NCBI GenBank assembly: GCA_016719055.1
Contig: JADKAW010000018.1
Span: 2,015-66,014, forward strand
Origin: Candidatus Rhodoferax mariagerensis
GTDB taxonomy: Bacteria; Pseudomonadota; Gammaproteobacteria; Burkholderiales; Burkholderiaceae_C
Length of the DNA stretch: 64,000 bases
Direction: 5' to 3'
Shown here: positions 1-64,000 of the stretch, one piece after another
How positions within the stretch are numbered: position 1 is the stretch's first letter
Layout of the letters: every line of letters begins with the position of its first letter
Notes under the pieces: generated by a model
Told to the model about the DNA's origin: nothing
The model's input: the letters and a program-made list of their open reading frames with translations, nothing else
The model's database searches: none
Position numbers and translations under genes: made by a program

Positions 1-1346
1 TCGCCCTTTTCGGAAATGTCCGGCACAAAGATGGTCTTGATCAGGTCGTGCGAGACCGCCGCCGAAATCGCCATCAGCAAACCCGCCGCCGTGGACAAGG
101 CTGCGGCCAGACCGCCGGCTGCCACCAGGCCAATCACCCAGTTGGGCAGCAAGGCAATTTCCGGGTTGGCCAGCACAATGATGTCGGCATTCACCTCCAA
201 CTCATTGCCCTTCCAGCCGGCAGCAGTCGCTTTAGCCACGGCCGCTTCGTTCTTGGACTTGTCGTTGTAATACTGAATACGACCGTCAGCGTTCTTGTCG
301 GTGAACTTCAGCAATCCGGTCTTTTCCCAGCGCTTCATCCAGTCCGGCCGGTCTTCGGCCTTGAGGCTGGCCTCGGGGGCGTACAGATCGCCACCCTTGG
401 CCACAGCAGTATTCACCGTGGCGTGGATATTGAGCTTGGCCATGGCTGCCACAGCCGGAGCCGTGGTGTACAAAATGGCAATAAACACCAGCGCCCAGCC
501 CGCGCTTGAGCGTGCGTCCTTGACGGTCGGCACGGTAAAGAATCGCATGATGACGTGCGGCAGGCCGGCAGTTCCGATCATCAGCGACATGGTGTAGACA
601 AACATGTTCAGCGTGCTGCCGGCCGTGGTGGTGGTGTATTTGCCAAAACCCAGGTCGGTGACCACTGAATCGAGCTTGGCCAGCAGGGTGATATCGGTAC
701 CGCTGTAATTGCTGCCCAGGCCCAGCTGCGGCAGAAAGTTGCCGGTAAGCTGCAGCGAAATAAAGATCGCCGGAATGGTGTAGGCCAGAATCAGCACGAT
801 GTACTGCGCCACCTGGGTGTAGGTAATGCCTTTCATGCCGCCAAACACGGCGTACAAAAACACAATGCCCATACCAACATAAATACCCACGTCGCTTGAC
901 ACACCCAAAAAGCGCGCAAACGCCACACCCACACCGGTCATCTGGCCAATGATGTAGGTGATGGAAGCGGTCAGCAGGCAGACCACGGCAATCAGGCTGG
1001 CCCCCTTGGAGTAGAAGCGGTCGCCAATAAACTGCGGCACGGTAAATTTGCCAAACTTGCGCAGGTAGGGTGCCAGCAACATGGCCAGCAGCACATAGCC
1101 GCCGGTCCAGCCCATCAGGAACAGGCCGCCGCCATAACCCATGTTGGCGATCAGGCCGGCCATCGAGATAAAGGAGGCAGCACTCATCCAGTCAGCACCG
1201 GTAGCCATGCCGTTCGCGATCGGGTGAACGTTGCCGCCTGCTGAATAAAACTCGCCGGTGGTGCTGGCCCGTGTCCAGATGGCAATGCCGATGTAGAGCG
1301 CAAAGCTCAAGCCCACCGTGACGTAAATTGTGGTTTGAAGATCCAT
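1..1346 (-). CDS. Sodium:solute symporter family permease, VC_2705-like large subunit (N-terminal 448 codons; C-terminus runs off the window start)
   Basis: Absent from the ORF track because there is no stop inside the window. The reverse complement from ATG (1346..1344) reads MDLQTTIYVTVGLSFALYIGIAIWTRASTTGEFYSAGGNVHPIANGMATGADWMSAASFISMAGL...GTAGLPHVIMRFFTVP... and stays open to base 1. These are SSS-family motifs. It lies directly downstream of a DUF4212 small-subunit gene. Confidence 0.85.
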   Translation of the reverse strand, partial: MDLQTTIYVTVGLSFALYIGIAIWTRASTTGEFYSAGGNVHPIANGMATGADWMSAASFISMAGLIANMGYGGGLFLMGWTGGYVLLAMLLAPYLRKFGKFTVPQFIGDRFYSKGASLIAVVCLLTASITYIIGQMTGVGVAFARFLGVSSDVGIYVGMGIVFLYAVFGGMKGITYTQVAQYIVLILAYTIPAIFISLQLTGNFLPQLGLGSNYSGTDITLLAKLDSVVTDLGFGKYTTTTAGSTLNMFVYTMSLMIGTAGLPHVIMRFFTVPTVKDARSSAGWALVFIAILYTTAPAVAAMAKLNIHATVNTAVAKGGDLYAPEASLKAEDRPDWMKRWEKTGLLKFTDKNADGRIQYYNDKSKNEAAVAKATAAGWKGNELEVNADIIVLANPEIALLPNWVIGLVAAGGLAAALSTAAGLLMAISAAVSHDLIKTIFVPDISEKG

Positions 1347-1358
1347 GATTGCGAGTCC

Positions 1359-1619
1359 TTATTTCTCTTGAACATCAAACTTGATGTCGAGATTGTTCAT
1401 ACGCCAGGCGTAATAAAAGATCTGGCCCACAAAGAAGTACATGGCGCCCTGGTGGGCAAACCAGAACCCGAGCGGGTAGCCACCAAGGTGGAACTGATTA
1501 AAAAACTCAACAAACAAGATACCCGCCCCGAAAGCCACCAGAAACCAGAGGATCAATACGTTCCTCAGCAGTTTCAGGGTTTCTTTCCAGTAGGCGGCGC
1601 CGCCTAAGTCTTCCTTCAT
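1359..1619 (-). CDS. DUF4212 small membrane protein (putative solute:sodium symporter small subunit)
   Basis: MKEDLGGAAYWKETLKLLRNVLILWFLVAFGAGILFVEFFNQFHLGGYPLGFWFAHQGAMYFFVGQIFYYAWRMN is typical DUF4212. GAGGAG lies 6 nt upstream of the ATG at 1619. The gene ends 13 bp before the SSS gene start. Confidence 0.8.
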   Translation of the reverse strand: MKEDLGGAAYWKETLKLLRNVLILWFLVAFGAGILFVEFFNQFHLGGYPLGFWFAHQGAMYFFVGQIFYYAWRMNNLDIKFDVQEK

Positions 1620-1873
1620 GAAATCTCCTCGAAATTTTGAAAAAAAATTTGGCAACGCCAAAGGGTTGCCCCGTTACATTGCGTGGCTTGTGGCCCCGCT
1701 GTTGCGGAGCGGACTATTGAATTGCTGGCTTACAGTTTTCTGATAAGTAGAGCCTGCGCAAGGGAATCAAGGGTAAACACTTACAGAATACTTTCGACTA
1801 GAGCGTTTGCCGTGGCGAAACCCGCCTGAACCGCCCAATGATCAAACAAAAATCAAGGGTTTGGGTCAGTCGC

Positions 1874-1893
1874 TGGTAAGTAGTTGGTAAGTA
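1874..1893. promoter_or_regulatory. Tandem TGGTAAGTA direct repeat (11-bp phase) inside an 8-bp inverted repeat, upstream of yjcH-actP
   Basis: TGGTAAGTA occurs at 1874-1882 and 1885-1893. It is flanked by GGGTCAGT (1863-1870) and ACTGACCC (1893-1900), 48-78 bp upstream of the ATG at 1941, in the divergent intergenic region. Confidence 0.3.
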
Positions 1894-1940
1894 CTGACCC
1901 TTAACCTCGCGCCCGTCACAATTTACAAGGAGACACTTTC

Positions 1941-2249
1941 ATGGCTGACGATTTGATAACCCGGGTTACCAGTAACCCCAAATACCAGGAGCTAAAGTCC
2001 AAGCGGCATAGCTTTGGCTGGATGCTGACCATCCTGATGATGCTCGCCTACTACGGCTTCATCTTGCTGGTGGCGTTCAATAAACCCCTGCTGGCCAGCA
2101 AGATTGGGTCAGGTGTGATCACACTCGGCATGCCACTGGGCATTGGTGTGATTGTGTTCACCATCATCATCACCAACATTTATGTCCGTCGCGCCAACAG
2201 CGAGTTCGACGACCTGACTGCACAAGTTACAAAGGCAGCCCTGAAATGA
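1941..2249 (+). CDS. yjcH: DUF485 (YjcH-like) inner membrane protein
   Basis: 102 aa with two TM helices. The [15 protein letters not shown] sequence is a YjcH-type motif. Its stop overlaps the actP start (ATGA at 2246). Confidence 0.85.
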
Positions 2250-3938
2250 CCCATCTCACTAAATATAAGAGCGCTCTGGCGTTATTCGCGCTGTTGGTCG
2301 CCTGTGGCGTCGCGTTGGCCGCGGGTGCCGATTTAGGTCAAGCCCAAAAGCAGGCCACCAATTGGGTGGCGATCGCCATGTTTGGGGCTTTCGTGGCCGG
2401 CACACTGTGGATCACCAAGTGGGCCGCCGCCAAGACCAAAAGTGCAGCTGACTTCTACACCGCGGGCGGCGGCATCACCGGTTTCCAGAATGGCCTGGCG
2501 ATTGCTGGCGACTACATGTCAGCCGCGTCGTTTCTGGGTATTTCGGGCCTGGTGTTTGCCAACGGCTTTGACGGCTTGATCTTCTCGATCGGCTGGCTGG
2601 TCGGCTGGCCCATCATCACCTTTCTGATGGCCGAACGCCTGCGTAACCTGGGCAAGTTTACCTTTGCCGACGTGGCTGGTTACCGTTTTGCTCAAACCCC
2701 CATCCGCGTGTTTGCAGCCAGCGGTTCGCTGGTGGTGGTGGCGTTTTACATGATTGCCCAGATGGTCGGTGCCGGTCAGCTCATCAAGCTGCTGTTTGGT
2801 CTGGAATACCTCTACGCCGAAATCCTGGTGGGTACCATCATGATGATGTATGTGCTGTTCGGTGGCATGACCGCCACCACCTGGGTGCAGATCATCAAGG
2901 CTTGTATGTTGCTCGGCGGTGCCACCTTCATGGCCTTCTCGGTGCTGCTGCAATTTGGTTTCTCTCCTGAAGCCATGTTTGTCAAGGCGATTGAAGTGCA
3001 CTCCAAAAAAAGAAGCCATCATGGGCCCGGGCGCGCTGATCAAGGACCCGGTCTCGGCGATCTCGGTGGGGATGGCGCTGATGTTTGGTACCGCCGGTTT
3101 GCCGCACATTCTGATGCGTTTCTTTACTGTGCCAAGCGCCAAGGCAGCCCGCTCGTCAGTCGGCTGGGCCACCACCTGGATCGGCTACTTCTACATCCTG
3201 ACCTTCATCATCGGTTTTGGCGCCATCACCAACCTGATTCCCAACCCGGCTGATTACTTTGTCGGTGGCGAAATTGCCAAGGGCTTGCAAGGCGGCGGCA
3301 ACATGGCTGCGGTGCATCTGTCCAAGGCAGTGGGCGGCAATGTGTTCATGGGCTTTATCTCTGCCGTGGCCTTTGCAACCATTCTGGCGGTGGTGGCTGG
3401 CTTGACGCTGTCAGGTGCCTCTGCTGTTTCACATGACTTGTATGCATCCGTATGGCGCAAAGGCCGTGTGGACCAGGCTGATGAGTTGCGTGTTTCCAAG
3501 ATCACCACCGTTGCCTTGGGTGTGATTGCCGTTACGCTGGGTATCGCGTTCGAGAAAGAAAACGTCGCTTACATGGTGATGCTGGCCTTTGTGATTGCCG
3601 CTTCTGCCAACTTCCCGGTGCTGTTCATGTCGGTGTTGTGGAAAGACTGCACCACCAAAGGCGCGGTTGCTGGTGGTTTTGTCGGCTTGATCATGGCTGT
3701 GACCTTGACCATTGGCTCCAAGAGCGTCTGGGTGGCGGTGATGAAATACCCCGATGGTTCGCAATGGTTCCCGTATGACTCAGCGGCCATCTTCTCGATC
3801 CCTGCTGCATTCATCACCATCTGGCTGGTGTCTCTGATGGACAGGAGCGATCGCGCTGCGATCGACCGTGCTGCTTATCCGGCCCAAGAAATCCGTTCTG
3901 AAACCGGTATCGGTGCTGAGACGGGCGGCGGCCACTAA
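2246..3938 (+). pseudogene. actP: Cation/acetate symporter ActP, frame broken by one extra A in an A7 run (3005-3011)
   Basis: ORF 2246..3253 is ActP-like up to ...[11 protein letters not shown] 2919..3938 continues in the +1 frame with [52 protein letters not shown]..., the conserved ActP core. An A6 run would restore one 563-aa ORF. Confidence 0.8.
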
Positions 3939-3994
3939 GCTGCTGTGTTAAACAGGTGGGCAGTTCGATTGCCCGTCTGTTGTTGAAATCGAAG

Positions 3995-4029
3995 GGACTG
4001 CAAGCTTGCGCTTGCAGTCCTTTTTTTTT
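3995..4029 (+). terminator. Rho-independent terminator after actP
   Basis: Perfect 11-bp stem GGACTGCAAGC/GCTTGCAGTCC, 4-nt loop, followed by T9 (4021-4029). Confidence 0.85.
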
Positions 4030-4217
4030 CGAGGGCTTGGGCAAGGTGAGCTGATTGTTGTTGCTGCTGGTGCGCGATGTTGCCCTCAAAAAAAATAGCG
4101 CCAGACGTATTACCAGTAAGGGTTGCCGCCCGTTTTGTCCTGATCAAGAACTGTGAGTCCTCAGGTGCAGCTGTCTGGCGCGCAAATGACGATGCTGCGG
4201 CGCAGTTTTTTATAGCT

Positions 4218-4266
4218 AAAATGGCCTGTAGCCCTTATGCATAAAGCGCAAGCCGCTATCTTTTAT
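4218..4266 (-). repeat. Short interspersed repeat, copy R1 (reverse orientation)
   Basis: The reverse complement reads ATAGCGGCTTGCGCTTTATGCATAAGGGCTACAGGCCATTTT. This matches the ATAGC-N4-(A/G)CGC...GGGCT(A/G)NAGGCC-A-rich consensus seen in the other copies. Confidence 0.6.
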
Positions 4267-4329
4267 GTAGTTTTCCTGGGTCTGTGCAACAGCCAGCCCC
4301 ATCTCGGCCTTGCCTTGATTCAACGGCCT

Positions 4330-7300
4330 TTATCGCTGCTGCCGGCAGTGATGCAACAGTGCTTTTAACTGCACCGCCAAGGAATCTCGCAACGCATGCA
4401 ATTCAGGCAGACACGCCAGGGCAGCCGGGTTGCAGCCGCTGGCATGCAGTTGCAGCATCTTGTCTGCCAGCAAATGCACCTGTCGGTGCAGCCGCTCGAT
4501 GGCCTGGAAAGTCGGCTGCTGACCATGGCGCACCTGGCACTCGCCGTTCAGCCACCGACCAAAGCGGCAAAGCTGCTCATCTGGCGGTGCCGCTTCGCGC
4601 TCACCTTGGATGAAGGCCTCAAACGCCACGATCCAGGCGCGATGCTCCACGCCGGCAAACAGCAGTGGTAGATCGTCGCGGTTGACGCAGGCGTGATCAA
4701 GCCAGACCGGGTCAGGATGCCAGGTTGCTGCCCAGGCGGGCACATCGGTACCTGGCATGGGCCGTGCGATGCCAAAGCCCTGAGCCAGTTCGCAGCCCAG
4801 TTGCAGCAGCATTTCGCCATGTTCCACGGTCTCGACGCCTTCGGCGATGACCTCGCGGTCGAAAGCTCTGGACAAACCGATCACCCCTTCAAGAATGGCC
4901 AGGTCATCGGGGTCATCAAGCATGTCGCGCACAAAACTCTGATCGATCTTGAGCTGGCTCACCGGCAGGCGCTTGAGGTAGGTCAGTGAAGAATAACCAG
5001 TGCCAAAATCATCCAGGGCAAACTTCATACCCAGTTCCCGGCAGAACTCAATGATCCGGGAAACACGGGCCAGGTCTTCAAGCGCGCTGGTTTCCAGCAC
5101 CTCGAGCTCAAGATCGCCCGGCCGCTGCTCAGGATGTGCCGCCAGCAGCGCACGCAGGCGCTCAACAAAGTTGGCCTGCTGCAACTGGCGAGCCCCCACA
5201 TTGACGCTGACCGGAATATTCAGCCCGGCCTTGCGCCACTGTGCCATCTGGTTCAAAGCGCTGGCAATCACCCATTCGCCGATATCAACAGCCAGCGGAT
5301 GGTCTTCGATCACCGGCAAAAACTGGGCCGGTGGCAACAGGCCTTTTTCTGGGTGTTGCCAGCGGATCAAAGCCTCGGTGCCAATCACCTGCCCGGTGCG
5401 CATGTTGACCTTGGGTTGGTAATGGAGCACAAATTCCTGCTCGGTCAGGGCGCGGCGGATGCGCTCCAGGCTTTCGTGATGGCCGCGCAGGTTGTTGTCT
5501 TGCTCGGCGTCAAAGATGTGATAACGGTTCTTGCCGGCCAGCTTGGCCTTGTACATCGCCTGATCAGACTGGCGTAGCAATTGATCGGCATCCACCTCGG
5601 TGGCCTGTGGGTAGTAGGTGACACCAATACTGGCCGAAACCTGCAGTGTGTAGTCGCCACGCTGAACGGGCAGGGCAGCGGCATCGAGCAGACGGCCAAG
5701 CATCAGCGTGCTGGCCGCCACATCCGCCAGATCAATCAGCACGGCAACAAACTCATCGCCTCCCAGGCGTGCCAGCGTGTCGCCTTCGCGCAGCGACTCC
5801 TTCATGTGGGCAGACAAGGTGACCAGCAACTGGTCGCCGGCATCGTGACCATGCCGATCGTTGATCGCTTTAAAGCCATCGAGGTCGAGATAGGCCACCG
5901 CCAGCAGTTGTCCGCGCCGCTGGGCCTGCACCATGGCCTGATGCAGCCGGTCGGCAAAGAGCACTCGGTTGGGCAGGGTGGTCAGCACGTCATAGTGGGC
6001 GATGTGTTCGAGCTGACGCTCGTGTTCCTTGAGGGCGGTGATATCAGAGAACAGCGCCACATACTGCAGCACCGCACCACTGGCATCACGCACGGCGCTG
6101 ATGGTCTGCATCTCGGGATAGACATCGCCGTTTTTGCGCCGGTTCCAGATTTCACCGTACCAATGGCCTTTTTCGTGCAGGCTGCGCCACAGGGCTGCGT
6201 AGAAGTCGTTGTCTTGCCGATCAGATTTCAGCAGGCGCGAGTTCTGACCGAGCACTTCGTCGCGCGCGTAACCGGTGATGTGGCTAAACGCCGCATTGAC
6301 CTCAATGATCGTGCCATCTGCCGCAGTGATCATGATGCCCTCGCGGGCATGGGAGAAAACGCTGGCCGACAGCAGCAGTTGCTCTTGCTCCTGCTTGCGC
6401 AGGGTGATATCACGCGCCGAGCCCACCGTGCCGATGACGGTGCCGTTGTTGTCGACGAACGGGGCCTTGTGCACATCGAGGTAAAGTAATTTGCCTTTGA
6501 CGTTGCCGAACTCTTCGAACACCGACGGCCCGCCGCGCTCCAGGGTGAGCGTGTCCGAATCCTGGCAAAGCTCACCAAATGTATGCCACTGGGGGCGATC
6601 AGGACAAGCCGCACGTTCGCGCTGGGCAAAAAACAGGTCGGTCTTGCCCAGCGGTTCATCCGTATCACTGGCATTGAGCAGCTGGGCGCAGATCGCCCGG
6701 TTGGCAAAGATATAGCGCTTATTGAGGTCTTTCGCCCAAATCATGTCCGGCACGTTGTCGCACATCAGGCGCAGCATGGAAGCCAGATTGCGCGACTGCT
6801 CCTCGCTGATGCGCACGGCTTCTTCAATTGCCTTGCGCGCCGTGATGTTCATCGAGGTGCCGACTGCGAGCAGGGCTTGTCCATCGGGACCACGCTGGAC
6901 AATCCGGGCCCGGCTGTGAATCCATTGGAATTCGCCTGCCTTGCCTGCCATTCGGTATTCCATATCAAATACCGAACCGTCAGGCTTTAGGGCTTGTGCG
7001 ACCTGAGCCTGAAATGACGCCAGGTCGTCGGGATGCACACGCTCGATCCATTCGTGCAAACTGCCTGGTGCCTGTTCTACGTCCAGGCCCAATCTGGACA
7101 ACAACGCTTGCTCATACAGCAGCCGCTGGCTGACGAAATCAAGTTCCCAAAGCACCAGTTGAGCCACTTCAACGGCCATGTTCAGGTTGCGCTCGGCGCG
7201 TTTTCGTTCGCTGATGTCCCGGCCCACAATGACCAGTGCGTGGCGCTGGTGTTGCGCATCGAACAGCGGTACCTTGATCATGTCGAAATAAAGGGGGTTG

Positions 7301-8619
7301 CCCTGCCCGTCCACAACACATTCTTCGGAGCGCAAGATGGCCTCGCCCGATGTCCAGGCCGCTTCATCGCTGCGCCGACAAGCTGCCATCTCGGTGGCCA
7401 GGTGCGGGTACAGGCTGCCAATCTGGCTGTCGGACCGGTTCTGCCAGGCCAGGCGCTCCAGGCCAAAAAGACGCAAACAGACGTTGTTGGCCACCAACCA
7501 GCGACCGTCGCCGTCCTTGAACTGGACCGTGTCGGGAACCGCCTCGATCAGGGTCCGCAATTGCGCCTCGCGCTCGGCCAAGGCCAGTTCGGCCTGCCTG
7601 CGCGCGGTTATGTCCATCGAGATGCCGCACAGGGCATAAATGCTGCCGTCGGCATGACGCAGGGGCAATTTGGTGGACTGAAAGACGGTGGTGGTGCCGG
7701 TGGCGGGCACGGTGTTGACCTCTTCCGCCTTCAGGGTTTCACCGCCCGCCAGCACACGCCGATCATTTTTGCGGATGTTGTCGGTGGTGGCGGCGTCGAA
7801 AAACTTCTCATCACCAAATCCGACGATGCCGTCCATGTCGACCTGCCAAAGCTCACGCACGGCGCGGTTGGCAAACAGATAACAGCCCTTGGTGTCCTTC
7901 AGATAGATACTGGCATCGACGTTATCGAGAATGGTGCGGTAAATTGCTTCACGCTCGGCCAGTGCTGCCTGGGCCTGCGCCTGTTCGGTGATGTCCCTGA
8001 AGCACCAGATGCGGCCATGTTCGCTGCCAAACGACAAGGCCCGGGTGTAGCGGGCAAACACCCGTCCATCTTTGAAGCCCAGGGTATCGCGCGCTTCTTC
8101 GTGGCTGTGGTAAAGGCGCTGCACCTTGTCCATGAAATTGTCGGGGTTGACCAGTTGGTCGAGCACGTGTGCCAACAGCGGCGCATCCTGCCCGGCCTCG
8201 GCGAGCGCCTGCGGCACTCGCCAGAGTTCCAGAAAGCGCTTGTTGGTGGACAGCACCTGGCCGTCATCAGCCACCATCAGGATGCCTTCGTCGGTCGAGT
8301 CCAGCGCCACGCGCAACCGGCGCTCAGCGCGTTCCACATTGTTGGACAAGACTTGCTGTTGTTGCTGTGCGAGTTCCTGCAACAAAAAGCTCAGCAGCAT
8401 CAGACTCAGGGGTGCCACGATGCCGGCGGCCACAAAACCGGTCAGCAAATAGTCAAGGGGAACTTCGCCATTGAGGATCAGGCCCATGGCCGACACAATC
8501 AACTCTACCGCCAGCACGGTGCCAAGCGCAACAATCACCGACAAACGCCAGCCTTGCAGACGCTGCAACAGCGGAATCAGCCCGGCTTTTATGGCTGGCT
8601 TGGTTTCAGGCGATTTCAC
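4330..8619 (-). CDS. Membrane-anchored multi-PAS GGDEF-EAL protein with C-terminal CZB (zinc-binding) domain
   Basis: 1429 aa with two N-terminal TM segments and multiple PAS/PAC units. It has RxxD plus GGDEF (REGDTLARLGGDEF) and EAL (EALIRW). The C-terminus carries HRAW-x21-CRFGRW-x21-HRQVH, which fits the CZB motif. Confidence 0.9.
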   Translation of the reverse strand: MKSPETKPAIKAGLIPLLQRLQGWRLSVIVALGTVLAVELIVSAMGLILNGEVPLDYLLTGFVAAGIVAPLSLMLLSFLLQELAQQQQQVLSNNVERAERRLRVALDSTDEGILMVADDGQVLSTNKRFLELWRVPQALAEAGQDAPLLAHVLDQLVNPDNFMDKVQRLYHSHEEARDTLGFKDGRVFARYTRALSFGSEHGRIWCFRDITEQAQAQAALAEREAIYRTILDNVDASIYLKDTKGCYLFANRAVRELWQVDMDGIVGFGDEKFFDAATTDNIRKNDRRVLAGGETLKAEEVNTVPATGTTTVFQSTKLPLRHADGSIYALCGISMDITARRQAELALAEREAQLRTLIEAVPDTVQFKDGDGRWLVANNVCLRLFGLERLAWQNRSDSQIGSLYPHLATEMAACRRSDEAAWTSGEAILRSEECVVDGQGNPLYFDMIKVPLFDAQHQRHALVIVGRDISERKRAERNLNMAVEVAQLVLWELDFVSQRLLYEQALLSRLGLDVEQAPGSLHEWIERVHPDDLASFQAQVAQALKPDGSVFDMEYRMAGKAGEFQWIHSRARIVQRGPDGQALLAVGTSMNITARKAIEEAVRISEEQSRNLASMLRLMCDNVPDMIWAKDLNKRYIFANRAICAQLLNASDTDEPLGKTDLFFAQRERAACPDRPQWHTFGELCQDSDTLTLERGGPSVFEEFGNVKGKLLYLDVHKAPFVDNNGTVIGTVGSARDITLRKQEQEQLLLSASVFSHAREGIMITAADGTIIEVNAAFSHITGYARDEVLGQNSRLLKSDRQDNDFYAALWRSLHEKGHWYGEIWNRRKNGDVYPEMQTISAVRDASGAVLQYVALFSDITALKEHERQLEHIAHYDVLTTLPNRVLFADRLHQAMVQAQRRGQLLAVAYLDLDGFKAINDRHGHDAGDQLLVTLSAHMKESLREGDTLARLGGDEFVAVLIDLADVAASTLMLGRLLDAAALPVQRGDYTLQVSASIGVTYYPQATEVDADQLLRQSDQAMYKAKLAGKNRYHIFDAEQDNNLRGHHESLERIRRALTEQEFVLHYQPKVNMRTGQVIGTEALIRWQHPEKGLLPPAQFLPVIEDHPLAVDIGEWVIASALNQMAQWRKAGLNIPVSVNVGARQLQQANFVERLRALLAAHPEQRPGDLELEVLETSALEDLARVSRIIEFCRELGMKFALDDFGTGYSSLTYLKRLPVSQLKIDQSFVRDMLDDPDDLAILEGVIGLSRAFDREVIAEGVETVEHGEMLLQLGCELAQGFGIARPMPGTDVPAWAATWHPDPVWLDHACVNRDDLPLLFAGVEHRAWIVAFEAFIQGEREAAPPDEQLCRFGRWLNGECQVRHGQQPTFQAIERLHRQVHLLADKMLQLHASGCNPAALACLPELHALRDSLAVQLKALLHHCRQQR

Positions 8620-8944
8620 TTTTTATTCGTCCATGGTGCCGTGAATGTCCGTTCTCTCCGAATGCAGGCATCGTTGCAGTGGGACACCCTGAGCTGGGTA
8701 TGCGGCAGAAGGCCCAGACTCGTATAAATTAGAAATGAAATAACTCCGCAGCGGCGATTGAACGGATCGGCATTTGATTCACAGAATCAAGTATCGCACC
8801 TCGGAACCGGCTTTGAACCGCTGGCGATCGCTCGATTTGCACCCAGCAACGCATGGTCAGGCACCGTGGATGGCACGATGAGCAAACATGTCGTTCTTTG
8901 CTGCACAAGGGCACAGGCCCACTGCCGTCGGATCAAGTCCGCGC

Positions 8945-9493
8945 TCAATCCATCAAAAACTCGCCCTCAACCTCGTCGCTTAGCTTGGGGTAGCGGGTGG
9001 GTTCGGGCAGGTTGTAGTGCCACCATTCATAGGGGTGGTGCGTCCAGCCGGCGGCCGTCATCAGGCCCAACAGCAAGCAGCGGTTGTGCTGGGCGGCTGG
9101 TGCGATGTCGGTCCTGCCATGAAACGACTGTTCGGTCATCTCGTCAAATTCAGTGCCCATGTCCAGCGCCTGACCGTGCTGGTCGCACAGCGTCAGGTCC
9201 ACCGCCACACCCCGGGTGTGCATGGAGCCCTGGCGCGGGTCGGCTACAAACATCGGATTGGGCAGGGCGGCCCACAACCGCCATTGCGCGGCGGATGGGC
9301 GGTAAGCGTCCAGCACACGCAGCCTGTAGCCCTGTGCACCCGCCAGTTCGGCGGCCAATTCAAGCGCGGCAAGCGCGTCTTTGTGCAAAAAGGCGATGGC
9401 GTGCTGGTAGATGATTTGACCGGTCAGATTGTCGTTTGTGGCGTAACGCAGATCGATGTCGATGGCGGGATGGGATACTTCTTTAAGCGGCAT
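8945..9493 (-). CDS. ddpX: D-alanyl-D-alanine dipeptidase (VanX/DdpX, peptidase M15D)
   Basis: 182 aa with the zinc motifs SMHTRGVAVD (SxHxxGxAxD) and EWWH (ExxH). Confidence 0.85.
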   Translation of the reverse strand: MPLKEVSHPAIDIDLRYATNDNLTGQIIYQHAIAFLHKDALAALELAAELAGAQGYRLRVLDAYRPSAAQWRLWAALPNPMFVADPRQGSMHTRGVAVDLTLCDQHGQALDMGTEFDEMTEQSFHGRTDIAPAAQHNRCLLLGLMTAAGWTHHPYEWWHYNLPEPTRYPKLSDEVEGEFLMD

Positions 9494-9633
9494 GGCCCGC
9501 GATTATCCCCGGTGTTAGCGCGCAGGCCTGTGCCGCGCGCTGCGATCTAAAAGAGCAATAAGGCTTGAAACTAGCGCGCTTGGCCTCAGGTGACCGGTCG
9601 ACGGTTCATGTTTTTTCGAAGATAAACTGTTAC

Positions 9634-9645
9634 AAATTCGAATTT
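9634..9645. promoter_or_regulatory. Perfect 12-bp palindrome AAATTCGAATTT upstream of the Rrf2 regulator gene (candidate operator)
   Basis: Seen directly in the sequence, about 70 bp upstream of the ATG at 9714. Confidence 0.25.
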
Positions 9646-9713
9646 ACGCGACGTGAATTGAACTTTATAGTTGGCGCTGTGTCAATTTGCAGGCACTCAC
9701 AGGAGTTATCCAA

Positions 9714-10238
9714 ATGCGTTTAAGTACCAAAGGTCGTTTTGCCGTGACCGCGATGATTGATGTTGCCCTGCGCGAAAGACTCGGGCCTGTGCCACTGTCT
9801 GAAATCGCTGCCAGGCAACAAATTTCATTGTCTTACCTTGAGCAAATGTTCAGCAAGCTGCGCAGCGTTGGCTTGGTCAGCAGCACCCGTGGCCCAGGCG
9901 GCGGCTACACCCTGGGTCATCGCACCGATGCCATCACGGTGGCCGACATCATCTGCGCGGTCGAAGATTCACCTGCCAAAATTGTCTCCAAAGAAGCCGG
10001 CCCGGCGCAAGACATGGCGCAGGACCTTTGGGACGCCATGAACGCCAAGGTGCTGGACTTCATGCAGTCGGTCACCCTGCGCAGCCTGGTGCTGGAGCAG
10101 CTGGCCAAAGGTGTCAAGATTGAGCAAAAACCAGCGCCCAACCGCGGTGTGTTCAAAAAACCAGCCACGCAAACGGTGCGCACCAGCGCGCCCAACTCGG
10201 TGTTCGCGCTGGGTCAGTCGCTACTGGTTCGAAGCTAA
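9714..10238 (+). CDS. Rrf2-family transcriptional regulator (lacks the IscR cluster-ligand cysteines)
   Basis: MRLSTKGRFAVTAMIDVALRE...LSEIAARQQISLSYLEQMFSKLRSVGLVSSTRGPGGGYTL is a typical Rrf2 wHTH. There is only one Cys in the region where IscR has three. AGGAG lies 9 nt upstream of the ATG. Confidence 0.85.
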   Translation: MRLSTKGRFAVTAMIDVALRERLGPVPLSEIAARQQISLSYLEQMFSKLRSVGLVSSTRGPGGGYTLGHRTDAITVADIICAVEDSPAKIVSKEAGPAQDMAQDLWDAMNAKVLDFMQSVTLRSLVLEQLAKGVKIEQKPAPNRGVFKKPATQTVRTSAPNSVFALGQSLLVRS

Positions 10239-10240
10239 TT

Positions 10241-10281
10241 GCCCTGTAGCCCAAGCTGTGCTTGGGTTCAGTGCTATAAAA
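10241..10281 (-). repeat. Short interspersed repeat, copy R2 (reverse orientation)
   Basis: GCCCTGTAGCCC...GCTATAAAAA, located between the Rrf2 stop and the rnpB 3' end. Confidence 0.45.
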
Positions 10282-10282
10282 A

Positions 10283-10638
10283 GTGTGAAGCCCACCGATA
10301 AGCCGGATTCTGTGCACAAAAGTTGCCCTTTGTGTGACTGCCATTAATCTGGGCCACTGATCACTCAGTGGCTCGGTGCTACCTACCCGCCAGCTCCGGG
10401 GGCCCCATCAACGCTGGCCTACTTGGTATTGCTGCGCGTAGAGATTGCCCGTTTCACCCGCAACAGGTTTCCCCGGTGCGGCTCGTCTCTGTTGCTCTGA
10501 TCCTCACCTTATACCCAGGCCTCGCGGCTCAGGCTTTCAGTGGACAGCCGTTAGCTGCTACGCTGCCCTGCGCAGTCCGGACGTTCCTCCAGTGCTCTGT
10601 TTCCAGAATTGCACCAGCGGCAGTCTGGCAGGCTTCAC
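10283..10638 (-). ncRNA. rnpB: RNase P RNA (bacterial type A)
   Basis: The minus strand reads GAAGCCTGCCAGACTGCCGC...GGAGGAACGTCCGGACTGC...GGGTGAAACGG...CCCAGATTAATGGCAGTCACAC...ACAGAATCCGGCTTATCGGTGGGCTTC. Compare E. coli M1 RNA GAGGAAAGTCCGGGC, AGGGTGAAAGGGTG and ACAGAACCCGGCTTATCGG. P1 pairs GAAGCC with GGCTTC. The ends are good to about +/-5 nt. Confidence 0.9.
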
Positions 10639-10761
10639 GCTACGGATTATCACGGCAATGCCAAAAGCCACTGAAAAGACGGGAATCCTGGCGCGGCGGG
10701 CGGGTTGCCGGTGCGCGCGATGGTTGAAAATCGGGGCTAAACAAATAATACGAGGAGTTTC

Positions 10762-11679
10762 ATGAGAGCCGACAACGTCCTGCAAACCATTGGCAACACG
10801 CCACACATCCGCATCAACCGGCTGTTTGGCGCCACCCACCACGTGTACGTGAAGTCAGAGCGCAGCAATCCGGGTGGCTCGATCAAAGACCGCACGGCGC
10901 TGGCGATGGTCGAGGCCGCCGAAAAAGCCGGCCTGCTGCTGCCCGGCGGCACCATCATTGAGCCGACCTCGGGCAACACCGGCGTGGGTCTGGCCCTGGT
11001 GGCGGCGGTCAAGGGTTACAAGCTGATTCTGGTGATGCCCGACAACATGAGCGTCGAGCGGCGAAAGCTTATGCTGGCCTATGGCGCTACCTTTGATTTG
11101 ACGCCCCGGGAAAAAGGCATGAAAGGTGCCATTGCCCGGGCATATGCTTTGTCGCTGTCGGTTCGTGGTTCGTGGGTGCCGCAACAGTTTGACAACCCGG
11201 CCAATATTGAGGTGCATGCGCGTACAACGGCCCAGGAAATCCTGGAAGATTTCCCTGAAGGTATTGACGTGTTGATCACTGGCGTGGGCACCGGCGGCCA
11301 TTTGAGTGGTGTGGCCCAGGTGCTCAAGGCCAAATGGCCAGGCCTGAAGGTTTATGCGGTGGAGCCCGCGGCGTCTGCGGTGTTGTCAGGCGGCACCCCT
11401 GCGCCACACCCGTTGCAGGGCATTGGTGCCGGGTTCATCCCTAATAACCTGAAAAAAGAACTGCTTGACGGTGTCATTCAGGTCGAAGGCGAGCCCGCAT
11501 TTGAATACGCCCGGCGCAGCGCGGCTGAAGAAGGCTTGCTGGTGGGCATTTCCAGCGGTGCCACTTTGGCCGCCATTGCCCAGAAATTGCCCGAGATTGC
11601 ACCCGGTGCCACCGTGCTGGGCTTTAACTACGACACTGGGGAGCGGTATTTTTCGGTGGAGAACTTTTTGCCGTCATGA
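10762..11679 (+). CDS. cysK: Cysteine synthase A (O-acetylserine sulfhydrylase)
   Basis: 305 aa with the PLP-lysine motif NPGGSIKDR and TSGNTG. The alignment is CysK-like over the full length. Confidence 0.9.
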
Positions 11680-11713
11680 ACGATGTCGCCTGCTTGATCA
11701 CCACGAGCCTGCC

Positions 11714-13507
11714 ATGATCCGACTGACTGAACTCAAGCTGCCGTTGTCCGCGCTGCCGGTGGTCCAACGGCGCGCCGCCGATGCGCCGGCCGAATCTGAT
11801 GCGGACCGGCTGCCCGACCCTCACCCGGTGGCGGCACTGACGCAACGCTGCGCCAGCGCGCTTGGGCTTCAGCCGTTGGATATCTTGCAACTGAAGGTGT
11901 TTAAGCGCAGTTTTGACGCGCGCAAGGCCGAGCTGCTGGCGGTGTACATCGTCGACGTAACCCTGACCGATGCTGCCCAAGAGGCCGCGGTACTGGCGCG
12001 GTTGCCCAACCACCCGCACATTTTTGCCACGCCCGATATGGTGTACCGGCCGGTGGCGCAGGTGCCTGCCAACTTGCCACTGCGCCCGGTGGTGGTGGGG
12101 TTTGGCCCCTGCGGCATCTTTGCTGCGCTGGTGCTGGCGCAGATGGGTTTTAAACCCATCGTGCTGGAGCGTGGCAAACCGGTGCGCCAGCGCACCCAGG
12201 ACACCTGGAGTCTGTGGCGCAAACATGTGCTCAACCCTGAGAGCAACGTGCAGTTTGGCGAAGGCGGTGCCGGCACGTTTTCAGACGGCAAGTTGTGGAG
12301 CCAGATCAAGGACCCGCGCCACCTGGGGCGCAAGGTGATGCAGGAGTTTGTCAACGCTGGTGCGCCGCCCGAGATTCTGGTGGAGGCGCACCCGCACATT
12401 GGCACCTTCAAACTGGTGCGGGTGGTGGAAAACCTGCGCGCGCAGATCATTGCGCTGGGTGGCGAGGTGCGTTTTGAGCAGCGGGTGGTTGATATGGAGG
12501 TGCAGACCGTTGCCGGGGCGCGGCAGGTGCGCGGCCTGACCGTGCTGAACCAGGTCACTGGCCACACCGAAGACCTGCGCGCTGATCAGGTCATTCTGGC
12601 GCTGGGCCACAGCGCGCGCGACACCTTTGCCATGCTGCACGAGCGCGGCGTGGCGTTGGAAGCCAAGCCGTTTTCAGTGGGTTTTCGGGTCGAGCATCCG
12701 CAAAGCCTGATTGACCGTGCGTTGTGGGGCCGCCATGCCCGCCACCCGCTGCTGGGTGCGGCGGCTTACAAACTGGTGCACCATGCGCAGAATGGCCGCG
12801 CCGTGTACAGCTTTTGCATGTGCCCGGGCGGCACCGTGGTGGCGGCCACCAGCGAGCCAGGCCGCGTGGTGACCAACGGCATGAGCCAGTATTCACGCAA
12901 CGAGCGCAACGCCAATGCTGGTCTGGTGGTTGGCATCGAGCCGGTGGACTATCCGCAGGATTCGACTGCATTTTTAGAGGCTTTTGGGCCTGTAGCCGGC
13001 TCTGTGTATGCTCAGGAAGCTATGCAATTAAGAGCAGTTCAGCATAACGCCGTGCATCCGCTGGCGGGCATCAACCTGCAGCGCCAGCTTGAAGCCCGGG
13101 CCTTTGTGCTGGGGGGCAGCAACTACGAGGCACCCGGGCAACTGGTGCAAGACTTTATTCAGGGCAAGGCATCGGGCAGTTTGGGCGCGGTGCAACCGTC
13201 GTACCAGCCGGGCGTCAAACTCGGCGACTTGCACGCCAGCCTGCCAGACTACGCCATTGCCGCGCTGCGTGAGGCGCTGCCGGCCTTTGGTAAAAAAATC
13301 AAGGGCTTCGATTTACCAGATGCGGTGCTGACCGGTGTGGAAACCCGCACCTCGTCACCGCTGCGCATGCCGCGGGGTGACAACTTTCAAAGCATCAACA
13401 CCGCAGGGCTGTACCCGGGCGGCGAGGGTGCTGGCTACGCCGGTGGCATATTGTCGGCCGGGGTGGATGGCATCAAGTTGGCGGAAGCGCTGGCGCGGGC
13501 CGCTTAA
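11714..13507 (+). CDS. FAD-dependent oxidoreductase (COG2509-type uncharacterised dehydrogenase)
   Basis: Starts MIRLTELKLPL. It has the dinucleotide-binding motif VVVGFGPCGIFAAL and ends GEGAGYAGGILSAGVDG. The upstream part of ORF 11465.. overlaps cysK and is not coding. Confidence 0.75.
   Translation: MIRLTELKLPLSALPVVQRRAADAPAESDADRLPDPHPVAALTQRCASALGLQPLDILQLKVFKRSFDARKAELLAVYIVDVTLTDAAQEAAVLARLPNHPHIFATPDMVYRPVAQVPANLPLRPVVVGFGPCGIFAALVLAQMGFKPIVLERGKPVRQRTQDTWSLWRKHVLNPESNVQFGEGGAGTFSDGKLWSQIKDPRHLGRKVMQEFVNAGAPPEILVEAHPHIGTFKLVRVVENLRAQIIALGGEVRFEQRVVDMEVQTVAGARQVRGLTVLNQVTGHTEDLRADQVILALGHSARDTFAMLHERGVALEAKPFSVGFRVEHPQSLIDRALWGRHARHPLLGAAAYKLVHHAQNGRAVYSFCMCPGGTVVAATSEPGRVVTNGMSQYSRNERNANAGLVVGIEPVDYPQDSTAFLEAFGPVAGSVYAQEAMQLRAVQHNAVHPLAGINLQRQLEARAFVLGGSNYEAPGQLVQDFIQGKASGSLGAVQPSYQPGVKLGDLHASLPDYAIAALREALPAFGKKIKGFDLPDAVLTGVETRTSSPLRMPRGDNFQSINTAGLYPGGEGAGYAGGILSAGVDGIKLAEALARAA
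12982..13023 (-). repeat. Short interspersed repeat, copy R3 (reverse orientation), in-frame inside the FAD protein gene
   Basis: TTTTGGGCCTGTAGCC...GGAAGCTAT. The local GC is lower. It encodes ...AFGPVAGSVYAQEAMQ.... Confidence 0.5.
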
Positions 13508-14103
13508 ATCGGCCAGACCACGCCGTGGTCGTTGAGGATGGCGTCCAGCGGCACGTCGTGGGGTTCGGGCTCAAAGTCAGGCAAAAAATCGGTGCCAAAA
13601 CCCAGGCCGACGGTAAACGGCCTCGGTGACAAACCCGCCAGCATGCGGTCATAAAAGCCGCCCCCATAACCCAGCCGGTAGCCGCCGGCGGCATAACCCA
13701 CGCAGGCCACAAACAGCAGCGTGGGAACGATTACTTCGGTGTCTTTGGGTTTGGGAATCCCGTAAGCATCGTCTTCCATGGGGCAGCCCGGGTGCCAGGC
13801 ATGAAAGGTCATGGTTTTGTGAACTTTGTCCACCACGGGTAGTCCAATCTTGCGCAGCTGTGGGCGTTCGACCAGTTCGCCGTCTTCTTTCCAGCGGTGC
13901 AGGGCAGGCAGCGGGTCAAATTCGCCCTTGATCGGCCAGTAGGCACCGATCACGGTGTCGGGCCGGCCCACCAGCCAGATCCGCATCACGCGCTGTAGCA
14001 GGTCGACCCGCTGCAGCCGGTCTGGCAGGGCCAGACGCTGCGCGATCAGCGATTTGCGCAAGGCTTTTTTTTCCAGTGCTTTTTTTTCGTCAGAGTTATT
14101 CAT
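13504..14103 (-). CDS. 5-formyltetrahydrofolate cyclo-ligase
   Basis: 199 aa, MNNSDEKKALEKKALRKSLIAQR...GYGGGFYDR motif. Only the 3' 600 nt of ORF 13504..15207 is credible; the rest is antisense to slt. Confidence 0.85.
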   Translation of the reverse strand: MNNSDEKKALEKKALRKSLIAQRLALPDRLQRVDLLQRVMRIWLVGRPDTVIGAYWPIKGEFDPLPALHRWKEDGELVERPQLRKIGLPVVDKVHKTMTFHAWHPGCPMEDDAYGIPKPKDTEVIVPTLLFVACVGYAAGGYRLGYGGGFYDRMLAGLSPRPFTVGLGFGTDFLPDFEPEPHDVPLDAILNDHGVVWPI

Positions 14104-14112
14104 AATCCCCAC

Positions 14113-16093
14113 ATGCAGTTCAGAACCATTTTGACATTGATTTCCATGATTGGCGCAGGCCTGCTGCTGTCGCCGGTGTGTGTGGCCGCCACCCAGGCTG
14201 ACGCGGTGCTGCTTGAAATGAACAGCGCCTTCCAGAAAGGGCAGGGCAAGCGCCTGACCGAACTGCTGCCGCGCGCCAAAGGGCATGTGCTGGAGCCGTG
14301 GGCCGCCTACTGGGAGCTGCGCGCCCGGCTGGAGAGCGCCAACGCCGAGGAAGTGGCGGGTTTTTTGACCCGTTACCAGGGCACTTACCAGGAAGACCGG
14401 CTGCGCAACGACTGGCTGCTGCTGCTGGGCCAGCGCAAGGACTGGACCCGGTTTGCCGTGACAGCGCCCGACTTTCGCATGAACGACGACCGCGAGGTGC
14501 GTTGCTACACCCTTGCCATGGAGCACGCGCTGGCCGGGGTGGATTTGTCCGAAGAGGTCAAAACTCAGTGGTACCGGCAAAAAGAGGGTGGCGCAGCCTG
14601 TGCCCTGGCTGCTGAAAAACACTTTGCTGCCAAGCGTTTGAGCGAGGCCGATGTCTGGCGCAAGGCGCGCCTGGCCCTGGAACAACGGCAAACCCGGGCA
14701 ACCCGCCAGGCGGTGGACATTGTGGCACCTGATGCCGGCGCCGCGTTGGCCGAGCTCATTGCCAGCCCGGACAAGTTTTTGGACCGACGTGCGCCCTCCA
14801 GCAACCGCCAAACCCAGGAGCTGGCGGTGCTGGCCCTGATCCGCCTGGCTGACAGCAGCACCGAAAAGGCAGCGGCCAGTCTGGAAAAAAATTGGAGCCA
14901 GCATCTCACCGCCGGCCAGCGAGCCTGGGCCTGGGGTGCCATTGGCAAACAGGCGGCGCAAAGTCTGTCGCCGGATGCGCTGGGTTATTTTGGCCATGCC
15001 AAACCAGCCGACATGAGCGACGAGCATCTGGCCTGGTGGGCCCGCGCTGCCTTGCGGCAAAACCAGTGGCATGAAGCCTTGGATGCCGTGCAGGCCATGA
15101 GTGCCGATGCCGCTGGCGAGGCAACCTGGGTCTATTGGCGCGCCCGTGCCTTGCTGCAGCCTGGCCGAACCCCGACGGAGCACCTGCAAGCCAAGCAATT
15201 GCTGCAAGGCATGGCCGGCGTGCGCGGGTTTTATGAAATGCTGGCCCAGGAAGAGCTGGGCTTGTCGATCACCCCGCCCGCCACGCCAGAGCCGCTAAGC
15301 GCCACCGAGAAAGACAGTGCCCACAACAACCCGGGTTTGCAGCGCGCCCTGGCGGCGTTTGCGCTGGGCCTGCGCCCAGAAGGTGTACGTGAATGGAACT
15401 ACACCACCAACCTGCACACCGATGGTGGCATGAACGACCGCGAGCTGCTGGCTGCAGCCGACCTGGCCTGCCAGCACGAGGTGTGGGACCGCTGCATCAA
15501 CACCAGCGACCGCACCCGGGGGGTGATTGACCTGACCCAGCGTTTTCCGATGCCGCACAAGAAAGAAGTGCTGGCGCGCAGCCGCGAGATCGGTCTTGAT
15601 CCGGCCTATGTGTATGGCCTGATTCGCCAGGAAAGCCGCTTTATCACCGATGCCCGCTCGGGTGTGGGGGCCAGTGGCTTGATGCAGGTGATGCCGGCCA
15701 CCGCCAAGTGGACTGCCAAAAAAATTGGCCTGGCTGATTTCAAACCGCACCAGATCAACGACCGCGACACCAACATCGCCATCGGTACCGGTTACCTGAA
15801 ACTGGTGCTGGACGACTTTGCCGGCTCCATGCCACTGGCCGCCGCCGCCTACAACGCGGGCCCGGGCCGGCCACGCAGCTGGCGCGGGCCAAGCGGTGCG
15901 CCACACATCGAGGCCGCCATCTGGGCTGAAAACATTCCTTTCAACGAAACTCGCGACTACGTCAAAAAAGGTGCTGGCCAACACCACCATGTACGCCGCC
16001 ATGATCACCGGGCAAACCCAGTCGCTGAAAAATCGCCTGGGTCTGATTGGCCCGCGTGACGGCAAAACCGCTGAAAACCGCAACCTTCCTTGA
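14113..16093 (+). CDS. slt: Soluble lytic murein transglycosylase (Slt70-like), C-terminal frame disturbed at an A6 run (15964-15969)
   Basis: It has a signal peptide, a superhelical U-domain, the catalytic GLIRQESRF...GLMQVMP and AYNAGPG. After ...NETRDYVKK the conserved tail VLANTTMYAAMITGQTQSLKNRLGLIGPRD continues in the +1 frame (ORF 15818..16093). Confidence 0.85.
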
Positions 16094-16118
16094 GCGCCAG
16101 CGTCGCGCTCAGGTTTTC
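16091..16118 (+). terminator. Possible terminator after slt
   Basis: TGAGCGC-cagcgtc-GCGCTCA followed by GGTTTTC. The T tract is short. Confidence 0.35.
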
Positions 16119-16147
16119 AAGCCTTACTTTTTTACGCTTGACTCACC

Positions 16148-16831
16148 ATGCTCAAACTCTACATCGGCAACAAGAACTATTCATCCTGGTCCATGCGTCC
16201 CTGGGTTTTGCTGACCCAGTCGGGCATCACGTTCGACGAGGTGATGGTGCGTTTTGACGCCTTCACGCCCGGCTCGCAATTCAAAGCCACCATTGGCAAG
16301 ATCAACCCGGTGGCCAAGGTGCCGGTGCTGGTGGACGGTGACGTGGTGGTGTGGGACACGCTGGCCATTGCCGAATACCTGGCCGAGCAGTTTCCCCTGA
16401 AGCAGCTGTGGCCCCAGGACTCAGGAGCGCGTGCCCGCGCCCGCAGCCTGTGCGCCGAAATGCACAGTGGCTTTGGTGCGCTGCGCAGCGCCTGCCCGAT
16501 GAACATCGAAGCCAGCCTGCCCGACACTGGTGCGCTGATCTGGCGCGACCAGCCGGGCGTGCGTGCCGACGTGGCGCGGCTGGTGGCGATGTGGCAGGAT
16601 GCGCTGGCGCACAGCGGTGGGCCGCTGCTGTTTGGTGACTTCAGCGTGGCCGATGCCTACTACGCGCCGGTCGTCACGCGGATCAACACCTACGCGTTGC
16701 CAGTGCCGGCCGACGTGCGGGCTTATATCGACCGGGTCTGTGCCTTGCCCGGGGTCAAGGCCTGGGTGGCGGGTGCGCTGGCAGAAAAAGACTTTTTGGC
16801 GTTTGAAGAGCCCTACCGCTTGCAGCGCTGA
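16148..16831 (+). CDS. Glutathione S-transferase family protein
   Basis: 227 aa, MLKLYIGNKNYSSWSMRPW...VPVLVDGDVVVWDTLAIAEYL, a GST N-terminal thioredoxin-like fold. Confidence 0.8.
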   Translation: MLKLYIGNKNYSSWSMRPWVLLTQSGITFDEVMVRFDAFTPGSQFKATIGKINPVAKVPVLVDGDVVVWDTLAIAEYLAEQFPLKQLWPQDSGARARARSLCAEMHSGFGALRSACPMNIEASLPDTGALIWRDQPGVRADVARLVAMWQDALAHSGGPLLFGDFSVADAYYAPVVTRINTYALPVPADVRAYIDRVCALPGVKAWVAGALAEKDFLAFEEPYRLQR

Positions 16832-16832
16832 C

Positions 16833-18119
16833 ATGCAGGTGTACCTGGTTGGCGGTGCCGTGCGCGATGCCCTGCTGGGTTTACCCATTCAAGACCGCGA
16901 CTGGGTGGTGGTGGGGTCCACTCCCCAAGCCCTGACCGACCTGGGCTTGGTGCCCGTGGGGCGCGATTTTCCGGTGTTTTTGCACCCCCAAACCCACGAG
17001 GAATTTGCACTGGCACGCACCGAGCGCAAAACTGCACCGGGGTACCACGGTTTTGTCATTCACGCCGCGCCTGAGGTGAGTTTGCTGGACGACCTGGCAC
17101 GGCGCGACATCACTATCAATTCAATAGCTGTTAGCGCAGACGTCGTAAGGGCTGGAGGCCAGTTAGATGTAAAGGTTCTGGAAAAACCAGACCGCTGGCA
17201 GGCGCTTGGCCTGTTGGTGGACCCGTTTGGTGGTGTGAATGATCTGGCAGCGCGGGTGTTTCGGCATGTGGGGCCGGCGTTTCGGGAGGACCCGGTGCGC
17301 ATTTTGCGCGTGGCCCGCCTGGCGGCTCGGTTTGGCGATTTCACTGTGCTGCCTGACACGCTGGCAATGATGCGCGATATGGTTGAGTCGGGCGAGGTGG
17401 ACCACCTGGTGCCCGAGCGTGTCTGGCAGGAGCTGGCGCGAGGCCTGATGGAGGCCACGCCCTCGCGCATGTTGACCGTGCTGCGCGATTGCGGCGCGCT
17501 GGCGCGGCTGTTGCCCGAAGTCGACCGTCTGTGGGGCGTGCCGCAGCGCGCCGACTACCACCCCGAGGTGGACACCGGCGTGCACCTGCTGATGGTGCTG
17601 GACATGAGTGCGCGTCTGCAGGCCAGCCTGCCGGTGCGTGTGGCCTGCCTGTTTCATGACCTGGGCAAAGGCACCACGCCTGCCGATGTGTTGCCGCGCC
17701 ACATTGGGCACGAGCTGCGCAGCGCCCGACTGCTCAAAGGCGTGTGTGACCGGCTGCGCGTGCCCAATGAATGCCGTGAACTGGCCGACGTGGTGGCGCG
17801 TGAGCATGGCAATATTCACCGCAGCGACGGGCTTGGCGCGGCGGCACTGGTGCGCCTGTTTGAGCGCTGCGACGCCATTCGCAAACCGCAGCGCATGCAA
17901 GCGGTGCTGCTGGCCTGTGAGTGTGATGTGCGGGGCCGGCTCGGGGCTACTGAGCAGGCTTACCCGCAGCGCACCCGGCTGCTTGAGTTGCTGACCGTGT
18001 TGCAAAAGGTGGATACAAAAACAATAGCTGATGACGCAATGAAAGCGGGGGCTAGAGGCCAAAAAGTAGGTGAATTGATATGCCAGGCCAGGGTGTTGGC
18101 GGTGCAGCAGTATCTCTAA
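16833..18119 (+). CDS. cca: CCA-adding tRNA nucleotidyltransferase with HD domain
   Basis: MQVYLVGGAVRDALLGLPIQDRDWVVVG, RRDITIN and the HD region LFHDLGKG. It aligns to E. coli Cca except for two segments that coincide with repeat copies R4 and R5. Confidence 0.9.
   Translation: MQVYLVGGAVRDALLGLPIQDRDWVVVGSTPQALTDLGLVPVGRDFPVFLHPQTHEEFALARTERKTAPGYHGFVIHAAPEVSLLDDLARRDITINSIAVSADVVRAGGQLDVKVLEKPDRWQALGLLVDPFGGVNDLAARVFRHVGPAFREDPVRILRVARLAARFGDFTVLPDTLAMMRDMVESGEVDHLVPERVWQELARGLMEATPSRMLTVLRDCGALARLLPEVDRLWGVPQRADYHPEVDTGVHLLMVLDMSARLQASLPVRVACLFHDLGKGTTPADVLPRHIGHELRSARLLKGVCDRLRVPNECRELADVVAREHGNIHRSDGLGAAALVRLFERCDAIRKPQRMQAVLLACECDVRGRLGATEQAYPQRTRLLELLTVLQKVDTKTIADDAMKAGARGQKVGELICQARVLAVQQYL
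17119..17165 (+). repeat. Short interspersed repeat, copy R4 (forward), in-frame inside cca
   Basis: AATAGCTGTTAGCGCAGACGTCGTAAGGGCTGGAGGCC encodes SIAVSADVVRAGGQ. It lies where E. coli Cca has only a short loop (DDNGEI). Confidence 0.55.
18017..18065 (+). repeat. Short interspersed repeat, copy R5 (forward), in-frame near the cca 3' end
   Basis: AAAAACAATAGCTGATGACGCAATGAAAGCGGGGGCTAGAGGCCAAAAA is near-identical at both ends to copy R8 (62389-62437). Confidence 0.6.
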
Positions 18120-18133
18120 GGTATGCTCAAGTC

Positions 18134-18835
18134 ATGTCAAGTTTGCTCATTATTGAAGACGACGAACTGCTGCGCGACGGGCTCAGTGCCCAGTTGGCGC
18201 AGGTGGGCCATGCCGTCACTGCCGCAGCCGATGGCGAAGCCGCGCAACTGCTGCTGGAGTCGCACCGTTTTGATGGGGTTGTGCTGGACCTGGGCTTACC
18301 AAAAATCAGTGGCATGGAACTGCTGAAGTGGTTGCGCAATCGCCTGCCAGCCTTGCCGGTGCTGATTTTGACCGCCCGCGATGGCATCGATGACCGGGTG
18401 CAGGGCCTCAATGCCGGCGCAGATGATTACCTGACCAAGCCATTCAACATGGCCGAACTGCAGGCGCGCCTGAGTGCCATGCTGCGCCGCGCCCGCTTGC
18501 CGGCGTTTGGTGGCACGCTGGAGGTGGCCAGCGCTGCCACCTGCCGGCTGCGTGTGGATGCCACCCTGCCACAAGCCTGGCTGGGTGATGAGGCGCTGGA
18601 ACTCACACAGCGTGAATGGGCCTTGTTGTCGCTGCTGGTAACCCATGCCGGGCGCGTGGTCAGCCGTGAGGACGTGCTGGAAACCTGGCAGTCCGAGCCC
18701 GGTGACGGGCCGGGCGTGGCCTCGAATGCGCTGGAGGTCTATATCCACCGCCTGCGCCGCAAACTGGTGGACTCGGGGCTCAACATTCGCAATGTGCGCG
18801 GCTTGGGCTATATGCTGGAGTCCACCACGGCATGA
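18134..18835 (+). CDS. OmpR/PhoB-family response regulator
   Basis: MSSLLIIEDDELLRDGL..., a receiver Asp in VVLDLGLP, and a winged-helix C-terminus (VRGLGYML). Confidence 0.9.
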   Translation: MSSLLIIEDDELLRDGLSAQLAQVGHAVTAAADGEAAQLLLESHRFDGVVLDLGLPKISGMELLKWLRNRLPALPVLILTARDGIDDRVQGLNAGADDYLTKPFNMAELQARLSAMLRRARLPAFGGTLEVASAATCRLRVDATLPQAWLGDEALELTQREWALLSLLVTHAGRVVSREDVLETWQSEPGDGPGVASNALEVYIHRLRRKLVDSGLNIRNVRGLGYMLESTTA

Positions 18836-20268
18836 GTCCGCTGGCCCGTCAGGCGGTCCCGCCTGCGCCGTCCACCGCAATGCTCCGGCAAGGCTTGTCA
18901 CTCAAGCGCCAGTTGCTGATCTGGCTGCTGCTGCCTCAACTGGTGCTGTTACTGGTGGGTGGGGTGCTGGCCTACCGAGTGGCCCTGAGTTATGCCGAAA
19001 AAGCCATTGACCAGTCGCTGACCCAGTCGGTGCGCTCACTGTCGCGTCAGGTCAAGCCGGTGGGTTCCGGCTTGCTGATTGATTTTCCGCGCGCCGCGCA
19101 AGACATCATTGAGCAGGACCCCAAGGACCGGGTCAGTTACATGGTGTCGTCGCCGCCCGGCAGCTTTTTGCTGGGTAATGGCAAACTTCCCGGGCCGGAG
19201 CAGCCGGCGCCGTTCATGGCCAACGAAACGGTGCTGTACAACGCCCAGATTGACGGGCGCGCCATGCGCGTGGCGCTGCTGGAGGTGGACTACGGTGACA
19301 GCCAGTCGCCGCAGCGCATGCGGGTGCAGCTGGCCAAAAGCCTGGCGGTGCAGCAGCGCCTGACCACCGAGCTGATCGCCGACATGCTGGTGCCCTTGCT
19401 GTTGCTGGGTGCAGTCTTGAGCATGCTGGTGTATGGCGGCATTTCGCGCGGCCTGCAGCCCCTGACCAGGTTGCAGGCCCAGCTGGGGGACCGCAGCGAA
19501 CCTGCACTGTCGGCCCTGTCGCCGATTGAGCTGACCCAGGCGCCACAAGAAGTGCACGCACTGGCTGCGGCGGTGAACCAGCTGCTGTCGGCGGTGCGGC
19601 GTAGCCTGGGGCAGGAAAAGCGCTTTTTGAACGATGCAGCACACCAGTTGCGCACGCCGCTGGCTGGCCTGATCAGCCAGACCGAGCTGGCGCTGACCGA
19701 AACCGACCCCGATGCCTTGCGCGAGCGCTTGAACAAGGTCTTGTCCGGCGCGCAACGCAGCGCCCATCTGGTGCACCAGTTGCTGTCGCTGGCGCGTAAC
19801 GAGGTCGAGGTCAGGCTTGCCCCGCTAGATATTGCCGAGCTGGCACGCGATGTGGCGCGGCAATGGACTCCCCGCGCGCTCAAAGCCGGCATTGATCTGG
19901 GCTTTGAGGGGGCCGATCATCTGTTGGTGATGGGTGAAGCCTTGTTGTTGCGCGAAGCGCTGAGCAATCTGATTGACAACGCGTTGACCTACGCCGGACC
20001 CAACAGCGAAGTCACCCTGAGCGCGCAGGCCAGCGGGGCACAGGTGTTGGTCGCCGTTCAGGACAACGGCGTGGGCCTGTCAGAGGCTGACTTGCCCCAT
20101 GTGTTTGAGCGTTTCTGGCGTGCCAGCCATGTGCCTGGTGGCTGTGGTCTGGGACTGGCCATCGTGAACGAGATTGCCCAGCGGCATGGGGGCAGCGCCA
20201 GCGTGACTGCCGTGCTGCCGCAGGGTTTGCGGGTGCAATTGTTGCTGCCGCGCGCCAACCATGACTGA
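18832..20268 (+). CDS. Sensor histidine kinase (two TM, HAMP, HisKA, HATPase_c)
   Basis: H-box FLNDAAHQLRTPL, N-box LIDNALTY, and G-boxes DNGVGL and GGCGLGLAIV. Its ATG overlaps the response regulator stop (ATGA). Confidence 0.9.
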   Translation: MSPLARQAVPPAPSTAMLRQGLSLKRQLLIWLLLPQLVLLLVGGVLAYRVALSYAEKAIDQSLTQSVRSLSRQVKPVGSGLLIDFPRAAQDIIEQDPKDRVSYMVSSPPGSFLLGNGKLPGPEQPAPFMANETVLYNAQIDGRAMRVALLEVDYGDSQSPQRMRVQLAKSLAVQQRLTTELIADMLVPLLLLGAVLSMLVYGGISRGLQPLTRLQAQLGDRSEPALSALSPIELTQAPQEVHALAAAVNQLLSAVRRSLGQEKRFLNDAAHQLRTPLAGLISQTELALTETDPDALRERLNKVLSGAQRSAHLVHQLLSLARNEVEVRLAPLDIAELARDVARQWTPRALKAGIDLGFEGADHLLVMGEALLLREALSNLIDNALTYAGPNSEVTLSAQASGAQVLVAVQDNGVGLSEADLPHVFERFWRASHVPGGCGLGLAIVNEIAQRHGGSASVTAVLPQGLRVQLLLPRANHD

Positions 20269-20373
20269 GCGCCCGGCACGCACGACGGCACCCGGGCCGA
20301 CAAAGCGGTTGTCGTGAGATACTGAATTGCACCCAATGTGCTTGTGTTCTGGCCTGTTGTACTGCGTTAAACC

Positions 20374-22959
20374 GTGAACGATCTCGAGACCTCTTTAAGC
20401 CTGGCTGGCAGCAACGCTGTGGCCACGGGCAATCGCACGCCCGGGGTAGACGCGGCTACTCCGGCTGCAGAGTCTGAAAACCCCTGGAAGCTGGCGCTGG
20501 AAGGCTCGGCCGCAGGCATCTGGGACTGGAATCTGGTCACCGGCGCGCAAACCCATTCGCCTCGCTGGGAGGAAATGATCGGGTACGGCGCAGGTGAACT
20601 TGGCGAGGGTTATTCAGAATTTGAAAAGCGCTTGCATCCGGACGACGCAGCCGGACAACAGACCGCGATCCGCGCCTATCTGGAAGGCCGAGCCAGCAGC
20701 TATGCCTATGAGCTGCGCATGCGCTGCAAAGATGGCAGCTGGAAATGGATTTTGTCGACCGGCATGGTCGTGGCGCGTGATGCCCAGGGCCGGCCCACCC
20801 GCATGATTGGCATCCACACGGATATTGGCGAGCGCAAAAAAAGTGAACAGGCGCTTAGGGAGCTGAACACCGCGTTGCAGGAAAAATCGAGTCTTTTACA
20901 AACCACCTTGACCCACATCAGCCAGGGTATTTTGGTGTTTGATGAGGCGCGCCGCATCATCGGCTTTAACCCGCGTGTGTGTGAATTGCTTGAGTTGCCG
21001 GCCGAGCTTCTGGCGTCGCGACCCGATTTGTCGATGGTTAGCCGGTTTCAGAATGAGCGCGGAGATTTCGGTTCAGACAGCAAGCTGGTGAGCCAGAATG
21101 CCCGCTCTTTTGTGTTGACCAACGGGGTTGGTGAGCCACCGCTGGACTACCTGCGCGAAACCCCGGCGGGGCGCATCCTGGAGGTCAAGTCGCAGATGTT
21201 GCCGGACGGCGGAATGGTCCGAACTTTTGCCGACATCACCGACTACGTCAAGGCCAAGGCGGCGCTGCAAGAAAATGAAGAGCGCTGGAAGCTGGCGCTT
21301 GAGAGCACCGGCGATGGTGTCTGGGACTGGCATATTCCGTCGGGCGAGGAGTACTTTTCAAGCAGCCTGCTGCAGATGTATGGCCTGGATGAGGGTGACA
21401 TCAAGAACAACGCCTCAGAACTCGACCAGCGCACCCACCCGGACGACATTGCGCAGCTCAACCAGCATCGCCAGGCCCATTTTGACGGCCTGACGCCCAC
21501 GTATGTCAATGAGCATCGGGTGCGTTGCAAGGATGGCTCCTGGAAATGGGTGCTGACACGCGGCATGGTGATCAGCCGTGATGACCATGGCAAACCCTTG
21601 CGCATGATTGGCACGCACACTGACATCACCGAGCGCAAGGTGTCCGAGGCCACCATCTGGCGCCAGGCCAACTTTGACGCGCTGACCGGTTTGCCAAACC
21701 GCCGCATGATGCGTGAGCGCCTGGGTCAAGAGCTCAAAAAATGCCGGCGCGACAATCTGCAACTGGCATTGCTGTTCATTGACCTGGACCGATTCAAGGA
21801 AGTCAATGACACGCTGGGGCACGATCAGGGCGACCAGCTGCTGGCTGACGCGGCGCGGCGCATTGCCCACTGTCTGCGCGAGGTCGACATCGTGGCACGC
21901 ATGGGGGGTGACGAGTTCACTGTGATCGTGACTGAATTGCAACACATCGCTGACCTGGAAGTGGTGTTGCAAAAGCTGCTCAGAACCCTGGGGACGGCCT
22001 TCACATTGGGGATGGCGCAGGTTTTTATTTCGGCCAGCATTGGCGTCACGGTTTATCCCGGAGATGCCCTGGAAATTGAAGAACTGTTGAAAAACGCCGA
22101 CCAGGCGCTGTATGTGGCCAAGGGGGCGGGCCGCAACCGCTTTAGTTTTTTTACACCCGCCTTGCAAGAGGCGGCCCAGTGGCGCGCACAACTGACGCAA
22201 GACCTGCGCGCTGCGCTGCAAGCGCAGCAGTTTCGGCTGGTCTATCAACCCATTGTGGCGCTGGCCACCGGGGTTGTTCACAAGGCTGAAGCGTTGGTTC
22301 GCTGGCAGCACCCCACCCGCGGCTTGATCAGCCCGGCAGAGTTCATACCGGTGGCAGAAAGCAGCGGTTTGATTGTGGCGCTGGGTGAATGGGTCTTTCA
22401 GCAGGCGGCCCATCAGGTCAAAGCCTGGCGGAGCAGCCTGCACGCAAGCTTTCAGATCAGTGTCAACAAGTCACCAGTGCAGTTTGAAAACCCGGCGCCT
22501 GGGCAGGTACCGTGGATAGAACAGCTCAAGGCGCTGGGCTTGCAGGGTGATTGTCTGGTGGTGGAAATCACCGAAGGCCTGTTGCTGTCCACCAGTGACA
22601 ATGTGATTGGTCAGCTGCTGGCGCTTAGCCAGGATGGTATTGGCGTTTCACTGGACGACTTTGGCACCGGCTATTCGTCGCTGTCTTATTTGCAGAAATT
22701 TGACATTGACTTTGTCAAGATCGATCAGTCGTTCGTGCGGCACCTGGCTCCTGACTCGACAGATCTGGCACTGTGTCAGGCCATTATTGCCATGGCGCAT
22801 GCGCTGGGCATGAAGGTGATTGCCGAGGGGGTTGAAACCAAAACCCAACGCGACTTGCTCCTGACTGCCGGCTGTGATTTCGCCCAGGGTTATTTTTTTT
22901 CAAGACCTTTGCCAACGGCTGAATTTGAGGTTTTTGTAGCCTCTTTTGTATTCGAGTAG
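20374..22959 (+). CDS. PAS-PAS-PAS GGDEF-EAL protein (cytoplasmic)
   Basis: 861 aa with a GTG start. It has REVDIVARMGGDEF (I-site plus GGDEF) and EALVRW (EAL). Confidence 0.9.
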   Translation: MNDLETSLSLAGSNAVATGNRTPGVDAATPAAESENPWKLALEGSAAGIWDWNLVTGAQTHSPRWEEMIGYGAGELGEGYSEFEKRLHPDDAAGQQTAIRAYLEGRASSYAYELRMRCKDGSWKWILSTGMVVARDAQGRPTRMIGIHTDIGERKKSEQALRELNTALQEKSSLLQTTLTHISQGILVFDEARRIIGFNPRVCELLELPAELLASRPDLSMVSRFQNERGDFGSDSKLVSQNARSFVLTNGVGEPPLDYLRETPAGRILEVKSQMLPDGGMVRTFADITDYVKAKAALQENEERWKLALESTGDGVWDWHIPSGEEYFSSSLLQMYGLDEGDIKNNASELDQRTHPDDIAQLNQHRQAHFDGLTPTYVNEHRVRCKDGSWKWVLTRGMVISRDDHGKPLRMIGTHTDITERKVSEATIWRQANFDALTGLPNRRMMRERLGQELKKCRRDNLQLALLFIDLDRFKEVNDTLGHDQGDQLLADAARRIAHCLREVDIVARMGGDEFTVIVTELQHIADLEVVLQKLLRTLGTAFTLGMAQVFISASIGVTVYPGDALEIEELLKNADQALYVAKGAGRNRFSFFTPALQEAAQWRAQLTQDLRAALQAQQFRLVYQPIVALATGVVHKAEALVRWQHPTRGLISPAEFIPVAESSGLIVALGEWVFQQAAHQVKAWRSSLHASFQISVNKSPVQFENPAPGQVPWIEQLKALGLQGDCLVVEITEGLLLSTSDNVIGQLLALSQDGIGVSLDDFGTGYSSLSYLQKFDIDFVKIDQSFVRHLAPDSTDLALCQAIIAMAHALGMKVIAEGVETKTQRDLLLTAGCDFAQGYFFSRPLPTAEFEVFVASFVFE

Positions 22960-23089
22960 CGTGCGCGGTTCAATCTGTCAAAAAATATAAGCAGAATTTG
23001 ACTTTGCTCAAAGTCTGATGTGATTCGATGCTGACAATGTTATGGCACCTATCCGTTTGCTTGAATGCTTATTACGTCTGGAGATTTTT

Positions 23090-24031
23090 ATGAAAATTAC
23101 CGAAGTTCACCGGAGTCTCGCGCTGATCTTTGGCAGTTGCCTGCTGGCTACTTCGTTGTCTGCGCAGGCCGCACCCAAGGGTGCCAAAGCGATTTTTGAC
23201 AGCGGCGGCGGCGGCGGCACGATTGGTATGTCGGTCAACGCTGCACGCCCGGCCACACCGGTCGCAAATGCCGAGCCAGTGTCCCAGAGGTATGTGGGTA
23301 TTTCTTACCAGATCATGGCCATTGAAAACGATGGCCAGATGCGGCCAGTGTCAAAAAACCGCACCTTTCGTTCAGGTGAGCGCGTCAGAATTCTGGCCAG
23401 CACCAATCGGCCAGGCTACTTGACAGTGGCCAACATTGGCACCTCGGGCCGGATGACCGTGCTGTTTAGCGAGTATGTGGACGCCTACAGGATGACCCAG
23501 ATTCCGCAAAACAGCAATTTGCGTTTTGATGGCAATCCTGGTACAGAAAACGTGTTGATCATGTTGTCCAACGAGCCCAACCCGATCGCGGGGCCTTCCA
23601 ACAGTGTGGTGTCGGCACCCCCTGCGCCTACTTATCCGACGCAGGTATCAACACCGGCCCCAGCGCCGGCCTACCCCGCACCAGTATCGGCACCCTATGT
23701 GCCGCCGCCGCCCATGCCGGGCACCGATACCGCAACAGCGCCAGCCTACCCAGCGCTGCCACCTGAGCAGGCCAGTGCCAGTTTGGTGGCCTCGCTCGAC
23801 GGTGCCAAGAGTCTCAAAGCCAAAGGGTCCAAAGATCTGATGGTGGAAGACAGCATGGAAAACTCCTACACGGTCGTGTCTCCCAGACAAGGAGGCTACA
23901 AGGCCGTCAGCGGTGGTGCCAAAGATTTGATCATGGAGTCAACAGAAGGTACCAATTACGGCATGGTGCCGGTGGCCGCTGTTTCTGGGGGCGGCATCCT
24001 GACGCTAGAAATCAAACTTAAACATCGCTAA
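23090..24031 (+). CDS. Secreted DUF4384-like protein with Pro-rich linker and C-terminal G-[AS]-K-D-L motifs
   Basis: Signal peptide MKITEVHRSLALIFGSCLLATSLSAQA. FRSGERVRILASTNRPGYLTVANIGTSGRMTVLF...GTENVLIMLS resembles DUF4384. A PAPxYP-rich linker follows. GGAG lies before the ATG at 23090. Confidence 0.7.
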   Translation: MKITEVHRSLALIFGSCLLATSLSAQAAPKGAKAIFDSGGGGGTIGMSVNAARPATPVANAEPVSQRYVGISYQIMAIENDGQMRPVSKNRTFRSGERVRILASTNRPGYLTVANIGTSGRMTVLFSEYVDAYRMTQIPQNSNLRFDGNPGTENVLIMLSNEPNPIAGPSNSVVSAPPAPTYPTQVSTPAPAPAYPAPVSAPYVPPPPMPGTDTATAPAYPALPPEQASASLVASLDGAKSLKAKGSKDLMVEDSMENSYTVVSPRQGGYKAVSGGAKDLIMESTEGTNYGMVPVAAVSGGGILTLEIKLKHR

Positions 24032-24034
24032 CCG

Positions 24035-24059
24035 ACAACGGCTATCTGCCGTTGTTTTG
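24035..24059 (+). terminator. Possible terminator after the DUF4384-like gene
   Basis: ACAACGGC-tatct-GCCGTTGT followed by TTT. Confidence 0.45.
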
Positions 24060-24117
24060 CAATGTCGTAGACGTTAATTAATATTGACGGGCTATTGTGG
24101 CCCGGGAGATGCAACAA

Positions 24118-24822
24118 ATGAAAAGACCTTATACGCGCTCGGTAGCCAAAGTCATGCTGCCCGTGTTCTTGACTGCCTGTGCAGCGCTACCGCCGCCAGG
24201 AACCCGCTTGACTGACCAAGAGCGCGCTGAGGCCCAAAAAACCTGCGTGAATCAGTACGTTGTAGGGGGTGCCATCGGCGGAGCACTTCTGGGCATGCTG
24301 GTCTCAAGCAGCAAAGACCGTACGCAGGGTGCGGTGGTCGGTGCTATTGCCGGCGGCGCTCTGGCACACAGTTATGCCTGGGGCAAGTGCTTGTCGTATT
24401 ACTCTGACACCAACAGTTTCCCGGTTGCCAACGCCCAGCAGACGGCTGCGGCAGTGGGCTACACGGCCAGTCGGGGTAACGAAGTGCGTATCCAGAGTTT
24501 TGTCGTGACTCCAAGCCAGATTGCACCTGGGGGCAATCTCAAGCTCAATGGTTCTTACTATGTGATGGCGCCTGATGGCCAGCAGCAGGTCAAGGTGATT
24601 GAAACCCGCACCGTGTACTACCAGGATCCCAAAGACAACTCATGGAAAGAACTGGGTTCAGAAACAACGCCCATCACTGCGGCACTTGGCAGTCGTCGGT
24701 CCGAAGGACAAACCGGCATGCCGGTCGAGGTGGCCGAGGGGCGCTACCGCGTGACGTTCAAGGTCAGTGCGCTGGGTCGCGAAGATCAAGCCTCGCAGGA
24801 AGTCGTGATCAAAAAGTCTTGA
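24118..24822 (+). CDS. Lipoprotein with glycine-zipper segment and beta-rich C-terminal domain
   Basis: Lipobox VFLTAC and a glycine zipper GGAIGGALLGMLV...GAVVGAIAGGALA (Rick_17kDa/SlyB-like). The start could also be 24097 or 24109. Confidence 0.65.
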   Translation: MKRPYTRSVAKVMLPVFLTACAALPPPGTRLTDQERAEAQKTCVNQYVVGGAIGGALLGMLVSSSKDRTQGAVVGAIAGGALAHSYAWGKCLSYYSDTNSFPVANAQQTAAAVGYTASRGNEVRIQSFVVTPSQIAPGGNLKLNGSYYVMAPDGQQQVKVIETRTVYYQDPKDNSWKELGSETTPITAALGSRRSEGQTGMPVEVAEGRYRVTFKVSALGREDQASQEVVIKKS

Positions 24823-24828
24823 CCAACC

Positions 24829-26100
24829 ATGAACTGCCGTCGTAACAAGCCGATTTTCCTGTTATTTGCGTTGTTGTTGGCGCTGGCGTTGCCCGTGTTC
24901 GGGCAGCAAGCGTCGCCAACACCAGTGACGCAGCAGCATTTGCAGATCATCAATTCGGCTTTTGCCCGCAACGGGGTGGTCAACGGGCGGGTCGAGTTTG
25001 ATGCCTACGGCAGGGTCGAGCTCAAAGGTGATTATGTCGACGAGCCAGAGGTTGACCGGGCTTTTTCGCTGGCGCAAGTAGTGGTGGGCGTCAAGTGGGT
25101 GTCGCCAGTCACACCAGAAAACATCCAGGTCAAAACTTGGGAAAAGAAGCTTGGCAACCTCTTTGCCCGTGCCAATGTGTTGCAGCCATCGGTGCGTGGA
25201 GACGGCATGCCCGGGCCAATCCGCAACCGTTATGCTGTGGTCGTTGGGGTAGGGCGCTTCAAGTATGGCATTCAGCCGCTTGAATATGCTGCCCGAGATG
25301 CGCTGGCTTTTTATCAGTTTCTGACCGATCCGCGCCGGGGGCAGTTCCGCCCCGACAATGTTGTTTTCCTGACCGACGAAAACGCCACGCGCTCCAATGT
25401 TGCCGTTGCGCTTGACAAGCTGCGTCAACTGGCAGGCGAAGATGATCTGGTGACGGTGTATATCAGCAGTCACGGCAGCCCGCCAGACAAAAAAGGGGCG
25501 GTCAATGTGGTGACGTATGACACCGAGACCAAACCCCGCGAGCGCATCTGGTACACCTCGGTGACCGAAGATATGCTCAAAGAATTTGTCGAAGGTGTCA
25601 AAGCCAAGCGCTTGGTCATGGTGCTCGACACTTGCTACAGCAATGGTGCCTACCGGGCTGTCCCGGGCTTTTTGCCGCCTGGTGGCAAATCACTTGGCGC
25701 GGGTGACAGCGAAGGTTACGGCATCAGCCAGGAGTCCAGCCGACGCATGCTCGGTGGTGCCAAGGACCTGGTGCTGGAAGACGACACGCGCCGCGCCACA
25801 ACTGCCAAATCAGTCAATATTGGATCGACCGAGCCCTATGGGAAAGTGCTCATTGGCGCCAGTGGCTCAGGCGAGCAGTCGTGGGAGTCGGAAAAGCTGC
25901 GAAACAGCATTTTCACCTACTACTTTGTCGATGGACTCAACCGCTACAGTGGTTCGGTGCAACAAGCATTCAACTATGCCAAACCTCGTGTTGCCAGCCG
26001 CGTCAAAGAAGAAAAAGGTCACGACATTGACCAGAACCCGCAAGCCATGGCGACCATGCCCAACTGGGACATGCGCTTGACGCAAGCGGCCACACGTTAA
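24829..26100 (+). CDS. Secreted BON-domain caspase-like protease (peptidase C14 / orthocaspase)
   Basis: Signal peptide MNCRRNKPIFLLFALLLALALPVFG. The N-terminus is BON-like (GRVELKGDYVDEPEVDRAFSLAQVVVGVKWV). The C14 core RYAVVVGVGRFKY...YISSHGS (His codon 25471) and VLDTCYSNGA (Cys codon 25633) is present. The gene starts 6 bp after the preceding gene. Confidence 0.8.
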   Translation: MNCRRNKPIFLLFALLLALALPVFGQQASPTPVTQQHLQIINSAFARNGVVNGRVEFDAYGRVELKGDYVDEPEVDRAFSLAQVVVGVKWVSPVTPENIQVKTWEKKLGNLFARANVLQPSVRGDGMPGPIRNRYAVVVGVGRFKYGIQPLEYAARDALAFYQFLTDPRRGQFRPDNVVFLTDENATRSNVAVALDKLRQLAGEDDLVTVYISSHGSPPDKKGAVNVVTYDTETKPRERIWYTSVTEDMLKEFVEGVKAKRLVMVLDTCYSNGAYRAVPGFLPPGGKSLGAGDSEGYGISQESSRRMLGGAKDLVLEDDTRRATTAKSVNIGSTEPYGKVLIGASGSGEQSWESEKLRNSIFTYYFVDGLNRYSGSVQQAFNYAKPRVASRVKEEKGHDIDQNPQAMATMPNWDMRLTQAATR

Positions 26101-26120
26101 CTCCCCACTGAGGACTGTTT

Positions 26121-26786
26121 ATGCACACCACGAAAAACGCATCCCTATGGCTTAGCACTTTGGCCAGTGCTGTTGTTCTGCTGTCAGGCTGCGACAAAAT
26201 TCCAGGATTGGGCAAACCCGCAGAAGCACCCGCACCCGTGGCAGCACCGGTTGCACCGCCACCTGTTGCGGACCCTGCCCCGGCAACCATTGCCGTAGCA
26301 CCTCCTACAGTTGCAACCTCACCTGCACCCGCGGCTGGCCCCAGTCTGGAAGTACAGAGCCACATCAAGCAAGCATTTGCTTACATCAGTATGGCAAAAA
26401 ATGCGCAAGGCTCAATCCGCGAAGAGAACATTGATAACGCGCTCAAAGAGTTTACGGTTGCGATTCAAAAAGATCCCAACTACGCCGAAGCCTATTCCAA
26501 CCGGGCTGCCACCTACATGCAGCAGAAAAAATTCAACAAGGCCGACGATGATTTGCGGCGCGCCAAAGAGTTGTCACCAGACAGTCCATCCGTGCGTTAC
26601 AACTACGCCAGCTTGCATTCGCTCAAAGGGAACGTCGACCTGGCGCTGGATGAGGTCGATGCCGCCTTGACCAAAGGCTTTTCGGACTATGACGCGCTGC
26701 GCCTTGATCCGGACCTGAATAATGTGCGAAAACACCCAGAATTTCGAAAAATTCTTGAAAAACACAAGGTGTTTATCGTCAAGTAA
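26121..26786 (+). CDS. TPR-repeat lipoprotein
   Basis: Lipobox LLSGC, an Ala/Pro-rich linker, then TPR units (DPNYAEAYSNRAATYMQQKKFNKADDDLRRAKELSPD...). Confidence 0.75.
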   Translation: MHTTKNASLWLSTLASAVVLLSGCDKIPGLGKPAEAPAPVAAPVAPPPVADPAPATIAVAPPTVATSPAPAAGPSLEVQSHIKQAFAYISMAKNAQGSIREENIDNALKEFTVAIQKDPNYAEAYSNRAATYMQQKKFNKADDDLRRAKELSPDSPSVRYNYASLHSLKGNVDLALDEVDAALTKGFSDYDALRLDPDLNNVRKHPEFRKILEKHKVFIVK

Positions 26787-26830
26787 AACGCGTTTGGAAG
26801 TTGATGGAGCAACCTTGAAAGTTTGATGTC

Positions 26831-27220
26831 ATGCGCCAATTCGTCCGTTCCCTGGTCATGGTGCTGGTCGCGTGTGTAGGTTCGGACTTATGGGCACAGC
26901 AGCCTGACCCCACTTCCACGCGCCGGTTCGCAGATTGCCTGTGCCGTTGCTCCAGCGGCTGGGCAGCCCATATTGGCGTGTTTTATGACCCGGATCACAA
27001 GCATGCCGCCACTTGCGAAAGTGCTGGCCCGTGTATTGGCGGCATTGGAGCGTTTGGCTGCTCCAGCAGGCACTATCTGAGTGCGACGACCGAATGCAGT
27101 CGCAGTTGCTGGGAGCAGGCGTTTGCCGGGCAGGCTTTCAACAACGGCACCATCACCGAGTTTTCTGACACGCTCAATCAGCGCTATCGACAGCGCCAAG
27201 GATCAACGGGCGGCAAATAG
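26831..27220 (+). CDS. Small secreted 8-cysteine protein (stand-alone copy of a module also found in the giant protein)
   Basis: 129 aa with a signal peptide. CLCRCSSGWAAHIGVFYDP...CESAGPCIGGIGAFGCSSRH...TECSRSCWE is about 66 percent identical (counted by eye) to residues encoded at 31707-31899. Confidence 0.65.
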   Translation: MRQFVRSLVMVLVACVGSDLWAQQPDPTSTRRFADCLCRCSSGWAAHIGVFYDPDHKHAATCESAGPCIGGIGAFGCSSRHYLSATTECSRSCWEQAFAGQAFNNGTITEFSDTLNQRYRQRQGSTGGK

Positions 27221-27308
27221 GCGCAGGCTCGCGCCGCAATGACGGCGTGCCAACAGGGCTAGGTTCATTGGACGTTCGCTATCAACTGGCGCAAACAAGA
27301 GGCACCCC

Positions 27309-30300
27309 ATGAAACTATTTGGCTTTCGCACCCTTGCACAAGCGTTGGTCAGCCTCTGGCTGGTCGTTGCAGCCGGTCTGTTGCCAGCCTTCGGCGCATC
27401 CAATCAGGAATTCCCATACCCGCTGGGCGAGCATATTCTGGCCAGCATCCTGCGTCATGAAAAGCACACGGATGCGTCACTGCTGCTGCTCACGCAGAAC
27501 CTCAAATGGTATGAACAGGAAAAGGGCAAACTGCCAGGCCCGATACAAGATGAAATTCAACACCTGAGAATCAATTTGGCGGGCGAGGTAGCCCAATCTT
27601 CGGCGCGCCAACTCGGCGAAGCCGAGGCGGCTTTTGCTGCCACTGGCTCCTGGAAGCCAGGGCGTGACATGGACATTGTTTACATGGGCAAAAATGGCGA
27701 CGCAGCAGCCCAGTCGATTGCCCGCAACTATGAAGCCCGCAGTGCCAATATTCTGGCCAGCGCCGAAATCGACCCCATTCTGAAAAGTTATAGCGGTGAT
27801 GTCCCGCGCAGCCTCACCGCCAACAGCTTGGCCGTCTGTACCACCGAGCTTCCCAACTTTGGCTATGAAGACCTGAACAAGGCCTTTAACCAGGCCAAGC
27901 AGGCGCTCGCGCGCGGCGAATCAAAAGACGAGATTATGGCCACGCTGCGCCGTGACATCCAGCAAGCCATGGCCAACAACATGAACGGCCATTTTGCAGC
28001 GCAGGCCAACCCGGACTACTACGCCGGAGCCACCGGGCAGAAATGGTTTCAAGACACTTACCTAGACAAACCGGACAAAATGCGCACCTTCATGCAGAAC
28101 GAGAGTGGCAACTGGGTGCTCAAGCCGGGCGGCATCCAGGCGGTGCCTGCCGACATCGTTGAGCGTCTTGGTTTTGGCTCCATGGGTGGCTCGGGCGTCA
28201 AGTTTTCCAAGATCGCGTCGGACTACGCACTCTTCTTCTCGCACATGCATGGTGGTCCCTCTGACAACGCCAAATATGTGCTGCGGGTCTGGAAAGACAT
28301 GGGGTTAAATGCCATTCAGGATTTGAGTGCGGCTGAAGTCAAGATGCTGGCAGCGGCCAAGAAGATTGACTTGAAGCCATCGCAAGCGTCGCAAGAACTG
28401 GCCAAAATAGGGCTCAGTGTGGATGACTTCAATGCGAACATGTCGCGCATTCTGTTGAACTGGACCGAGTCGCAGTTGGTCAAAGACATGGACCTGCTGG
28501 TCACTGAACTGGGGTCGAGTTCAGCCAAAACGGTGGACGAACTCGACAAACTGCTGCGCCAGGCCAAAACCACCATGAACCTGAATGAACTGGTGGCGGG
28601 TCTGGATAAGCTCAAGGTGGCACCCCCGGAGGTGCGGGCACGCCTGATTGATCGGCTGAAAGCCAAGTTTGGCAGCACGCCAGCGGGCGTTGCCGCCATC
28701 AACTTTGTCATGCGCAATCTGGGCCTGCTGGGCGACTCCAGCGGTGAGCTGACGCGCCGTTTGGTCATCATCCTGAAAGACATGGGGAAAATCCAGCCGC
28801 AAGATGCTGACGCCTTGCTGCGCGGCGAACCTGCTTCTGACGCGGCCCAGGCGCAGATGAAACGGGCACGGCAGGAGATTGCTGCGCTCAGTTCCGGTGG
28901 CATGGTGGAATTTGACGACGCATTGGATGTGGACCGACTGATGGAGGACTGGCGCAAAGCCAAGCCCGATGCCTTGCTGCAGTCACCCAGCGACGAACTG
29001 AAGAAAACCCTGGAAGAATTGCGCGGCTCGGTCGATGAGGCCAGGCTCAAAGAACTTGGTTGGGCCGACGATGAGATTGCCGCCCACCGGCGTGTGCTGG
29101 ACCGCATGCGCAAGGATGCCATGCGCAAGCTGGGTCAAAAACTCGAACCTCGCCTGGTCAAAGGTGGGGTAAGCCTGCGCAACTTCCAGCAAAAAATGCG
29201 CGAATTGATCTTTAGCCCCGCCTACACAAAATTTGGCGATGCCAGCTCATCCGTAGGAGTGTTTGATGCCGTGGTGGGGGTCGCAGCCGGCTTGTACTCC
29301 ACTTATGACATTCTCAACAACCAGCGCTTGTCGCCTGCCGACGAAGCGCAGGCGCTTGAAAACGCCTGGGTCACGGCTATTCCGATCGTGGGCGACTTTG
29401 CTCAGGGCTTGATCACCGGCGGTCAGGCTTTTTACGAGGGCGACAAGGGCAAGGCACTGGAGGCCGGTCTGTGGATCACCATCGGCACCATGGGCTGTGT
29501 ACCAGGTGGGCAGTTGCCGGCCGTTATTCTTGGCATCGGGCTGGCGACCAAACCCATTGTGGCTGGATCCTACGATGCCCGTCAGGCACAGCATCTGGTG
29601 CAGGCCTGGATCGAGTCAGGCAAATGGAGCAAGGACAAGCCTCGCAAGCTGCTGGGTTTGTATGACCGAGCCTCGGGCGATCCCGAGATCTATCTGGACA
29701 TCAAATACTCTGAACTACTGACTGACAAGGGCAAACTTCCCTATAAATCTACCCGCTTGGGTGACGTCAGTATCAACCAGTCGATTCGTGACTACGCCGA
29801 AAAATATGTGACGCCGCAGTATCCGGCCATCAAGTCGATCCGCGAAGCCTTGCTCAGCGTGTACCCCGATTTCAATGACAAGGAGTGGAGTGACGAATTC
29901 TCGGCGAGTCTCAAGATTGATGCGCGTGGAGGCAAGGGTAGCAAGATCCTGTTTCGTTCTTACTTCCAGTTGCATGGCAAGGCGATGGTGCAAACCATCA
30001 ACCATCTCAAACAATGGGCTGAAGACGAGATGCGCGCGCTCAAGGATTACGACTCAGAAGCTGCGCGCCTGCGCGACGAACTCCGCACACTTGAGCGTGC
30101 CCTGCAAACCGGCAATCTGGTCAGCAATGCCGATGCTTCAGTCGAGGCCTACAGCAAGATCGTTGCCAACTTGTGGGAACAAGAGAGCCTGCCGTTGGCC
30201 AGGCTGCGGATTTACGAGCACTACGTCAATACCTACAGAACGATTGAAGGCAAACTGCGCCGGGTGATGGACATTCTGAAAGAAGCCAGCAACCCCTTCC

Positions 30301-33300
30301 TGCCGCCGGGCTGGCACCTGACCGGTTACCCCGAACTGGACCGAGACCGGGTCGACAAGCTCAGCGCCAGCATGGAAAACGGTCGCAAGGGTGTGATTGA
30401 GGACATTGAAAACACTCTGAAAGAGTTTGGCATTCGCAGCACGCGTTATGACAAAAACAACGCTTGCCACAAGGCGGCGTTTGATGCGCTGGCGCCTTTG
30501 CGCTACAAATATGCCTTCATTGAATTTCAGGCGCTGTATTTCAAGGCGTTGGCAGAAGGTAGTTCCACCTGGTCATCGGCTTTTGAGACTGCCAAGGCAC
30601 GTTATCAGGAGTCGCGCGCGCAGGTGCTGCGCAACATCGGCAGCAATCTGCAGTCCCACCCGCATGTCATGATGCTGATGGAGCAAAAAGCCATGACCGA
30701 TGCGTTCATGAGCTTTGTGGTGGCTGTGCCCTACGCGCTGGCATCGACTGAAGTTGGCGTGTACCAGTCTGCCGCACGTGACTACGAGTTGCGCCAGTAC
30801 AGCGCGGGGCTGGACTACCAGCTCGCCAAGGGCCGCAGTGGCAAAGTTGGGCGTGACCTGGCAGACTGCCTGCAGGCGCAGTTGCAGATTGACCTGCAGC
30901 TGTCCAACCCGCAACCCGAAGCAGGTACCGACGTCACTGCTAGTTATCGCCTTGTCAAGGGCGAAACCCACGCGGATGTGGTTTGGGACTGGAAGCTCGA
31001 AGGTGCGCTGGTGAAAAAGACGGCCGAACCAGGTAGCTTGGTGTTTACCGTGAATGGACCCGGCAAGCTGACGGTTTTTTTGCGCGACTGGTACAACCCC
31101 AACACAAGCAAATATGGCAAGGTTCTGGCCCAAATCAGTGCCGATATTCAGCCTGGCCTGCCGTCAGATGTGAAGGTGTTTGTCAGCGGGCCGACCCAAA
31201 CCGAATTGGGCAGTAGCGTAAGTTATTTCGCCTCCATCGACGCCAAGCCGGGTGTGGCCCAGGCGATGCTGGCCAATGCCCACATTGAATGGCGGCTCAA
31301 TGGCGACGCCGGCGCAGGCAGCGACAGCAGTTTCCGCTTTTCACCGATACGCACGGGCAGCTACAGCGTGGTCGCTACCGCCTACGTGATGGAACGTGGC
31401 AAAAAGCGGGTCATCGCCAGTTCTCGTCCTGTTACTTTGCAAGTGCGTGACGGCATGGACAAAGACAAAGACGGTGCTGCCAACCCGGACAAGGGCAAAC
31501 GCGATGGTGAACCGGACAAGCCCAAAGAAGCCCCGTCCTGTAGCTACACCTATTCTGAATGGGGCGAGTGCAGCCGCGCCACCAAGAAACAAACCCGCAG
31601 CGTGACCGTTACCCAGCCCGCGGGCTGCGTGGAAAAAGCCAAGCCGGTGCTGGAGCAAGGCTGCACCCCGCCACCGAGCGAAGAGGACAAGAAAAACAGC
31701 TACCTCAACTGCCTGTGTCGTTGCTCCAGTGGCTGGGCCGGACACATCGGTGTCTGGTATGACCCCGAGCAAAAGACGGTGCCGGAGTGCAAGAGCTCCG
31801 GCCCCTGTATTGGCGGTATTGGCGCCTTTGGCTGCTCCAGCCGGCATTTTTTCAACTCGTCAACCGAATGTGCCAAAGGCTGCTGGGAAGGCGCTTACGG
31901 TAAGGGATCGTTTGACGCTGAAAAAGCCAACAAAATGGCCAAAGAAGAGAACAAGAAGTACAAGAAGCCGCCAACGGTGAAGATCAACGCTTCCAAAAAT
32001 CCGGCAGACTTTGGCGACATCGTGAGCCTGACGGCGCAGGCCAGCGAAGGCAGTGGCGGTTACAAGTGGAATTGGGGCGGCTGTGCGCAGGACGCCAAGG
32101 ACAACACGGCCAAGGTGCTTAACTCGCGCAGTTGCCAGGCTTGTCAGGCCTCGGTCACGGTGACCGACTCTGATGGTGATTCGGCGTCTGACAACCTGAC
32201 GATCCAGTGCACCGCGCTCAAGGTCAAGCTCACCAAAGAAAGCCCCAAAGAGAGCCGGCTGCCAGTGGGCAGCTCAGCCAAATTCCTGGCTGAGGTGATG
32301 TCAGGCACGCAGGCGGCGTCGGGCAGCTTCTCGTACATCTGGGAGCGCAATCCGGACGCCGTTTTTGGCGATCCCAAAAACCCGGCTTATGAAACCAAGG
32401 GCGGTGCGCAGTCACGCAACACCGCCAGCTTTGGCAAGCTGGGCACGATTCCGATCTGGGTCTCGGTGCTCAAAGAGGTCGATGGCCGCAAGATGACGAT
32501 TGGCGAGTCCGAGCAGATCATGATGGAAGTCGTCAAGCCCAAGCTCACCCTCAGCGCCGAACCGAAAGACGCCCTGGTTGGCCAGGAGATCAAGATCACC
32601 GTGCAAGAAGAACCCAAGATGAGCGACGATTTGTTGTCGTTCTGGTGGGAAATCAGTGGTGAGGCCAACAACCCAGGGCCAGTCCCCAATGTGCCCAACA
32701 GCCGCGCTTATTCGTTCAAACCCAAGTCTGACAAACCAGTGACTGTCACTGTGCATGCCAAGGCCAAAGACGGCGGTGATGAACTGGGCGTTGAAAAAAT
32801 CACCTTACAAGCCAAAAAGCCATCGATAACCGTCACCGGGCCGAAGATTGCCGGACCGGCGCCCATGATCTGGAAAGAGGGTGTCGGGCTGGTGTCCGTG
32901 GGCCAGCAGGTTGTTGAAGACCAGCGGGTTGAGTTTGCCGTGACCGTGTCGCCCGAATTGAAACAGGAGCTGCGCTACCAATGGAGCGTGAAGCCCGAAG
33001 GCTGTAGCCTGAGTGCGCCATCATCCAAAGAAACCGGCATCACCTGCGCCAAGACCGGCGGCTATGCGCTCACGGTCATCGTGCGCAACAGCGAAGGCGC
33101 CGAACTCGGCAGCGGCGAGGGCAGCCTGAACGTCACGGTGTCGCAATCCGACATCAAAAAAGGCAAGCAAAAAGACGAAGCCGCCAAAAAACTGGAGCAA
33201 GCCCGAGCGTTGTGGAGTCAGGGCAAGATTGACGAGGCACTGGCACTGTTGGCAACCGTGGCCAGCACCGAGCCCCAATTGGCCGCTCCGGTGAGCAATC

Positions 33301-35729
33301 AGTTTGGACAGGGCCTGAAGAAACTGGGCAGCGACGCCCTGCAGGCGCTGGACCCCACCACGGCCGTGAAGCGCCTGGAGCAAGCCGTGAAACTGCTGCC
33401 AGGTGATGCCGAAATTCGACAAAAACTGCAGCAGGCCCAACAGATGGTGCAGTTGCAAGCGCAGGCACTGCAGTTTCTTGAGGCTGCCAAGGCCAATCTG
33501 GCACGCGGTGTGCCAGCCGACGTGAAAGGGCTGACAGAACTGATCGCCGAGCTGAAAAAGCGTGAAGCTGCCTTTGCCCCGGCCGACCCGCGCCGCCCAC
33601 CGTTTGCCGCCCTAGCCGCCAGCGCGCAGCAAAAGCTGGTGCAGGCACAGCAACAAGCCGCTGCCTGTGAAGCCAAGTGGACCGAGGGCAAAGCCTTGTA
33701 TGACGCGAAAAAAATGCCCGAAGCTCTGGCCAAATTCAAGGAAAACCTGATCTGCGAACCAGGTCGACCCGAACGCCAAGCCTATGTCGGGCAGTTAGAG
33801 CAGGCCATCAAGGCGCAACAAGCCCAGCAAGCCGCTGCCAAACGTCTGCGCGACGAGGGTGCCGCCCTGCAGGCGCAAAACAAGCTGCCAGAGGCACTGG
33901 CCAAATACCGCGAAAGCCTCAAGCTGCTACCAGACCCAGCACTGGCCCAGCACATACAGACCCTGGAGCGCCAGCTACAAGAAGCGCAGCAAAAGGCGGC
34001 CCATGCACAACAGTTGCGTGCTGAAGGCGAGGCCTTGCAACGCCAAAACCACATTCCCGAAGCCATTGCCAAGTACCGTGAAAGTCTGAAGCTCGTGCCT
34101 GATGCCAAGCTGGAACAGCACATTCAGTCCCTGGAGCGCCAGGTACAGCAACAGCAGCAAACTGCTGCACAGGCGCAGAAGCTGCGGGCTGAGGGTGAGG
34201 CCCTGCAACGCCAAAACCACATTCCAGAAGCCATTGCCAAGTACCGCGAAAGCCTCAAACTCGTGCCCGACGCCAAACTTGAGCAGCACATTCAGACCCT
34301 GGAGCACCAGGTGCAACAACAGCAGCAAACTGCAGCCCAAGCGCAAAAGCTGCGGGCTGAGGGTGAGGCATTGCAACGCCAAAACCGCATTCCAGAGGCA
34401 ATTGCCAAGTACCGTGAAAGTCTGAAACTGGTTCCCGATGCCAAGCTGGAGCAACATATTCAAACCTTGGAACAACAAGCGCAACAGCAACAGCAAAACA
34501 CGGCGCAGGCACAAAAACTGCGGGCTGAAGGCGAGGCACTGCAACGACAAAACCGCATTCCGGAAGCGATTGCCAAATACCGCCAAAGCTTGAGTCTGGT
34601 ACCTGATCGCTCGCTGGAGCAGCATATTCAGACCCTTGAGCAGCAAACGCAACAGCAGCAACAAAACATGGCGCAGGCGCAAAGGCTGCGTGCTGAAGGC
34701 GAGGCGTTGCAACGTCAAAACCGCATTCCTGAGGCAATTGCCAAATACCGCCAAAGCCTGAGCCTGGTGCCCGATCGTGCGCTGGAGCAGCACATTCAGA
34801 CGCTGGAACGGATACTGCAGACACCAGCGCCCGTGCCCGCGGTGCCACCCATTGACCATGGCGGGCGCTCATACACCTCGATGGAGCCGGCGCCAGCGCC
34901 CACGCCTCAGGTCAAGCCAGGTACGTTGGTCGATAGCGGCAATGTTTCAGGCGTTTACAACATGCCAACCCGCCCGACCGTGATCCGGCTGGCACAAGAA
35001 ATCGTTCTGACCAGTATCACCAACTACCACTGGAACGACGGCCGTGGCACGTCCCGCACTGGGAGCATCGCCCTGCGCGATGCCAGCGGACGCAGCTATG
35101 GCCCATGGCCAACCAGCGGACGCCCGGGCCAGGGGGGGGTGCCCAATGCCTACTGGACAGCCACGCCCAACGTCAGACTGCCAGCAGGAGACTATGTCGT
35201 GACTGATTCCGACCCCGCCACCTGGTCGCAAAACAGCGGTTCGGACGGCGCGGGGCACACCCGCTTTGACGGCTATCCGACCTCACCCACGAGTGGTGGT
35301 CGGGTGGCCACGGTGCTGCCGACATCACCGCATGCATCGCCGGTGCAGCCCACACCCCAACCGCCGCCGCCAAGTCAGAAACCAGCCAACTTTGATGGCA
35401 GTTATGTAGGTCAATTTGGCGGCGATGGCGGTGGCCCGATTCGTTTTACCGTGCGTGGCGCCAATGTGCAAGGTCAGGTCAACGGCAACATTGACGGCGA
35501 CAAGGTGACAGCCACCTTGTCGGGCACCGTCAGCGCGGCTGGGCAGATCACCATGCAAGTCAAGGGGACGGTGCAGTGGCGACTGTCGTCGCAGTCGCAA
35601 TACAGCGAAACCCCGTTCAACGGCCAGTTGACCGGCACCATTCAGGGCAGCCACGTCAGTGGGCGATGGACTGCCGTCAGCATGGACCAGGACGACAAAC
35701 GCTCTGGCACCTGGACCGCCAGCCGTTAG
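27309..35729 (+). CDS. Giant (2806 aa) secreted multidomain protein: helical N-region, Gly-rich hydrophobic segments, Ig-like domains, Cys modules, TPR-like tandem repeats, beta-rich C-terminus
   Basis: One uninterrupted ORF. AAGAGG lies before the ATG. Signal peptide MKLFGFRTLAQALVSLWLVVAAGLLPAFGAS. The domain calls come from sequence patterns only; I recognise no named family for the first ~1190 aa. Confidence 0.85.
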   Translation: MKLFGFRTLAQALVSLWLVVAAGLLPAFGASNQEFPYPLGEHILASILRHEKHTDASLLLLTQNLKWYEQEKGKLPGPIQDEIQHLRINLAGEVAQSSARQLGEAEAAFAATGSWKPGRDMDIVYMGKNGDAAAQSIARNYEARSANILASAEIDPILKSYSGDVPRSLTANSLAVCTTELPNFGYEDLNKAFNQAKQALARGESKDEIMATLRRDIQQAMANNMNGHFAAQANPDYYAGATGQKWFQDTYLDKPDKMRTFMQNESGNWVLKPGGIQAVPADIVERLGFGSMGGSGVKFSKIASDYALFFSHMHGGPSDNAKYVLRVWKDMGLNAIQDLSAAEVKMLAAAKKIDLKPSQASQELAKIGLSVDDFNANMSRILLNWTESQLVKDMDLLVTELGSSSAKTVDELDKLLRQAKTTMNLNELVAGLDKLKVAPPEVRARLIDRLKAKFGSTPAGVAAINFVMRNLGLLGDSSGELTRRLVIILKDMGKIQPQDADALLRGEPASDAAQAQMKRARQEIAALSSGGMVEFDDALDVDRLMEDWRKAKPDALLQSPSDELKKTLEELRGSVDEARLKELGWADDEIAAHRRVLDRMRKDAMRKLGQKLEPRLVKGGVSLRNFQQKMRELIFSPAYTKFGDASSSVGVFDAVVGVAAGLYSTYDILNNQRLSPADEAQALENAWVTAIPIVGDFAQGLITGGQAFYEGDKGKALEAGLWITIGTMGCVPGGQLPAVILGIGLATKPIVAGSYDARQAQHLVQAWIESGKWSKDKPRKLLGLYDRASGDPEIYLDIKYSELLTDKGKLPYKSTRLGDVSINQSIRDYAEKYVTPQYPAIKSIREALLSVYPDFNDKEWSDEFSASLKIDARGGKGSKILFRSYFQLHGKAMVQTINHLKQWAEDEMRALKDYDSEAARLRDELRTLERALQTGNLVSNADASVEAYSKIVANLWEQESLPLARLRIYEHYVNTYRTIEGKLRRVMDILKEASNPFLPPGWHLTGYPELDRDRVDKLSASMENGRKGVIEDIENTLKEFGIRSTRYDKNNACHKAAFDALAPLRYKYAFIEFQALYFKALAEGSSTWSSAFETAKARYQESRAQVLRNIGSNLQSHPHVMMLMEQKAMTDAFMSFVVAVPYALASTEVGVYQSAARDYELRQYSAGLDYQLAKGRSGKVGRDLADCLQAQLQIDLQLSNPQPEAGTDVTASYRLVKGETHADVVWDWKLEGALVKKTAEPGSLVFTVNGPGKLTVFLRDWYNPNTSKYGKVLAQISADIQPGLPSDVKVFVSGPTQTELGSSVSYFASIDAKPGVAQAMLANAHIEWRLNGDAGAGSDSSFRFSPIRTGSYSVVATAYVMERGKKRVIASSRPVTLQVRDGMDKDKDGAANPDKGKRDGEPDKPKEAPSCSYTYSEWGECSRATKKQTRSVTVTQPAGCVEKAKPVLEQGCTPPPSEEDKKNSYLNCLCRCSSGWAGHIGVWYDPEQKTVPECKSSGPCIGGIGAFGCSSRHFFNSSTECAKGCWEGAYGKGSFDAEKANKMAKEENKKYKKPPTVKINASKNPADFGDIVSLTAQASEGSGGYKWNWGGCAQDAKDNTAKVLNSRSCQACQASVTVTDSDGDSASDNLTIQCTALKVKLTKESPKESRLPVGSSAKFLAEVMSGTQAASGSFSYIWERNPDAVFGDPKNPAYETKGGAQSRNTASFGKLGTIPIWVSVLKEVDGRKMTIGESEQIMMEVVKPKLTLSAEPKDALVGQEIKITVQEEPKMSDDLLSFWWEISGEANNPGPVPNVPNSRAYSFKPKSDKPVTVTVHAKAKDGGDELGVEKITLQAKKPSITVTGPKIAGPAPMIWKEGVGLVSVGQQVVEDQRVEFAVTVSPELKQELRYQWSVKPEGCSLSAPSSKETGITCAKTGGYALTVIVRNSEGAELGSGEGSLNVTVSQSDIKKGKQKDEAAKKLEQARALWSQGKIDEALALLATVASTEPQLAAPVSNQFGQGLKKLGSDALQALDPTTAVKRLEQAVKLLPGDAEIRQKLQQAQQMVQLQAQALQFLEAAKANLARGVPADVKGLTELIAELKKREAAFAPADPRRPPFAALAASAQQKLVQAQQQAAACEAKWTEGKALYDAKKMPEALAKFKENLICEPGRPERQAYVGQLEQAIKAQQAQQAAAKRLRDEGAALQAQNKLPEALAKYRESLKLLPDPALAQHIQTLERQLQEAQQKAAHAQQLRAEGEALQRQNHIPEAIAKYRESLKLVPDAKLEQHIQSLERQVQQQQQTAAQAQKLRAEGEALQRQNHIPEAIAKYRESLKLVPDAKLEQHIQTLEHQVQQQQQTAAQAQKLRAEGEALQRQNRIPEAIAKYRESLKLVPDAKLEQHIQTLEQQAQQQQQNTAQAQKLRAEGEALQRQNRIPEAIAKYRQSLSLVPDRSLEQHIQTLEQQTQQQQQNMAQAQRLRAEGEALQRQNRIPEAIAKYRQSLSLVPDRALEQHIQTLERILQTPAPVPAVPPIDHGGRSYTSMEPAPAPTPQVKPGTLVDSGNVSGVYNMPTRPTVIRLAQEIVLTSITNYHWNDGRGTSRTGSIALRDASGRSYGPWPTSGRPGQGGVPNAYWTATPNVRLPAGDYVVTDSDPATWSQNSGSDGAGHTRFDGYPTSPTSGGRVATVLPTSPHASPVQPTPQPPPPSQKPANFDGSYVGQFGGDGGGPIRFTVRGANVQGQVNGNIDGDKVTATLSGTVSAAGQITMQVKGTVQWRLSSQSQYSETPFNGQLTGTIQGSHVSGRWTAVSMDQDDKRSGTWTASR
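33828..34835 (+). repeat. Six tandem 168-bp (56-aa) coding repeats inside the giant gene
   Basis: Units start at 33828, 33996, 34164, 34332, 34500 and 34668. The consensus is AAQAQKLRAEGEALQRQN(H/R)IPEAIAKYRESLKLVPDAKLEQHIQTLE-Q-QQQQQ. Confidence 0.9.
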
Positions 35730-35756
35730 CACCGTCTTTGCCAGAACCGCAGTGGC

Positions 35757-36827
35757 TTAAGACAAGCGCAAACCGGTCTGCTCGTCAAACCAGTTGTTGT
35801 GGTTGCTGCTTACTGACAGGCCCACGTTGTCGCCCACCTTCACCTGTGTGCTTGGTGGCGTGCGCACGGTGATCAGACCAACACCGGTCTTGATCACCAC
35901 ATAGGTGTCAGCGCCGGTGGGTTCGACCAAGGTGACTTCACCGCGCCAGGTGGCGTCATCCGCCAGGTGGATGTGTTCCGGGCGCTGGCCCAGCGTGACT
36001 TTGCCTTGCACCGGGCAGGGCAGGGTAAGACTGCCATCGTCAAAAGAAAATAGGCCTCCAGCCCCCGTCCCGCTTGCGCTGCCAGCTATAAAGTTCATAG
36101 TTGGCGAGCCAATGAATCCGGCCACATAGGTGTTGGCTGGCAGGCGGTATATCTCGTCGGGCGTGCCAATTTGCTGCAGGATACCGTCTTTCATCACCGC
36201 AATGCGGCTGCCCAGCGTCATGGCCTCGATCTGGTCGTGCGTGACGTACACGCTGGTGATGCCACTGACCTGGTGCAGGCGCTTGATCTCGGCGCGCATC
36301 TCCACGCGCAACTTTGCATCGAGGTTGCTGAGCGGTTCGTCAAACAAAAACAGCTGCGGGTCGCGCGCCAGGGCACGCCCCATGGCGACACGCTGGCGCT
36401 GCCCGCCCGACAACTGCGCCGGGCGGCGGTCCAGCAGGTGCTCGATCTGCAGCATGGCCGCCACTTCGTGGATGCGTTTGTTGCGTACCTCCAGTGGCAC
36501 CTTGCGCATTTCCAGCGCAAAGCCAATGTTGTCAGCCACGCTCATGGTCGGGTACAGCGCGTAGCTCTGGAACACCATGGCAATGTCACGCTGCGCGGGC
36601 GCCACGCCAATCACGTTTTTGCCGGCAATCTTGAGTTCACCCTCGGTCGGGTCTTCGAGGCCGGCAATGATGTTGAGCAGAGTCGATTTGCCACAACCCG
36701 AGGGGCCGACCAGAATCAAAAATTCACCCGGGGCGACTAGGATGTCGATTTTTTTCAGGACTTCGACCGCCTTGTCGGCCTTGCCAAAAACCTTGCGGAT
36801 GCCTGCAATGTGAAGGGATGCTGCCAT
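35757..36827 (-). CDS. Sugar ABC transporter ATP-binding protein (MalK/UgpC-like)
   Basis: Walker A GPSGCGKST, signature LSGGQRQR, Walker B LFLFDEP, and a MalK-type C-terminal domain. Confidence 0.9.
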   Translation of the reverse strand: MAASLHIAGIRKVFGKADKAVEVLKKIDILVAPGEFLILVGPSGCGKSTLLNIIAGLEDPTEGELKIAGKNVIGVAPAQRDIAMVFQSYALYPTMSVADNIGFALEMRKVPLEVRNKRIHEVAAMLQIEHLLDRRPAQLSGGQRQRVAMGRALARDPQLFLFDEPLSNLDAKLRVEMRAEIKRLHQVSGITSVYVTHDQIEAMTLGSRIAVMKDGILQQIGTPDEIYRLPANTYVAGFIGSPTMNFIAGSASGTGAGGLFSFDDGSLTLPCPVQGKVTLGQRPEHIHLADDATWRGEVTLVEPTGADTYVVIKTGVGLITVRTPPSTQVKVGDNVGLSVSSNHNNWFDEQTGLRLS

Positions 36828-36839
36828 GATGTGTCCTTT

Positions 36840-37694
36840 TTATCCTTTGACCGCACCGGCAGTCAGACCTTTGACGAAATACTGCCCCGCCAGCACATAC
36901 ACCAGCATGGTGGGCAGACCGGCGATGATGGCTGCAGCCATGTCGACGTTGTAGTTTTTCACGCTGCTGGTGGTGTTGGCCATGTTGTTCAGCCCCACCG
37001 TGATGGGCTTGCTGTCGGCACCGCTAAAGGCCACGCCAAACAGAAAGTCGTTCCAGATGTTGGTGAACTGCCAGATCAGCGTCACCATCAGAATGGGTGT
37101 GCTCATCGGGATGACAATGCGGTAGAAAATGCGCCAGAAACCAGCACCATCCATGCGCGCTGCGTTCACCAACTCGCGTGGAATGGCGGTGTAGTAGTTT
37201 CTGAAAAACAGCGTGGTGCCGGCCATCCCCGCCAGGCAGTGCACCAGCACCAGTCCGGCAATCGAACTGCTCAAGCCCAGAAAACCCAGCACCTGGCTCA
37301 TCGGCAGCAGCACCACCTGAAACGGCATGAAAACACCAAACAGGATAAAGCCAAACAACAGGTCACTGCCCTTGAACTTCCACATGCTCAAGACGTAACC
37401 GTTGACGGCTCCCCAGGCGGTCGAAATCAGCACCGCGGGCACGGCCATCATCACCGAGTTCCAGAAATAGGGTTTGAGCCCCCGGCAGTCCACCCCGGTG
37501 CACGCGGTGGACCAGGCCAGCGTCCATGACTCAAAATTGAGCGAGGTCGGCAGGCTCAGCAGGTTGCCCGAGCGGATTTGCTCGGCGTCCTTGAAACTGG
37601 TGGCCAGCATCACATACAGCGGTGCCAGAAAGAAAAAGGCCGCAATCAGCAGCACGCCGTAGACGGCTGCGCGGGAAAGTGTTTTGGCGCTCAT
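36840..37694 (-). CDS. Carbohydrate ABC transporter permease
   Basis: 284 aa with six TM helices and the EAA-like loop ARMDGAGFWRIFYRIVIP. Confidence 0.85.
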   Translation of the reverse strand: MSAKTLSRAAVYGVLLIAAFFFLAPLYVMLATSFKDAEQIRSGNLLSLPTSLNFESWTLAWSTACTGVDCRGLKPYFWNSVMMAVPAVLISTAWGAVNGYVLSMWKFKGSDLLFGFILFGVFMPFQVVLLPMSQVLGFLGLSSSIAGLVLVHCLAGMAGTTLFFRNYYTAIPRELVNAARMDGAGFWRIFYRIVIPMSTPILMVTLIWQFTNIWNDFLFGVAFSGADSKPITVGLNNMANTTSSVKNYNVDMAAAIIAGLPTMLVYVLAGQYFVKGLTAGAVKG

Positions 37695-37712
37695 GGATGT
37701 GTTTCCTTGTGC

Positions 37713-38591
37713 TTAACGCTCGTGCGGTTTGGCGCGCAACTCGCTGTACAGATAGGGCACCACCAAAGACGCCACAAACGCCAGCATCATGGTGGCACTC
37801 GCGGCCCCCAGACCAATCTGGCCCCGGGTAAAGCTCATGGTGAACATGAAGGTGGCCGGCACGTCTGACGCATAGCCCGGCCCACCAGCGGTGAGTGCCA
37901 TCACCAGGTCGAACGCCTTGATCGACAAGTGCGACAACACCAGAATGGTTGAAAACACAACCGGCCGCAGCACCGGCAAGATGATGCGCCAGTAAATACG
38001 CGGTAGAGAAGCCCCGTCCATTTGCGCCGCCTTGATGATGCTGTCGTCAATGCCTCGCAAACCCGCCAGAAACAGCGCCATGGCAAACCCGGCAGACTGC
38101 CACACGCCGGCGATCACCACGCAATAGATGGCGGTATCACTTTGCACCAGCCAGTCAAAGCTGAAACTGGCCCAACCCAGGTCATGCATGAGTTTTTCAA
38201 GACCCAGGCTGGGGTTCAAAATCCATTTCCAGGCGGTGCCTGTGACGATGAACGACAAGGCCATGGGGTAGAGGTAAACCGTGCGCAAAAAGCCTTCGCC
38301 GCGAATTTTCTGGTCCAGAAAAATCGCCAGCAGCATGCCCAGCAGCATGGAGCCGCCGACATACAAGATGCTGAAAATCCCGAGGTTTTTCAACGCGATG
38401 TACCAGCGGTCCATCTCCCACAGGCGGACATATTGCTCCAGTCCGACAAATTCGTCGTAGTTGGGCAACATGCGTGAATTGGTGACGGAAAGCACCCCGT
38501 TCCAGATCATCAAGCCGTAGATGAACGCAAAGCCGAGGACAAAACCTGGGGCGATCACCAGCTTGGGTAACACGTTTTCAAAGGATTTCAT
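37713..38591 (-). CDS. Carbohydrate ABC transporter permease
   Basis: 292 aa with the EAA-like loop AQMDGASLPRIYWRIILP. Confidence 0.85.
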   Translation of the reverse strand: MKSFENVLPKLVIAPGFVLGFAFIYGLMIWNGVLSVTNSRMLPNYDEFVGLEQYVRLWEMDRWYIALKNLGIFSILYVGGSMLLGMLLAIFLDQKIRGEGFLRTVYLYPMALSFIVTGTAWKWILNPSLGLEKLMHDLGWASFSFDWLVQSDTAIYCVVIAGVWQSAGFAMALFLAGLRGIDDSIIKAAQMDGASLPRIYWRIILPVLRPVVFSTILVLSHLSIKAFDLVMALTAGGPGYASDVPATFMFTMSFTRGQIGLGAASATMMLAFVASLVVPYLYSELRAKPHER

Positions 38592-38825
38592 AGACCTTTT
38601 GCCTTTGAGTTAGTCATCGAGCCGTTGTTGTGACTCGTTGAAGAAATACCTGCATGTTGACCCGACCAGGCGGCGCGGGTATTCCACTGCGTTCGTGTCC
38701 CCCGAAAAAAAGCCTTCAGCTTTCTTTCTCCTCCTTGACCTCACTTCGTGAAACACCCACCCCACCAGGTCTAGACTCAGCGCATCGTTTCAGTGCTGAA
38801 GGACACAGCGTCTAGCAGTTGGGTT

Positions 38826-38895
38826 GGGGTGTGACCCAAAGCGAAGTCAAGGAGGAGCCCGCAGGGCGGGGGACATGAGCGGCGGGTCACACCCC
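38826..38895. repeat. REP-like inverted repeat in the SBP-permease intergenic region
   Basis: A perfect 12-bp inverted repeat, GGGGTGTGACCC (38826-38837) and GGGTCACACCCC (38884-38895), with a 46-nt spacer. Confidence 0.5.
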
Positions 38896-39004
38896 AGCCC
38901 TGCTGCGGGTAACCACCACAATCGTCACACATGCCCCCGAACCAGAATCCAGATTTCAACCCGCCCCACACATGAATCCGGGGACAGGTTGCGACCAACC
39001 CAGA

Positions 39005-40255
39005 TTACTTGGTCGCAGCAGCCTTGGCAATGTTCTTCACACCGTCAGCCACCGAAATCTTGTCGTCATTCCAGAACTGGCTGACCGCGTCCTTGATGGC
39101 GCCTTCAGCGGCTGGCTTGATGGCCATGCCGTGGGCCACGGAAGGCAGCAGACCGCCAGACTTGGACGTGTCGACAAAGTCTTTGGTTGACAGCTTGGCG
39201 CAATCGTCAAACTTGGCCATGCTCATGTTCAGACGCACCGGGATAGAGCCCTTGTTCAGGTTGAATACTTCCTGAAACTCGGTACCCATGATGGCGGCTG
39301 CCAGGTCTGCCTGGGCTTTTTGGGCAGCGGCATCTTTCAGCTTGAACATGGCAAACGAGTCCACGTTAAAGGTGTAGGCGTTGGCCGTGCCGGGCGCTGC
39401 GGCGCAAATGTAGTCTTTGCCCGGCACTTTGCCAGCGGCAGTGAACTCACCTTTGGCCCAGTCACCCATAAACTGGAAAGCTGCTTTTTCCTGAATCACC
39501 ATGGCAGTGGCCAGGTTCCAGTCACGCCCTGGGGCGGCAGGGTCGGTATAACTTTTGACCTTGCGGAAAGTTTCCAAGGCCTTGGTCATGGTGGGGCTGG
39601 TCAGCGCGGTCTGGTCCAGCTTGACCAGTGCGTCGTTGTAAAACTTGGCACCACCCACACCCAGCACAACGTCTTCAAAGGTGGTGAAGTCCTGCCAGTT
39701 TTGACCACCATGCGCCACGGCAATCAGGCCGGCTTTTTTGACCTTCTCGGCAGCGGCAAAAAACTCGTCCCAGGTCTTGGGCGCGCCCGCCACACCGGCT
39801 TTTTTCAGCACGGCGCTGTTGGCCCACATCCAGTTGACACGGTGCACATTCACCGGTGCGGCCACGTAGTTGCCTTTGTACTTCATGACATCAGCAACAC
39901 CCTTGGGCAGCAGCTCGTCCCATTTTTCGGCTTTGGCGGTGGCATCCAGGTTGGCCAACACGCCCTCGCTTGCCCATTCTTGGATGGCCGGGCCTTTGAT
40001 CTGGGCCGCCGCCGGGGGGTTGCCAGCCACGACACGGCTCTTGAGTACGGTCATGGCGTTGTCGCCACCACCACCGGCTACTGCGAAATCTTTCCAGGTG
40101 TGGCCCTTGCTTTGCATGATTTTCTTGAGCTCACCGACCGACTTGGCCTCGCCACCGGAGGTCCACCAGTGCAGCACCTCGACCTCGCCAGCCATCGCGG
40201 CAGAACCTGCGACGGCAATTGCCACTGCGCTTGCCAATTGGGAAAGTTTCAACAT
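39005..40255 (-). CDS. Sugar ABC transporter substrate-binding protein (GtsA-like glucose/mannose type)
   Basis: It has a signal peptide. VEVLHWWTSGGEAKSVGELKK...WKDFAVAGGGGDNAMTVLKSRVVAGNPPAAAQIKGPAIQEWA matches my recollection of Pseudomonas GtsA. Confidence 0.8.
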   Translation of the reverse strand: MLKLSQLASAVAIAVAGSAAMAGEVEVLHWWTSGGEAKSVGELKKIMQSKGHTWKDFAVAGGGGDNAMTVLKSRVVAGNPPAAAQIKGPAIQEWASEGVLANLDATAKAEKWDELLPKGVADVMKYKGNYVAAPVNVHRVNWMWANSAVLKKAGVAGAPKTWDEFFAAAEKVKKAGLIAVAHGGQNWQDFTTFEDVVLGVGGAKFYNDALVKLDQTALTSPTMTKALETFRKVKSYTDPAAPGRDWNLATAMVIQEKAAFQFMGDWAKGEFTAAGKVPGKDYICAAAPGTANAYTFNVDSFAMFKLKDAAAQKAQADLAAAIMGTEFQEVFNLNKGSIPVRLNMSMAKFDDCAKLSTKDFVDTSKSGGLLPSVAHGMAIKPAAEGAIKDAVSQFWNDDKISVADGVKNIAKAAATK

Positions 40256-40359
40256 GTGTGATCTCCTGGATGTTGCGTCCCCGAAAATCGCATGGATCGG
40301 GGTGCAGGTTGGATCGCACAGACACCGTGTTGTGCGAATTTTGTGATTATTAATTAATT

Positions 40360-40373
40360 GTTAATTAATTAAC
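40360..40373. promoter_or_regulatory. AT-only perfect palindrome GTTAATTAATTAAC upstream of the sugar ABC operon (candidate operator)
   Basis: Seen directly, 105-118 bp upstream of the SBP start. It is preceded by a partial copy, ATTATTAATTAATT. Confidence 0.35.
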
Positions 40374-40753
40374 ATGGGTGCTTACCCTAATATGAAACCG
40401 AAGCCGTTCATTCCACTTGGCAAAAAGAAACCAACAACGAAGAGCCTGAATGCGTTTGGTGGCTGCTAATTTAAACAGGTCATCCCCCGGCTCTGCCGGG
40501 GGATGTGCGCCCGAGAAGGCGTGACGTGAGCACGGTCGGCGTCCGTGTCAGGGTAAGCCATGGCCACGTAGCTGAAGGTAGTCAAAACGCTTGAGTACCC
40601 GACTGATGTGCTCGTAACTTTCGTTGACGGATAGGAAATTTAACCGCAGGAGGCCAAATATGGCACGAATTTTGGGCGACCATCCATTGGACGGTGGACG
40701 AGCGCGGTTTGAGCCGCACCAGTGATTGGGCTTTTCAAAGCATCCGATGGCCT

Positions 40754-41737
40754 TCAGGATGATTCTGGCTGTGACGGTGATCCTGGCAAACCCGCCTGGT
40801 GCCAGGCACGGCGCAGCTGTGTATCTGAACTGAAACCCGCCAGAGCCGCCGCCTGGGTCACGTTGCGCCCTGATTTCAGCGCGGTTTGCGCCAGGTGCAA
40901 ACGCAGCTGGCGCAGATACTGCAGCGGCGCAATGCCTGCATGGGTCATAAAAATCCGGGTCAAGTGGCGCGATGAGGTGCAGGCAATACTTGCCATGCTG
41001 CTCAGGTGCCAGTCTTGCGTCGGTTGCAGACTGACGGCATCTTGTACCCGGTGCAGGGCTGGGTGCAGGTGATTGCGGTGGCTTAAAAATGGTGACAACT
41101 CGGGGTCGTGCGGGCCGCGGCGCATCGCCACCACCAGGGTTTGTGCCACGTGCGCTGCCACCGCCGCCCCGCAAACCTGGGCCATGCGGTAAAGCATCAG
41201 GTCGATGCCGGTGCTTACACCCGCGCTGCTGAACAACGGCGCATCATCCACAAACACCCGATTTCGCACCACCTGGCAGGCGGGCGCGGCCGCCGCCAGT
41301 TCTTCCAGGTGCTGGTGGTGGGTGGTTACTTGCCGGCCAGTCAAAAGCCCGGCATGGGCCGCCAGCACGGCACCGGCACAAATGGTCAGCAACTCCAATT
41401 GCCCTGTCTTTAGCGTGATCTGCGTTAGCCAGCGCAAGGCGGCCTGGCTGGCACTGTCGTCCAGCACCATGCGCTCGCCCGGCTGACCCAGCAACACCAG
41501 CCAGCTCGGCCGGGTCAAGGCGGACGGCAGTGCTTCAAGCCCGCATACCGAGACGCCGACCGAGCTCACAGCCTGCGGCTGCGGACTGATAAATCGCAAG
41601 TGAAAAGGTGCTGGCTTGCCCTGCGCCACCATCGCCACATTGGCCATGCGCAGGGCCTCGGCTGGTCCGGCCCAGTCCAGGATCAGGCTGCCCTGCAACA
41701 ACAAAAACAGCACGTCCCAGCGGGGGGTGGCTCCCAT
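40754..41737 (-). CDS. GlxA-family regulator (DJ-1/PfpI domain plus AraC-type HTH)
   Basis: ICAGAVLAAHAGLLTGRQVTTHH..., with two HTH units at the C-terminus. I chose the start at MGATPRW to avoid overlapping the upstream gene; 41791 is also possible. Confidence 0.8.
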   Translation of the reverse strand: MGATPRWDVLFLLLQGSLILDWAGPAEALRMANVAMVAQGKPAPFHLRFISPQPQAVSSVGVSVCGLEALPSALTRPSWLVLLGQPGERMVLDDSASQAALRWLTQITLKTGQLELLTICAGAVLAAHAGLLTGRQVTTHHQHLEELAAAAPACQVVRNRVFVDDAPLFSSAGVSTGIDLMLYRMAQVCGAAVAAHVAQTLVVAMRRGPHDPELSPFLSHRNHLHPALHRVQDAVSLQPTQDWHLSSMASIACTSSRHLTRIFMTHAGIAPLQYLRQLRLHLAQTALKSGRNVTQAAALAGFSSDTQLRRAWHQAGLPGSPSQPESS

Positions 41738-41754
41738 GGAATTTTCAGGTGGGG

Positions 41755-42315
41755 TCAATGGGCAGCGTCCAATGCCTGGGCCACGCTGCAAATGCGGGCA
41801 AAGCGGTCCTGCAGCACGGTGGCAGTGCGCGCCATGATATCGGCGGCACTCAGGAGGCTGCCATCAGGCTGACGCATGTCCCAGGTCAGGGTCGCCTCCA
41901 GGCAATAGTCCACCTGCCAGCCCAGGTCCGAGGCGTGGCGGGTGGTGGTTTCGCAGCATTGCTCGGTGCGGATGCCGCTGATGATCAGCTTTTGCAGACC
42001 GTTTTGCGTCAGCCAGACATCAAGTCCGGTGCCGACCAGTGCACTGTGGCGGTGTTTGAAAAAAGTGACGCTCGGTGGGTAGGTGCGCAGTTCAGCCAGG
42101 GGTTTGACATGGCCAGACTCGCGAGAGAACGGGTTGTCGGTGGTTGCGGGGCCGTCCACATGAAAAACCTGAACGATCGGCACACCTGCGGCAACGCAGC
42201 CGTCTATCAGCGCGTTTTGGGCGGCAATATAGGCCGGCAAATCAGTGTTGGTGAAATAGGGGCGCTGACGAAACGACTCTTGCGCATCGATCAAAATAAG
42301 ACATGTTTTCATCAA
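41755..42315 (-). CDS. Isochorismatase-family cysteine hydrolase
   Basis: 186 aa, CLILIDAQESF...IISGIRTEQCCETT (catalytic Cys context). Confidence 0.8.
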   Translation of the reverse strand: MMKTCLILIDAQESFRQRPYFTNTDLPAYIAAQNALIDGCVAAGVPIVQVFHVDGPATTDNPFSRESGHVKPLAELRTYPPSVTFFKHRHSALVGTGLDVWLTQNGLQKLIISGIRTEQCCETTTRHASDLGWQVDYCLEATLTWDMRQPDGSLLSAADIMARTATVLQDRFARICSVAQALDAAH

Positions 42316-42508
42316 AAAATCTCCTGTTTAAAAAGGCTGATGTTCCACGTTTTATAGCCGCAACGCCATTGCAAGACGGACCATTGTCGATCAAATCAAG
42401 ACATTCTTTTCGGGCTTTCAGCGGTTGACTTCAATGAGGACCGCACCGACCAGTTGCAACCGGGTGCCGCTGCCTGGCGGTGGAATGTTTTCAGGCCATT
42501 TCTTTATA

Positions 42509-42556
42509 CAAAATCGGCCTTTAGCCCTTGTAAATAATGCGCTGGCAGCTATGAAT
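42509..42556 (-). repeat. Short interspersed repeat, copy R6 (reverse orientation)
   Basis: AAAATCGGCCTTTAGCCCTTGTAAATAATGCGCTGGCAGCTATGAATAA. Confidence 0.55.
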
Positions 42557-42711
42557 AATAGAGTGATTTGAGTTGCAGCCAGTCGGCTACGGTGTCAACC
42601 GCTTTCTGGCCAAACAAGTGGGTTTTGGCACCGTCGTTTTGCACCAGATGAAAGCCTGTTTGCGCCGAATCTTCGTCATCACCATGCAGCCAAACACCCT
42701 ATCATCGCGCC

Positions 42712-44320
42712 ATGGAAAAACAGTTCAACACCGCCGGACCCAACCAGCCCGATATTCACTACACGCTGACACCCAGTGACCGCATCAACTGGCCCGAGTT
42801 GTCGGGCCTGATTGACGCGCGCAAGTATTTCATCCTGCACGCGCCACGCCAGACCGGCAAAACCAGCTTGATGCTGCACCTGATGCGCGAAATTAACGCT
42901 GCGGGCAAGTACCGGGCGCTTTATGTCAATATTGAAGGGGCACAGGCTGCGCGCAATGATGTGGCCAGCGGCATTGCCACCGTGGTCTCAGCCATGGGCC
43001 GGGCGGCAGACATTTATTGGAAAGACCCCAGTTGGAGCCAATTGGCCTGGCAAGAAGCGCAACAGGCTGCCACCCAAGGCAAAGACAGCTTGACCAGCGT
43101 GCTACAACGCTGGAGCCTGACCAGTGACAAACCGCTGATCATCTTTCTGGACGAAGTCGATGCGCTGGTGGGTGACACGTTGATCTCGCTGCTGCGCCAA
43201 ATTCGCGCCGGCTACGCCCAACGCCCCGAAGCTTTTCCCCTTAGCATGGTGCTGTGCGGGGTGCGCGATGTGCGTGACTACCGCATTCACCGCCCGGACG
43301 GTGAAATCATCACTGGCGGCAGCGCTTTCAACATCAATAGCGAATCGATCCGGCTCGGTGACTTCACGCAAGCGGACGTGCAGGCCCTGCTGCAACAGCA
43401 CTCAGCAGCCACTGGCCAGGTGTTTGAGCCCGCAGCGCTTGAAGAAATCTGGCTCGACACCCAGGGCCAGCCCTGGCTGGTCAATGCGCTGGCGTACCAG
43501 GCCTGCTTCAGGGACACCGCTTTGCGCGACCGTAGCCAGACGGTGACGGTCGAGCACATGCGCCAGGCCAAGGAGGCACTGATTCTGCGCCGCGACACGC
43601 ATTTGGACCAATTGGGCGACAAGCTCAAGGGAAGACCGGGTGCGCCGGGTGATCGAGCCCATGCTGCAAGGCATTGAGCTGCCACCCAACGTGCCAGACG
43701 ACGATCGCCAGTACTGCATTGACCTGGGGCTGATTGCACGGCGTGAGCGCCAGTTGCAAATTGCCAATCGCATTTACCGCGAAGTGCTACCACGCCAGCT
43801 CACCAGCATCTTGCAAGACAGCCTGCAAGGCCTGGCTGAACAGCCCTGGTTTGTTTTGGCTGACAGCAGCCTCGACATGCCCAAACTGCTGGCCGCCTTT
43901 CAGCACTTCTTTCGCGAAAACTCCGAGAGCTGGCTGCAGCGCTACGCTTACCACGAGGCCGGCCCGCAGTTGCTGCTGCAAGCTTTTTTGCAGCGCATCG
44001 TCAATGGCGGCGGGCGCATTGCCCGTGAATACGGCCTGGGCCGGGGCCGCACCGACCTGCTGTTGCAGTGGCCACTCACCGCGCGAGGCTTTACCGGCCC
44101 GATGCAGCAAGTGGTGCTGGAACTCAAAATCCTGCACAAAGGCAAAGTCGCCACACTGGCTGCGGGTCTGGAACAAACTGCCCGTTACGCCGACCAGTGC
44201 GCCGCTGCTGAATCGCACCTGCTGATCTTTGACCGCAACCCCAAGGTGCGGTGGGAAGACAAGATTTACCGCGAAGCGCATCAGCAGGGCGACAGGCAAA
44301 TCAGCGTCTGGGGCATGTGA
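42712..44320 (+). pseudogene. AAA-ATPase-like plus PD-(D/E)XK nuclease-family protein, frameshifted at GGG 43629-43631
   Basis: The N-terminus is MEKQFNTAGPNQPDIHYTL...ILHAPRQTGKTS (Walker A) and IIFLDEVD (Walker B). ORF 43640.. continues the protein (RVRRVIEPML...) and ends with GRGRTDLLL...VVLELKIL (a D...ExK nuclease motif). Removing one G joins the two frames. Confidence 0.75.
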
Positions 44321-44860
44321 CCGTCACCGGCGCAGGTCGGCAGGCATGAGGCTACTGCTCATTGCGACCCACTTGGGGCGTGACAGCACTTGCTGCCGGT
44401 GGTCGATTGGAAAACTCGGGGTGTAAAGAATGAAGCTGAGTTCGGCCAGGCGCTGCCAATCGACAGAGTACGGGATGCAGAAATTGCAAATGTACTGTTT
44501 ATGGCGAGTGCTGACGGGATGCAGTGTTAGGCGCAAGACGCGAAGTTTAGCCAGCTAAACGAGCGGACTGCAACGACGCAATGCGCCCGCCAGTGACGCC
44601 AGAAATGGGATATTTGTGATTTCTGCGTCCCTAAGTGCATGACCCAAATACGATTGCCCTGGCCGCTGCCAGCCGTGTTGGTCTGGTCGCGTCGTGGGGT
44701 GTATTTGCCATATTGGCACGCTCTGGGTCAGGTCCCCTGATCGCTTTGGGGTTGGCTTGTGGGCTGGGTGTCACGGCTAGCGTGCTGAGCCGCAACTGGT
44801 GGCACCGGCTTGCAGCCCATGCACCCCTTGCACCAGATGCTCCAATTTCCGTATCCGTCA

Positions 44861-45080
44861 CCAGGTTCAGAAAGAAGGTTTTGCCCGAGCCGTATTCACC
44901 TACCACCAGCTTGAAGGCCGGGCCACCTTCGGCCATGTGGTCGAGGCGTTTTTCAAGTGCCGCCAGTTCGGCATCGCGCCAGACCTGAATGTGGCGGGCT
45001 CCCAGCAGCGAGGTGCCACCCGCACGCAAGGACTGAATAAGCGCATCGCGTTCGCGCGGGCGCAGGGCTGTAAGTTGCAT
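44861..45080 (-). pseudogene. 5' fragment of a DUF2791-type P-loop ATPase gene (the family that includes BREX BrxD), truncated just after Walker A
   Basis: MQLTALRPRERDALIQSLRAGGTSLLGARHIQVWRDAELAALEKRLDHMAEGGPAFKLVVGEYGSGKTFFLNLV, after which similarity is lost. Only about 73 of the expected 400+ codons are present. Confidence 0.55.
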
Positions 45081-45142
45081 CTTTGAAATCTGGCGGTTGA
45101 GACAGACAGAGCCAGTAAACCGCCTTGCCCTTGGAAGATGGC

Positions 45143-46135
45143 TCAAGCCACCAGCGCCAGCGCCCCAAAGTCACCCACCTGCAAACCAAGCCCAGCGCTG
45201 ACCAGCTCGCAGCCCTGCGTCAGCGGTGGCAAATGGCCGTGAACTGCCGCGCGCAGACGGGGCAGCAGGTAATCACGGTGATGCCAATACACGCTGCCGC
45301 CAATGCTGATGCGCGACAAGTCGAGCGTGGCAATCAGGCTGAACAACATCCGCCCCATCACCTCGCATACATCATCAATAATGGCTGAAGCCTTTATATC
45401 ACCTGCGTAAGCTGCTCCAAAAAGTGAAGCGGGGTCGGCGTATCCTGCAGGTGCAAAACGCCGTGCCAATGCGTTACCGGCAATCAGGCCTTCGACATCA
45501 CCGACATTGCCACAGCCACACAGCGCATCCGAGTTATCACTGACAAAGATGTGCCCAGCATGGCCGGCGTTGCCGTTTTTGCCACGCAATACATGGCCAT
45601 CGACACACAGGCCTGTGCCGATGCCGGTGCTCCAGGTGACATAGGCGCAATTAGCCATGGGCACACCATGGGTTTGCAGGGCACCCCAGCGCCGCTCAGC
45701 CTCCAGCGCACCTATGCCATCGTTTTCCACCCGCACATGGGCAAAGGCGGCGCGCAGCGGGGCTTCGAGCACGGCCGCTTTCCAGTCGTTGGGCAAACCA
45801 CGCGCCGGTCCGGCCAGGCCACCACAAATATTCGGCGCAGCCAGTTCGACCAGACCCTGGTTGAGCACGAACGGCCCACACGACGAAACACCTACGCGTG
45901 AGACGGCTTGCACAGGAACACCCGCTGCCGCACAGCTCTGGCCGACCAGCCGGATGATTTGCTGCCCCAAAGCATCGCTAGGGCCAGAAGTGGCAGTGGG
46001 CTCGATGACCTTGCCGCGAATGCCGTGTTCGTCGACGATGTTGACCGCCACCTTGGTGCCACCAATGTCCACACAGGCAACGGGCGCTGCACCAGCAGCC
46101 AGCTTGAATCCGTCAGTCAATACATTTAAGTTCAT
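45143..46135 (-). CDS. ROK-family sugar kinase
   Basis: ACVDIGGTKVAV (ATP-binding) and the ROK zinc motif GHIFVSDNSDALCGCGNVGDVE. Confidence 0.85.
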   Translation of the reverse strand: MNLNVLTDGFKLAAGAAPVACVDIGGTKVAVNIVDEHGIRGKVIEPTATSGPSDALGQQIIRLVGQSCAAAGVPVQAVSRVGVSSCGPFVLNQGLVELAAPNICGGLAGPARGLPNDWKAAVLEAPLRAAFAHVRVENDGIGALEAERRWGALQTHGVPMANCAYVTWSTGIGTGLCVDGHVLRGKNGNAGHAGHIFVSDNSDALCGCGNVGDVEGLIAGNALARRFAPAGYADPASLFGAAYAGDIKASAIIDDVCEVMGRMLFSLIATLDLSRISIGGSVYWHHRDYLLPRLRAAVHGHLPPLTQGCELVSAGLGLQVGDFGALALVA

Positions 46136-46168
46136 GGGTTTGTTCTTGAAACGGTAACGCGACAGGCA

Positions 46169-46537
46169 TTACACACGACCGTAATCATCGCTCAAACGAA
46201 CAATGTCGTCCTCGCTCAGATGCGTGCCAAACTGAACTTCCACGATTTCAACCGGGCCAGTTGTCAAATTGGCCAGCCGGTGCACCTGCCCCAGGGCAAT
46301 GTCGCAATGCTGGCCTGCTACCAAATCAAACACACGCTCGTCGAGTGTGACGTGCGCGGTGCCCTGCACCACCACCCAGTGCTCGGAGCGCCGGTGATGC
46401 TTTTGCAGGCTGAGCTGCTGGCCCGGCCACACACCAATGCGTTTGATCTTGTTGCCGGGCACCTCTGACACGGTTTCATACCAGCCCCAGGGACGTTGGG
46501 TGCGTTCAATGGTGTCGGTGCGGGTGGTGATTAACAT
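46169..46537 (-). CDS. Cupin-domain protein (phosphomannose isomerase type II C-terminal-like)
   Basis: 122 aa, RPWGWYETV...IKRIGVWPGQQLSLQKHHRRSEHWVVVQGTAHV. Confidence 0.7.
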   Translation of the reverse strand: MLITTRTDTIERTQRPWGWYETVSEVPGNKIKRIGVWPGQQLSLQKHHRRSEHWVVVQGTAHVTLDERVFDLVAGQHCDIALGQVHRLANLTTGPVEIVEVQFGTHLSEDDIVRLSDDYGRV

Positions 46538-46741
46538 GGCCAGTTCTGTGTTGGAGGGTCCAGGGGAAAGCGACGACCCTGGGGCAGAATGCTAACGGTC
46601 AAACCATGCCCGGGTTACACAGCGGTTACGGCCCGGGTTTTGCTTGCCTGCGGGATATAACCAGTGCAGGTAGCAAGCAGCAAGTTCTTGGCCGTCATCT
46701 TGCCGGTACGTACAAAAATTGGTGGAACAGTGGCGTAGCGC

Positions 46742-49518
<2,777 letters not shown>

Positions 49519-49522
<4 letters not shown>

Positions 49523-50952
49523 GGTTTTCTTTCTTTGAGCAGGTCACGCAGCCGTTTGGGTGCGGGCACCAGCGGCGTGCGGCTGCGCGTCCAGGCGCCT
49601 TGCTCGGTGGGCGACAGGGCGCGGCCACGGCTCATGAACCATGAGGCCAGCTTGTAAAACCCCAGCTTTCCGTAGATCTGCGCCCACACATTCCAGACCG
49701 CTGTGCTGGACGCCGTGCGTGCTGCACCGCTGCCGCGCAAGGTGGCGTCATCGCTGTCGGGCTTGGCCATGGCCTCGTTGCGCAGGCGCACCAGAATGTC
49801 GGGAATCGGTATCTTTACAGGGCACACCTCGGAGCAGGCACCACACAGCGTGGAGGCAAAGGCCAGCGGGTAGGTGGTGTCCAGTCCCAGCATGTGCGGC
49901 GACACAATGGCCCCAATCGGGCCCGGGTAGGTAGTGCCATAGGCGTGGCCACCAATACGTGCGTACACCGGGCAGTGGTTCATGCAGGCACCGCAGCGAA
50001 TGCATTGCAGCGTGGCGCGTAATTGTTCGTCGGCATAGGCCTGGGTGCGCCCGTTGTCCAGCAGGATCAGGTGCACCTCTTGCGGCCCATCCTTTTCGCC
50101 GGGTTGGCGCGGGCCGCTGATCAGGTTGAAATAGGTGGTCACCGCCTGGCCGGTGGCCGAACGCGACAGCAGGCTGTAGAGCGGCGGCACGTGTTCGAGC
50201 TTTTCCACCACTTTTTCAATGCCGGTGATGGCAATGTGCACGCGTGGCACGGTGGTGCACATGCGGCCGTTGCCCTCGTTTTCCACCAGGCACAGGGTGC
50301 CGGTTTCGGCCACGGCAAAATTCACACCTGACAGGCCAATGTCGGCATCGGCAAACTTGCGCCGCAGCACCCGTCGACCAATGCGGATCAGGCTGTCCAC
50401 ATCTTCGGTGTAGGCCACACCGGGAATCTCCTGCTCGAACAGTCGGGCAATCTCTTGCTTGGTCTTGTGGATGGCCGGCATGATGATGTGTGACGGTGCT
50501 TCGCCGGCCAGTTGCACGATGTACTCACCCATGTCCGACTCAAAGGCTTCTATGCCGGCGGCTTCCATGGCATGGTTGAAACCAATTTCTTCACTCACCA
50601 TCGACTTGCCCTTGATGATGCGTTTGGCCTGAACGCGCTGCGCAATGCACAGCGCGATGGCGTTGGCCTCATCCGGCGTTTGGGCCCAATGCACCTGGAT
50701 GCCATTGGCCGTCAGCCGGGCTTCAAGCTGCTCCAGCAGGCGTGGCAAGTGGGCCAGACTGTAGCGCCGGATGGACGCACCGAGTTCCCGCAAGCCTTCG
50801 AGTTCTTGCGCGTCCGGAAACTGGGCCCGGCGCTTGGCCTGCAGAAAGTCCATGGCACCACGAAAATTCTTGCGTTGGCCGGGGTTGTTCAGAACATCGC
50901 GGCTGCGCGCCTTGAAGTCGTCCATCGGGTGAATGTGGATGACCTGGCTCAT
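49519..50952 (-). CDS. lutB: Lactate utilization protein B (LutB/LldF, 4Fe-4S)
   Basis: 477 aa with a LUD domain and CIRCGACMNHCPVY...CGACSEVCPV. Confidence 0.85.
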
Positions 50953-51659
50953 GCGCCTGCTCCTGGTGCTGGGGTGGATGGATGGCGCAGCAACACCACC
51001 AGTTCACGCGGTCCGTGGGCCCCGTAGGCCAGGGTTTGTTGAATGTCCGCTGTTTTGGACGGGCCGCAGATCAGCAGCGCATTGGTGGGCAAGCCGTCTT
51101 CCCAGCCCTCGGTGGCCATGGCCGAGTGAAAGTCGGCATGAATCGTGACGGCGTCCAGCAGCACAAAATGCACCGAGGGCACCAGGGACATCAACCGTGG
51201 CTCGGAGGCAGTGGGCCAGACGATCAAGCTGCCAATCTCGGCAATGGCGCTTTTGGCCAGCGTCAGAGAGGCATCAATCTCGTCAAACAGCACATCGCGC
51301 CAGCCATCAATCGACTCGGTGTACTGAACCAGTTGGAGTGGCTCGGGTTGGCAAGCCTGCAATTGAGCGCCGTGGGGTGTGTCGGTGCCAATCAGCAGAT
51401 TACGTAGCCCTTTGGCGACGGCCAGGCGCAGCAGCAGTTCGGGCCAGTCGGCATCGGTGGTGTCGTGCACCTCGGTCTTGACGGCTTCCAGCGCTGCCCG
51501 CCAACGGGCCACCCGCTGAGCGAGGTCTTCCTGGCGGCGGTGGTCGGTAAACCAGGTGGTGACATCCGGCAAAGCGGGGAGTTCTTTGATGGGGGTGGCA
51601 CGTAGGCGCTGCAAAATACTGTCACGGGCGCTTGGGGGCGCGCTCACAGGGGCGCTCAT
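50949..51659 (-). CDS. lutC: Lactate utilization protein C (LutC/LldG, LUD domain)
   Basis: 236 aa. It sits between lutA and lutB with 4-bp overlaps and has a LUD-type sequence (GSLIVWP...FVLLD). Confidence 0.7.
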   Translation of the reverse strand: MSAPVSAPPSARDSILQRLRATPIKELPALPDVTTWFTDHRRQEDLAQRVARWRAALEAVKTEVHDTTDADWPELLLRLAVAKGLRNLLIGTDTPHGAQLQACQPEPLQLVQYTESIDGWRDVLFDEIDASLTLAKSAIAEIGSLIVWPTASEPRLMSLVPSVHFVLLDAVTIHADFHSAMATEGWEDGLPTNALLICGPSKTADIQQTLAYGAHGPRELVVLLRHPSTPAPGAGA

Positions 51660-52474
51660 GCGGCGGCTCCGGTGGCGGGTTCAGTGGTTCGGCGCCACAG
51701 AAAGCTGGCAAGATGCTCGCCGGGTAGCGTGGGTGCGGCACAGCCTGCCAGTTCATCCTGCTTGGCGGCGCGCCCGGTGATGTTGAGCAGGCAACCACAG
51801 TCTGCGCTGACCACGCACTGCGCACCAGTGTCGCGCAGGGCAGCCACCTTGTCACTCACGATGGCCTCGGAAATGTCGGGGTAACGCATGGCAAAGGTGC
51901 CCCCAAAACCGCAGCACTCTTCAATGCGCAACTGTTCCACCACCTTGACCTGGGCCAGGCTGTCGAGCAGGGCCGCGCTGGTGTCATGGGCACCCATTTC
52001 GCGGCGAGCGTGGCACGACGTATGCAACGCCACGGTGCAGGCGCTGCCCAGGTCGGGCTGGTTGAAATTGACCACATGCACCAGAAATTCGCTCAGCTCG
52101 TAAACCCGCTCTGACAGATCCACCGCTTTGGCATGCAACACCGGGTCATCGGCAAACAGGTGGGGGTAATGCACCCGGATCATGCCGCCACACGACCCTG
52201 ACGGAATCACCACCGGCCAAGGCTCCACAAACAAATTAAGCTGCTGCAAGGCCACCGCGCGGGCTTCATCTGGGTAACCGCTGCTGTGCGCGGGCTGGCC
52301 GCAGCAGGTCTGTTCTTCCAAAAAATGAACCCGAATGCCTTCGCGTTCCAGCAGTTGCACGCTGTCCAGTCCGGCCTGCGGGGTGAACTGGTCGATCAGG
52401 CAGGTTGAAAACAAATACACATCGGCTGGCTTGGGCGGGTATTTCCGCCGGGTGTCTGTGCGCAAGGCCATCAC
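51656..52474 (-). CDS. lutA: Lactate utilization protein A (LutA/LldE, CCG-domain Fe-S oxidoreductase)
   Basis: VYLFSTCLIDQF...EEQTCCGQP and ...IEECCGFGG (two CCG motifs). Confidence 0.85.
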   Translation of the reverse strand: MMALRTDTRRKYPPKPADVYLFSTCLIDQFTPQAGLDSVQLLEREGIRVHFLEEQTCCGQPAHSSGYPDEARAVALQQLNLFVEPWPVVIPSGSCGGMIRVHYPHLFADDPVLHAKAVDLSERVYELSEFLVHVVNFNQPDLGSACTVALHTSCHARREMGAHDTSAALLDSLAQVKVVEQLRIEECCGFGGTFAMRYPDISEAIVSDKVAALRDTGAQCVVSADCGCLLNITGRAAKQDELAGCAAPTLPGEHLASFLWRRTTEPATGAAA

Positions 52475-52584
52475 TTGTCTCCTGGTGGTGACCGACGCAA
52501 ATGGGTCGGATCAACTCCGAAAAGTGTAGGTTTTCAATCTGGCCAAGAGGCCAAGGGTTAACCCGCGATGCTGAAATTGTTTGG

Positions 52585-53022
52585 TCAACGCAGGTTGGAT
52601 TGAGTCCAGCGCACGATGTCGTTGGCCCCCAGGGCACCAGCGCGGCGGGCTACTTCTTTGCCGCCCGCAAACAGCACCAGCGTTGGAATGCTACGAATAT
52701 TGAAGCGTGCCCCTAGGTTCTGGCAAGCCTCGGTGTCCACTTTGGCCACGCGCACCTGCGGCTCAAGTTGGGCTGCGGCCTGCTCATAGGCGGGTGCCAT
52801 TTGCCGGCATGGACCACACCAGGGCGCCCAGAAATCCACCAGCACCGGAATCTGGCTGCGGCTGATGTGCTTGTCAAAAGCGGCTTCGTCCAGCGCGGTA
52901 GAGTGGGCTTCAAACAGCGGTTTGTGGCAGCCTCCGCAGTCGGGTGCTTTGGCCAGATCGGCCCGATGGATGCGGTTGGTGGTGTGGCAGTGGGGGCAAA
53001 CAATGTGCAGCGGATCAGTCAT
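52585..53022 (-). CDS. trxC: Thioredoxin 2 (N-terminal zinc finger)
   Basis: CPHC...CGGC zinc-finger motifs followed by WAPWCGPC. Confidence 0.9.
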   Translation of the reverse strand: MTDPLHIVCPHCHTTNRIHRADLAKAPDCGGCHKPLFEAHSTALDEAAFDKHISRSQIPVLVDFWAPWCGPCRQMAPAYEQAAAQLEPQVRVAKVDTEACQNLGARFNIRSIPTLVLFAGGKEVARRAGALGANDIVRWTQSNLR

Positions 53023-53087
53023 GGCAATACCTTTCTACCGCAGCAAATAGCGCCATTGGTCAATATATCAAGCGCCTGCCTCGCTGC

Positions 53088-53281
53088 TTAAATAACTTTT
53101 GAAATTCCTGCGGCTACCAGGCTCAGCAGAATGGTGGTGGTCAAGGGCAGAAAAAACTCGCGACCAAACAGTTTGAAGCGCAGGTCACCGGGTAGTCGGC
53201 CAAAGCCCAGTTTTTGCAGCCAGGGCGTGAAGCCGTTGATCAGAATCAGGGCCAGAAGACAACAATCAGCCAGCGGAACAT
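53088..53281 (-). pseudogene. DUF2905 small membrane protein, apparent -1 frameshift near codon 9
   Basis: MFRWLIVVF is followed, in another frame, by LALILINGFTPWLQKLGFGRLPGDLRFKLFGREFFLPLTTTILLSLVAAGISKVI*. The ATG-to-stop span is 194 nt, not a multiple of 3. The + strand ORF 53131..53328 is antisense to it. Confidence 0.65.
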
Positions 53282-53296
53282 GGTGTTGGTGCCTGC

Positions 53297-54439
53297 TTAC
53301 AACGTATGGGTTTTATCGCCATGCGTAAACCCCAGCGCCTGCCAGGGCTCACCTTTGTAAAAACCGATCACCTTGAAAAATTCGCCCATTTCGTGCTCCA
53401 TGATCAGTTTTTGCGTGTTCACACGTACAGGCAGGTCAGCCACGGCCATTTGCTGGAGCAATCCACAGTTAATCAAAAAATGCGCCTGGTTGCAGTAGCC
53501 CAGCACGCCCAGATCAGCGTCGTTGCCAGCCACCGCCACACCGGTAAAGTTGACGTGGGCCGTGATGTCCTTTTGACCCACATCGGCCAGCGGGTTGTCG
53601 TCCACCTGGTGCGCCTTGTGGCACATCACGGTGCCCATGTGGCGCTGCGGGTGGTAGTACTCGGCCTGCGGAAAACCATAGTCGATCAAAAACGCTGCAC
53701 CTCGCTCAAGTTTGTCGCCCAGCGTGCGCACAAACGACTCGCCCTGGGGGTGAATCTCGGTCAGGTAATCGTGCTCCCCGGCCACCTCCATCGGCGGGCG
53801 CAAGTCGGTGATGCGGTCTTGCCAGACAAAACGCTGTGTCTGTGGATCAGCGTCAGTCGCCAGCGCCACGCCGCGCTCATGCCAGATGTTGTTGACCCGC
53901 GCCAGCAACTTGACCGGCATGGCATCGAGCACCTCATTGCCCAGAATAACGCCTTGTAGCGTTGCTGGCAATGCATCCACCCAGCGCACGCAGTCGGCAA
54001 ACGTGCCCAGCGTGGCGCGCTGGCGCTCGCGCAGACTGCCCGAAATGTCCACCAGGGTGTACCTGTCAAGCGGTGTGCCAAGCGCCTGCAAGGCCTGTAA
54101 CACCTGCAAGGCCAGCGCGCCCGAGCCGGCACCAAACTCCCAGACTTCGCGCGTGCCGGTCACCAGCAAGGCCTGCGCCACCTGTTTGGCCAGCGCCCAG
54201 CCAAACAGCGGGCTCAGTTCGGGCGCGGTGACAAAGTCACTGCCAGCGACACGGGCCCCGTTCTGCACGCTGTAGGGCAGCATGCCAAACTTGGCGCTGT
54301 CGTGGGCGTAGTAGCCCAGACCCGGCTGGTACAACGCCTGGCTCATGAAACGGTCAAAACCCATCCAGCCGCCCGTGTCCAAAATGGCCTGCGTAATCTG
54401 GTCGGCGAGGTCGCTCGTTAAACTCTGTGGTGTTGTCAT
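53297..54439 (-). CDS. Class I SAM-dependent methyltransferase (COG1565 / MidA-NDUFAF7-like)
   Basis: 380 aa, ...YYAHDSAKFG...DFVTAPELSPLFG...EFGAGSGALA. Confidence 0.8.
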   Translation of the reverse strand: MTTPQSLTSDLADQITQAILDTGGWMGFDRFMSQALYQPGLGYYAHDSAKFGMLPYSVQNGARVAGSDFVTAPELSPLFGWALAKQVAQALLVTGTREVWEFGAGSGALALQVLQALQALGTPLDRYTLVDISGSLRERQRATLGTFADCVRWVDALPATLQGVILGNEVLDAMPVKLLARVNNIWHERGVALATDADPQTQRFVWQDRITDLRPPMEVAGEHDYLTEIHPQGESFVRTLGDKLERGAAFLIDYGFPQAEYYHPQRHMGTVMCHKAHQVDDNPLADVGQKDITAHVNFTGVAVAGNDADLGVLGYCNQAHFLINCGLLQQMAVADLPVRVNTQKLIMEHEMGEFFKVIGFYKGEPWQALGFTHGDKTHTL

Positions 54440-54459
54440 AGCCTTTGGATTGTCCCCGA

Positions 54460-55242
54460 ATGTCTAACGAATCCCCCACCCCCGCGCCACAGCGCACCGT
54501 GCTGATCACTGGCGCTGCCAAGCGCTTGGGCCGCGAAATTGCCCTGAACCTTGCCAAAGACGGCTGGCGGGTCGCCGTGCATTTTCGGGACTCGGTTGAA
54601 GAAGCTTCAAAAACAGTAGCAGACTGCAAAAGACTGGCGGGGGTTAGCGCCTCTTTTCGTGCCAATCTGGCCAACGAAACCGCGGTCCGCAATCTGTTGC
54701 CCAATGTGGTGGCACAGTTTGGCCATGTCGATGCTGTGGTCAACAGCGCCTCGACCTTTGAGCACGACACCCCTGAAGATTTCAGCTTTGCCGCCATGGA
54801 AAAACACATGCGCAGCAACGCCGGTGCTGCCATTCTTTTGAGCCAGGCGCTGCTGGAACACCTCAAAGATCGGGCTGAAGCCACCGGCGTGGTGATCAAC
54901 CTGCTGGACCAGAAGCTGTGGAACCAGAACCCCGATTTTTTGAGCTACACCCTGTCCAAAGCCGCTCTGGAAGCCGCCAACACCATGCTGGCGATTGCGC
55001 TGGCACCACGCGTGCGGGTGGTGGGAGTCGCCCCAGGGCTGACGCTGACCAGCCACATCCTGCGTCCGGAAAAGTTCGAAATGCTGCACAAATTGTCGCC
55101 GCTTGGCCACTCTTCCACGGCGGCTGATGTAGCGGCCACGGTGGCGTTTGCCCTGAACAACAACTCCATCACCGGCACCACCCTGCTGGTCGATGGCGGG
55201 CAACACCTGATGAAGTTTGAACGTGATTTCTCGCTCATGTGA
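54460..55242 (+). CDS. SDR-family oxidoreductase (pteridine reductase/FolM-like by context)
   Basis: TVLITGAAKRLGREIA (TGxxxxxG). YTLSKAAL supplies the catalytic YxxxK motif. folB follows directly. Confidence 0.75.
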   Translation: MSNESPTPAPQRTVLITGAAKRLGREIALNLAKDGWRVAVHFRDSVEEASKTVADCKRLAGVSASFRANLANETAVRNLLPNVVAQFGHVDAVVNSASTFEHDTPEDFSFAAMEKHMRSNAGAAILLSQALLEHLKDRAEATGVVINLLDQKLWNQNPDFLSYTLSKAALEAANTMLAIALAPRVRVVGVAPGLTLTSHILRPEKFEMLHKLSPLGHSSTAADVAATVAFALNNNSITGTTLLVDGGQHLMKFERDFSLM

Positions 55243-55282
55243 GCTGTAGAAGCTCATCAATCACTATTGAATTGCATCATCC

Positions 55283-55669
55283 ATGTCATCCTCCAATGCC
55301 AGTTACACCCACGGTCAGCAAACGCTGGCCCTTACCGGCCTGCGTTTTGATGCCAGTCTGGGTATTCTGGCGACCGAAAAAGCAGCGCCACAGCCGATTC
55401 AGGTCGATGCCGAGCTCAGCTTGGGCGCACAACCCCTGTTGCCGCGCGACGACGACATCACCCACGTGCTGGACTATCGCAAGGTGCGCAAAATCATCAT
55501 TGACGAGTGCACTGCCGAACACGTCAACCTGCTCGAAACCCTGATCGGCAAGCTGGCCAACCGGTTGATGCAGTTGCCCAATGTCAAGGGCGTTCGCGTC
55601 AAGATCGCCAAGCTGGAGATTTTTGTCGACTGCGAAGTAGCGATTCGTATGGAAACCGGGCAGTGGTAA
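55283..55669 (+). CDS. folB: Dihydroneopterin aldolase family protein
   Basis: 128 aa, [29 protein letters not shown]...DYRKV, FolB-like. Confidence 0.75.
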
Positions 55670-55682
55670 CGCCGAAAGATCT

Positions 55683-56684
55683 ATGAATACACGCTGGACA
55701 GAATCCGCGCCCGACCTGGGTGCCTCCCACCCTAACCCGCCAAACCCCCAGGCTGGGATCGTGGCGGATACGGTGGCCAAAAAACTCGACATTGAGCGTG
55801 ACGCAGCGCTGCGTGCCAAGCGTGAAACCCACAAGCTCGAAAAACGCCTGTGCCGCCAGGTGGGTGCCGCCATCATCGACTTCAACATGATCGAGGAAGG
55901 CGACCGCGTGATGGTCTGCATCAGCGGTGGCAAGGACAGCTTTGGCATGCTTGACATTCTGCTCAAGCTACAAAAGCGCGCACCGGTTCATTTCGACCTT
56001 GTGGCCGTCAACCTCGACCAGAAGCAACCCGGTTTCCCGGCGCACATCTTGCCCGCCTACCTGGCCAAGCTCGGCATCGAGTTCCACATCGAAACCCAGG
56101 ACACCTACAGCATTGTCAAAAAAGTGGTGCCCGAGGGCAAAACCATGTGCAGCCTGTGCAGCCGCCTGCGCCGGGGCATTCTGTACCGGGTGGCCGACGA
56201 GCTGAAAATCACCAAGATCGCGCTGGGCCATCACCGCGACGACATGCTGCACACGTTCTTTTTGAACATGTTCTTCGCCGGCAAGCTCAAAGGCATGCCG
56301 CCCAAACTGGTCAGCGATGACGGTGGCCATATCGTGATCCGCCCGCTGGCCCATGTGGCCGAAAAAGACCTGATTGCCTGGGCCACGCACCGCCAGTTTC
56401 CGATCATCCCGTGCAGTTTGTGCGGCAGCCAGAAGAACCTGCAGCGCCAGGAGATCAAACGCATGATGCACCAGTGGGAGCGCCAGTACCCCGGGCGCAC
56501 CGAAACCATGTTTACCGCGCTGCAAAACCTGGTGCCCTCGCACCTGATGGACGCCCGCCAGCATGATTTCAAAAGCGTCCAGATCACTGGTTTGGCCGAC
56601 GAAAACGGTGACAAGGTATTTGACGAGGAAGAATTCCCGTTGCCAACGCTGCCCGGCATAGGCTTGGTTCAACGCGTGGATTGA
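55683..56684 (+). CDS. ttcA: tRNA 2-thiocytidine(32) synthetase
   Basis: PP-loop CISGGKDS, plus [10 protein letters not shown] and PCSLCGSQ cysteine motifs. Confidence 0.9.
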
Positions 56685-56693
56685 GCAATAATT

Positions 56694-56740
56694 GTTCCCT
56701 AGCCTTTATGAATAAAGCGCTGTATGCTACTATATTGATA
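56694..56740 (-). repeat. Short interspersed repeat, copy R7 (reverse), overlapping the start of the DUF4136 lipoprotein gene
   Basis: GTTCCCTAGCCTTTATGAATAAAGCGCTGTATGCTACTATATTGATA. The ATG at 56708 lies inside it. Confidence 0.55.
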
Positions 56741-57292
56741 GTAAGTTTGCTGTCGGGCTGTGTCAGCGTGCGGCTGATCGACAACCAGGTCAGCAGCTTT
56801 GTGCCCAAGCCTGTGCACCCAGGCGCCACCTATCGTTTTGAGCGCCTGCCTTCGCAGCAGGCCGATGCCACAGCCTATGACCCGCTTGAAGCCATGACGG
56901 CCCAAGCCCTGGCCAGGCGGGGTTTGCGGCAGGTCGACCAATCTGCCGAACTCGTCGCCCTGGTGCAACTGATCGAGCGGGTTGAGCGCCCTGTGGTTGC
57001 CCCAGTGGCCTTTGGCTGGCGGCGCGGCTGGTTGGGTCACCATGGTGGTGCCGGCCTGGGCAATGTGCCGCTGTTTCCCGGCCTGGGTGAGCGGCCCAAC
57101 TACTGGCGCGAAGTCCGGTTGACGCTGCGCGAACCAGCTACCCAGGCCGTGGTGTTTGAGTCAAGCGCCAGCCATGACGGCCCCTGGCGTGACAGCGCTG
57201 TGGTTGTACCGGCCATGCTCGATGCCGCGCTGCAGGGCTTTCCGAATCCACCCCCGGGTTTACGCCGCGTTGGTATCGAGATCCCGCGTTAG
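56708..57292 (+). CDS. DUF4136-like lipoprotein
   Basis: MNKALYATILIVSLLSGC (lipobox), then a DUF4136-like body (YRFERLPSQQ...YWREVRLTLRE). Confidence 0.65.
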   Translation: MNKALYATILIVSLLSGCVSVRLIDNQVSSFVPKPVHPGATYRFERLPSQQADATAYDPLEAMTAQALARRGLRQVDQSAELVALVQLIERVERPVVAPVAFGWRRGWLGHHGGAGLGNVPLFPGLGERPNYWREVRLTLREPATQAVVFESSASHDGPWRDSAVVVPAMLDAALQGFPNPPPGLRRVGIEIPR

Positions 57293-57445
57293 CACATTTG
57301 GCGGTTGCCCCACACCACTTTGCCTCACTCCCTCGTGGTCTTCCATAGGTCAAGGGGCAGCACGCCCTGGGTATGATAGGCTGCTGTCTTAGCAGTCGCC
57401 ATGGACGACAATTTCCGTGGTCGTTGCTGCTCAATAGAATTTCAC

Positions 57446-58741
57446 ATGAACCAAGCCCAGTCCGAATTGATTGATGTCTCGCAGTTGAAAGTCGGCATGT
57501 ACGTCGAACTTGAGCTGGGCTGGATGGCACACCCCTTTCCCACCAGCAGCTTCAAAATCTCGTCGGACAAACAGATCAACATCATTCGATCACTTGGACG
57601 TCAGCAGATCCGCTACGTTCCGGGCAAAAGCGATTTGCACGCCCCAGCCACTGGACTGGCGGCGCGGACCAACAACACGGCACCAGTCACAACCGAGGCG
57701 CTGCTGACCAGCCCCAATCCAGAGCAACTTGCACGCAAACAGAGAAGCGAACTGCTGAGCGCCCAGCAGCGGGACCTGATGGCCTGCGAGCGGCGATTTG
57801 GACAGACCGTTCGGCAGTACAAGCAGGCCATTGAGCTGATGCACAACCAGCCTCGCGTCGCGATGGAGCAATGCCGTGAACTGGTCAACGGTTTTGTCGG
57901 TGAGATGCTGGCCTCGGGTGAGTCGGCCATTCGGCTGCTGTCCGACGGCATGGGTGACAAACTGGCCATGCACCCGATCAATATCACGGTCATAGCGTTG
58001 CTGCTGGGCAAGTACATGAAGCTGCCCGCCAGCGAGATGGCCGACCTTGGCATGTCGGCGTTTTTGCACGACATCGGCAAATCCAAAGTGCCTGACCGGG
58101 TGCGCTGGCTTGAGGACAGCTTTTCGATCGCCGAGCAAAAGGCCTACCAGGAGCATGTCGCCCAGGGCGTGTCGCTGGGCCAGCGCATGGAGCTCACGCC
58201 CGGGGCATTGCAGGCGATCGCGCAGCACCACGAAATGGTCGACGGCAGCGGTTTTCCAGCGCGTATCAAGGGCGATGCCATGTCGCAGCCCGCCAAGATC
58301 CTGGCGCTGGTGAACCGCTATGAAGACCTTTGCAATCCCAGTCGCCCGGCAGCGGCAATTACCCCTCACGAGGCTCTGGCGCTCATTTTTGCGCAGCTCA
58401 AGGCCCGCTTTGATCCGCTGGTGCTGGGTGCCTTCATCCGCATGATGGGGGTGTATCCGCCGGGCTCGGTGGTGCAGCTCGGTGACGAGCGCTACGCCAT
58501 GGTGGTATCAGTCAACTCCTCGCGACCGCTCAAACCGCGGGTGATCGTGTTTGACGCCAAGGTTTCCAAACACGAAGCGCTGATCCTGGATCTGGAGGCC
58601 TGCCCCGAACTCGGCATCCGACGCAGCCTCAAGCCGGCCAGCCTGCCGCGGGCCGCGATGGACTATTTGTCACCGCGCCAGCGCATCTGTTATTTCTTTG
58701 AACGTGCGGTGAACACACCTCAAAAAGAGGATGCGCCATGA
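57446..58741 (+). CDS. HD-GYP domain c-di-GMP phosphodiesterase with DUF3391-like N-terminus
   Basis: LIDVSQLKVGMYVELELGWMAHPF (DUF3391-like), FLHDIGK, and HHEMVDGSGFP (GFP in place of GYP). Confidence 0.85.
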   Translation: MNQAQSELIDVSQLKVGMYVELELGWMAHPFPTSSFKISSDKQINIIRSLGRQQIRYVPGKSDLHAPATGLAARTNNTAPVTTEALLTSPNPEQLARKQRSELLSAQQRDLMACERRFGQTVRQYKQAIELMHNQPRVAMEQCRELVNGFVGEMLASGESAIRLLSDGMGDKLAMHPINITVIALLLGKYMKLPASEMADLGMSAFLHDIGKSKVPDRVRWLEDSFSIAEQKAYQEHVAQGVSLGQRMELTPGALQAIAQHHEMVDGSGFPARIKGDAMSQPAKILALVNRYEDLCNPSRPAAAITPHEALALIFAQLKARFDPLVLGAFIRMMGVYPPGSVVQLGDERYAMVVSVNSSRPLKPRVIVFDAKVSKHEALILDLEACPELGIRRSLKPASLPRAAMDYLSPRQRICYFFERAVNTPQKEDAP

Positions 58742-61152
58742 AGCGCATTGCCTGGGGCCCTCTGATCGAAGGCCTGCTGGAGTCGGTCTGGCTGGTGGAC
58801 CCAGTTGACTTGCGCATCCTGGCGGTGAACCAGGCCGCCTGCCAACTGCTCGGAATGAGTAAAGAGGCCATGCTAGGCAAGCCGGTGATTGAGCTCACCG
58901 CGACCCCGGAAGACCAATTTTTCTGGGAGGATGTGGCCGCTGGTCTGGTTGACAGCATCCGCTCGGAAACTTTGCTGCGCGGGGCCGACGGCGTGGCGGT
59001 AGCGGTTGATCGTCGTGTCAGCCGTGTATGGCCGGAGGTTGACCGTGCGGTTTATCTGGTTGGCATTCACGATTTGCGCCAGCAGCGCCAGGTTGAAAAC
59101 GAACTGGAAAAACTCGTGGCCGAATTGCGGGCCACGCTGGAATCAACAGCAGACGGCATTCTGGTCAGCGACCTCAATGGCGACATCCGCAATTACAACC
59201 GCCAGTTTGCCAAGCTGTGGAATGTGCCCGAGCACCTGTTGCTGCACCGCAACGACCACGCGTTGTATGCGCATCTTGCGGAACAGATCAAGGACGTGGC
59301 GCATTACCAGCAGCGACTGCACGATTTCGACAACAATCCGCTGCTCGAAGCCACCGATCTGCTGGTGCTGGCCAATAGCCGTGTGCTGGAGCGGACCACC
59401 CGACCGCAGTACAGCCGCGGGCAGCCCACCGGGCGGGTTTACTCATTTCGCGACATCACGCAGGAACTGCAGAATGAGTCCCAGCTCAAGCTGGCGGCCA
59501 AGGTGTTTGAGTCGAGCCTGGAGGCCATCTTTATCACCACGGCTGACTTCCTGATACTGGCGGTCAATCCGGCCTGCGAGAACCTGACCGAGCGGTCTCA
59601 GGCCAAATTGATGGGTGCTTCACCCTCCGACATTTTTTTTCACCCCAGTAACCCCGGGTTCTTGGCCAACGTTCAAGCCACCCTGCAAGCCCAAGGTCTT
59701 TGGCGTGGTCAGCTCTGGATTCAGAAAAAAGATATCTTCGCCTGTGCTGTGCAGGCCTCGTGGGTGCTGTTGCGCAACGATTTGGGTGAGGTGTCACACA
59801 CCATTGGCTTCTTTCGTGACCTGACCGAAGAGCTGGCCGCCCAACAACGTATCGAACAACTGGCCTACAGCGATGCCCTGACTGGCCTGCCCAACCGCTT
59901 GCTGCTGACGCAGCGGGTGGAGTTCGCGCTGCGCCTGGCAGAACGTAACGCCGGTGAGTGTGGCGTTTTTTTCATTGATCTGGACCGCTTCAAGAACCTC
60001 AACGATTCCATGGGCCACAGCTTTGGTGACCGGGTTCTGATCGATGTGGCTGAACGCCTCAAAGATTGCCTGCGCGAGGTCGACACCCTGTGCCGGCTGG
60101 GTGGGGACGAGTTCGTGATTTTTGTGCAGGACATTGACGCCCATGGCGCAGAAGTGCTGGCGCGGCGCATTCAGGACAGCATGACGCAGGCCTTCCAGAT
60201 TGATGACATGACCTTTTCGGTCGGCTGCAGCATGGGCATTGCCTTGTATCCCGAAGATGGCAAGTCGCTCGACGCCCTGATCAAGTGCGCAGATACCGCA
60301 ATGTACCTGGTCAAGGCGCGTGGGCGCGGCAGCTTCCGGTTTTACCAGCCGCAAATGAATGTCAATCTGCTCTCGCACATCAAGATCGACCACGCGATGC
60401 GTGGGGCCATGGAACAGAATTTGTTCCAGTTGCATTACCAGCCCCAGACTTCGCTGGCCAATGGCAGCTTGCTCGGCGCCGAGGCGCTGATTCGCTGGAC
60501 CGACGCCGAACTTGGCCAGATGTCGCCCGCGCTGTTCATTCCATTGGCCGAAGAGTCGGGTTTTATCACGGTGATTGGCACCTGGGTGCTGGAGCAGGCA
60601 GTGAAGCAGGCGCGGGTCTGGCAGTCCCGTGGCACGCCGGTCAGCGTGTCGATCAACGTGTCGGCATTGCAGTTTCAGCAGCCGGATTTTGTCGAGACCG
60701 TGTCTGGCGTCATCAAGGCAGCGGGGCTTGCCCCACAGTTGCTGGAGCTTGAACTGACCGAGTCGATCCTGATTCAGGACGCCAACGAAACACTGACCCG
60801 CCTGCACGCGCTGGCCGCACTGGGGGTGGCGTTGTCAATTGATGACTTTGGCACCGGCTATTCGAGCCTGGCTTACCTGAAGAAATTCCCGATTTCAAAA
60901 CTCAAGATTGATCGCTCGTTTGTCACGGGCCTGCCTGATGACGAGGGCGACCGAGCCATCGTCAGCGCCACCATCGGCATGGCACGCGGGCTCAAGCTCA
61001 AGGTGGTGGCCGAAGGGGTGGAAACCCAGGCCCAGCACGACTACCTGGCCAATCTGGGATGCGAGTCGTACCAGGGTTTCTTGTGCTCGCCGGGTCTGCC
61101 CGCTGCAGAGTTTGAGAAGTTGATGACCAAGCTGCCGCACCCCCCCGACTGA
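58738..61152 (+). CDS. PAS-PAS-PAS GGDEF-EAL protein
   Basis: 804 aa with REVDTLCRLGGDEF and EALIRW. Its ATG overlaps the HD-GYP gene stop (ATGA). Confidence 0.9.
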   Translation: MKRIAWGPLIEGLLESVWLVDPVDLRILAVNQAACQLLGMSKEAMLGKPVIELTATPEDQFFWEDVAAGLVDSIRSETLLRGADGVAVAVDRRVSRVWPEVDRAVYLVGIHDLRQQRQVENELEKLVAELRATLESTADGILVSDLNGDIRNYNRQFAKLWNVPEHLLLHRNDHALYAHLAEQIKDVAHYQQRLHDFDNNPLLEATDLLVLANSRVLERTTRPQYSRGQPTGRVYSFRDITQELQNESQLKLAAKVFESSLEAIFITTADFLILAVNPACENLTERSQAKLMGASPSDIFFHPSNPGFLANVQATLQAQGLWRGQLWIQKKDIFACAVQASWVLLRNDLGEVSHTIGFFRDLTEELAAQQRIEQLAYSDALTGLPNRLLLTQRVEFALRLAERNAGECGVFFIDLDRFKNLNDSMGHSFGDRVLIDVAERLKDCLREVDTLCRLGGDEFVIFVQDIDAHGAEVLARRIQDSMTQAFQIDDMTFSVGCSMGIALYPEDGKSLDALIKCADTAMYLVKARGRGSFRFYQPQMNVNLLSHIKIDHAMRGAMEQNLFQLHYQPQTSLANGSLLGAEALIRWTDAELGQMSPALFIPLAEESGFITVIGTWVLEQAVKQARVWQSRGTPVSVSINVSALQFQQPDFVETVSGVIKAAGLAPQLLELELTESILIQDANETLTRLHALAALGVALSIDDFGTGYSSLAYLKKFPISKLKIDRSFVTGLPDDEGDRAIVSATIGMARGLKLKVVAEGVETQAQHDYLANLGCESYQGFLCSPGLPAAEFEKLMTKLPHPPD

Positions 61153-61168
61153 AACCCTTTGTAAAACC

Positions 61169-61807
61169 ATGCAAGCTACCCGAATCATTGCCATCCGCCA
61201 TGGCGAAACCACCTGGAATGTGGATGCCCGCATTCAGGGCCATCTTGACATTGCGCTGAACGCCACCGGCAGGCTACAGGCACAACGCGTTGCCCAGGCA
61301 CTGGCTGATGAGATGGTGGACGCCGTGTATGCCAGCGATTTACAGCGCGCCTGGCAAACCGCAGACGCAATTGCCAGCGCAACGCAAAGCCCGTTGACGG
61401 CAGATAAGGGCTTGCGAGAGCGCGGTTTTGGCGAGTTTGAGGGCAAATCCTACGCAGAAGTCGAAACCCTTTGGCCACAACATGCGCTGCAGTGGCGTAC
61501 GCGTGACCCGCTTTGGGCACCGCCCGCAGGGGAGTCCTTGCTGGCCATGCGTGACCGCGTGTTGACCACCGCCACCCGGTTGGCCGGCCAGCACCAAGGC
61601 GGACAGATTGTTCTGGTGGCTCATGGCGGTGTCATGGACCTGCTCTACCGGCTGGCTACCAGCCAGGACTTGCAGGCACCACGCACCTGGCAGCTTGGCA
61701 ACGCTGCCATCAACCGCCTGCTGTGGACGCCAGACGGCTTCACGCTGGTCGGGTGGGCCGACAGCGGCCACCTGGACAACCTGGGTCAAGACGAGTCGTT
61801 TAGCTAA
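61169..61807 (+). CDS. Histidine phosphatase family protein (GpmB-like)
   Basis: IIAIRHGETTWN (the RHG motif) and ...LVAHGGV. Confidence 0.85.
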   Translation: MQATRIIAIRHGETTWNVDARIQGHLDIALNATGRLQAQRVAQALADEMVDAVYASDLQRAWQTADAIASATQSPLTADKGLRERGFGEFEGKSYAEVETLWPQHALQWRTRDPLWAPPAGESLLAMRDRVLTTATRLAGQHQGGQIVLVAHGGVMDLLYRLATSQDLQAPRTWQLGNAAINRLLWTPDGFTLVGWADSGHLDNLGQDESFS

Positions 61808-61820
61808 ATTGGGTGCGTGA

Positions 61821-62381
61821 TCAACGGCTGCGCCCGGCCTTGTAAGCCGCCTTTTGCGTTTGCTGTTGCAACCCGCCCAGGCCTTTGGCCTGCGCCAACC
61901 TGGACATGCCCTTGGCGGCATGGGCGTGGGTGATGGCCAGGCCCAGGGCGTCGGCGGCGTCCGTGCCCGGCAGACCAGGAAGGCTCAACAGGCGGCGCAC
62001 CATTTCCTGTACCTGGGTTTTATCGGCTCGGCCATAACCCACCACAGCCTGTTTCATTTGCAAGGCAGTGTATTCAGCCACCGGCAAATCGCTTGACACC
62101 AGGGCAGTGACCGCTGCACCGCGGGCCTGACCCAACAGCAAAGTCGATTGGGGGTTGACGTTGACAAAAACGATTTCTACCGACGCCGCATCGGGCTCAT
62201 AACGGGCCACCACCTCGCGAATGCCGTCAAACAGCACCTTGAGCCGAGCCGGCAACTGGTCTTTTTCGATGTGCATGGTGCTGATGGTGCCGCTGGCCAC
62301 ATAACTTAGCGCTGCACCGATTGCATCGACCACGCCAAAGCCCGTGGTGCGCAAGCCGGGGTCAATGCCAAGAATTCGCAT
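61821..62381 (-). CDS. ruvC: Crossover junction endodeoxyribonuclease RuvC
   Basis: [18 protein letters not shown]...[11 protein letters not shown]...[11 protein letters not shown]. Confidence 0.9.
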
Positions 62382-62388
62382 CAGATAT

Positions 62389-62437
62389 AAAAACAATAGC
62401 GAACAACGCTTATATTGAAAGGGCTAGAGGTCAAAAT
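62389..62437 (+). repeat. Short interspersed repeat, copy R8 (forward), between ruvC start and the upstream gene end
   Basis: AAAACAATAGCGAACAACGCTTATATTGAAAGGGCTAGAGGTCAAAATA. Confidence 0.6.
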
Positions 62438-63413
62438 ACCATCGAACCGAATGGAAAAACACGGGTGCGGCAAAACACAGCGAGTCGATCCGGTCCAGCA
62501 TGCCGCCCGCGCCGGTCACGCCTTTGCCCTCGCCGCGCCAGATCGGAATACCTCGGTCGCGCTTGAGGGCTTTCATGACCAGATGGCCCAGCGAGCCAGC
62601 CGCGCAGGCAATGAACGCCATGGCAAAGGCCTGCCCCGGAACAAACGGCGTGATGCCTGCCAGCAAGGCCCCCAGCAGGCTGCCGGCGGCCATGCCCACC
62701 CACCAACTGCGCCAGTTAAAACTGTGGCTGACCAGCGGTGCCGAGGCAGGCCGGTAAAACCGGCGGTTCAACAGGTGCTGGGTGACCATGCAGGTTTGCA
62801 CCACCAGCACCAGAAACAGCATCAAAAAGGCACTTTTCTTGTCGTAACGCGGAAAGTCCAGCAACATCAGGGCCGGCACATGGCTCATGCCGTAGATGCA
62901 GACCATGATGCCCCATTGCAGTTTGGCGTTGCGTTCCAGAAAGCGTTGCGGGTCATTGGCCAGGGCGCTGGCCACTGGCAAAGCCAGAAACACATAAACC
63001 GGAATAAACACCGTGAACAGGTCAAAGTGCTCAGACCAAACCAGCCAGTACTGAAACGGCAGCACACCAAAAAATGCCAGCACCAGGCTACGGTGGTCGC
63101 CCCGGCGAGTGGGTGAGAGCGTCAAAAACTCGCGCAGAGCAAAAAACGAGCCCAGGCCAAACAGCACCAGCCGCGCCACATCGCCCGACAGCCAGGCCAC
63201 CCAGAAGACAAAAATCATCATCCAGCTGATGCGCAGCAGTTTGCTCAGGTTGCGGATGTCACTGCGGCGCCGATGCTCCAACGTCACATCTTCAGACTCG
63301 CGCATGGACAGCAAAAAAACCACCACGCCGGCAATCATCAGCAGCCCAAAAACAATGATGAACAAGGCCCCCACTTGCTGGGTAGCGCTGAGGTTTTTCA
63401 GGGCCTGGTACAC
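62424..63413 (-). CDS. Phosphatidate cytidylyltransferase-family (CTP_transf_1) membrane protein
   Basis: 329 aa and polytopic, with a C-terminal KRDRGIPIWRGEGKGVTGAGGMLDRIDS motif. Confidence 0.75.
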   Translation of the reverse strand: MYQALKNLSATQQVGALFIIVFGLLMIAGVVVFLLSMRESEDVTLEHRRRSDIRNLSKLLRISWMMIFVFWVAWLSGDVARLVLFGLGSFFALREFLTLSPTRRGDHRSLVLAFFGVLPFQYWLVWSEHFDLFTVFIPVYVFLALPVASALANDPQRFLERNAKLQWGIMVCIYGMSHVPALMLLDFPRYDKKSAFLMLFLVLVVQTCMVTQHLLNRRFYRPASAPLVSHSFNWRSWWVGMAAGSLLGALLAGITPFVPGQAFAMAFIACAAGSLGHLVMKALKRDRGIPIWRGEGKGVTGAGGMLDRIDSLCFAAPVFFHSVRWYFDL

Positions 63414-63428
63414 AACAACGCCTTTCGT

Positions 63429-64000
63429 TCAGACATCACGCAGGGCGATGACGGCACTGCGTGCCCGCGCCAGAAAGTCCTGACGCTCTTCGCCGGGCAG
63501 TACCCGCATTGGCACGCCAAAAGTGACCGAGCACAGCACCGGCACCGGCACCACCTCACCCTTGGGCATGACACGCTGCACATTGTTGATCCAGGCTGGC
63601 ACCAGCTCGACCTCGGGAAACTTGAGCGCCAGGTTGTACAGGCCGGCCTTGAAGGCCTGGGGCTCGTCGGCATAACCACGTGTGCCCTCGGGGAACAGAA
63701 TCAACGAGTCGCCAGCGTTCATGGCCTCAATCAGCGGCTCGAGTGGGTCTTCATCGGCGTGGCGCTCGCGCGAGACATAAATCACGTTGAACACAGCGCT
63801 GGTCAGCCACTGGCGAAACGGCGACTTGGTCCAGTAGTCGCGCGCTGCCACGGCGCGCACGCTGCGGCGCAGCTCCTTGGGTAGTGCCGCCCAGATCATC
63901 ACCAGGTCAGCGTGGCTCTGGTGGTTGGCAAAATAAATGCGCTGCTCGGCCTTGGGCGGACAGCCCCACCAGCGCGCCTGCGAACCGGTCAGCACGCGGA
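63429..64000 (-). CDS. Lysophospholipid acyltransferase (PlsC family), N-terminus probably beyond window end
   Basis: NHQSHAD (HX4D) and FPEGTRG motifs. The reading frame is still open at base 64000. Confidence 0.8.
   Translation of the reverse strand, partial: RVLTGSQARWWGCPPKAEQRIYFANHQSHADLVMIWAALPKELRRSVRAVAARDYWTKSPFRQWLTSAVFNVIYVSRERHADEDPLEPLIEAMNAGDSLILFPEGTRGYADEPQAFKAGLYNLALKFPEVELVPAWINNVQRVMPKGEVVPVPVLCSVTFGVPMRVLPGEERQDFLARARSAVIALRDV

Follow-up and report, generated by a model that had tools for sequence, protein, structure and literature searches.

A conserved four-gene extracytoplasmic module with a C14 metacaspase-like protease and a DUF4384 protein sharing a lysine motif

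Here we asked what is encoded by a block of six genes that had been annotated from its letters as an entirely extracytoplasmic caspase cluster, which of these genes belong together, and upon which protein the caspase would act. To our knowledge, the physiological roles of bacterial C14 proteases are known mostly from cytoplasmic defence systems. The initial annotation stated more generally that the bacterial caspase-like proteases with known roles act in the cytoplasm, and this is too strong, since secreted clan CD peptidases and prokaryotic metacaspases bearing signals are already in the literature (PMC3482391, PMC3501461). Our literature search found no study on any member of the exported C14 subfamily described below.

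A conserved four-gene core and its variable neighbours

The ORF calls agree with the initial annotation in placing six genes on the + strand between positions 23090 and 35729 of the window (the whole stretch of DNA analysed, 64,000 nucleotides), the last five genes being separated by 6, 20, 44 and 88 bp (Table 1), and in setting them between unrelated neighbours: upstream lies a PAS-GGDEF-EAL gene, and downstream a MalK-type ABC operon that is convergent with the block. The Sec or lipoprotein signal attributed to each product was also borne out, as all six N-termini carry a K/R n-region plus a hydrophobic core when export signals are judged heuristically and lipoboxes by pattern. It is on these signal peptides and lipoboxes, together with the distribution of cysteines (conserved Cys pairs in gene 2 and an 8-Cys module in genes 5 and 6), that the extracytoplasmic location is based. 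The scan for promoters and terminators was uninformative on operon structure because its counts were not above those of shuffled sequence, and the antisense ORFs conserved over the core in 49 and 27 loci are most likely shadow ORFs of the coding strand.

Table 1. Features of the block, in positions of the window
Feature	Position	Strand	Basis
Gene 1, Sec-exported DUF4384 protein, 313 aa	23090..24031	+	Pfam; gene caller agrees on start
Gene 1, motif copy 1, GAKAI (residues 31-35), at the mature N-terminus	23180..23194	+	Orthologue alignment, motif scan
Gene 1, tail copies GAKSL (238-242), GSKDLMVE (246-253) and GAKDLIME (276-283)	23801..23938	+	Orthologue alignment, motif scan
Gene 2, glycine-zipper lipoprotein, 234 aa from ATG 24118 (alternative GTG 24097)	24118..24822	+	Pfam, lipobox
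Gene 3, Sec-exported C14 metacaspase-like cysteine protease, 423 aa	24829..26100	+	Pfam, AF2, Foldseek
Gene 3, BON-like N-terminal domain, residues ~30-100	24916..25128	+	Weak profile match, AF2
Gene 3, catalytic dyad, His215 (25471-25473) and Cys269 (25633-25635)	25471..25635	+	Orthologue alignment
Gene 3, p20-p10 linker, residues 271-333	25639..25827	+	AF2 pLDDT below 50
Gene 4, TPR lipoprotein, 221 aa	26121..26786	+	Pfam TPR_2 (7e-11), NCBIfam, lipobox
Gene 5, exported mini-protein consisting of the 8-Cys module, 129 aa	26831..27220	+	Copy within the giant
Gene 6, Sec-exported giant multidomain protein, 2806 aa	27309..35729	+	ORF and translation
Giant, head, residues 1-1290, all-alpha	27309..31178	+	AF2, orthologue alignment
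Giant, TSP1-like Cys module (1405-1455), then 8-Cys module (1464-1530)	31521..31898	+	Weak Pfam PTN_MK_C; 8-Cys alignment
Giant, PKD/Ig-like array, residues ~1555-1945	31971..33143	+	Pfam PKD; homologous to other giants
Giant, TPR / Gln-rich repeat region	33156..34808	+	Pfam TPR_2 (7e-26)
Giant, C-terminal beta-rich C1 (2540-2680) and C2 (2690-2806)	34926..35726	+	tblastn

Comparison with other genomes changed the view of the block as a six-gene cluster: the six genes are present, but the conserved unit is a core of four, in the order DUF4384 protein, glycine-zipper lipoprotein, exported C14 protease and TPR lipoprotein, accompanied by variable accessory genes. This order is the same in approximately 60 of the 66 species-level GTDB loci, which come from Burkholderiales, Nitrospirota, Syntrophales, Geobacter, Syntrophorhabdus and Methylomirabilis, the module being present in at least five bacterial phyla and the caspase orthologues at core loci being 47-82% identical. 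Clustering of the neighbouring ORFs recovered the DUF4384 family in 66 loci, the glycine-zipper family in 67, the C14 family in 68 and the TPR family in 62, and no further family conserved to a comparable degree; the flanking genes vary among loci and are housekeeping or regulatory. Syntrophus buswellii DM-2 is a cultured strain with orthologues, and a divergent Paraburkholderia-type subtype of the module exists as well (27% identity). Genes 1 to 4 are a conserved extracytoplasmic protease module, and the idea of a self-contained proteolytic unit outside the cytoplasm gains support from this linkage across phyla. The cluster encodes neither an NTPase nor a nucleic-acid sensor, which supports the idea that the unit works uncoupled from such proteins. 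The GGDEF-EAL neighbour was rejected as a member of the system because it is kept beside the core only in close Rhodoferax relatives.

The domains proposed for these proteins scored above the Pfam gathering thresholds in the case of DUF4384, the glycine zipper, Peptidase_C14 and TPR, but not in that of BON, for which Pfam gave no match. The DUF4384 domain (PF14326) of gene 1 is matched over its whole length (1-81/81; 42.5 bits against 27, E 7e-11), as it is in the orthologues, and the protein proceeds from the signal peptide through the segment PKGAKAIFDSG, the DUF4384 beta domain and a Pro-rich linker to a C-terminal tail with Lys motifs. Gene 2 matches Rick_17kDa_Anti (PF05433; 33.3 bits against a cut-off of 24.2, E 4e-8) and has a conserved beta-rich C-terminal domain and a lipobox, LTAC, with a Cys that is nearly invariant in the orthologue alignment and Ala at position +2. 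Gene 4 consists of a lipobox (LSGC, with Asp at +2), a Pro/Ala-rich linker, TPRs and a TPR end-of-group cap, and reaches 72.8 bits with NCBIfam NF047558 (cut-off 32). Read by the +2 rule, which was established in Enterobacteriaceae and not in these taxa, the Ala/Gly of gene 2 suggests the outer membrane and the Asp/Glu of gene 4 (D or E in 29 of the 45 orthologues with a detected lipobox) suggests retention in the inner membrane. Gene 4 is not a member of the NlpI family (18.4 bits against a cut-off of 250, E=0.0012) and has in common with the NlpI/LbcA adaptors just the generic TPR architecture and the lipobox.

Genes 5 and 6 stand apart from the core. Gene 5 is 54% identical to residues 1459-1543 of the giant; a word-indexed search for its homologues gave two close matches and an exhaustive profile search was needed, which identified 40 cluster representatives of the 8-Cys module among 1.84 billion proteins. 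At core loci a gene 5-like ORF was found in L014 only, gene 5 being a lineage-specific accessory, and the Cys-rich segment (CLCRNCGG...) of loci L010 and L016, a candidate distant 8-Cys module, matches the latter pairwise with an E of only 0.002 over 29 residues. The giant's head, for which homologues number 8, was modelled by AF2 as helical and includes a Gly-rich hydrophobic helical region (residues ~640-790) that is invariant in the alignment; because the pTM was 0.37 and Foldseek found no match in the PDB at E<=0.001, the head was left without a fold. The PKD profile gave 22.4 bits with the whole protein against a cut-off of 23.5, and 25.1 bits (E=1.8e-5) in a fragment search, and the TPR region contains a 168-bp tandem DNA repeat in 5.5 copies at 33888-34807 (Tandem Repeats Finder). 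C1 and C2 match no Pfam family, C1 being common to many of the giants linked to the core (tblastn matches in L002, L005, L010, L016-L018, L021, L044, L058, L060 and L071), and Pfam found nothing on the heads of other giants besides PKD and TPR. A related giant adjoins the core in 23-24 of the 62 non-redundant loci; these giants carry at least four unrelated N-terminal heads, the head differing between loci, and relatives also occur with no caspase nearby. The giant is a variable accessory of the core, and these results do not support it as an integral part.

The exported C14 protease

Gene 3 matches Peptidase_C14 (PF00656) at residues 134-409 with 56.5 bits against a cut-off of 21.4 (E 4e-15), the core of its AF2 model has a pLDDT of 86-97, and Foldseek matched it with probability 1.00 and E-values of 1e-12 to 1e-8 to MALT1, GSU0716 (3bij), Yca1 and AtMC9/AtMC4. 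The intact dyad that had been read from the sequence was confirmed, His215 in SSHG and Cys269 in DTCYS being both invariant in 12 orthologues. Profile, fold and aligned His-Cys dyad all agree that gene 3 is a C14 enzyme, with proteolysis as its predicted activity. Homologues number 521, and identities of at least 60% are reached across phyla. In 61 of the 68 orthologues the mature form contains just one Cys, a further point for a location outside the cytoplasm.

The best sequence match in the PDB was AtMC4 (6W8S, E=4e-8), in an alignment that pairs S213/H215 with S84/H86 and D267/C269 with D137/C139. The S1 pocket for basic P1 residues is made up of Ser84, Asp137 and Asp352 in AtMC4 and of Asp95 and Asp211 in TbMC2 (PMC7206013, PMC6426788). 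The equivalents D157, S213 and D267 are invariant in gene 3, D157 being at the position of TbMC2 Asp95, and the likewise invariant E349/E353 of the p10 part would correspond to AtMC4 Asp352. Gene 3 hence retains acidic S1 pocket residues of the metacaspase type, and specificity for a basic P1 residue is predicted from the alignment.

Two regions outside the catalytic core deserve attention. The first is the N-terminal domain, which may be related to BON: in isolation it did not match BON (PF04972) in Pfam even at E<=10, while its profile found the OsmY BON domain in the PDB at E=0.003, with a domain i-E-value of only 0.075, and its AF2 model has an alpha-beta-beta-alpha topology (H35-47, E53-57, E63-67, H72-89; pLDDT 57-77). 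The second is the p20-p10 linker, 63 residues with two invariant G-x-K motifs, GGKSL (285-289, nt 25681-25695) and GAKDLVLE (310-317, nt 25756-25779), in which the pLDDT is below 50 throughout, a value that derives from a model built on a 12-sequence alignment and does not prove disorder.

A lysine motif common to the protease and the DUF4384 protein

The motif G-[GAS]-K-[ASD]-[LI] is present in two copies in the p20-p10 linker of gene 3 and in four in gene 1, and in a scan of the window's ORFs of at least 250 aa all six occurrences fell within these two genes. Its rate per 1000 aa was 6.35 in the orthologues of genes 1 and 3 against 0.038 in background ORFs, an enrichment of approximately 170-fold. 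The strict linker motif was found in 66 of the 73 protease orthologue ORFs, and in the six full-length exceptions that were read GAK is retained and the Lys is never replaced; so strict a retention of Lys, never exchanged for Arg, is unusual among metacaspases, which take both. On the side of gene 1, residues G31, A32, K33 and A34 are invariant across 17 orthologues, G246, K248 and D249 are invariant in the orthologue alignment, and the pattern G-x-K-D-h-h-h-[ED] occurs in two copies in 53 orthologue ORFs and in one copy in 16. In the Paraburkholderia-type subtype (6-7 loci) the protease linker has [YF]-T-S-K-G-I-x-F in its place and the DUF4384 tail has Y-A-A-K-G-I-x-F, twice, so that the motif changes in step in both proteins. 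This shared motif is new, in that it is not described in the literature searched. Because the motif is common to both proteins and co-varies, gene 1 is the likely target of the protease, which lends specific support to the earlier suggestion that the DUF4384-like protein might be processed.

Taking these results together, the reading that we favour, and to which we would give an even chance of being right, is that the protease is a Lys-specific zymogen held in place by lipoproteins, and that the DUF4384 protein is dedicated to it as substrate or pseudosubstrate. The C14 enzyme would be exported by Sec and probably held at the membrane surface by its BON-like N-domain and the two lipoprotein partners. 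It would probably be made as a zymogen like the type II metacaspase AtMC4, in which the active site is occupied by Lys225 of the linker, where the enzyme cuts itself (PMC7206013); here the linker of ~65 residues would present a Lys (GGK-SL, GAK-DL) to the acidic S1 pocket and be cut there upon activation. Since the DUF4384 protein has four copies of this motif, one at the mature N-terminus and three in the C-terminal tail, we propose it as the dedicated substrate, its alternative role being that of a pseudosubstrate regulator competing with the linker. The TPR lipoprotein is a candidate membrane-anchored adaptor, comparable to NlpI with Prc and to LbcA with CtpA. Gene 5 and the giant would be lineage-variable cargo or partner genes, not required for the core.

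The motif could nevertheless be a docking or beta-strand element instead of a scissile site. The linker and the DUF4384 tail would then dock through a short beta-strand peptide on a common receptor, with the TPR lipoprotein, the beta-domain of gene 2 and the DUF4384 domain itself as candidates, and the DUF4384 protein would assemble or inhibit the protease in the role of a scaffold or regulator. The amphipathic, strand-like pattern (K-D-L-V-L-E-D), its place within a repeat of ~18 residues common to both proteins (G-x-K-[SD]-L...E-G-x-Y-G-[IMV]) and the strict conservation of Lys with no Arg fit docking, and a shared receptor would explain the co-variation just as well. It also counts in favour of docking that extended acidic peptides are common ligands of TPR domains. 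We nonetheless hold docking to be doubtful, because the enzyme retains an intact dyad and the acidic S1 pocket, small P2 and P1' residues are typical of protease sites, and the motif is located in the p20-p10 linker, where caspase-family zymogens are cut (PMC7206013).

A further alternative places the giant at the centre, the caspase maturing, releasing or activating it as in LapG-LapA or as a toxin-freeing processing peptidase. This would be in keeping with the adjacency of the core to giants with TSP1-like, 8-Cys, PKD or C1 domains in the fraction of loci given above, in pairs that span Burkholderiales, Syntrophales, Syntrophorhabdus-like Deltaproteobacteria, Nitrospirota and Dissulfurispiraceae, the giant either following the core on the same strand or lying upstream of it in the opposite orientation, and with the presence of the core beside 2 of the 4 informative, independently sampled 8-Cys giants. 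Giants with no caspase are found near other periplasmic proteases (S41 in L009 and L081), L080 has an M48 peptidase besides the caspase, the head-stalk junction of the giant is a Lys/Pro-rich low-complexity linker, and LapG-LapA offers a precedent for the release of a giant (PMC3032545). We consider this alternative unlikely, however: in approximately 19 loci with 7-10 kb of flank on each side the core is present with no related giant, giants exist without the core, the shared Lys motif is absent from the window's giant and from 9 of the 10 giants examined, and the giant has a Sec signal and no T1SS, T5SS or RTX features. With the motif missing, the locus share limited, the head varying and relatives living without a caspase, the giant was set aside as a substrate or integral component; so was the toxin activation that had been entertained, as the giant has no recognisable toxin domain or fold match and no immunity-like gene is conserved downstream. 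A polymorphic toxin was rejected on these last grounds and because the variable end is N-terminal and the downstream genes vary. Adopting a conservative view, processing of the giant by the protease is possible but unsupported, and, given the recurrent adjacency across phyla, some functional tie between core and giant may exist.

It is very improbable that the C14 enzyme is a sortase-like transpeptidase, of the kind of GPI8, PorU and legumain-type ligases, that attaches or polymerises the DUF4384 protein via its Lys motifs: the caspase-hemoglobinase fold does include extracytoplasmic transamidases in PorU and GPI8, gene 3 has a weak secondary Pfam match to Peptidase_C13 (E=0.0018) with legumain among its fold matches, and the invariant Lys of the repeated motifs could serve as acceptor nucleophiles, but no sorting-signal-like C-terminal motif was recognised, the nearest relatives in sequence and fold are hydrolytic metacaspases and paracaspases, and the neighbourhood gives no hint of an acceptor pathway.

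A function of the block in phage defence, abortive infection or programmed cell death, or its origin as an island gained by horizontal transfer, is scarcely credible to us. A PADLOC 'caspase' match (E=7e-11) and a sub-threshold match to the NCBIfam EACC1-associated caspase (NF047832; 76.9 bits against a cut-off of 140) would favour defence, as would one 8-Cys giant that adjoins Lamassu-like genes, but both matches are limited to the generic p20 region, and the defence-system reading was rejected because the PADLOC match is generic and partial (profile positions 2-130 of 453), the other five proteins having none; moreover the cluster has no NTPase, sensor or known effector partner, every product is exported, and the flanks differ between loci. 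The high protease identity across phyla and the slightly lower GC3 (0.64 in the block against 0.71, sd 0.056) are compatible with past horizontal transfer. The marked GC contrast with flanks at 65-73% that the initial annotation had seen was overstated, however, as the block has 57.8% GC against 59.8% for the remainder, the flanking genes having 56-64%; GC is inside the window's range, and the argument for a low-GC island fails. No integrase or transposase family was matched in the genes searched, as previously claimed, and a plasmid-borne or mobile module was rejected since PLSDB gave one weak match of 27% identity, which proved to be a divergent subtype.

Known systems and the place of the module

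The closest parallel is AtMC4/Propep1 (6W8S; PMC7206013), with which the module shares the C14 fold, the His/Cys dyad, the acidic S1 pocket residues, a long p20-p10 linker with a conserved Lys and a dedicated small partner, here a candidate one, cut at basic residues. In contrast to AtMC4, gene 3 is bacterial, Sec-exported, provided with a BON-like N-domain and with a linker of ~65 aa that has its own conserved motifs, and only ~15-25% identical over p20, and the candidate substrate is a DUF4384 protein encoded next door that shares the linker motif. Orthocaspases and other prokaryotic metacaspases (for example MaOC1; PMC3501461, PMC6426788, PMC7475262) resemble gene 3 in being bacterial C14 proteins with a predicted basic P1, DUF4384 and TPR are known among their accessory domains, and N-terminal signal-like helices and extracellular domains were noted in them in 2012; here, however, each partner has its own gene, the four genes keep a fixed order and two of them encode lipoproteins.

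In NlpI-Prc and LbcA-CtpA (PMC8764530, PMC11021448) a periplasmic protease also works with a TPR lipoprotein, which holds it in place and either activates it or brings it substrates, LbcA being needed for the activation of CtpA (PMC8764530), and such a role is putative in our case. Those proteases are S41 serine proteases whose substrates are peptidoglycan hydrolases, whereas here the enzyme is a C14 cysteine protease and the candidate substrate is the DUF4384 protein. LapG-LapA-LapD (PMC3032545, PMC3032553) is similar in combining a periplasmic cysteine protease with a giant surface-type protein, and a GGDEF-EAL gene is next door here. LapG, however, comes from another protease family; LapA, an RTX adhesin of the T1SS type, has a retention module at its N-terminus, whereas our giant has a Sec signal and no RTX match; and LapD is a transmembrane receptor, whereas the neighbour shows PAS-GGDEF-EAL domains only and, in its N-terminal region, nothing predicted to span the membrane. 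Gingipains/PorU, clostripain, the MARTX cysteine protease domain and the releasing peptidases of polymorphic toxins (PMC3482391) are also extracytoplasmic, have the caspase-hemoglobinase fold and process large secreted proteins, but they belong to families C25, C11 and C80 and are usually domains within the processed protein, while the C14 enzyme is a separate gene and the giant has an N-terminal variable part and no toxin/immunity pair. Csx29-Csx30 of type III-E CRISPR (bioRxiv 10.1101/2022.08.17.504292) likewise pairs a caspase-like protease with a substrate, with a C-terminal DUF4384 in some variants, but it is cytoplasmic and RNA-guided, its CHAT-type protease is fused to TPR, and our locus has no CRISPR or nucleic-acid component.

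Placing the favoured reading into a physiological context, we can tentatively imagine, although we think it improbable, an envelope signalling device in which an envelope cue frees a periplasmic Lys-specific metacaspase zymogen from inhibition by its own linker, whereupon it cuts the DUF4384 pro-protein and thereby releases a C-terminal fragment or peptide. The core would then be a bacterial counterpart of plant AtMC4-Propep1 damage signalling, a sister subtype would be tied to the cytoplasm through a transmembrane zinc-ribbon/TPR protein and an FtsZl1 (Tubulin_2) GTPase, and the variable giants would have been recruited as output or anchoring partners.

The module provides a concrete testable case, with an exported enzyme, a candidate substrate with defined sites and two candidate anchor or adaptor lipoproteins. 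Its conservation at 47-82% identity from Burkholderiales to Nitrospirota and Syntrophales probably points to a general envelope function in bacteria of sludge, sediment and biofilm. If the favoured reading is true, a role would be assigned to DUF4384, a domain recurrently found with proteases, and the module would show whether the autoinhibition of metacaspases by a linker Lys predates eukaryotes.

Gene content of the block and its conserved core

The open reading frame calls recovered six genes on the forward strand with the spacing that the initial annotation had given, and a separate gene call of the identical public contig yielded the same starts. Genes 1 to 4 matched their Pfam families with scores exceeding the curated thresholds in all four cases (see table); gene 4 had an additional match to the 'TPR end-of-group' cap in NCBIfam, and gene 5, a mini-protein with eight cysteines, had no family match in Pfam. 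All six products begin with a basic n-region and a hydrophobic core, as had been annotated, and both lipoboxes were confirmed. The block lies between a PAS-GGDEF-EAL gene, kept in close Rhodoferax relatives only according to the neighbourhood comparison, and a convergent MalK-type ABC operon, flanks that had been correctly described. The drop in GC content reported by eye proved much weaker than described, the block having 57.8% GC versus 59.8% elsewhere in the window, flanking genes 56-64%, and GC3 being 0.64 in the block versus 0.71 (sd 0.056). These differences are small, and the block is not an obvious island.

Features of the block, its surroundings and homologous loci (window positions unless a locus is named)
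Feature	Position	Detail
Two-component sensor kinase gene	18832-20268	2CSK_N, HisKA, HATPase_c; immediately upstream of the PAS-GGDEF-EAL gene
Six-gene block (+)	23090-35729	genes 1-6
Gene 1		DUF4384, Pfam E = 7e-11; 313 aa
Gene 2	ATG 24118 (start)	Gly-zipper (Rick_17kDa_Anti), Pfam E = 4e-8; 234 aa
Gene 2 lipobox	24172-24183	LTAC
Gene 3		Peptidase_C14, Pfam E = 4e-15
Gene 3 His215 codon	25471	catalytic dyad
Gene 3 Cys269 codon	25633	catalytic dyad
Gene 4		TPR_2, Pfam E = 7e-11
Gene 4 lipobox	26184-26195	LSGC
Gene 6 Cys-containing module	31521-31673	residues 1405-1455; C-S-Y-x-Y-S-E-W-G-E-C-S...K-K-Q-T-R...G-C; PTN_MK_C E=9e-4
Gene 6 tandem repeat	33888-34807	168 bp (56 aa), 5.5 copies, 80% match
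Gene 6 recurrent peptide	34842-34880	residues ~2512-2524; P-x-x-x-G-G-R-S-Y-T-S-[IM]-E-P
8-Cys giant without caspase near	L078 1-7703	2978 aa
PDZ-S41 C-terminal processing protease upstream of caspase-less giant	L009 7686-8777; L081 1-107	
M48 peptidase with TPR	L080 5190-6347	between caspase core and giant
Paraburkholderia megaplasmid relative	L082 5058-12789	

The six genes had been described as one cluster; across genomes the conserved unit proved to be genes 1 to 4, and genes 5 and 6 are variable accessories. A public protein from a Comamonadaceae metagenome-assembled genome matches gene 3 with 100% identity. Many of the 521 homologues of gene 3, from Ideonella, Nitrospirota, Syntrophales and Thermodesulfovibrionales, share 60-80% identity with it, and the order DUF4384, Gly-zipper, C14, TPR was the same in all three distant protease neighbourhoods inspected. 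When each GTDB species was represented by a single genome, the scan gave 66 loci, where tblastn found the four core genes in unchanged order wherever the contig was sufficiently long. Core-bearing taxa comprise Rhodoferax, Ideonella, Ca. Skiveiella, Nitrospira japonica, Thermodesulfovibrio, the isolate Syntrophus buswellii DM-2, Geobacter, Syntrophorhabdus, Ca. Methylomirabilis and Dissulfurispiraceae. Clustering of all neighbouring ORFs found the four families in 66, 67, 68 and 62 loci, respectively, and no further real family of comparable conservation beside them. Long antisense (- strand) ORFs over genes 1-4 formed 'families' in 49 and 27 loci; these probably represent shadow ORFs opposite the conserved coding strand rather than genes.

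The protease and the lysine motif it has in common with the DUF4384 protein

The dyad codons had been placed correctly in gene 3, and both residues are invariant among the aligned orthologues. The AF2 model has the C14 fold (Foldseek E ~1e-11 versus MALT1, GSU0716 and metacaspases). S213 and D267 align with Ser84 and Asp137 of AtMC4 (PMC7206013) and D157 with the Asp of the C-x-N-D motif, Asp95 of TbMC2 (PMC6426788); by alignment, the acidic S1 pocket residues of metacaspases are shown to be kept in the predicted enzyme. In 61 of 68 orthologues the mature protease contains only one Cys, which would suit a predicted thiol protease in an oxidising compartment. The annotation of a BON domain stood only in part: Pfam gave no BON match even with the isolated N-domain, the top PDB match of the domain's profile was to the BON domains of OsmY but with E=0.003, and AF2 predicts, with moderate confidence, an alpha-beta-beta-alpha order of elements, so that 'BON-like' is plausible but unproven.

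The linker between the p20- and p10-like parts (residues 271-333) is the sole long low-confidence stretch within the otherwise well-predicted catalytic domain. Orthologue alignments revealed a motif, G-x-K-D-[LI]-h-h-[ED], occurring once in the protease, where it follows the catalytic Cys and precedes the p10-like part, and also in the DUF4384 protein, within its C-terminal tail. One strict copy was present in 66 of 73 protease orthologue ORFs, and among DUF4384 orthologue ORFs 53 had two strict copies and 16 had one; six full-length proteases failing the strict pattern retain G-A-K at the site. The looser pattern G-[GAS]-K-[ASD]-[LI] has four copies in gene 1 (residues 31, 238, 246 and 276), two in the gene 3 linker (residues 285 and 310) and none in genes 2, 4, 5 and 6; beyond these six sites, no copy was present in any window ORF of at least 250 aa. 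Its frequency was 6.35 per 1000 aa in the gene 1 and gene 3 orthologue sets versus 0.038 in background ORFs. Such a motif could be a docking strand for a common receptor rather than a sequence that is cut, with which its strict Lys, never Arg, is compatible.

The giant protein as a variable accessory

Gene 6 contains numerous TPRs in Pfam, PKD being under the cut-off for the whole protein and slightly over it in a fragment search. Its head (residues 1-1290) had no fold match in the PDB; the predicted structure is all-alpha and includes, at ~640-790, a Gly-rich, hydrophobic helical segment that is invariant. The central and C-terminal parts (TSP1-like Cys module, 8-Cys module, PKD array, TPR/Gln-rich repeats and the C1 domain, residues 2540-2680) recur in large core-adjacent proteins at 23-24 of 62 non-redundant loci, immediately downstream of the core or upstream on the opposite strand. 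Heads vary by locus, with at least four apparently unrelated types classified by reading the sequences; the window's type was found beside the core only in Syntrophus and one Rhodoferax locus, and without a nearby caspase in three metagenome loci. The 8-Cys module, with 40 cluster representatives in a set of 1.84 billion proteins, is rare and mostly internal, in proteins of 800-3900 aa. Free-standing gene 5 was seen only in the window's lineage and locus L014, short 'mini' matches elsewhere mostly resembling giant fragments.

Several further features of the giants were observed. The tandem repeat encodes the TPR/Gln-rich units and falls in a region (33-35 kb) where the AT skew is strong (0.33-0.36). 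The Cys-containing module resembles a thrombospondin type 1 or midkine-like repeat, is found also in the L060 giant (residues 784-816, PTN_MK_C E=9e-7) and always lies directly N-terminal of the 8-Cys module. The recurrent peptide lies between the TPR region and C1 in giants, that of L010 included, and also closely precedes the gene-5-like module in P0131, a 315-aa relative. In L007, L008, L009 and L077 (ENA ERZ250394xx-ERZ250395xx assemblies) the giant and core genes are broken into adjacent ORFs, which looks like frameshift errors and not true gene fission. The L078 giant has RelA_SpoT, CTD7, MC3, LmuB_C (Lamassu-like) and Y1 transposase neighbours, surroundings that resemble a defence island.

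That the caspase processes the giant, as initially proposed, is possible. In its favour, adjacency of giant and core recurs across phyla, and an S41 protease lies near the caspase-less giants of L009 and L081, L080 having an M48 peptidase besides its caspase. However, the two also occur apart: a related giant was absent from about 19 core loci whose flanks extended 7-10 kb in either direction, and among five 8-Cys representatives sampled independently of the caspase to see whether the core adjoins the giant, it did so in L077 and L080 but not in L078/L079 or L081 (L076 being uninformative). Moreover, the giant lacks the looser lysine pattern, a single copy of which was seen in one of ten giants inspected. 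A transpeptidase role is conceivable for the C14 fold but has no specific support, and the defence, cell-death and island readings failed the tests run (NCBIfam, PADLOC, GC/GC3 and plasmid-collection search).

A divergent subtype and the proposed mechanism

The Paraburkholderia megaplasmid relative, with a protease sharing 27% identity with gene 3, has a layout repeated in 6-7 metagenome loci (L083-L089), with genes for a Gly-zipper protein, a BON-like C14 lipoprotein, a DUF4384 protein, a Tubulin_2 (FtsZl1-type) GTPase of 1005 aa, a zinc-ribbon/transmembrane/TPR protein and a TPR-cap lipoprotein. Its TPR protein is bitopic in the membrane, and the subtype suggests a cytoplasm-to-periplasm link that is missing in the window's version. 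The paper defining the FtsZl1/Tubulin_2 family noted envelope-associated operons but no caspase (PMC2875224). The linker motif of this protease is [YF]-T-S-K-G-I-x-F and the DUF4384 tail has two copies of Y-A-A-K-G-I-x-F; from the window's type to the subtype, Lys+1 changes from D to G and Lys+4 from L/V/M to F concurrently in both proteins. These paired changes argue, at the sequence level, that one site would read both the linker and the tail.

An extracytoplasmic caspase is in itself not new, since secreted enzymes with the caspase fold are well established and prokaryotic metacaspases bearing signals were already described in 2012 (PMC3482391, PMC3501461). The four-gene module with its constant order and wide distribution, the common and co-varying linker-DUF4384 motif and the GTPase-coupled sister subtype appear to be new, no description of them having been found in the literature searched.

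The lipobox Cys is followed at +2 by Asp/Glu in 29 of 45 TPR lipoprotein orthologues with a detected lipobox and by Ala/Gly in 46 of 51 Gly-zipper orthologues; together with the bitopic TPR protein of the subtype, these residues hint that the inner membrane may hold the TPR partner and the outer membrane the Gly-zipper partner. The TPR lipoprotein may be an adaptor, by analogy with NlpI-Prc and LbcA-CtpA (PMC8764530). In AtMC4, linker Lys225 lies between catalytic residues and is cleaved upon activation (PMC7206013), and by analogy with AtMC4 the G-x-K motifs of the gene 3 linker would be autoinhibitory and self-cleavage sites. DUF4384 has been described as frequently fused to protease domains, and some Csx30 proteins, substrates of the caspase-like protease Csx29, have it at the C-terminus (bioRxiv 10.1101/2022.08.17.504292). 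Because its motifs match those in the linker, the DUF4384 protein would be the dedicated substrate of the protease, or else its pseudosubstrate regulator.

Follow-up and report, generated by a model that had tools for sequence, protein, structure and literature searches.

In the present study, we analysed a 64 kb window, which is the whole stretch of DNA considered here, and found that a short motif centred on a basic residue recurred in the linker of a secreted caspase-fold protease (gene C) and towards both ends of a secreted DUF4384 protein (gene A) encoded two genes upstream. From sequence comparison, we concluded that the active site of the protease would be what reads this motif, and the DUF4384 neighbour is very probably this protease's own substrate or regulator. 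The likely roles of the motif are self-cleavage of the linker, together with either cleavage or pseudosubstrate binding of the partner. On balance, we favour the interpretation that the motif is a substrate-type element read by the C14 protease of the cassette and that A is its trans-substrate. We infer both the cutting of the peptide bond after the Lys and the effect of that cut. A sequence-only reading of the same DNA had already proposed the motif as a recognition or cleavage site, and this overall proposal was supported by conservation, by co-variation of the two proteins, by the loop predicted around the caspase copy and by a switch in the S1 pocket.

The protease, its DUF4384 neighbour and their cassette

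Gene C (24829..26100; all features described here lie on the + strand) encodes a predicted secreted C14 (caspase-fold) peptidase, as indicated by Pfam, AF2 and Foldseek. The protein consists of a signal peptide, a small N-terminal alpha/beta domain (aa 35-100) and a caspase domain (aa 134-409). The caspase assignment made earlier was confirmed by Pfam, which matched Peptidase_C14 (PF00656) to aa 134-409 with an E-value of 4.2e-15 and 56.5 bits, against a cut-off of 21.4. The AF2 model had a mean pLDDT of 77.7, with values above 90 in the core, and its best Foldseek matches were MALT1, GSU0716 (3bij), metacaspases and caspases (E 1.7e-11 to 1e-9). The family profile of C also matched AtMC4 (6w8s, E 2.4e-8). 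Alignment to AtMC4 placed the catalytic His215 and the S1-pocket Ser213 in S213-S214-H215 (25465..25473; AtMC4 S84/H86), and the catalytic Cys269 and the S1-pocket Asp267 in D267-T-C269 (25627..25635; AtMC4 D137/C139); the roles of the AtMC4 S1-pocket residues were taken from 10.1101/2020.03.09.983940. A p10-like pocket segment, S351-W-E353-S354 (25879..25890), follows the S-x-[DE] pattern, and S351/E353 would correspond to AtMC4 Ser350/Asp352 by sequence pattern rather than by structural superposition. All six residues, namely S213 and H215 (SSHG), D267 and C269 (DTCYSNG), and S351 and E353, were invariant in 43 diverse C homologues. The acidic S1-pocket set of Arg/Lys-specific C14 peptidases (D267, S213, S351/E353) was present in C.

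Gene A (23090..24031) encodes a secreted DUF4384 (Ig-like) protein, as judged from the ORF, Pfam, the starts of homologues and AF2. Its start is likely M17 of the ORF opening at 23042, and the homologues begin at MKITEV. The signal peptide is followed by an N-terminal motif, the DUF4384 beta-sandwich, a Pro-rich linker and a motif-bearing C-terminal tail, which ends in IKLKHR. The earlier assignment to DUF4384 was borne out by a match over the full model length (PF14326, aa 108-179, E 7.8e-11, 42.3 bits versus a cut-off of 27), and AF2 predicted this domain as a beta-sandwich with pLDDT above 90. All the motifs of A lie outside the Pfam domain. Since A and C both carry a signal peptide, the two proteins are expected to share a compartment.

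Two lipoproteins complete the cassette. Gene B (24097..24822), a constant member that separates A from C in the majority of loci with sufficient flanking sequence, encodes a glycine zipper between two Cys and a C-terminal beta-rich domain (Pfam Rick_17kDa_Anti / Gly-zipper, E 4e-8; lipobox LTAC read from the sequence); in the loci L083-L085 it is replaced by Gly-zipper + SH3_3. Gene D (26121..26786), the fourth constant member, encodes a TPR lipoprotein (Pfam TPR_2, E 6.6e-11; lipobox LSGC read from the sequence) and is found after C in the majority of loci that have sufficient sequence downstream. The order A-B-C-D was retained in most of the 81 related loci with enough flank, and A and C were also encoded together in divergent lineages with other gene orders; in one protein (P0243), a caspase and a DUF4384 domain are naturally fused. 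The family extended over Betaproteobacteria, Nitrospirota, Syntrophales and Thermodesulfovibrionales.

Copies of the motif and their conservation

In the six-frame translation of the window, G[AS]KDL had exactly three matches, all of them in genes A and C. The four peptides named in the sequence-only reading were all found on the + strand, and their coordinates were correct to within 3 nt. In gene A, KGSKDLMVEDS spans 23822-23854 (the interval 23825-23851 given earlier is its inner 9-mer), GGAKDLIMEST spans 23912-23944 and KGAKAIFDS spans 23177-23203; GGAKDLVLEDD spans 25753-25785, which is aa 309-319 of the caspase. Two more copies had been overlooked, PGGKSLG in the C linker and GAKSLK in A. 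When the proteins were shuffled, G[AS]KD[LIM] was expected 0.0011 times in A and 0.0021 times in C, compared with the two copies observed in A (reached in 0/200,000 shuffles) and the one observed in C. The looser pattern G-x-K-x-[LIM] occurred four times in A (0.16 expected) and twice in C (0.23 expected); none was found in the products of B, D and E, and the count in F was at chance level. Codon usage was unlike between the copies, so gene conversion was rejected as the source of the identical peptides.

The linker of the caspase (aa 282-332, 25672..25824) lies in the stretch from the Cys strand (E261-269) to the core strand that comes next (E338-343), and its pLDDT in the AF2 model was below 50 throughout. 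It is predicted to be flexible and is nonetheless strongly conserved in sequence. It comprises about 50-65 residues with two invariant Lys, which makes it shorter than plant type II linkers, and it is predicted to be disordered. Caspase site 1, G285-G-K287-S-L-G290 (PGGKSLG, aa 284-290; 25681..25698), is a candidate site with K287 as P1; P283, G285, G286, K287, S288 and L289 were invariant in the 43 diverse homologues. At the same position, shortly past the catalytic Cys, many distant bacterial caspase-family proteins have a G-A-K-[GA]-[LM] element, and P0254, P0258, P0260 and P0269 hold a KD-type motif there. Caspase site 2, G310-A-K312-D-L-V-L-E-D-D319 (25756..25785), is a candidate self-cleavage or self-inhibition site with K312 as P1; here G310, K312 and D313 were invariant in the same 43 homologues. 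The G-x-K-D-[LIM] core was present in one copy in each of 120/120 caspase homologues. Site 2 was retained by relatives with 33-58% identity, and in four lineages it carried R. The earlier statement that the motif lies past the Cys269 strand and ahead of the p10-like SWES strand was correct.

In A, the N-terminal motif G47-A-K49-A-I-F-D-S-G55 (23180..23206; candidate site, P1 = K49) begins about five residues past the predicted signal-peptidase site (…SAQA|APK). It had been described as the weaker copy; GAKAIFDSG is actually the most conserved stretch of A, in which G, A, K, A, F and G did not vary among 42 diverse homologues. An accessory copy, G254-A-K256-S-L (GAKSLK, aa 254-259; 23801..23815), resembles caspase site 1 (GGKSL) and was kept in most homologues, not in all. 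A motif 1, G262-S-K264-D-L-M-V-E-D270 (23825..23851; candidate site, P1 = K264), had invariant G, K, D and D270 in the 42 homologues and a pLDDT of about 54 or below 50. A motif 2, G292-A-K294-D-L-I-M-E-S300 (23915..23941; candidate site, P1 = K294), had invariant K, D and E and is predicted as the first beta strand of a C-terminal hairpin or small sheet (pLDDT 65-75); it is missing from the single-motif partners in L083-L085. Both C-terminal copies retained K-D-[LIMV] in 119/120 homologues of the DUF4384 protein, and the remaining one had three copies. The K-D pair was invariant in all three long copies in homologues down to about 40% identity. These results agreed with the expectation that the motif would be conserved in orthologues of both A and C, which held down to about 33-40% identity. 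The expectation that it would lie in an exposed linker rather than a buried strand held for the caspase copy, which AF2 placed in a low-confidence loop; A motif 2 was predicted as a beta strand of moderate confidence.

Joint variation of the motif and the S1 pocket

It had been suggested that the motif might co-vary in the two proteins, and in the gene pairs the motifs of A and C indeed changed together at P1, P4' and P5'. At P1, K was changed to R in two separate lineages, in the caspase and the DUF4384 partner alike. In L083, the caspase has DARTLG and GSRDLVREDD, and its partner has GARALF and GSRDLIRED; in L082, the caspase has GSRDLFLDE, and its partner has SARALF and GSRDLMFED. In the Arg-type partners, known for only these two lineages, the N-terminal and the C-terminal motifs alike carry Arg. 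L084 and L085, the Lys-type relatives of L083, have K in both caspase and partner. In the SH3 lineage, the two proteins both have Arg at P4', which is hydrophobic elsewhere, and in L086 both have V in place of E at P5'. The co-variation of L and I looks perfect but reflects a single clade split and was given little weight. The K/R interchange is what would be expected for the P1 position of an Arg/Lys-specific clan CD peptidase.

The change at P1 was accompanied by a change in the pocket. About 220 Lys-type caspases had Ser at position 213, and three of the four Arg-types had Ala; P0291 is the Arg-type caspase that retains Ser at this position. We compared the four Arg-types with 30 diverse Lys-type caspases, in which 37 columns reached a conservation of at least 90%. 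Only 2/37 conserved columns were altered in at least two of the four Arg-types, and one of them was the pocket Ser213. A rough NJ tree set the four Arg-types apart, each beside Lys-types. In three of the four Arg-types, K to R occurs together with Ser213 to Ala, which connects the motif with the active site of the protease itself.

These results bear on two other explanations. The motif copies could be independent structural elements, that is, similar strands or turns that arose by composition or convergence with no functional link. The strand predicted at A motif 2 would suit this explanation, as would the hhalign comparison, in which A motif 1 matched caspase residues 302-322 (E 4.8e-4) over just 20 columns with 32% probability; A and C showed no domain-level homology beyond this local match. 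However, statistics restrict the motif to A and C, it stays the same from phylum to phylum, and several lineages show matching changes in the two proteins; the unlike codon usage of the copies also means that gene conversion does not account for their identity. We strongly disfavour this explanation and regard it as very improbable.

The second explanation is that the motif is bound by a third party, either D through its TPR or the C-terminal domain of B, which would recruit A and C; the Lys would then not be P1. TPR domains bind short extended peptides, and D is constant in the cassette. The conserved acidic and hydrophobic prime side and the long-range co-variation would suit a peptide groove, and the motif lies in regions that AF2 fails to place. 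Against this, the change of K to R comes with Ser213 to Ala in the S1 pocket in three of the four Arg-types (one other conserved column behaves alike), and the caspase copy occupies the very position at which this fold is canonically processed. In addition, many distant caspase-family proteins keep G-A-K-[GA]-[LM] there in varied architectures, an observation that concerns the element and the architecture. Docking to a third party appears improbable to us.

Candidate mechanism and comparison with known systems

Under the favoured interpretation, the element G-x-[K/R]-x-[L/I], with the long form G-[AS]-K-D-[LI]-h-h-[ED], would be read by the active site of a periplasmic C14 protease, and its basic residue would be seated as P1 in the acidic S1 pocket formed by D267, S213, S351 and E353. 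In its linker, the protease would process itself at K287 and K312, or these copies would inhibit it in the manner of a type II metacaspase; a cut in the linker would separate the p20-like from the p10-like part. The copies in A at K49 and at K264 and K294 (with K256 possible) would make A the cognate trans-substrate, whose cleavage would trim the N-terminus and release a C-terminal tail of 35-65 residues. Several features fit this scheme less easily. A cut at K49 would remove just about six residues, which is odd for a substrate, and the position of A motif 2 in a small C-terminal sheet of the AF2 model may make free access doubtful. The strongest conservation lies on the prime side (D-h-h-h-E-D), with co-variation to P5', beyond the usual caspase-type subsites, which suggests an additional docking surface.

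The same features are pertinent to a pseudosubstrate regulator, in which the termini of A would mimic the linker and compete with it for binding at the active site or at an exosite beside it, and A would not be consumed. In variants of this explanation, A could hold the protease inactive, or displace a self-inhibitory linker to activate it; having copies at its two ends, A could also clamp a single protease molecule or link two of them. At P1, P2', P4' and P5', A motif 1 follows caspase site 2, and this similarity over 8-9 residues resembles ligand mimicry rather than a minimal site. GAKAIFDSG is the most invariant stretch of A, even though so little would be freed there, and the linker Lys225 of AtMC4 fills the active site uncut until Ca2+ arrives. 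In the caspase-DUF4384 fusion P0243, the motifs are absent from the DUF4384 half, as would be expected if they only bring the two proteins together; this absence is equally compatible with recruitment and with cleavage as the role of the motifs. On the other hand, the same evidence suits a true substrate, three or four copies per partner are more typical of multi-site processing, and structure searches with A returned generic Ig-like folds alone, with no gasdermin-like, serpin-like or inhibitor-like scaffold. Sequence data read the same for binding without cutting and for cutting. We consider a pseudosubstrate rather unlikely, and cleavage of A remains the favoured interpretation.

A bolder extension, which we regard as distinctly unlikely, is that A and the protease evolve jointly as a matched pair with reprogrammable specificity; the cassette would then be a proteolytic switch of the periplasm that is complete in itself and for which no bacterial example has been described so far. 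Lys-type and Arg-type pairs would each have a fitting S1 pocket, and the ends of A would imitate the protease linker. Both cleavages would expose identical acidic neo-N-termini (D-h-h-h-E-D) that could act in trans; as loop-bundle-like strands, for instance, they might either complete the active site or block it. Alternatively, a released conserved C-terminal peptide of about 35 residues might act on the glycine-zipper lipoprotein.

Thousands of bacterial caspase homologues are known, and substrates have, as far as we are aware, been identified for very few of them. DUF4384, whose function is unknown, recurs beside caspase-like proteases. The present results name a candidate substrate or regulator, candidate scissile bonds in the enzyme (K287, K312) and the partner (K49, K264, K294), and a candidate specificity determinant (Ser213), all in a four-gene envelope cassette that spans several phyla. 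What these proteases cut has become a question reachable by a few simple experiments, for which the natural Lys-type and Arg-type pairs offer a ready-made specificity swap.

The proposed scheme shares its logic with two groups of known systems. In bacterial gasdermin operons, an adjacent caspase-like protease cuts the neighbouring product at a defined site and thereby switches it on, and the viral and cellular pseudosubstrate caspase inhibitors, such as p35 and CrmA, present a substrate-like loop to the active site. The cassette differs from these systems in that A is Ig-like only, and in its compartment and its partners (Gly-zipper and TPR lipoproteins). In type III-E CRISPR-Cas, the TPR-CHAT protease Csx29 cuts its dedicated partner Csx30 in a flexible linker and frees a fragment; in one Csx30 group the C-terminal domain is DUF4384, which is often fused to protease domains (10.1101/2022.08.17.504292). 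Csx29 is a CHAT-type protease activated by target RNA, whereas C belongs to C14, and the sole link is the recurrence of DUF4384 beside caspase-like proteases; we claim no membership.

The orthocaspase MaOC1 of Microcystis aeruginosa is, like C, a prokaryotic C14 peptidase, and it is specific for a basic P1; the comparison draws on its published properties. We know of no description of MaOC1 as exported. As of a 2017 review, MaOC1 was the one biochemically characterised bacterial caspase homologue; it processes itself when expressed, and its activity depends on this enzyme being cut (PMC5756287). It degrades an antitoxin encoded next to it, which provides a precedent for an orthocaspase with an adjacent target; its substrate is a toxin-antitoxin component, the cleavage sites of the antitoxin could not be determined in that work, and the parts of the report consulted mention no motif common to enzyme and substrate (PMC7935541).

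The closest comparison is AtMC4, an Arabidopsis type II metacaspase (6W8S/6W8R), which was the best PDB sequence match of the C family profile and among the top fold matches of C. The product of gene C is not filed as a type II metacaspase. In contrast to AtMC4, C is bacterial, is predicted to be exported and has an extra N-terminal alpha/beta domain; its linker is predicted to be disordered, whereas that of AtMC4 is a folded hairpin-plus-helices domain. C also differs in its conservation on the prime side of the Lys and in having a separate partner that carries copies of the linker site, none being described for AtMC4. The loop that carries the caspase copy in C is where AtMC4 holds and cuts its linker Lys225 (10.1101/2020.03.09.983940), and the counterparts of the AtMC4 pocket residues that hold this Lys are the invariant S213, D267, S351 and E353 of C. 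Both proteins have the His/Cys dyad and an acidic S1 pocket, to which an Asp at position -2 from the Cys, a Ser at position -2 from the His and an S-x-acid segment of the p10-like part contribute. Both also have a long linker with conserved basic residues that leads from the Cys strand to the p10-like strand; it is cleaved at multiple positions in AtMC4 and contains several candidate sites in C.

Gene cassette and occurrence of the shared motif

We analyzed four consecutive forward-strand genes, which encode, with domains assigned by Pfam, a secreted DUF4384 protein (A; ORF 23042-24031, likely start 23090), a glycine-zipper lipoprotein (B; 24097-24822), a secreted caspase-like protease of the Peptidase_C14 family (C; 24829-26100), and a TPR lipoprotein (D; 26121-26786). 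The order A-B-C-D was found again in most of the 81 related loci with enough flanking DNA. A single-protein scan of genome contigs yielded one locus only, and a metagenome scan with the alignment as query was required to obtain gene pairs. Literature searches on DUF4384 and on caspases with glycine zippers turned up no description of this cassette.

On the same strand, D was followed by E, a small secreted Cys-rich ORF of 129 aa (26831-27220), and then by F, an exported protein of 2806 aa (27309-35729). E shared 48% identity over 100 residues with an internal module of F (aa 1454-1553), including the pattern CLCRCSSGWA.HIGV.YDP...GPCIGGIGAFGCSSRH, and resembles a single domain of F that stands as a separate protein. 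F also carried a PKD domain, many TPRs, and a tandem repeat at 33888-34807 (168 bp or 56 aa, 5.5 copies, approximately 80% identity). A large protein with TPR repeats like those of F lay 3' of the cassette in a Rhodoferax MAG (L001), and F-like matches were found 3' of the cassette in some metagenome loci. Two ORFs lay directly upstream of the cassette; judged by their translations, the first (18832-20268) is sensor histidine kinase-like and the second (20374-22959, 861 aa) has GGDEF/EAL-type motifs. Homologues of both were present upstream in L001; these ORFs may be regulators of the cassette or mere neighbours.

The sequence-only reading had quoted four peptides from A and C, and all of them were present, at most 3 nt from where it had placed them. 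They correspond to GAKDLVLED in C (Lys312; site 2) and, in A, to GSKDLMVED (Lys264; motif 1), GAKDLIMES (Lys294; motif 2), and the N-terminal GAKAIFDSG (Lys49). Two copies had been overlooked, namely PGGKSLG in C (aa 284-290, Lys287; site 1) and GAKSLK in A (aa 254-259, Lys256). Translated in all six frames, the whole window contained G[AS]KDL three times, always within A and C. Shuffling gave expectations of 0.001 for G[AS]KD[LIM] in A and 0.002 in C, against two and one observed. The looser pattern G-x-K-x-[LIM] was found four times in A (0.16 expected) and twice in C (0.23 expected); B, D, and E lacked it, and F contained it about as often as expected by chance. A chance or purely structural resemblance between the motifs of A and C was effectively excluded. 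Domain-level homology between the A tail and the C linker was rejected, the hhalign match being local (20 columns, probability 32%, E 4.8e-4), and gene conversion was rejected as the origin of the copies because their codons differ. At the sequence level, the resemblance is that of a linear motif, with no shared domain.

Conservation and predicted structure of the motif segments

Every one of the 120 C homologues listed (59-100% identity), which came from Rhodoferax, Ideonella, Nitrospirae, Syntrophales, and Thermodesulfovibrionales, contained exactly one G[AGS]KD[LIMV] at the same place. In a 43-sequence alignment, Gly310, Lys312, and Asp313 were invariant, as were Pro283 and Gly285-Leu289. 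Of 120 A homologues (39-95% identity), 119 retained exactly two K-D-[LIMV] copies. In a 42-sequence alignment, the invariant residues were G, K, D, and D in motif 1 and K, D, and E in motif 2. The N-terminal copy had been described as weaker; it turned out to be the most conserved segment of A, since G-A-K-A-x-F-x-x-G at the mature N-terminus was invariant in the same alignment. We also searched 1.8 billion representative proteins exhaustively for distant caspases. Those at 33-58% identity retained G-[AST]-K-D-[LI]-h-h-[ED] in the linker after the catalytic Cys, and some of them had the motif at the site 1 position or had two copies. In many more distant caspase-family proteins, G-A-K-[GA]-[LM] occurred some 10-20 residues after the catalytic Cys. 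Judged from these sequences, site 1 (GGKSLG) seems to be shared across the family, and site 2 (GAKDLVLED) seems to have been added in the clade of C only.

The AlphaFold2 model of C had a mean pLDDT of 77.7, with a core above 90, and its fold matched the MALT1 paracaspase, Geobacter GSU0716, and metacaspases. Both copies of the motif in C lay between the strand of the catalytic Cys (261-269) and the following core strand (338-343), at aa 282-332, where the pLDDT was below 50. In the AlphaFold2 model of A, the DUF4384 β-sandwich was predicted with confidence, and motif 1 fell in a stretch with a pLDDT of approximately 54 or lower. The sequence-only reading favoured an exposed linker over a buried β-strand; in agreement with this, no buried strand was predicted for the C copy or for motif 1. 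Motif 2 was a less clear case, as it was predicted to be a strand (pLDDT 65-75) opening a small C-terminal sheet, which weakly approached the buried placement. A fold search of A returned generic Ig-like matches only, none with E below 0.001, and Pfam gave no match to the C-terminal 85 residues of A at E up to 1. In C, aa 28-134 (window 24910-25230) comprised an N-terminal α/β domain (aa 35-100, pLDDT 81-93) and, after it, a disordered spacer. This domain resembled a BON-type domain by eye, and Pfam gave no match to it at E up to 1.

Putative S1 pocket and co-variation of the gene pair

The best PDB match of the C family profile was Arabidopsis metacaspase 4 (AtMC4), with LDTC and SSHG of C aligned opposite SDSC139 and SGH86G, respectively. 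In AtMC4, self-cleavage occurs first at Lys225 of the linker, which lies between the catalytic residues in a pocket of Asp137, Ser84, Ser350, and Asp352 (10.1101/2020.03.09.983940). The counterparts in C, Asp267, Ser213, Ser351, and Glu353, were all invariant in the 43-sequence alignment, so a basic P1 residue would be expected for C by homology.

We then compared the motif copies within gene pairs, the main check put forward in the sequence-only reading. In 57 pairs, the residue after K-D was Leu in all three copies or Ile in all three. The same bipartition recurred in 21 of the 248 variable columns in A and in 10 of the 273 in C, indicating a single clade split; thus, we gave this agreement little weight as evidence of co-variation. 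Four caspase lineages (P0255, P0256, P0263, and P0291) had Arg in place of Lys in the linker motif; in a rough NJ tree, they were separate, each beside Lys-types. The partners of two of the four lineages were traced to contigs, L083 and L082. In L083, the caspase carried DARTLG and GSRDLVREDD, and the partner carried GARALF and GSRDLIRED. In L082, GSRDLFLDE in the caspase was accompanied by SARALF and GSRDLMFED in the partner. In L084 and L085, which are related to L083 and share its gene order, both proteins had Lys (GGKNLVRED with GAKALF and GAKDLMRDD). P4' was Arg in both proteins of the L083-L085 lineage, compared with a hydrophobic residue in the main family. P5' in L086 was Val in both the caspase (GAKDLVIVDE) and motif 1 of the partner (GAKDLVLVDN), compared with Glu in the main family. 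The motif therefore co-varied between the paired genes at P1, P4', and P5' in these loci. Within pairs, C site 2 and partner motif 1 were identical at 6.36 of 9 positions versus 5.63 ± 0.13 in shuffled pairings, and none of 5000 shuffles reached the former value, although this statistic ignores phylogeny.

In addition, 37 columns were conserved (at least 90%) among 30 diverse Lys-type caspases, and only two of these differed in two or more of the four Arg-type caspases. The first was Ser213, two residues before the catalytic His. It was Ser in all of the approximately 220 Lys-type sequences, Ala in P0255, P0256, and P0263, and Ser in P0291. The basic residue of the partner, that of the enzyme linker, and the S1-pocket residue thus changed together, which argues that the motif is read by the active site of the protease. 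The joint change with the pocket is the strongest argument for this reading. Reading by a third party, either the TPR protein D or the glycine-zipper protein B, is less likely because the pocket co-varies with the motif. An isopeptide or transpeptidation reaction with the Lys as nucleophile, an idea prompted by a weak Peptidase_C13 match, was excluded by the natural Lys-to-Arg variants.

Other features of these sequences were also recorded. The second changed column was Phe173 (window 25345-25347), with P, V, F, and V in the four Arg-type caspases. In L082 (4687-7686), a divergent Arg-type locus, the caspase gene was followed by that of a 999-aa protein with a Tubulin_2 domain and then by the TPR and DUF4384 genes; a tubulin-like protein within the caspase cassette was unexpected. 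In L083 (995-2029), L084 (1026-2063), and L085 (1139-2188), B was replaced by a longer protein that kept the Cys-flanked glycine zipper and had an added C-terminal SH3_3 domain.

Proposed mechanism and comparison with known systems

In the best-supported reading of the sequences, the basic residue of the motif would serve as P1 for the cassette's own protease, C. The linker copies in C would be sites at which the enzyme, like type II metacaspases, processes or inhibits itself, and the copies in A would make A the cognate substrate. We infer cleavage after the basic residue, which would trim the N-terminus of A and detach its conserved C-terminal tail. The main rival is that A acts as a pseudosubstrate regulator, with the active site still reading the motif. 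Conservation on the prime side, co-variation that extends to P5', and the near-terminal position of Lys49 fit a pseudosubstrate at least as well as a substrate. The same holds for P0243, a natural fusion from outside the window of a caspase (aa 42-427, 50% identical to C) and a DUF4384 domain (aa 461-537) without GAKAIF and without the C-terminal K-D motifs. In summary, the motif noticed in A and C by the sequence-only reading was present, was extended by further copies, and was conserved and co-varying; its interpretation as a candidate recognition or cleavage site is supported as far as sequence analysis goes.

A previous study has reported that DUF4384 is often fused to protease domains and that, in some Csx30 proteins, it forms the C-terminal domain; Csx30 proteins are cleaved by the caspase-like Csx29 (10.1101/2022.08.17.504292). 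The orthocaspase MaOC1 autoprocesses (PMC5756287) and degrades a neighbour-encoded antitoxin (PMC7935541). By sequence, C is a metacaspase-like enzyme with putative linker processing sites and a candidate neighbour-encoded target, a kind that is already known. What is unusual is that A, the candidate target, repeats the linker site of the enzyme at each of its termini, and that protease and partner occur naturally as matched pairs of the Lys type and of the Arg type.

What the first reader, a model, noticed from the sequence alone, without database searches (positions are those of the whole stretch)
26933..31899. An 8-cysteine module exists both as a stand-alone secreted mini-protein and embedded in the giant protein
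Seen: the mini-protein segment CLCRCSSGWAAHIGVFYDPDHKHAATCESAGPCIGGIGAFGCSSRHYLSATTECSRSCWE is encoded at 26933-27128. The giant-protein segment CLCRCSSGWAGHIGVWYDPEQKTVPECKSSGPCIGGIGAFGCSSRHFFNSSTECAKGCWE is encoded at 31707-31899. About 43 of 65 residues are identical and all 8 Cys align. The DNA is also recognisably similar. I do not recognise this as a named domain. Inference: this is a four-disulfide extracytoplasmic domain. The free copy could act as a partner, competitor or chaperone-like ligand for the embedded one, or it may be a recent partial duplication.
Basis: seen in the sequence. Interest (0 to 1): 0.65.

Follow-up and report, generated by a model that had tools for sequence, protein, structure and literature searches.

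The report
Free copy of giant's cysteine domain
A small exported protein encoded just before a 2,806-residue bacterial surface protein is an old, still-maintained copy of that giant's most conserved piece, an eight-cysteine domain with no name and no known fold, which makes it a convenient stand-alone reagent for finding out what that domain does.

Summary
A 129-aa ORF (26831-27220) and the 2806-aa ORF (27309-35729) share an eight-cysteine module: 42 of 60 residues identical, all Cys aligned, BLASTP E=1e-37. No Pfam, NCBIfam, PDB-sequence or Foldseek match exists, so it is an unnamed domain. AlphaFold2 models it confidently as two CX3C-bearing helices holding a Gly-rich beta-hairpin loop. Cys4 and Cys6 are always kept or lost together (75 against 20, never one alone), which fits a disulfide.

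The module is the conservation peak of a family of giant PKD/TPR proteins found in Thermodesulfobacteriota, Nitrospirota, Acidobacteriota and Pseudomonadota. These usually end a cassette of DUF4384 protein, Gly-zipper lipoprotein, C14 caspase-like protease and TPR lipoprotein.

The mini-gene is not a recent duplicate. Synonymous sites are saturated. All minis form one clade nested among betaproteobacterial giant modules. They occur only in a few Rhodoferax-like contigs, always between the TPR-lipoprotein gene and the giant gene. Their dN/dS is 0.06-0.18, and metatranscriptome contigs cover the gene.

So the mini is a domain-precise, functional, lineage-restricted paralogue. A role as partner or competitor is plausible but untested. 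Interest is moderate.

The parts
26831..27220 (+). Mini-protein gene, 129 aa plus stop. It lies 44 nt after the TPR-lipoprotein stop and 88 nt before the giant's start.
   Evidence: ORF list and translation. Intact orthologues exist in L001, L002, L006, L060 and L010, and as a 315-aa long form in L007-L009. dN/dS is 0.10-0.18 over the whole ORF. RNA contigs cover 26642-27160.
26831..26896 (+). Signal-peptide-like N-terminus (aa 1-22, MRQFVRSLVMVLVACVGSDLWA). It has an AXA-like site LWA|QQ and, overlapping it, a lipobox-like L-V-A-C.
   Evidence: Read from the sequence. Orthologues keep it. The Rhodoferax bin_246 homologue has a different leader with L-L-G-C and AVA|Q. No signal-peptide predictor was available, so this is inference.
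26936..27115 (+). Eight-Cys module of the mini (aa 36-95, CLCRC...CSRSCWE).
   Evidence: 42 of 60 residues identical to the giant copy. AF2 pLDDT is about 90 over this stretch, with H27-41, E68-70, E79-81 and H87-97.
27116..27217 (+). C-terminal helix and tail of the mini (aa 96-129). It aligns with giant aa 1528-1553.
   Evidence: The BLASTP alignment runs to mini aa 121. AF2 gives a helix at 105-125. The giant-invariant Asn (ENKKY / LNQRY) is retained.
27309..35729 (+). Giant protein gene, 2806 aa: signal peptide, about 1400-aa head, TSR-like domain, eight-Cys module, PKD-like domains, TPR array, beta-rich C-terminus.
   Evidence: Homologues of 1550-4057 aa.
31539..31664 (+). TSR/midkine-like four-Cys domain directly before the module (aa 1411-1452).
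   Evidence: Pfam PTN_MK_C scores 21.9 bits, below the 25.3 cut-off. The profile hits pleiotrophin at E=0.09. The only Foldseek hits of the 166-aa model are TSR-bearing proteins, best midkine-a at prob 0.90, E=0.31.
31710..31889 (+). Eight-Cys module of the giant (aa 1468-1527).
   Evidence: It is the conservation peak of the protein: 0.84 identity in aa 1441-1500 against 0.34 overall across 14 giants. dN/dS is 0.005-0.03 between orthologues.
31890..31967 (+). Third helix and Lys-rich linker after the giant's module (aa 1528-1553, ...EENKKYKKP).
   Evidence: AF2 helix at 136-148 of the 166-aa segment. N147, K149 and P153 are invariant in A3.
23042..24031 (+). DUF4384 protein, first gene of the conserved cassette.
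   Evidence: Pfam PF14326, E=7.8e-11. It holds the same position in L001, L003, L004, L007 and L066.
24097..24822 (+). Glycine-zipper lipoprotein.
   Evidence: Pfam PF05433. Syntenic in the related loci.
24829..26100 (+). Caspase-like protease (Peptidase_C14).
   Evidence: Pfam PF00656, E=4.2e-15. Syntenic.
26121..26786 (+). TPR lipoprotein, the gene immediately upstream of the mini.
   Evidence: Pfam TPR families. In cassettes without a mini it is followed by the giant after 93-134 nt.

Best explanation
The eight-Cys module is an unnamed extracytoplasmic domain of about 95 residues.

Predicted architecture. Helix 1 carries Cys1-x-Cys2-x-Cys3. A long Gly-rich loop (GWAGHIGVWYDP ... GPC[IF]GG[IA]GAFGC[ST].RH) forms a small beta-hairpin. 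Helix 2 carries Cys7-x3-Cys8. A third helix follows. Cys1/Cys3 and Cys7/Cys8 make a twin-CX3C pair that probably staples the two helices with two disulfides. Cys4-Cys6 is a disulfide in the loop, and Cys2-Cys5 is the remaining pair.

Place in the giant. The module follows a TSR/midkine-like domain and is the first and most conserved piece of the shared core of a family of giant secreted PKD/TPR proteins whose N-terminal heads vary. These giants usually close a cassette of DUF4384 protein, Gly-zipper lipoprotein, C14 caspase-like protease and TPR lipoprotein.

Origin of the mini. In one Rhodoferax-like (Comamonadaceae) lineage exactly this domain, from linker to linker, was copied once. The copy was placed in the spacer between the TPR-lipoprotein gene and the giant gene and acquired an export signal. 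It has since been kept as a gene.

Proposed function. The mini is exported, free or lipid-anchored, and presents the same conserved loop surface as the embedded domain. It therefore most likely engages the same conserved partner and tunes the giant's interaction by competition or pre-loading.

Shown: homology, domain-precise borders, single old origin, purifying selection, transcription, lack of any named relative, the Cys4/Cys6 coupling.
Inferred: the other disulfide pairs, export and the way the leader is processed, and the whole partner/competitor function.

The confidence of 0.6 is for the statement as a whole. The shown part alone (a real, maintained, domain-precise paralogue of an unnamed conserved domain) I put at about 0.85, and the same-partner/competitor function alone at about 0.3.
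For: - Homology: BLASTP E=1e-37 and 42 of 60 identical.
- No named family or fold.
- Rarity: only 36 clusters in 1.84 billion representatives match the mini. They are mostly giants or apparent fragments of them, plus the mini clade and a few short, more divergent proteins.
- Structure: AF2 models have mean pLDDT 79.6 and 83.2, with the module near 90 and the same secondary structure in both contexts.
- Cys4/Cys6: 75 sequences have both, 20 have neither, none has only one, with at least four different replacement pairs (S/N, A/A, H/G, N/G).
- Conservation peak of the giant; variable heads.
- Cassette synteny without a mini in Syntrophus gentianae, a P0007-type giant and a third giant (P0031, contig L066). 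Cassette with a mini at the same spot in L001, L002, L007-L009 and L010.
- Tree: minis are monophyletic (97/100), nested among betaproteobacterial giant modules (81/93), with stem length 0.73.
- Selection: mini dN/dS is 0.06-0.18, and the signal peptide and tail are also constrained. Giant module dN/dS is 0.005-0.03. Paralogue dS is saturated.
- Retained surface: 29 of 47 giant-invariant positions are kept in all four minis that were compared.
- Transcription: RNA contigs on the mini in three metatranscriptomes.
- Operon layout: no terminator-like site between the TPR gene and the giant on the + strand.
Against: - No interaction was tested, and no multimer prediction was possible.
Only Cys4-Cys6 has independent support.
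- 18 giant-invariant positions are replaced in the minis, mostly by fixed differences (N to D, G to A, P to A, E to T/S, F to L, K to R). The mini may therefore have a different partner.
- The Shine-Dalgarno match is weak: GAAAG in the window, GAAGG in orthologues, about 10 nt upstream.
- The RNA evidence comes from assembled contigs, which can include DNA carry-over and give no strand. One RNA contig lacks a base at 27136.
- The mini is absent from nearly all lineages that carry the cassette, so it is not needed for the cassette's core function.
Confidence: 0.6

Rival explanations
1. Protease-handle reading. The module, flanked on both sides by conserved basic linkers (..EEDKKNSY.. and ..ENKKYKKP.. 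in giants; ..TSTRRF.. and ..NQRYRQRQ.. in the mini), is the element that the cassette's Arg/Lys-type C14 protease recognises or excises from the giant. The mini is then a ready-made excised module that acts as a decoy substrate, inhibitor or released signal.
For: - A C14 protease gene stands two genes upstream in most cassettes.
- The basic residues after helix 3 are invariant in giants (N147, K149, P153) and stay basic in the minis (K to R).
- The borders of the duplicated piece coincide with these two linkers.
- That prokaryotic caspase homologues cut after basic residues is stated in the abstract of PMC6426788.
Against: - No cleavage data exist.
- An earlier scan note places this protease's candidate site in a G-[AS]-K-D-L motif of the DUF4384 protein. 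I did not see that motif next to the module in the printed sequences and did not search for it.
- One giant with the module (P0059) has no adjacent caspase cassette.
- Lys-rich linkers are common between domains of secreted proteins.
Confidence: 0.13
2. Neofunctionalised paralogue. After the duplication the mini changed partner and now does something unrelated to the giant, for example binding a metal ion through the two invariant His and the Asp, or binding an envelope component. It keeps only the scaffold of the domain.
For: - A long stem branch (0.73) leads to the mini clade.
- 18 of 47 giant-invariant positions are replaced, most by the same residue in all four minis compared.
- The mini's dN is 4-9 times that of the embedded module in the same genome pairs: 0.053 against 0.006, and 0.116 against 0.026.
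- A long form fuses the module to an unrelated N-terminal domain of about 190 aa.
Against: - The loop motifs that are invariant in giants (GWA.HIGV, DP, GPCIGGIGA.GCSSRH) are the parts best kept in the mini.
- The gene has stayed inside the cassette, directly before the giant, in every contig in which its neighbours could be read.
Confidence: 0.2
3. Non-functional leftover. The mini is a decaying partial duplicate or an annotation artefact that makes no protein.
For: - Gene callers skipped it in one contig (L001).
- The ribosome-binding site is weak.
- It is absent from most cassettes.
- One RNA contig carries a 1-nt deletion.
Against: - The 129-codon frame is open in five independent assemblies at dS 0.3-0.9, with dN/dS 0.10-0.18. 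It is also open in a 62%-identical Rhodoferax homologue and in the long form.
- All 8 Cys and the export signal are kept.
- RNA contigs cover it in three runs.
Confidence: 0.04

Closest known systems
Twin-CX3C helical hairpins (plant alpha-hairpinin defence peptides, review PMC7191063; small Tim proteins of mitochondria, from general knowledge)
   Same: Two CX3C motifs each sit on a predicted helix (C36-x3-C40 in H27-41; C89-x3-C93 in H87-97 of the mini). This is the arrangement that lets two disulfides staple antiparallel helices.
   Different: - There is no detectable sequence or fold similarity.
- The connecting 'loop' is a conserved subdomain of about 46 residues with a beta-hairpin and four further Cys.
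- A third helix follows.
- The context is a bacterial giant envelope protein.
Thrombospondin type-1 repeat / midkine-pleiotrophin domains
   Same: The domain directly before the module resembles them: a W..C..R layered motif, four Cys, and weak Pfam, PDB-profile and Foldseek matches. Together the two domains form a eukaryote-like Cys-rich adhesion-type region.
   Different: The similarity concerns only the neighbouring domain and stays below curated thresholds. The eight-Cys module itself matches none of them, and the mini does not include the TSR-like part.
Prokaryotic C14 (orthocaspase/metacaspase-like) gene neighbourhoods with DUF4384 (reviews PMC7475262, PMC6426788)
   Same: The module-bearing giants sit in a cassette with a C14 protease and a DUF4384 protein.
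   Different: I found no description of the giant, of the eight-Cys module or of a free copy of it. Only the titles and abstracts of those papers were seen.

Membership tests
Any Pfam-A or NCBIfam family (for the eight-Cys module) | A match to a curated profile at or above its cut-off | tested here: not met
   The mini, its Rhodoferax homologue and the long form give no hit at E<=1. In the giant nothing covers aa 1460-1555.
Any solved fold (PDB) | Sequence or structural similarity to a solved chain | tested here: not met
   phmmer and hmmsearch give only chance-level hits. Foldseek with the mini model gives a best E of 5.4. With the 166-aa model only the TSR-like part finds weak matches. Small disulfide-rich domains are hard cases for Foldseek.
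Twin-CX3C / alpha-hairpinin-type helical hairpin | Two CX3C motifs, each on one helix of an antiparallel pair | tested here: met
   C36/C40 lie in predicted helix 27-41 and C89/C93 in helix 87-97. The same holds in the giant segment. That the helices are antiparallel and disulfide-linked could not be checked without coordinates.
Twin-CX3C / alpha-hairpinin-type helical hairpin | A simple helix-loop-helix peptide with four Cys and a short loop, with homology to known members | tested here: not met
   The domain has eight Cys, a conserved 46-residue insert with a beta-hairpin, and a third helix. No sequence or fold match was found.
Thrombospondin type-1 / PTN-MK domain (the neighbour domain only) | A profile match above threshold and the layered three-strand fold | tested here: inconclusive
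   PTN_MK_C scores 21.9 bits against a cut-off of 25.3. Pleiotrophin is hit at E=0.09. Foldseek finds midkine-a at prob 0.90 but E=0.31 and TM 0.24-0.30.
Disulfide-bonded extracytoplasmic domain | Paired conservation or loss of cysteines, and export signals | tested here: met
   Cys4 and Cys6 are both present in 75 and both absent in 20 of 95 distinct sequences, never singly. Signal-peptide-like N-termini are read from the sequences. The chemistry was not tested.
Bacterial lipoprotein (for the mini) | Lipobox [LVI][ASTVI][GAS]C at the end of the signal peptide | tested here: inconclusive
   L-V-A-C in the window and L001 and L-L-G-C in L010 fit the lipobox. L-I-V-C in L002, L006 and L060 fits poorly. 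All also have an AXA-type site further on, and the long form has no Cys in its leader.
Asp-Pro self-cleaving modules (VWD GDPH sites, FrpC-type self-processing module; from general knowledge) | A conserved Asp-Pro bond at which the chain cleaves itself | not tested
   WYDP is invariant in the main clade, but the Asp is E, A or Q in the distant six-Cys clade. No surrounding similarity was found. This is a lead only.

The most novel reading that the evidence does not exclude
The eight-Cys module is the element through which the cassette's caspase-like protease acts on the giant protein. It is docked on, or cut out at the conserved basic linkers that flank it, which separates the variable head from the PKD/TPR stalk. 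The Rhodoferax-lineage mini-protein is then a genetically 'pre-excised' module that works as a decoy, inhibitor or released signal for that proteolytic switch.
Probability: 0.12. Interest if true: 0.7.

Novelty: new variant of a known kind. Interest (0 to 1): 0.42.

Why it matters
The giant PKD/TPR proteins and their caspase cassette occur in several phyla, including cultured strains such as Syntrophus buswellii DM-2 and Allochromatium humboldtianum DSM 21881. Nobody knows what they do. Their most conserved piece is this unnamed domain, with dN/dS near 0.01.

A naturally occurring, independently folding and exported 107-residue version of the domain is a practical entry point. It can be expressed, its structure solved, and it can be used as bait to find the partner. 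That is much harder with a 2,806-residue protein.

The finding also adds a candidate new small disulfide-rich fold. It is a clean example of a domain-precise duplication that survived under selection.

Tried and rejected
- Named-family searches (Pfam, NCBIfam), PDB sequence and profile searches, and Foldseek with two models gave nothing for the module.
- A recent duplication or gene conversion between the two copies is rejected. DNA identity is only 63-67%, dS is saturated, and minis and giant modules form separate clades with no sign of concerted evolution.
- The MAFFT figure of 79% 'mean column identity' overstates the DNA similarity. Direct pairwise identity over the core is 67%.
- The sigma-70 promoter and terminator scan found nothing above the shuffled expectation and no site between the TPR gene and the giant. 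It is uninformative.
- A word-indexed search with the mini found only 2 relatives. The exhaustive search found 36 clusters. The metagenome scan added only one further short-form contig plus duplicates of known ones.
- The literature search for DUF4384 plus caspase gave reviews on cyanobacterial orthocaspases and nothing on this module.
Other copies elsewhere in the genome, and the identity of the genome, could not be checked directly.
- Model coordinates are not returned, so Cys-Cys distances could not be measured.
- No multimer prediction was possible.
Full report
**1. Observation**

The window holds a 129-aa ORF at 26831-27220 (+) and a 2806-aa ORF at 27309-35729 (+). BLASTP aligns mini aa 25-121 with giant aa 1454-1553: 48 of 100 identical, E=1e-37. 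In the Cys1-to-CWE core (26936-27115 and 31710-31889), 42 of 60 residues are identical and all eight Cys are in register. 100,000 shuffles never gave more than 15 of 60.

Identity is 67% over the 201-nt core and synonymous sites are saturated. A motif scan of the window's three forward-strand frames found only these two copies; the reverse strand was not scanned.

**2. The domain has no name and no known fold**

- Pfam and NCBIfam give nothing for the mini, for its homologues or for giant aa 1460-1555.
- PDB sequence and profile searches give only chance-level hits.
- AlphaFold2 with a 34-row alignment models the mini at mean pLDDT 79.6, about 90 across the module. Elements are helix 27-41 (holding CLCRC), strands 68-70 and 79-81, helix 87-97 (holding CSRSC) and helix 105-125.
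- The giant segment aa 1402-1567 gives the same elements behind a small beta domain (pLDDT 83.2).
- Foldseek against the PDB finds nothing for the mini (best E=5.4).
- For the giant segment Foldseek gives only weak hits. The best-ranked are TSR-bearing proteins: complement C6/C8/C9, midkine, pleiotrophin, MIC2, properdin and semaphorin-5A. They fit the domain in front of the module, in line with a sub-threshold PTN_MK_C match and a pleiotrophin profile hit.

**3. Cysteine pattern**

Among 95 distinct module sequences, Cys4 (PEC) and Cys6 (FGC) are both present in 75 and both absent in 20, never singly. There are at least four different replacement pairs (S/N, A/A, H/G, N/G). That is what a disulfide predicts.

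Cys1/Cys3 and Cys7/Cys8 are two CX3C motifs on two predicted helices. This arrangement is known from twin-CX3C helical hairpins such as the plant alpha-hairpinins (PMC7191063). By elimination Cys2 would pair with Cys5.

**4. Where the module occurs**

- An exhaustive HMMER search of 1.84 billion representatives with the mini found just 36 clusters. They are mostly giants or apparent fragments of them, plus the mini clade and a few short, more divergent proteins.
- A search with giant aa 1380-1560 found 71 proteins of 1550-4057 aa, mostly 60-91% identical in that stretch and as low as 41% in the most distant hits.
- A scan of one genome per species found 50 loci. They lie in Syntrophus (including S. 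buswellii DM-2), Syntrophorhabdus, Geobacter, Dissulfurispiraceae and other Nitrospirota, Acidobacteria, Thiobacillus, Allochromatium humboldtianum DSM 21881, Methylococcales, Ideonella and Rhodoferax.
- In an alignment of 14 full-length giants, aa 1441-1500 is the conservation peak: 0.84 identity against 0.34 overall.
- Some giants align to the window's giant only from about aa 1350-1410 onward. The N-terminal heads are therefore exchangeable, and the TSR-like domain plus the module open the shared core.
- Between orthologous giants the module's dN/dS is 0.005-0.03.

**5. Gene context**

In the window the giant is preceded on the same strand by a DUF4384 protein, a Gly-zipper lipoprotein, a C14 caspase-like protease and a TPR lipoprotein. 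The same cassette precedes giants in Syntrophus gentianae, in a P0007-type giant and in a giant with another head. It does not precede the 4057-aa giant P0059. In cassettes without a mini, the TPR-lipoprotein gene and the giant gene are 93-134 nt apart. In the window they are 523 nt apart, and the mini fills that space.

**6. History of the mini**

Orthologues lie at the same spot in every contig where the neighbours can be read:

| Locus | Form |
|---|---|
| L001 | 129 aa, not called by the gene finder |
| L002 | 129 aa |
| L006 | 129 aa |
| L060 | 129 aa |
| L010, Rhodoferax sp. bin_246 | 133 aa, 62% identical, different leader peptide |
| L007-L009 | 315-aa long form |

In the long form the module follows an unrelated N-terminal domain and the peptide IDRGGRSYTSIEP, which also stands at giant aa 2515-2527.

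A maximum-likelihood tree of 57 modules puts all minis in one clade (97/100). That clade is nested among the betaproteobacterial giant modules (81/93) and sits on a long stem of 0.73. The copy therefore arose once, in a Rhodoferax-like lineage, and long ago.

The copied piece runs from the linker after the TSR-like domain to the Lys-rich linker after helix 3. That is exactly one structural domain.

**7. Is the mini a working gene?**

- Between five short-form orthologues dS is 0.1-0.9 and dN/dS is 0.07-0.18 over the whole ORF. Values are similar for the leader, the module and the tail.
- All eight Cys and 29 of the 47 positions that are at least 90% conserved in giants are kept in all four minis compared. 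The other 18 positions are mostly fixed differences.
- In the same genome pairs the mini's dN is 4-9 times that of the embedded module.
- Assembled contigs of three sludge metatranscriptomes match 26642-27160 at 99-100% identity. Other contigs of the same runs match the DUF4384, Gly-zipper, caspase and giant genes.
- Caveats: these are contigs, not reads. They give no strand, DNA carry-over is possible, and one contig lacks a base at 27136.
- The ribosome-binding site is weak.
- The N-terminus reads as an export signal with both an AXA-type site and, in some orthologues, a lipobox-like motif. Which one is used is undecided.

**8. Mechanism**

Shown:
- The module is a conserved, unnamed, disulfide-bearing extracytoplasmic domain.
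- The mini is a domain-precise, old, single-origin paralogue under purifying selection, and it is transcribed.

Inferred:
- The mini keeps the invariant loops (GWA.HIGV, DP, GPCIGGIGA.GCSSRH) and has stayed next to the giant inside the cassette. It therefore most likely meets the same conserved partner as the embedded domain and modulates that interaction.

Rivals:
- A protease-handle role tied to the neighbouring C14 enzyme.
- A new function after divergence.
- A dead remnant, which the selection data largely exclude.

**9. Verdict**

The domain is extracytoplasmic, disulfide-rich and unnamed. The copy is not recent. The partner idea is open.

The domain family and its predicted fold look new. 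The phenomenon, a stand-alone paralogue of one domain of a large secreted protein, is of a familiar kind. Its main value is practical: it gives a small handle on a widespread family of giants of unknown function.

Noticed in passing
L007:8001-8948 (also L008, L009); window giant aa 2515-2527 (about 34851-34889): A 315-aa long form of the mini carries an unrelated N-terminal domain of about 190 aa (no Pfam or NCBIfam hit) and the peptide IDRGGRSYTSIEP. That peptide recurs almost unchanged near the C-terminal part of the window's giant. The gene at this position seems to be a mosaic assembled from pieces of the giant.
   Followed up: partly
window 27309-31500 (giant aa 1-1400): The N-terminal 'head' of the giants is exchangeable. 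P0007, P0031, P0036 and P0059 align to the window's giant only from about aa 1350-1410 onward, while Syntrophus-type giants share the whole head at 50-55% identity.
   Followed up: partly
window 26831-26896: The mini's leader has a lipobox-like L-V-A-C (L-L-G-C in Rhodoferax bin_246, but L-I-V-C in three other orthologues) as well as an AXA-type signal-peptidase-I site. The two upstream genes also look like lipoproteins (LTAC, LSGC).
   Followed up: no
window 22640-36600: Sludge metatranscriptome contigs match several cassette genes: 23335-23837, 24204-24438, 24851-25084, 26642-27160 and 30909-31100. The whole cassette therefore appears to be transcribed in situ. One RNA contig lacks a base at 27136.
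   Followed up: partly
module position 7 (CRC[YS]CGW) in related giants: 20 of 95 distinct modules carry a ninth cysteine two residues after Cys3, giving an odd number of Cys. Its partner, if any, is unknown.
   Followed up: no
window 31758-31763 (giant WYDP); mini 26984-26989: An Asp-Pro bond is invariant in the main clade of modules and in the minis. The Asp varies (E, A, Q) in the distant six-Cys clade. Asp-Pro bonds are the cleavage sites of some self-processing extracellular modules. This is a lead only.
   Followed up: no
L001:13961-18307: In the closest related contig a second large TPR-bearing protein (1448 aa) follows the giant on the same strand. In the window the giant is followed instead by an ABC-transporter ATPase-like ORF on the opposite strand (35757-36827).
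   Followed up: no
L053, L057, L059; P0088, P0090-P0092: A distant six-Cys version of the module (FLNCACRCSSGWAGHIGVWY.PNP...GGxGPCIGGAGSYGGTSRH) lies at the C-terminal end of proteins of 130-1450 aa from Desulfobacteraceae and Methylococcales. It has no TSR-like domain in front. This looks like a second architectural context for the domain.
   Followed up: no

Follow-up and report, generated by a model that had tools for sequence, protein, structure and literature searches.

A giant exported protein of mosaic build, with a very rare N-terminal half, encoded next to an exported caspase cassette in Candidatus Rhodoferax mariagerensis

What a bacterium would do with an exported protein of 2,806 amino acids, the N-terminal half of which matches no described family, is the question raised by the 64,000-nucleotide stretch of the Candidatus Rhodoferax mariagerensis contig JADKAW010000018.1 analysed here (the window; features are given in its positions and lie on its + strand unless stated otherwise). 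The giant gene is a single ATG-to-stop open reading frame at 27309–35729 with zero internal stops, as an earlier sequence-only reading had described it, and the NCBI entry MBK9441970.1, annotated as 'tetratricopeptide repeat protein' in a Comamonadaceae MAG, is identical to its product. Among 185,579 species genomes at least 21, representing several distantly related lineages, carry collinear full-length orthologues of 2,170–3,050 aa, and at all 21 related genome loci the order of the segments is the same and the gene is uninterrupted. Two of these genomes are complete (NZ_CP175563 and OY762510), Syntrophus buswellii DM-2 being among the complete ones, and the Syntrophus protein L005 aligns in order with every segment of the giant except the last C-terminal domain (aa 2661–2806). 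With such orthologues known from at least 21 genomes, among them two complete ones, the assembly chimera that the sequence-only reading had allowed for is ruled out. The product begins with a Sec signal peptide (aa 1–31, 27309–27401; likely cleavage between AFG and AS), also foreseen by that reading: the segment aa 3–32 (KD 2.07, with an insertion energy of roughly +1.4 kcal/mol) is the only strongly hydrophobic one in the protein, and relatives carry an equivalent signal peptide immediately ahead of a conserved 'DDLGEHIL'. The giant ORF is a genuine, intact gene for an exported protein.

The first ~1,190 residues, previously called helical and unclassifiable over aa 32–648 and 755–1190, are built mostly of helices in the AlphaFold model and match no described family in Pfam, NCBIfam, PADLOC, PDB sequences and profiles or Foldseek. 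Family scans (Pfam, NCBIfam and PADLOC) of the whole giant and of six separate segments returned TPR and PKD matches and a weak TSR-like match, nothing else, and PDB sequence searches with aa 1–1400, with profiles of the N-module (A2), the head (A3) and the core (A4) and with the C-terminal domains gave nothing below E 0.1. Foldseek gave no significant match for a 1,200-aa model against the PDB or for the head model against the PDB and BFVD. How widely the module occurs became clear from an exhaustive profile search, in which 92 relatives of half 1 (aa 1–1385) were found among 1.84 billion representative proteins; only 8 clusters of its homologues were found among 5.8 billion proteins. The metagenome scan was queried with an alignment of 5 sequences, and a word-indexed search with the core profile yielded fragments only. 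No relatives of the giant that would point to a phage or plasmid origin were found in IMG/VR or PLSDB. Half 1 belongs to a very rare family without match in the libraries searched; it is constant in the family, and the C-terminal arrays differ, being of PKD/TPR, CarboxypepD_reg/VWA or PDZ type.

Within half 1, the head domain is followed by a helical linker region (aa 336–640, 28314–29228; AlphaFold helices), the two together forming 'module A' in distant relatives. 'Module B' consists of a glycine-rich core and a bundle of long helices (aa 791–1190, 29679–30878; AlphaFold pLDDT 74–92, helices of at most 57 residues). The N-module ends in two Ig-like beta units (aa 1198–1385, 30900–31463), which had been read by eye and here gave weak BiPBP_C and PKD_3 matches; they are common to the Syntrophus-type giants and missing from the type-2 proteins (L032, L033 and L037).

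The head (aa 36–335, 27414–28313), which starts straight behind the signal peptide, is predicted to be an alpha/beta, enzyme-like domain (AlphaFold pLDDT 79.5, pTM 0.69). Eleven residues, R87, G113, S114, D120, D122, D155, Y238, Q244, Y251, K322 and R326, are invariant across 13 heads whose identity falls as low as 20%, and the invariant motif G113-S114-x5-D120-x-D122 (ATGSWKPGRDMDIVY; 27645–27674) falls on a predicted beta-hairpin (strand-loop-strand). These invariant residues and a confident model give the head the look of an active site, and its motif, G113-S114-x5-D120-M-D122-IVY, invariant in the 13 heads with a spacing of 5–9 residues, conforms to the hG[GS]...[DE]h[DE]h pattern of nucleotidyltransferases. 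As in Pol-beta-type nucleotidyltransferases, hG[GS]-x(5-9)-D-h-D-hhh lies on a predicted strand-turn-strand behind a long helix, more invariant Asp, Lys and Arg residues are found in the head, and the DxD stands at the start of a strand, whereas in GT-A enzymes it stands at the strand end. Unlike in those nucleotidyltransferases, the GS-to-DxD spacing of the giant is shorter than usual and the third carboxylate, the acid on strand 3, is not invariant among the heads, although D155 is. No Pfam, PDB or Foldseek match to the head was found. The best non-designed Foldseek hit, the DrrA/SidM adenylyltransferase domain (3nku; E 0.9–1.4, prob 0.14, TM-score 0.2–0.3), is not significant, and weak Pfam matches to MTPAP-like (0.06) and GlnE (0.14) families appeared in one of the 13 members each, the latter probably owing to a Gly-rich stretch at aa 283–306 that is unrelated, and not to the motif. 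Membership of the head in the nucleotidyltransferases is not supported: the motif is genuine, but hhalign against E. coli GlnE and the CCA-adding enzyme gave Prob 0.5% and 0.2%.

Conservation in the giant is highest in the Gly/Ala-rich hydrophobic core (aa 641–790, 29229–29678), in which most of the invariant columns lie, with invariant Gly, Pro and Asp. Its identity is 64–75% to closer relatives and 53–63% in a clade of ~40% identity, as compared to ~30–63% for the flanking N-module segments, and it is conserved across distant giants, with AlphaFold pLDDT there below 50. The Gly/Ala-rich hydrophobic stretches placed earlier at aa 649–754 are borne out by composition (15% Gly and 15% Ala over aa 641–760), the region being moderately hydrophobic. 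By a crude estimate, using a position-independent hydrophobicity scale, the best internal 19-residue windows reach +6 to +9 kcal/mol versus +1.4 for the signal peptide, and a membrane-inserted helix is not predicted for the core. An internal inner-membrane anchor was rejected on these values, as the windows are not hydrophobic enough for a Sec stop-transfer. A core too polar for stop-transfer during export is consistent with segments that insert only after secretion.

Half 2 (aa 1411–2806) is made up of binding-type modules in series, namely a TSR-like and an 8-Cys module, four PKD units, TPR and a beta domain. It opens with a TSR/pleiotrophin-like Cys motif (aa 1410–1453, 31536–31667), in which WxxC...TR at aa 1410–1443 gives a sub-threshold pleiotrophin/midkine match (PTN_MK_C, 22 bits, cut-off 25.3); the PDB match to pleiotrophin 8voi is weak (E 0.17). 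The 8-Cys module that follows (aa 1454–1553, 31668–31967) has no Pfam family, is 67–80% identical in the relatives L003, L005, L018, L027, L028, L032, L033 and L037, and is 48% identical (E 1e-37) to orf129 (26831–27220), a secreted, free-standing paralogue of the module. This small gene, just upstream of the giant, had been missed. About four PKD/Ig-like units come next (aa 1556–1945, 31974–33143), of which aa 1866–1944 exceed the Pfam PKD cut-off in a segment scan (29 bits versus 23.5), the remaining three being assigned by eye or by weak matches only; against the C-terminal halves of L032, L033 and L037 the identity of the region is 42–73%. A degenerate TPR region then leads into six 56-aa TPR repeats (aa 1946–2509, 33144–34835), in which six stretches match TPR_2 (E 6.7e-26; 88.7 bits versus a gathering score of 27) and coincide with a 168-nt tandem repeat of 5.5 copies and 80% match at 33888–34807. 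Pro-rich linkers and two beta-rich domains without family match (aa 2510–2806, 34836–35729) complete the protein, the first of these domains being 54–60% identical in L003, L005, L032 and L033. The layout given by the sequence-only reading, with its Cys motif, 8-Cys module, PKD-like units and repeats, stands in each part that was examined.

The two halves are independently mobile and joined near aa 1400, in a Lys/Asp-rich linker (aa 1386–1412, 31464–31544; 19% D and 19% K, as read before) that contains the recombination junction. This mosaic nature, which the sequence-only reading missed, is newly recognised here and rests on where similarity sets in: L032, L033 and L037 become similar to the giant at about aa 1401–1411 and are common with it from aa 1401 onward only (42–80% identity), carrying a different N-module of ~690 aa. 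No homology was detected between the two N-module types (hhalign Prob 0.3%), and L027 and L028 have the same C-half behind yet another head. The linker is Lys-rich in the window-type giant only and Pro-rich in L032, L033 and L037. Neither GC nor GC3 along the gene marks the junction. Since Syntrophus has the same fusion, the mosaic is an evolutionary and not an assembly effect. In this the family is like the polymorphic toxins, with one part kept constant and unrelated modules exchanged for one another at a linker; unlike in them, the variable module of the giant is N-terminal and very large, there is no trafficking domain (Rhs, TPS, PAAR or LXG), and the window holds no cognate immunity gene.

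The giant also closes a conserved gene cluster, all on one strand, that encodes an exported caspase and two lipoproteins and had been overlooked. The cassette comprises an exported DUF4384 protein (23042–24031; Pfam E 7.8e-11, signal peptide), 44–63% identical in L003, L005, L032 and L037; a glycine-zipper lipoprotein (24097–24822; Rick_17kDa_Anti, 33 bits, lipobox LTAC read in translation); an exported caspase-family protease (24829–26100; Peptidase_C14, 56.5 bits versus a cut-off of 21.4, signal peptide); and a TPR lipoprotein (26121–26786; lipobox LSGC, Asp at +2). All cassette products bear a signal peptide or lipobox, and the catalytic His (SSHG) and Cys (D[TA]CYS; DTCYS) pair of the caspase is kept in the window, Syntrophus and Paraburkholderia. 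A BON domain in the caspase N-terminus, suspected by eye, was not detected by Pfam, and the sole PADLOC match was that of this caspase to a generic caspase model, with none on the giant. The neighbouring ABC genes, on the opposite strand, encode a MalK-type sugar importer.

Order and strand of cassette and giant are alike in the window and in Syntrophus (L003 and L005), and the order of the cassette genes is constant in all contexts examined. The cassette is far commoner than the giant (caspase homologues form more than 515 clusters). In six of nine contexts a gene for an exported protein of 1,378–2,995 aa with a TSR/8-Cys/PKD half comes after it on the same strand, and three cassettes have no large partner; in a Paraburkholderia variant the partner is a tubulin-like protein instead. 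Most members of the giant family are stand-alone genes without the cassette. Apart from the Syntrophus cassette, the only conserved neighbour of the family is a multi-pass membrane protein of 335 aa just downstream of the giant in five Sedimenticola-clade loci, which would fit a membrane immunity protein; no immunity candidate was found in the window. In the literature we found no description of the cluster, whether under DUF4384 or as a caspase/glycine-zipper/lipoprotein operon, and a survey of bacterial caspase homologues gives no substrate for them (PMC3501461). It appears that their cleavage targets outside the cytoplasm are not established.

How might these parts work together? We propose, tentatively and with low confidence, that the giant is a targeted membrane-active effector, toxin-like and working in the AB manner. 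Half 2 would bind the target surface, the Gly-rich core and helix bundle of half 1 would associate with or insert into the membrane after export, and the head would be an enzymatic payload, probably acting on a phosphorylated or nucleotide substrate; where the two are linked, processing or activation of the giant may fall to the exported caspase. The rare self-contained half 1, the active-site-like head, the conserved core, the module swapping, the cassette linkage and the possible immunity gene speak for this proposal. Against it, sequence and fold searches placed the giant in no toxin, pore-former, translocation or adhesin family. The 'adhesin-like or toxin-like surface protein' of the sequence-only reading is plausible, yet neither a family of either kind nor an outer-membrane route or surface anchor was found to support it. 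Beyond the Sec signal peptide we found neither a secretion signal of the T1SS, T5SS or T9SS type nor secretion genes next to the giant. Hallmarks of RTX, haemagglutinin and Bap proteins, already reported as lacking, found no match in Pfam or NCBIfam; no RTX match (Pfam, NCBIfam) goes with an absence of adjacent T1SS genes, no TPS domain, haemagglutinin repeat or TpsB match (Pfam) was found on the giant or its neighbours as would suit two-partner secretion, and no autotransporter barrel family was matched (Pfam), the C-terminus (...TWTASR) not ending in an aromatic residue. As no outer-membrane route was found, the protein would by default reside in the periplasm, a compartment in which chemistry that depends on nucleotides is unlikely. 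The absence of the cassette from most family members, and its occurrence alone, also weigh against an effector, as do TPR, PDZ and VWA modules, which are equally typical of periplasmic scaffolds, and hosts that are free-living sludge and sediment bacteria, many of them anaerobes.

The closest architectural parallel to such an effector is found in the large clostridial toxins. TcdA and TcdB are of similar size to the giant, about 2,400–2,800 aa, and these and other single-chain AB toxins likewise combine an N-terminal enzyme-like domain, a helical, moderately hydrophobic region and, at the C-terminus, an array of repeats or binding modules, in a similar order. Both also involve a cysteine protease of clan CD, as an internal CPD in the clostridial toxins and as a separately encoded C14 caspase at the giant locus. 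The likeness is architectural only: the giant has no GT-A glucosyltransferase, C80/CPD, pore-forming or CROP match (Pfam, PDB profiles, Foldseek), its protease is a separate gene missing from most relatives, and its hosts are Gram-negative environmental bacteria.

Almost as likely as an effector is a surface or envelope adhesin or scaffold, and we regard this as a real, if doubtful, possibility. Half 1 would then anchor the protein at the producer's envelope and half 2 would be a stalk presenting binding domains, without catalysis or translocation, perhaps held with the Gly-zipper and TPR lipoproteins and serving aggregation in flocs, biofilms or syntrophic consortia. The ~1,400 aa of Ig/PKD/TSR-like/TPR modules, an array of near-identical 56-aa repeats of the sort usual in stalks of variable length, and the CarboxypepD_reg, VWA and PDZ domains of relatives all suit this explanation, as do lipoproteins encoded by neighbouring genes and floc, sediment and syntrophic bacteria among the hosts. 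A constant N-terminus with a variable C-terminus also suits an anchor whose tip varies, the plan of the inverse autotransporters; like these (intimin/invasin) and the Bap/RTX adhesins, the giant has a conserved N-module, long Ig-like arrays and a distal binding domain, with repeats that suggest a stalk. Unlike in them, however, the N-module is predicted to be helical and not a beta-barrel, and LysM, RTX, T1SS and LPXTG features are absent; no known anchor (beta-barrel, LysM, lipobox or sorting signal) was found. The invariant GS..DxD/D/K/R constellation would be unexpected in an anchor, the same C-half occurs on non-homologous N-modules, and most giants stand alone without lipoprotein partners.

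Less probable, and in our view rather unlikely, is that the cassette is the system proper, a periplasmic or outer-membrane protease machine in which the large downstream protein serves as dedicated substrate or component, such as a matrix or envelope protein that matures through cleavage, and half 1 is one interchangeable cargo. The much wider distribution of the cassette, its constant gene order, the large exported TSR/8-Cys/PKD protein that follows on the same strand in six of nine contexts, the signals on all cassette products and the retained catalytic pair speak for this. It sits poorly with the three of nine cassettes that lack the large partner, the tubulin-like partner of the Paraburkholderia variant and the lack of the cassette from most type-1 giants, and a conserved Arg/Lys cleavage site was not found, the linker being Lys-rich only in the window type. 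The arrangement, a caspase-family protease encoded beside a protein in which a membrane-active segment is suspected, recalls the bacterial gasdermin/caspase-like pairs; unlike the cytoplasmic gasdermin systems, all products are exported here, no gasdermin fold is present and the linkage is facultative. That the ORF joins unrelated genes through an error of assembly or annotation, a thought suggested by its metagenome-assembled origin and by several homologues from long-read assemblies being broken by frameshifts, is effectively refuted by the full-length collinear genes of 2,170–3,050 aa in 21 genomes, complete chromosomes included.

A bolder version of the effector proposal holds that half 1 represents a new Sec-exported effector/translocator class, in which a nucleotidyltransferase-like head would be carried across the target membrane by the glycine-rich helical unit, with half 2 targeting and the caspase arming by cleavage. 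We consider this improbable. If true, it would be an extracellular counterpart to the caspase-activated membrane attack of gasdermins, and an exported bacterial caspase would gain its first physiological substrate. Independently of mechanism, a conserved module of ~1,190 aa with ~90 representatives in 1.84 billion proteins, patchy over distantly related lineages and unrecognised by the sequence and structure libraries searched, offers a clean starting point for work on structure and function, and cultured carriers suited to testing exist in Syntrophus buswellii DM-2 and Sedimenticola selenatireducens. The locus ties the giants to a widespread, unstudied exported-caspase operon, for which the giant is a concrete candidate substrate, and it shows how swaps of whole N-modules (~700–1,400 aa) onto a shared binding half at a linker give rise to giant exported proteins.

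The giant is an exported, intact, mosaic protein encoded by a single ATG-to-stop frame (27309-35729, plus strand, 2,806 aa), across which the opposite strand carries only short shadow ORFs. An identical protein from a Comamonadaceae metagenome-assembled genome, encoded on a contig of 120,755 bp, is deposited as MBK9441970.1 under the name 'tetratricopeptide repeat protein', which bears out the betaproteobacterial origin assumed in a sequence-only reading of this DNA. The segment map drawn in that reading held in every part that could be tested. The signal peptide placed at the N-terminus is the sole strongly hydrophobic stretch of the protein; residues 32-1190 gave zero matches in Pfam, NCBIfam and PADLOC and are largely helices in the AlphaFold prediction, and residues 641-760 are Gly/Ala-rich. 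The Ig/PKD-like units (aa 1198-1385 and 1556-1945) give weak Ig/PKD signals, one PKD unit being above threshold, the Cys motif (aa 1410-1443) is present and scores just under threshold against the pleiotrophin/midkine TSR-like domain, and the six 56-aa repeats match TPR_2 and correspond to a 168-nt tandem repeat of 5.5 copies.

The same reading had allowed that so long a frame might be an assembly chimera, which we reject. The segments are collinear with those of the Syntrophus buswellii gene, all matching except the last C-terminal domain (aa 2661-2806), and a pattern scan of one genome per species (185,579 species) yielded 21 giant loci, each with a single unbroken gene of 2,170-3,050 aa in which the signal peptide abuts a conserved 'DDLGEHIL' start. 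These loci lie in Syntrophus (the S. buswellii DM-2 genome being complete), Geobacter, Syntrophorhabdaceae, Desulfococcus, Desulfatitalea, Sedimenticola selenatireducens, Chromatiaceae, Sedimentisphaerales and Nitrospirae/Thermodesulfovibrionales. Some long-read metagenome assemblies contain homologues that are split, an artefact of frameshifts. In two ENA assemblies (ERZ25039459 and ERZ25039487) the homologues are spread over 2-3 successive ORFs whose tails are garbled, breaks that are typical long-read indel errors and inflate the apparent count of 'short' family members. The N-terminal part is rare: residues 1-1200 gave only 8 clusters of homologues in 5.8 billion proteins, and a profile HMM built from 9 sequences, searched exhaustively against 1.84 billion representatives, returned only 92 proteins at E <= 1e-3. 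No relatives of the giant were found in the plasmid and viral collections searched.

Judged by sequence comparison, the giant is a mosaic gene in which N-terminal modules have been swapped wholesale onto a common C-terminal half built of binding-type modules. The large proteins that follow the upstream cassette in Ideonella (L032) and on two metagenome contigs (L033 and L037) match the window giant only from residue ~1401 on, with 67-80% identity over the TSR-like and 8-Cys modules, 42-73% over the PKD units, partial matches over the TPR and, in L032 and L033 only, 54-60% over the first C-terminal beta domain. The ~690 aa at their N-termini form another module, which the HMMs of the window-type module do not detect (hhalign between the two, Prob 0.3%) and which has no Pfam family; a signal peptide is followed at once by '...QGSW-x17-22-SD[FH]DARLFI', and later by a hydrophobic helical stretch, with eight conserved Cys. 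These genes, which join the second N-terminal module to the TSR/8-Cys/PKD/TPR half, lie at 12071-17103 (L032), 12242-18778 (L033) and 12203-16339 (L037); that of L032 is interrupted at 12868-12982, where a frameshift is the probable cause. The sole hhalign alignment of the two head types spans exactly the helix, the strand and the GSW element and is not significant (Prob 3%). Two further loci (L027 and L028) carry another head and a divergent core (40%), and yet their 8-Cys (72%) and PKD (59%) modules are close to those of the window.

The junction of the window giant falls inside the Lys/Asp-rich linker (aa 1386-1412) and is not marked by composition. The cassette and C-terminal half are closest to those of Ideonella (63-80% identity), which we take from its name to be another betaproteobacterium, and the N-terminal module has its nearest relatives in Syntrophus, Geobacter and UBA1386 (57-62%). 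GC3 of the cluster (22000-35729) is 0.55-0.70, up to 0.75 in the PKD segment, somewhat lower than the 0.71-0.79 of the genes on either side (histidine kinase and ABC transporter), a difference in keeping with horizontal acquisition at an older date; the adjacent genes scanned (18832-38591) included none from a mobile element.

Five genes precede the giant on the same strand with gaps of 6-88 bp, and all five products carry a signal peptide or lipobox. The first four form a cassette (23042-26786) encoding a DUF4384 protein, a glycine-zipper lipoprotein (lipobox LTAC), a caspase-family Peptidase_C14 protein with an intact His/Cys catalytic pair, and a TPR lipoprotein (lipobox LSGC, Asp at +2). 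The fifth (26831-27220) encodes a secreted 129-aa protein, a stand-alone paralogue of the 8-Cys module within the giant (48% identity, E 1e-37); no separate copy occurs in Syntrophus, Ideonella or the other loci compared. The gene may be a relic of a module swap, or its product may, in soluble form, compete with the giant or act as its partner.

The linkage of the giant to this exported caspase cassette is facultative yet recurrent. Cassette and giant occur in identical order in two Syntrophus genomes (44-61% identity), and the cassette was not found at the remaining giant loci. The order DUF4384, Gly-zipper, caspase, TPR is kept in every context examined, including L003, L005 and L032-L037, and an exported protein of 1,378-2,995 aa comes next in six of nine cassette contexts, the window and the two Syntrophus loci among them. 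The cassette is widespread, and its caspase, in contrast to the giant, has more than 515 homologue clusters. A more distant version in Paraburkholderia is paired with a tubulin-like protein: in strain PREW-6R (NZ_CP155075.1, 821863-839044, on a 1.09-Mb replicon) the genes are rearranged and run in the order Gly-zipper, caspase, DUF4384, a 1,005-aa Tubulin_2 protein and a TPR protein, and the PLSDB table holds no annotated feature for the region. A full-text literature search found no description of the cassette. The genes directly upstream, on the same strand (18832-22959), encode a histidine kinase whose sensor domain is 2CSK_N and a PAS-GGDEF-EAL protein; L032, L015, L001 and L004 likewise have GGDEF-EAL genes close to the cassette or giant, a proximity that may reflect a regulatory tie to cyclic-di-GMP or coincidence. 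At five loci of the Sedimenticola, Chromatiaceae, Desulfatitalea clade (L011, at 17264-18271, L009, L014, L015 and L020) the giant is immediately followed by a gene for a conserved ~335-aa multi-pass membrane protein, which has no Pfam family, is absent from the window and would fit a candidate immunity or partner protein.

The N-terminal module is constant; its head looks like an active site, and its Gly-rich core is highly conserved. Profile searches show the module to be itself modular. Module A (profile positions 1 to about 600) is found in other giants with heads 20-24% identical, and module B (about 490/635 to 1190) in many more giants having other N-termini; in all of them Ig-like, CarboxypepD_reg or PKD arrays and TPR, VWA or PDZ follow, and Pfam recognises a domain in none of the heads. 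AlphaFold models residues 1-1200 as helical (pLDDT 68.9, pTM 0.39), with helices of up to 57 residues between 790 and 1200 (pLDDT 74-92) and a low-confidence stretch at 637-757; Foldseek found nothing meaningful for it in the PDB (best E 0.018, TM-score 0.12).

The head (aa 36-338), modelled from a 13-sequence alignment (pLDDT 79.5, pTM 0.69), runs from a long helix through a strand and loop to a second strand, and this predicted strand-loop-strand carries the invariant motif G113-S114-x5-D120-x-D122, which resembles the signature of Pol-beta nucleotidyltransferases. Together with R87, D155, Y238, G240, G243, Q244, Y251, K322 and R326, invariant down to 20% identity, it makes the pattern expected for a metal- and phosphate-binding active site. 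As the best non-designed Foldseek match, the DrrA/SidM adenylyltransferase domain, is not significant (E about 1, TM-score 0.2-0.3), Pfam matches are sub-threshold and each in single members, and hhalign against E. coli GlnE and the CCA-adding enzyme gives Prob <1%, we call the head enzyme-like, and nucleotidyltransferase-like in motif only.

The core (aa 641-790) is the best conserved segment of the entire giant. Its identity is 64-75% to closer relatives and 53-63% to the ~40%-identity clade, compared with about 30-63% in the segments of the module on either side; most invariant columns fall within it, Gly, Pro, Asp or Trp at many of them, and it is recognisable in distant giants too. On the position-independent biological hydrophobicity scale its hydrophobic stretches score about +6 to +9 kcal/mol, compared to +1.4 for the signal peptide. 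Since no stretch of the core is hydrophobic enough for Sec stop-transfer, all being far too polar, the giant should cross the inner membrane completely, and any membrane contact by the core would come after export.

We tentatively consider the giant a possible AB-type membrane-active effector, in which the C-terminal half would target the protein, the core, together with the helix bundle, would interact with a membrane and the head would be the payload; the exported caspase, where present, would process it, and the 335-aa membrane protein of the Sedimenticola clade would be a putative membrane immunity protein. Against this, the giant resembles no toxin in the libraries searched, no route across the outer membrane was found for it, the window holds no immunity gene, and its domain types would suit a periplasmic scaffold equally well. 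For these reasons two other readings, compatible with each other, are nearly as likely: that the giant is an adhesin or scaffold, a doubtful reading as well, and that it is a substrate of the caspase, which we hold to be unlikely. That it represents a new class of effector and translocator is quite improbable.

The sequence-only reading had noted that the hallmarks of the RTX, haemagglutinin and Bap families are absent; our tests agree, and defining features of autotransporters, large clostridial toxins and polymorphic toxin systems were likewise looked for and not found, so the giant falls outside all six groups. Its likeness to large clostridial toxins is limited to size and order of parts, and inverse autotransporters share with it only the general plan, in which an Ig array comes after a constant N-terminus. 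Giant exported multidomain proteins are a known kind; judged against the libraries and literature searched, what is new is the N-terminal module, the wholesale swapping of such modules and the tie to an exported caspase operon.
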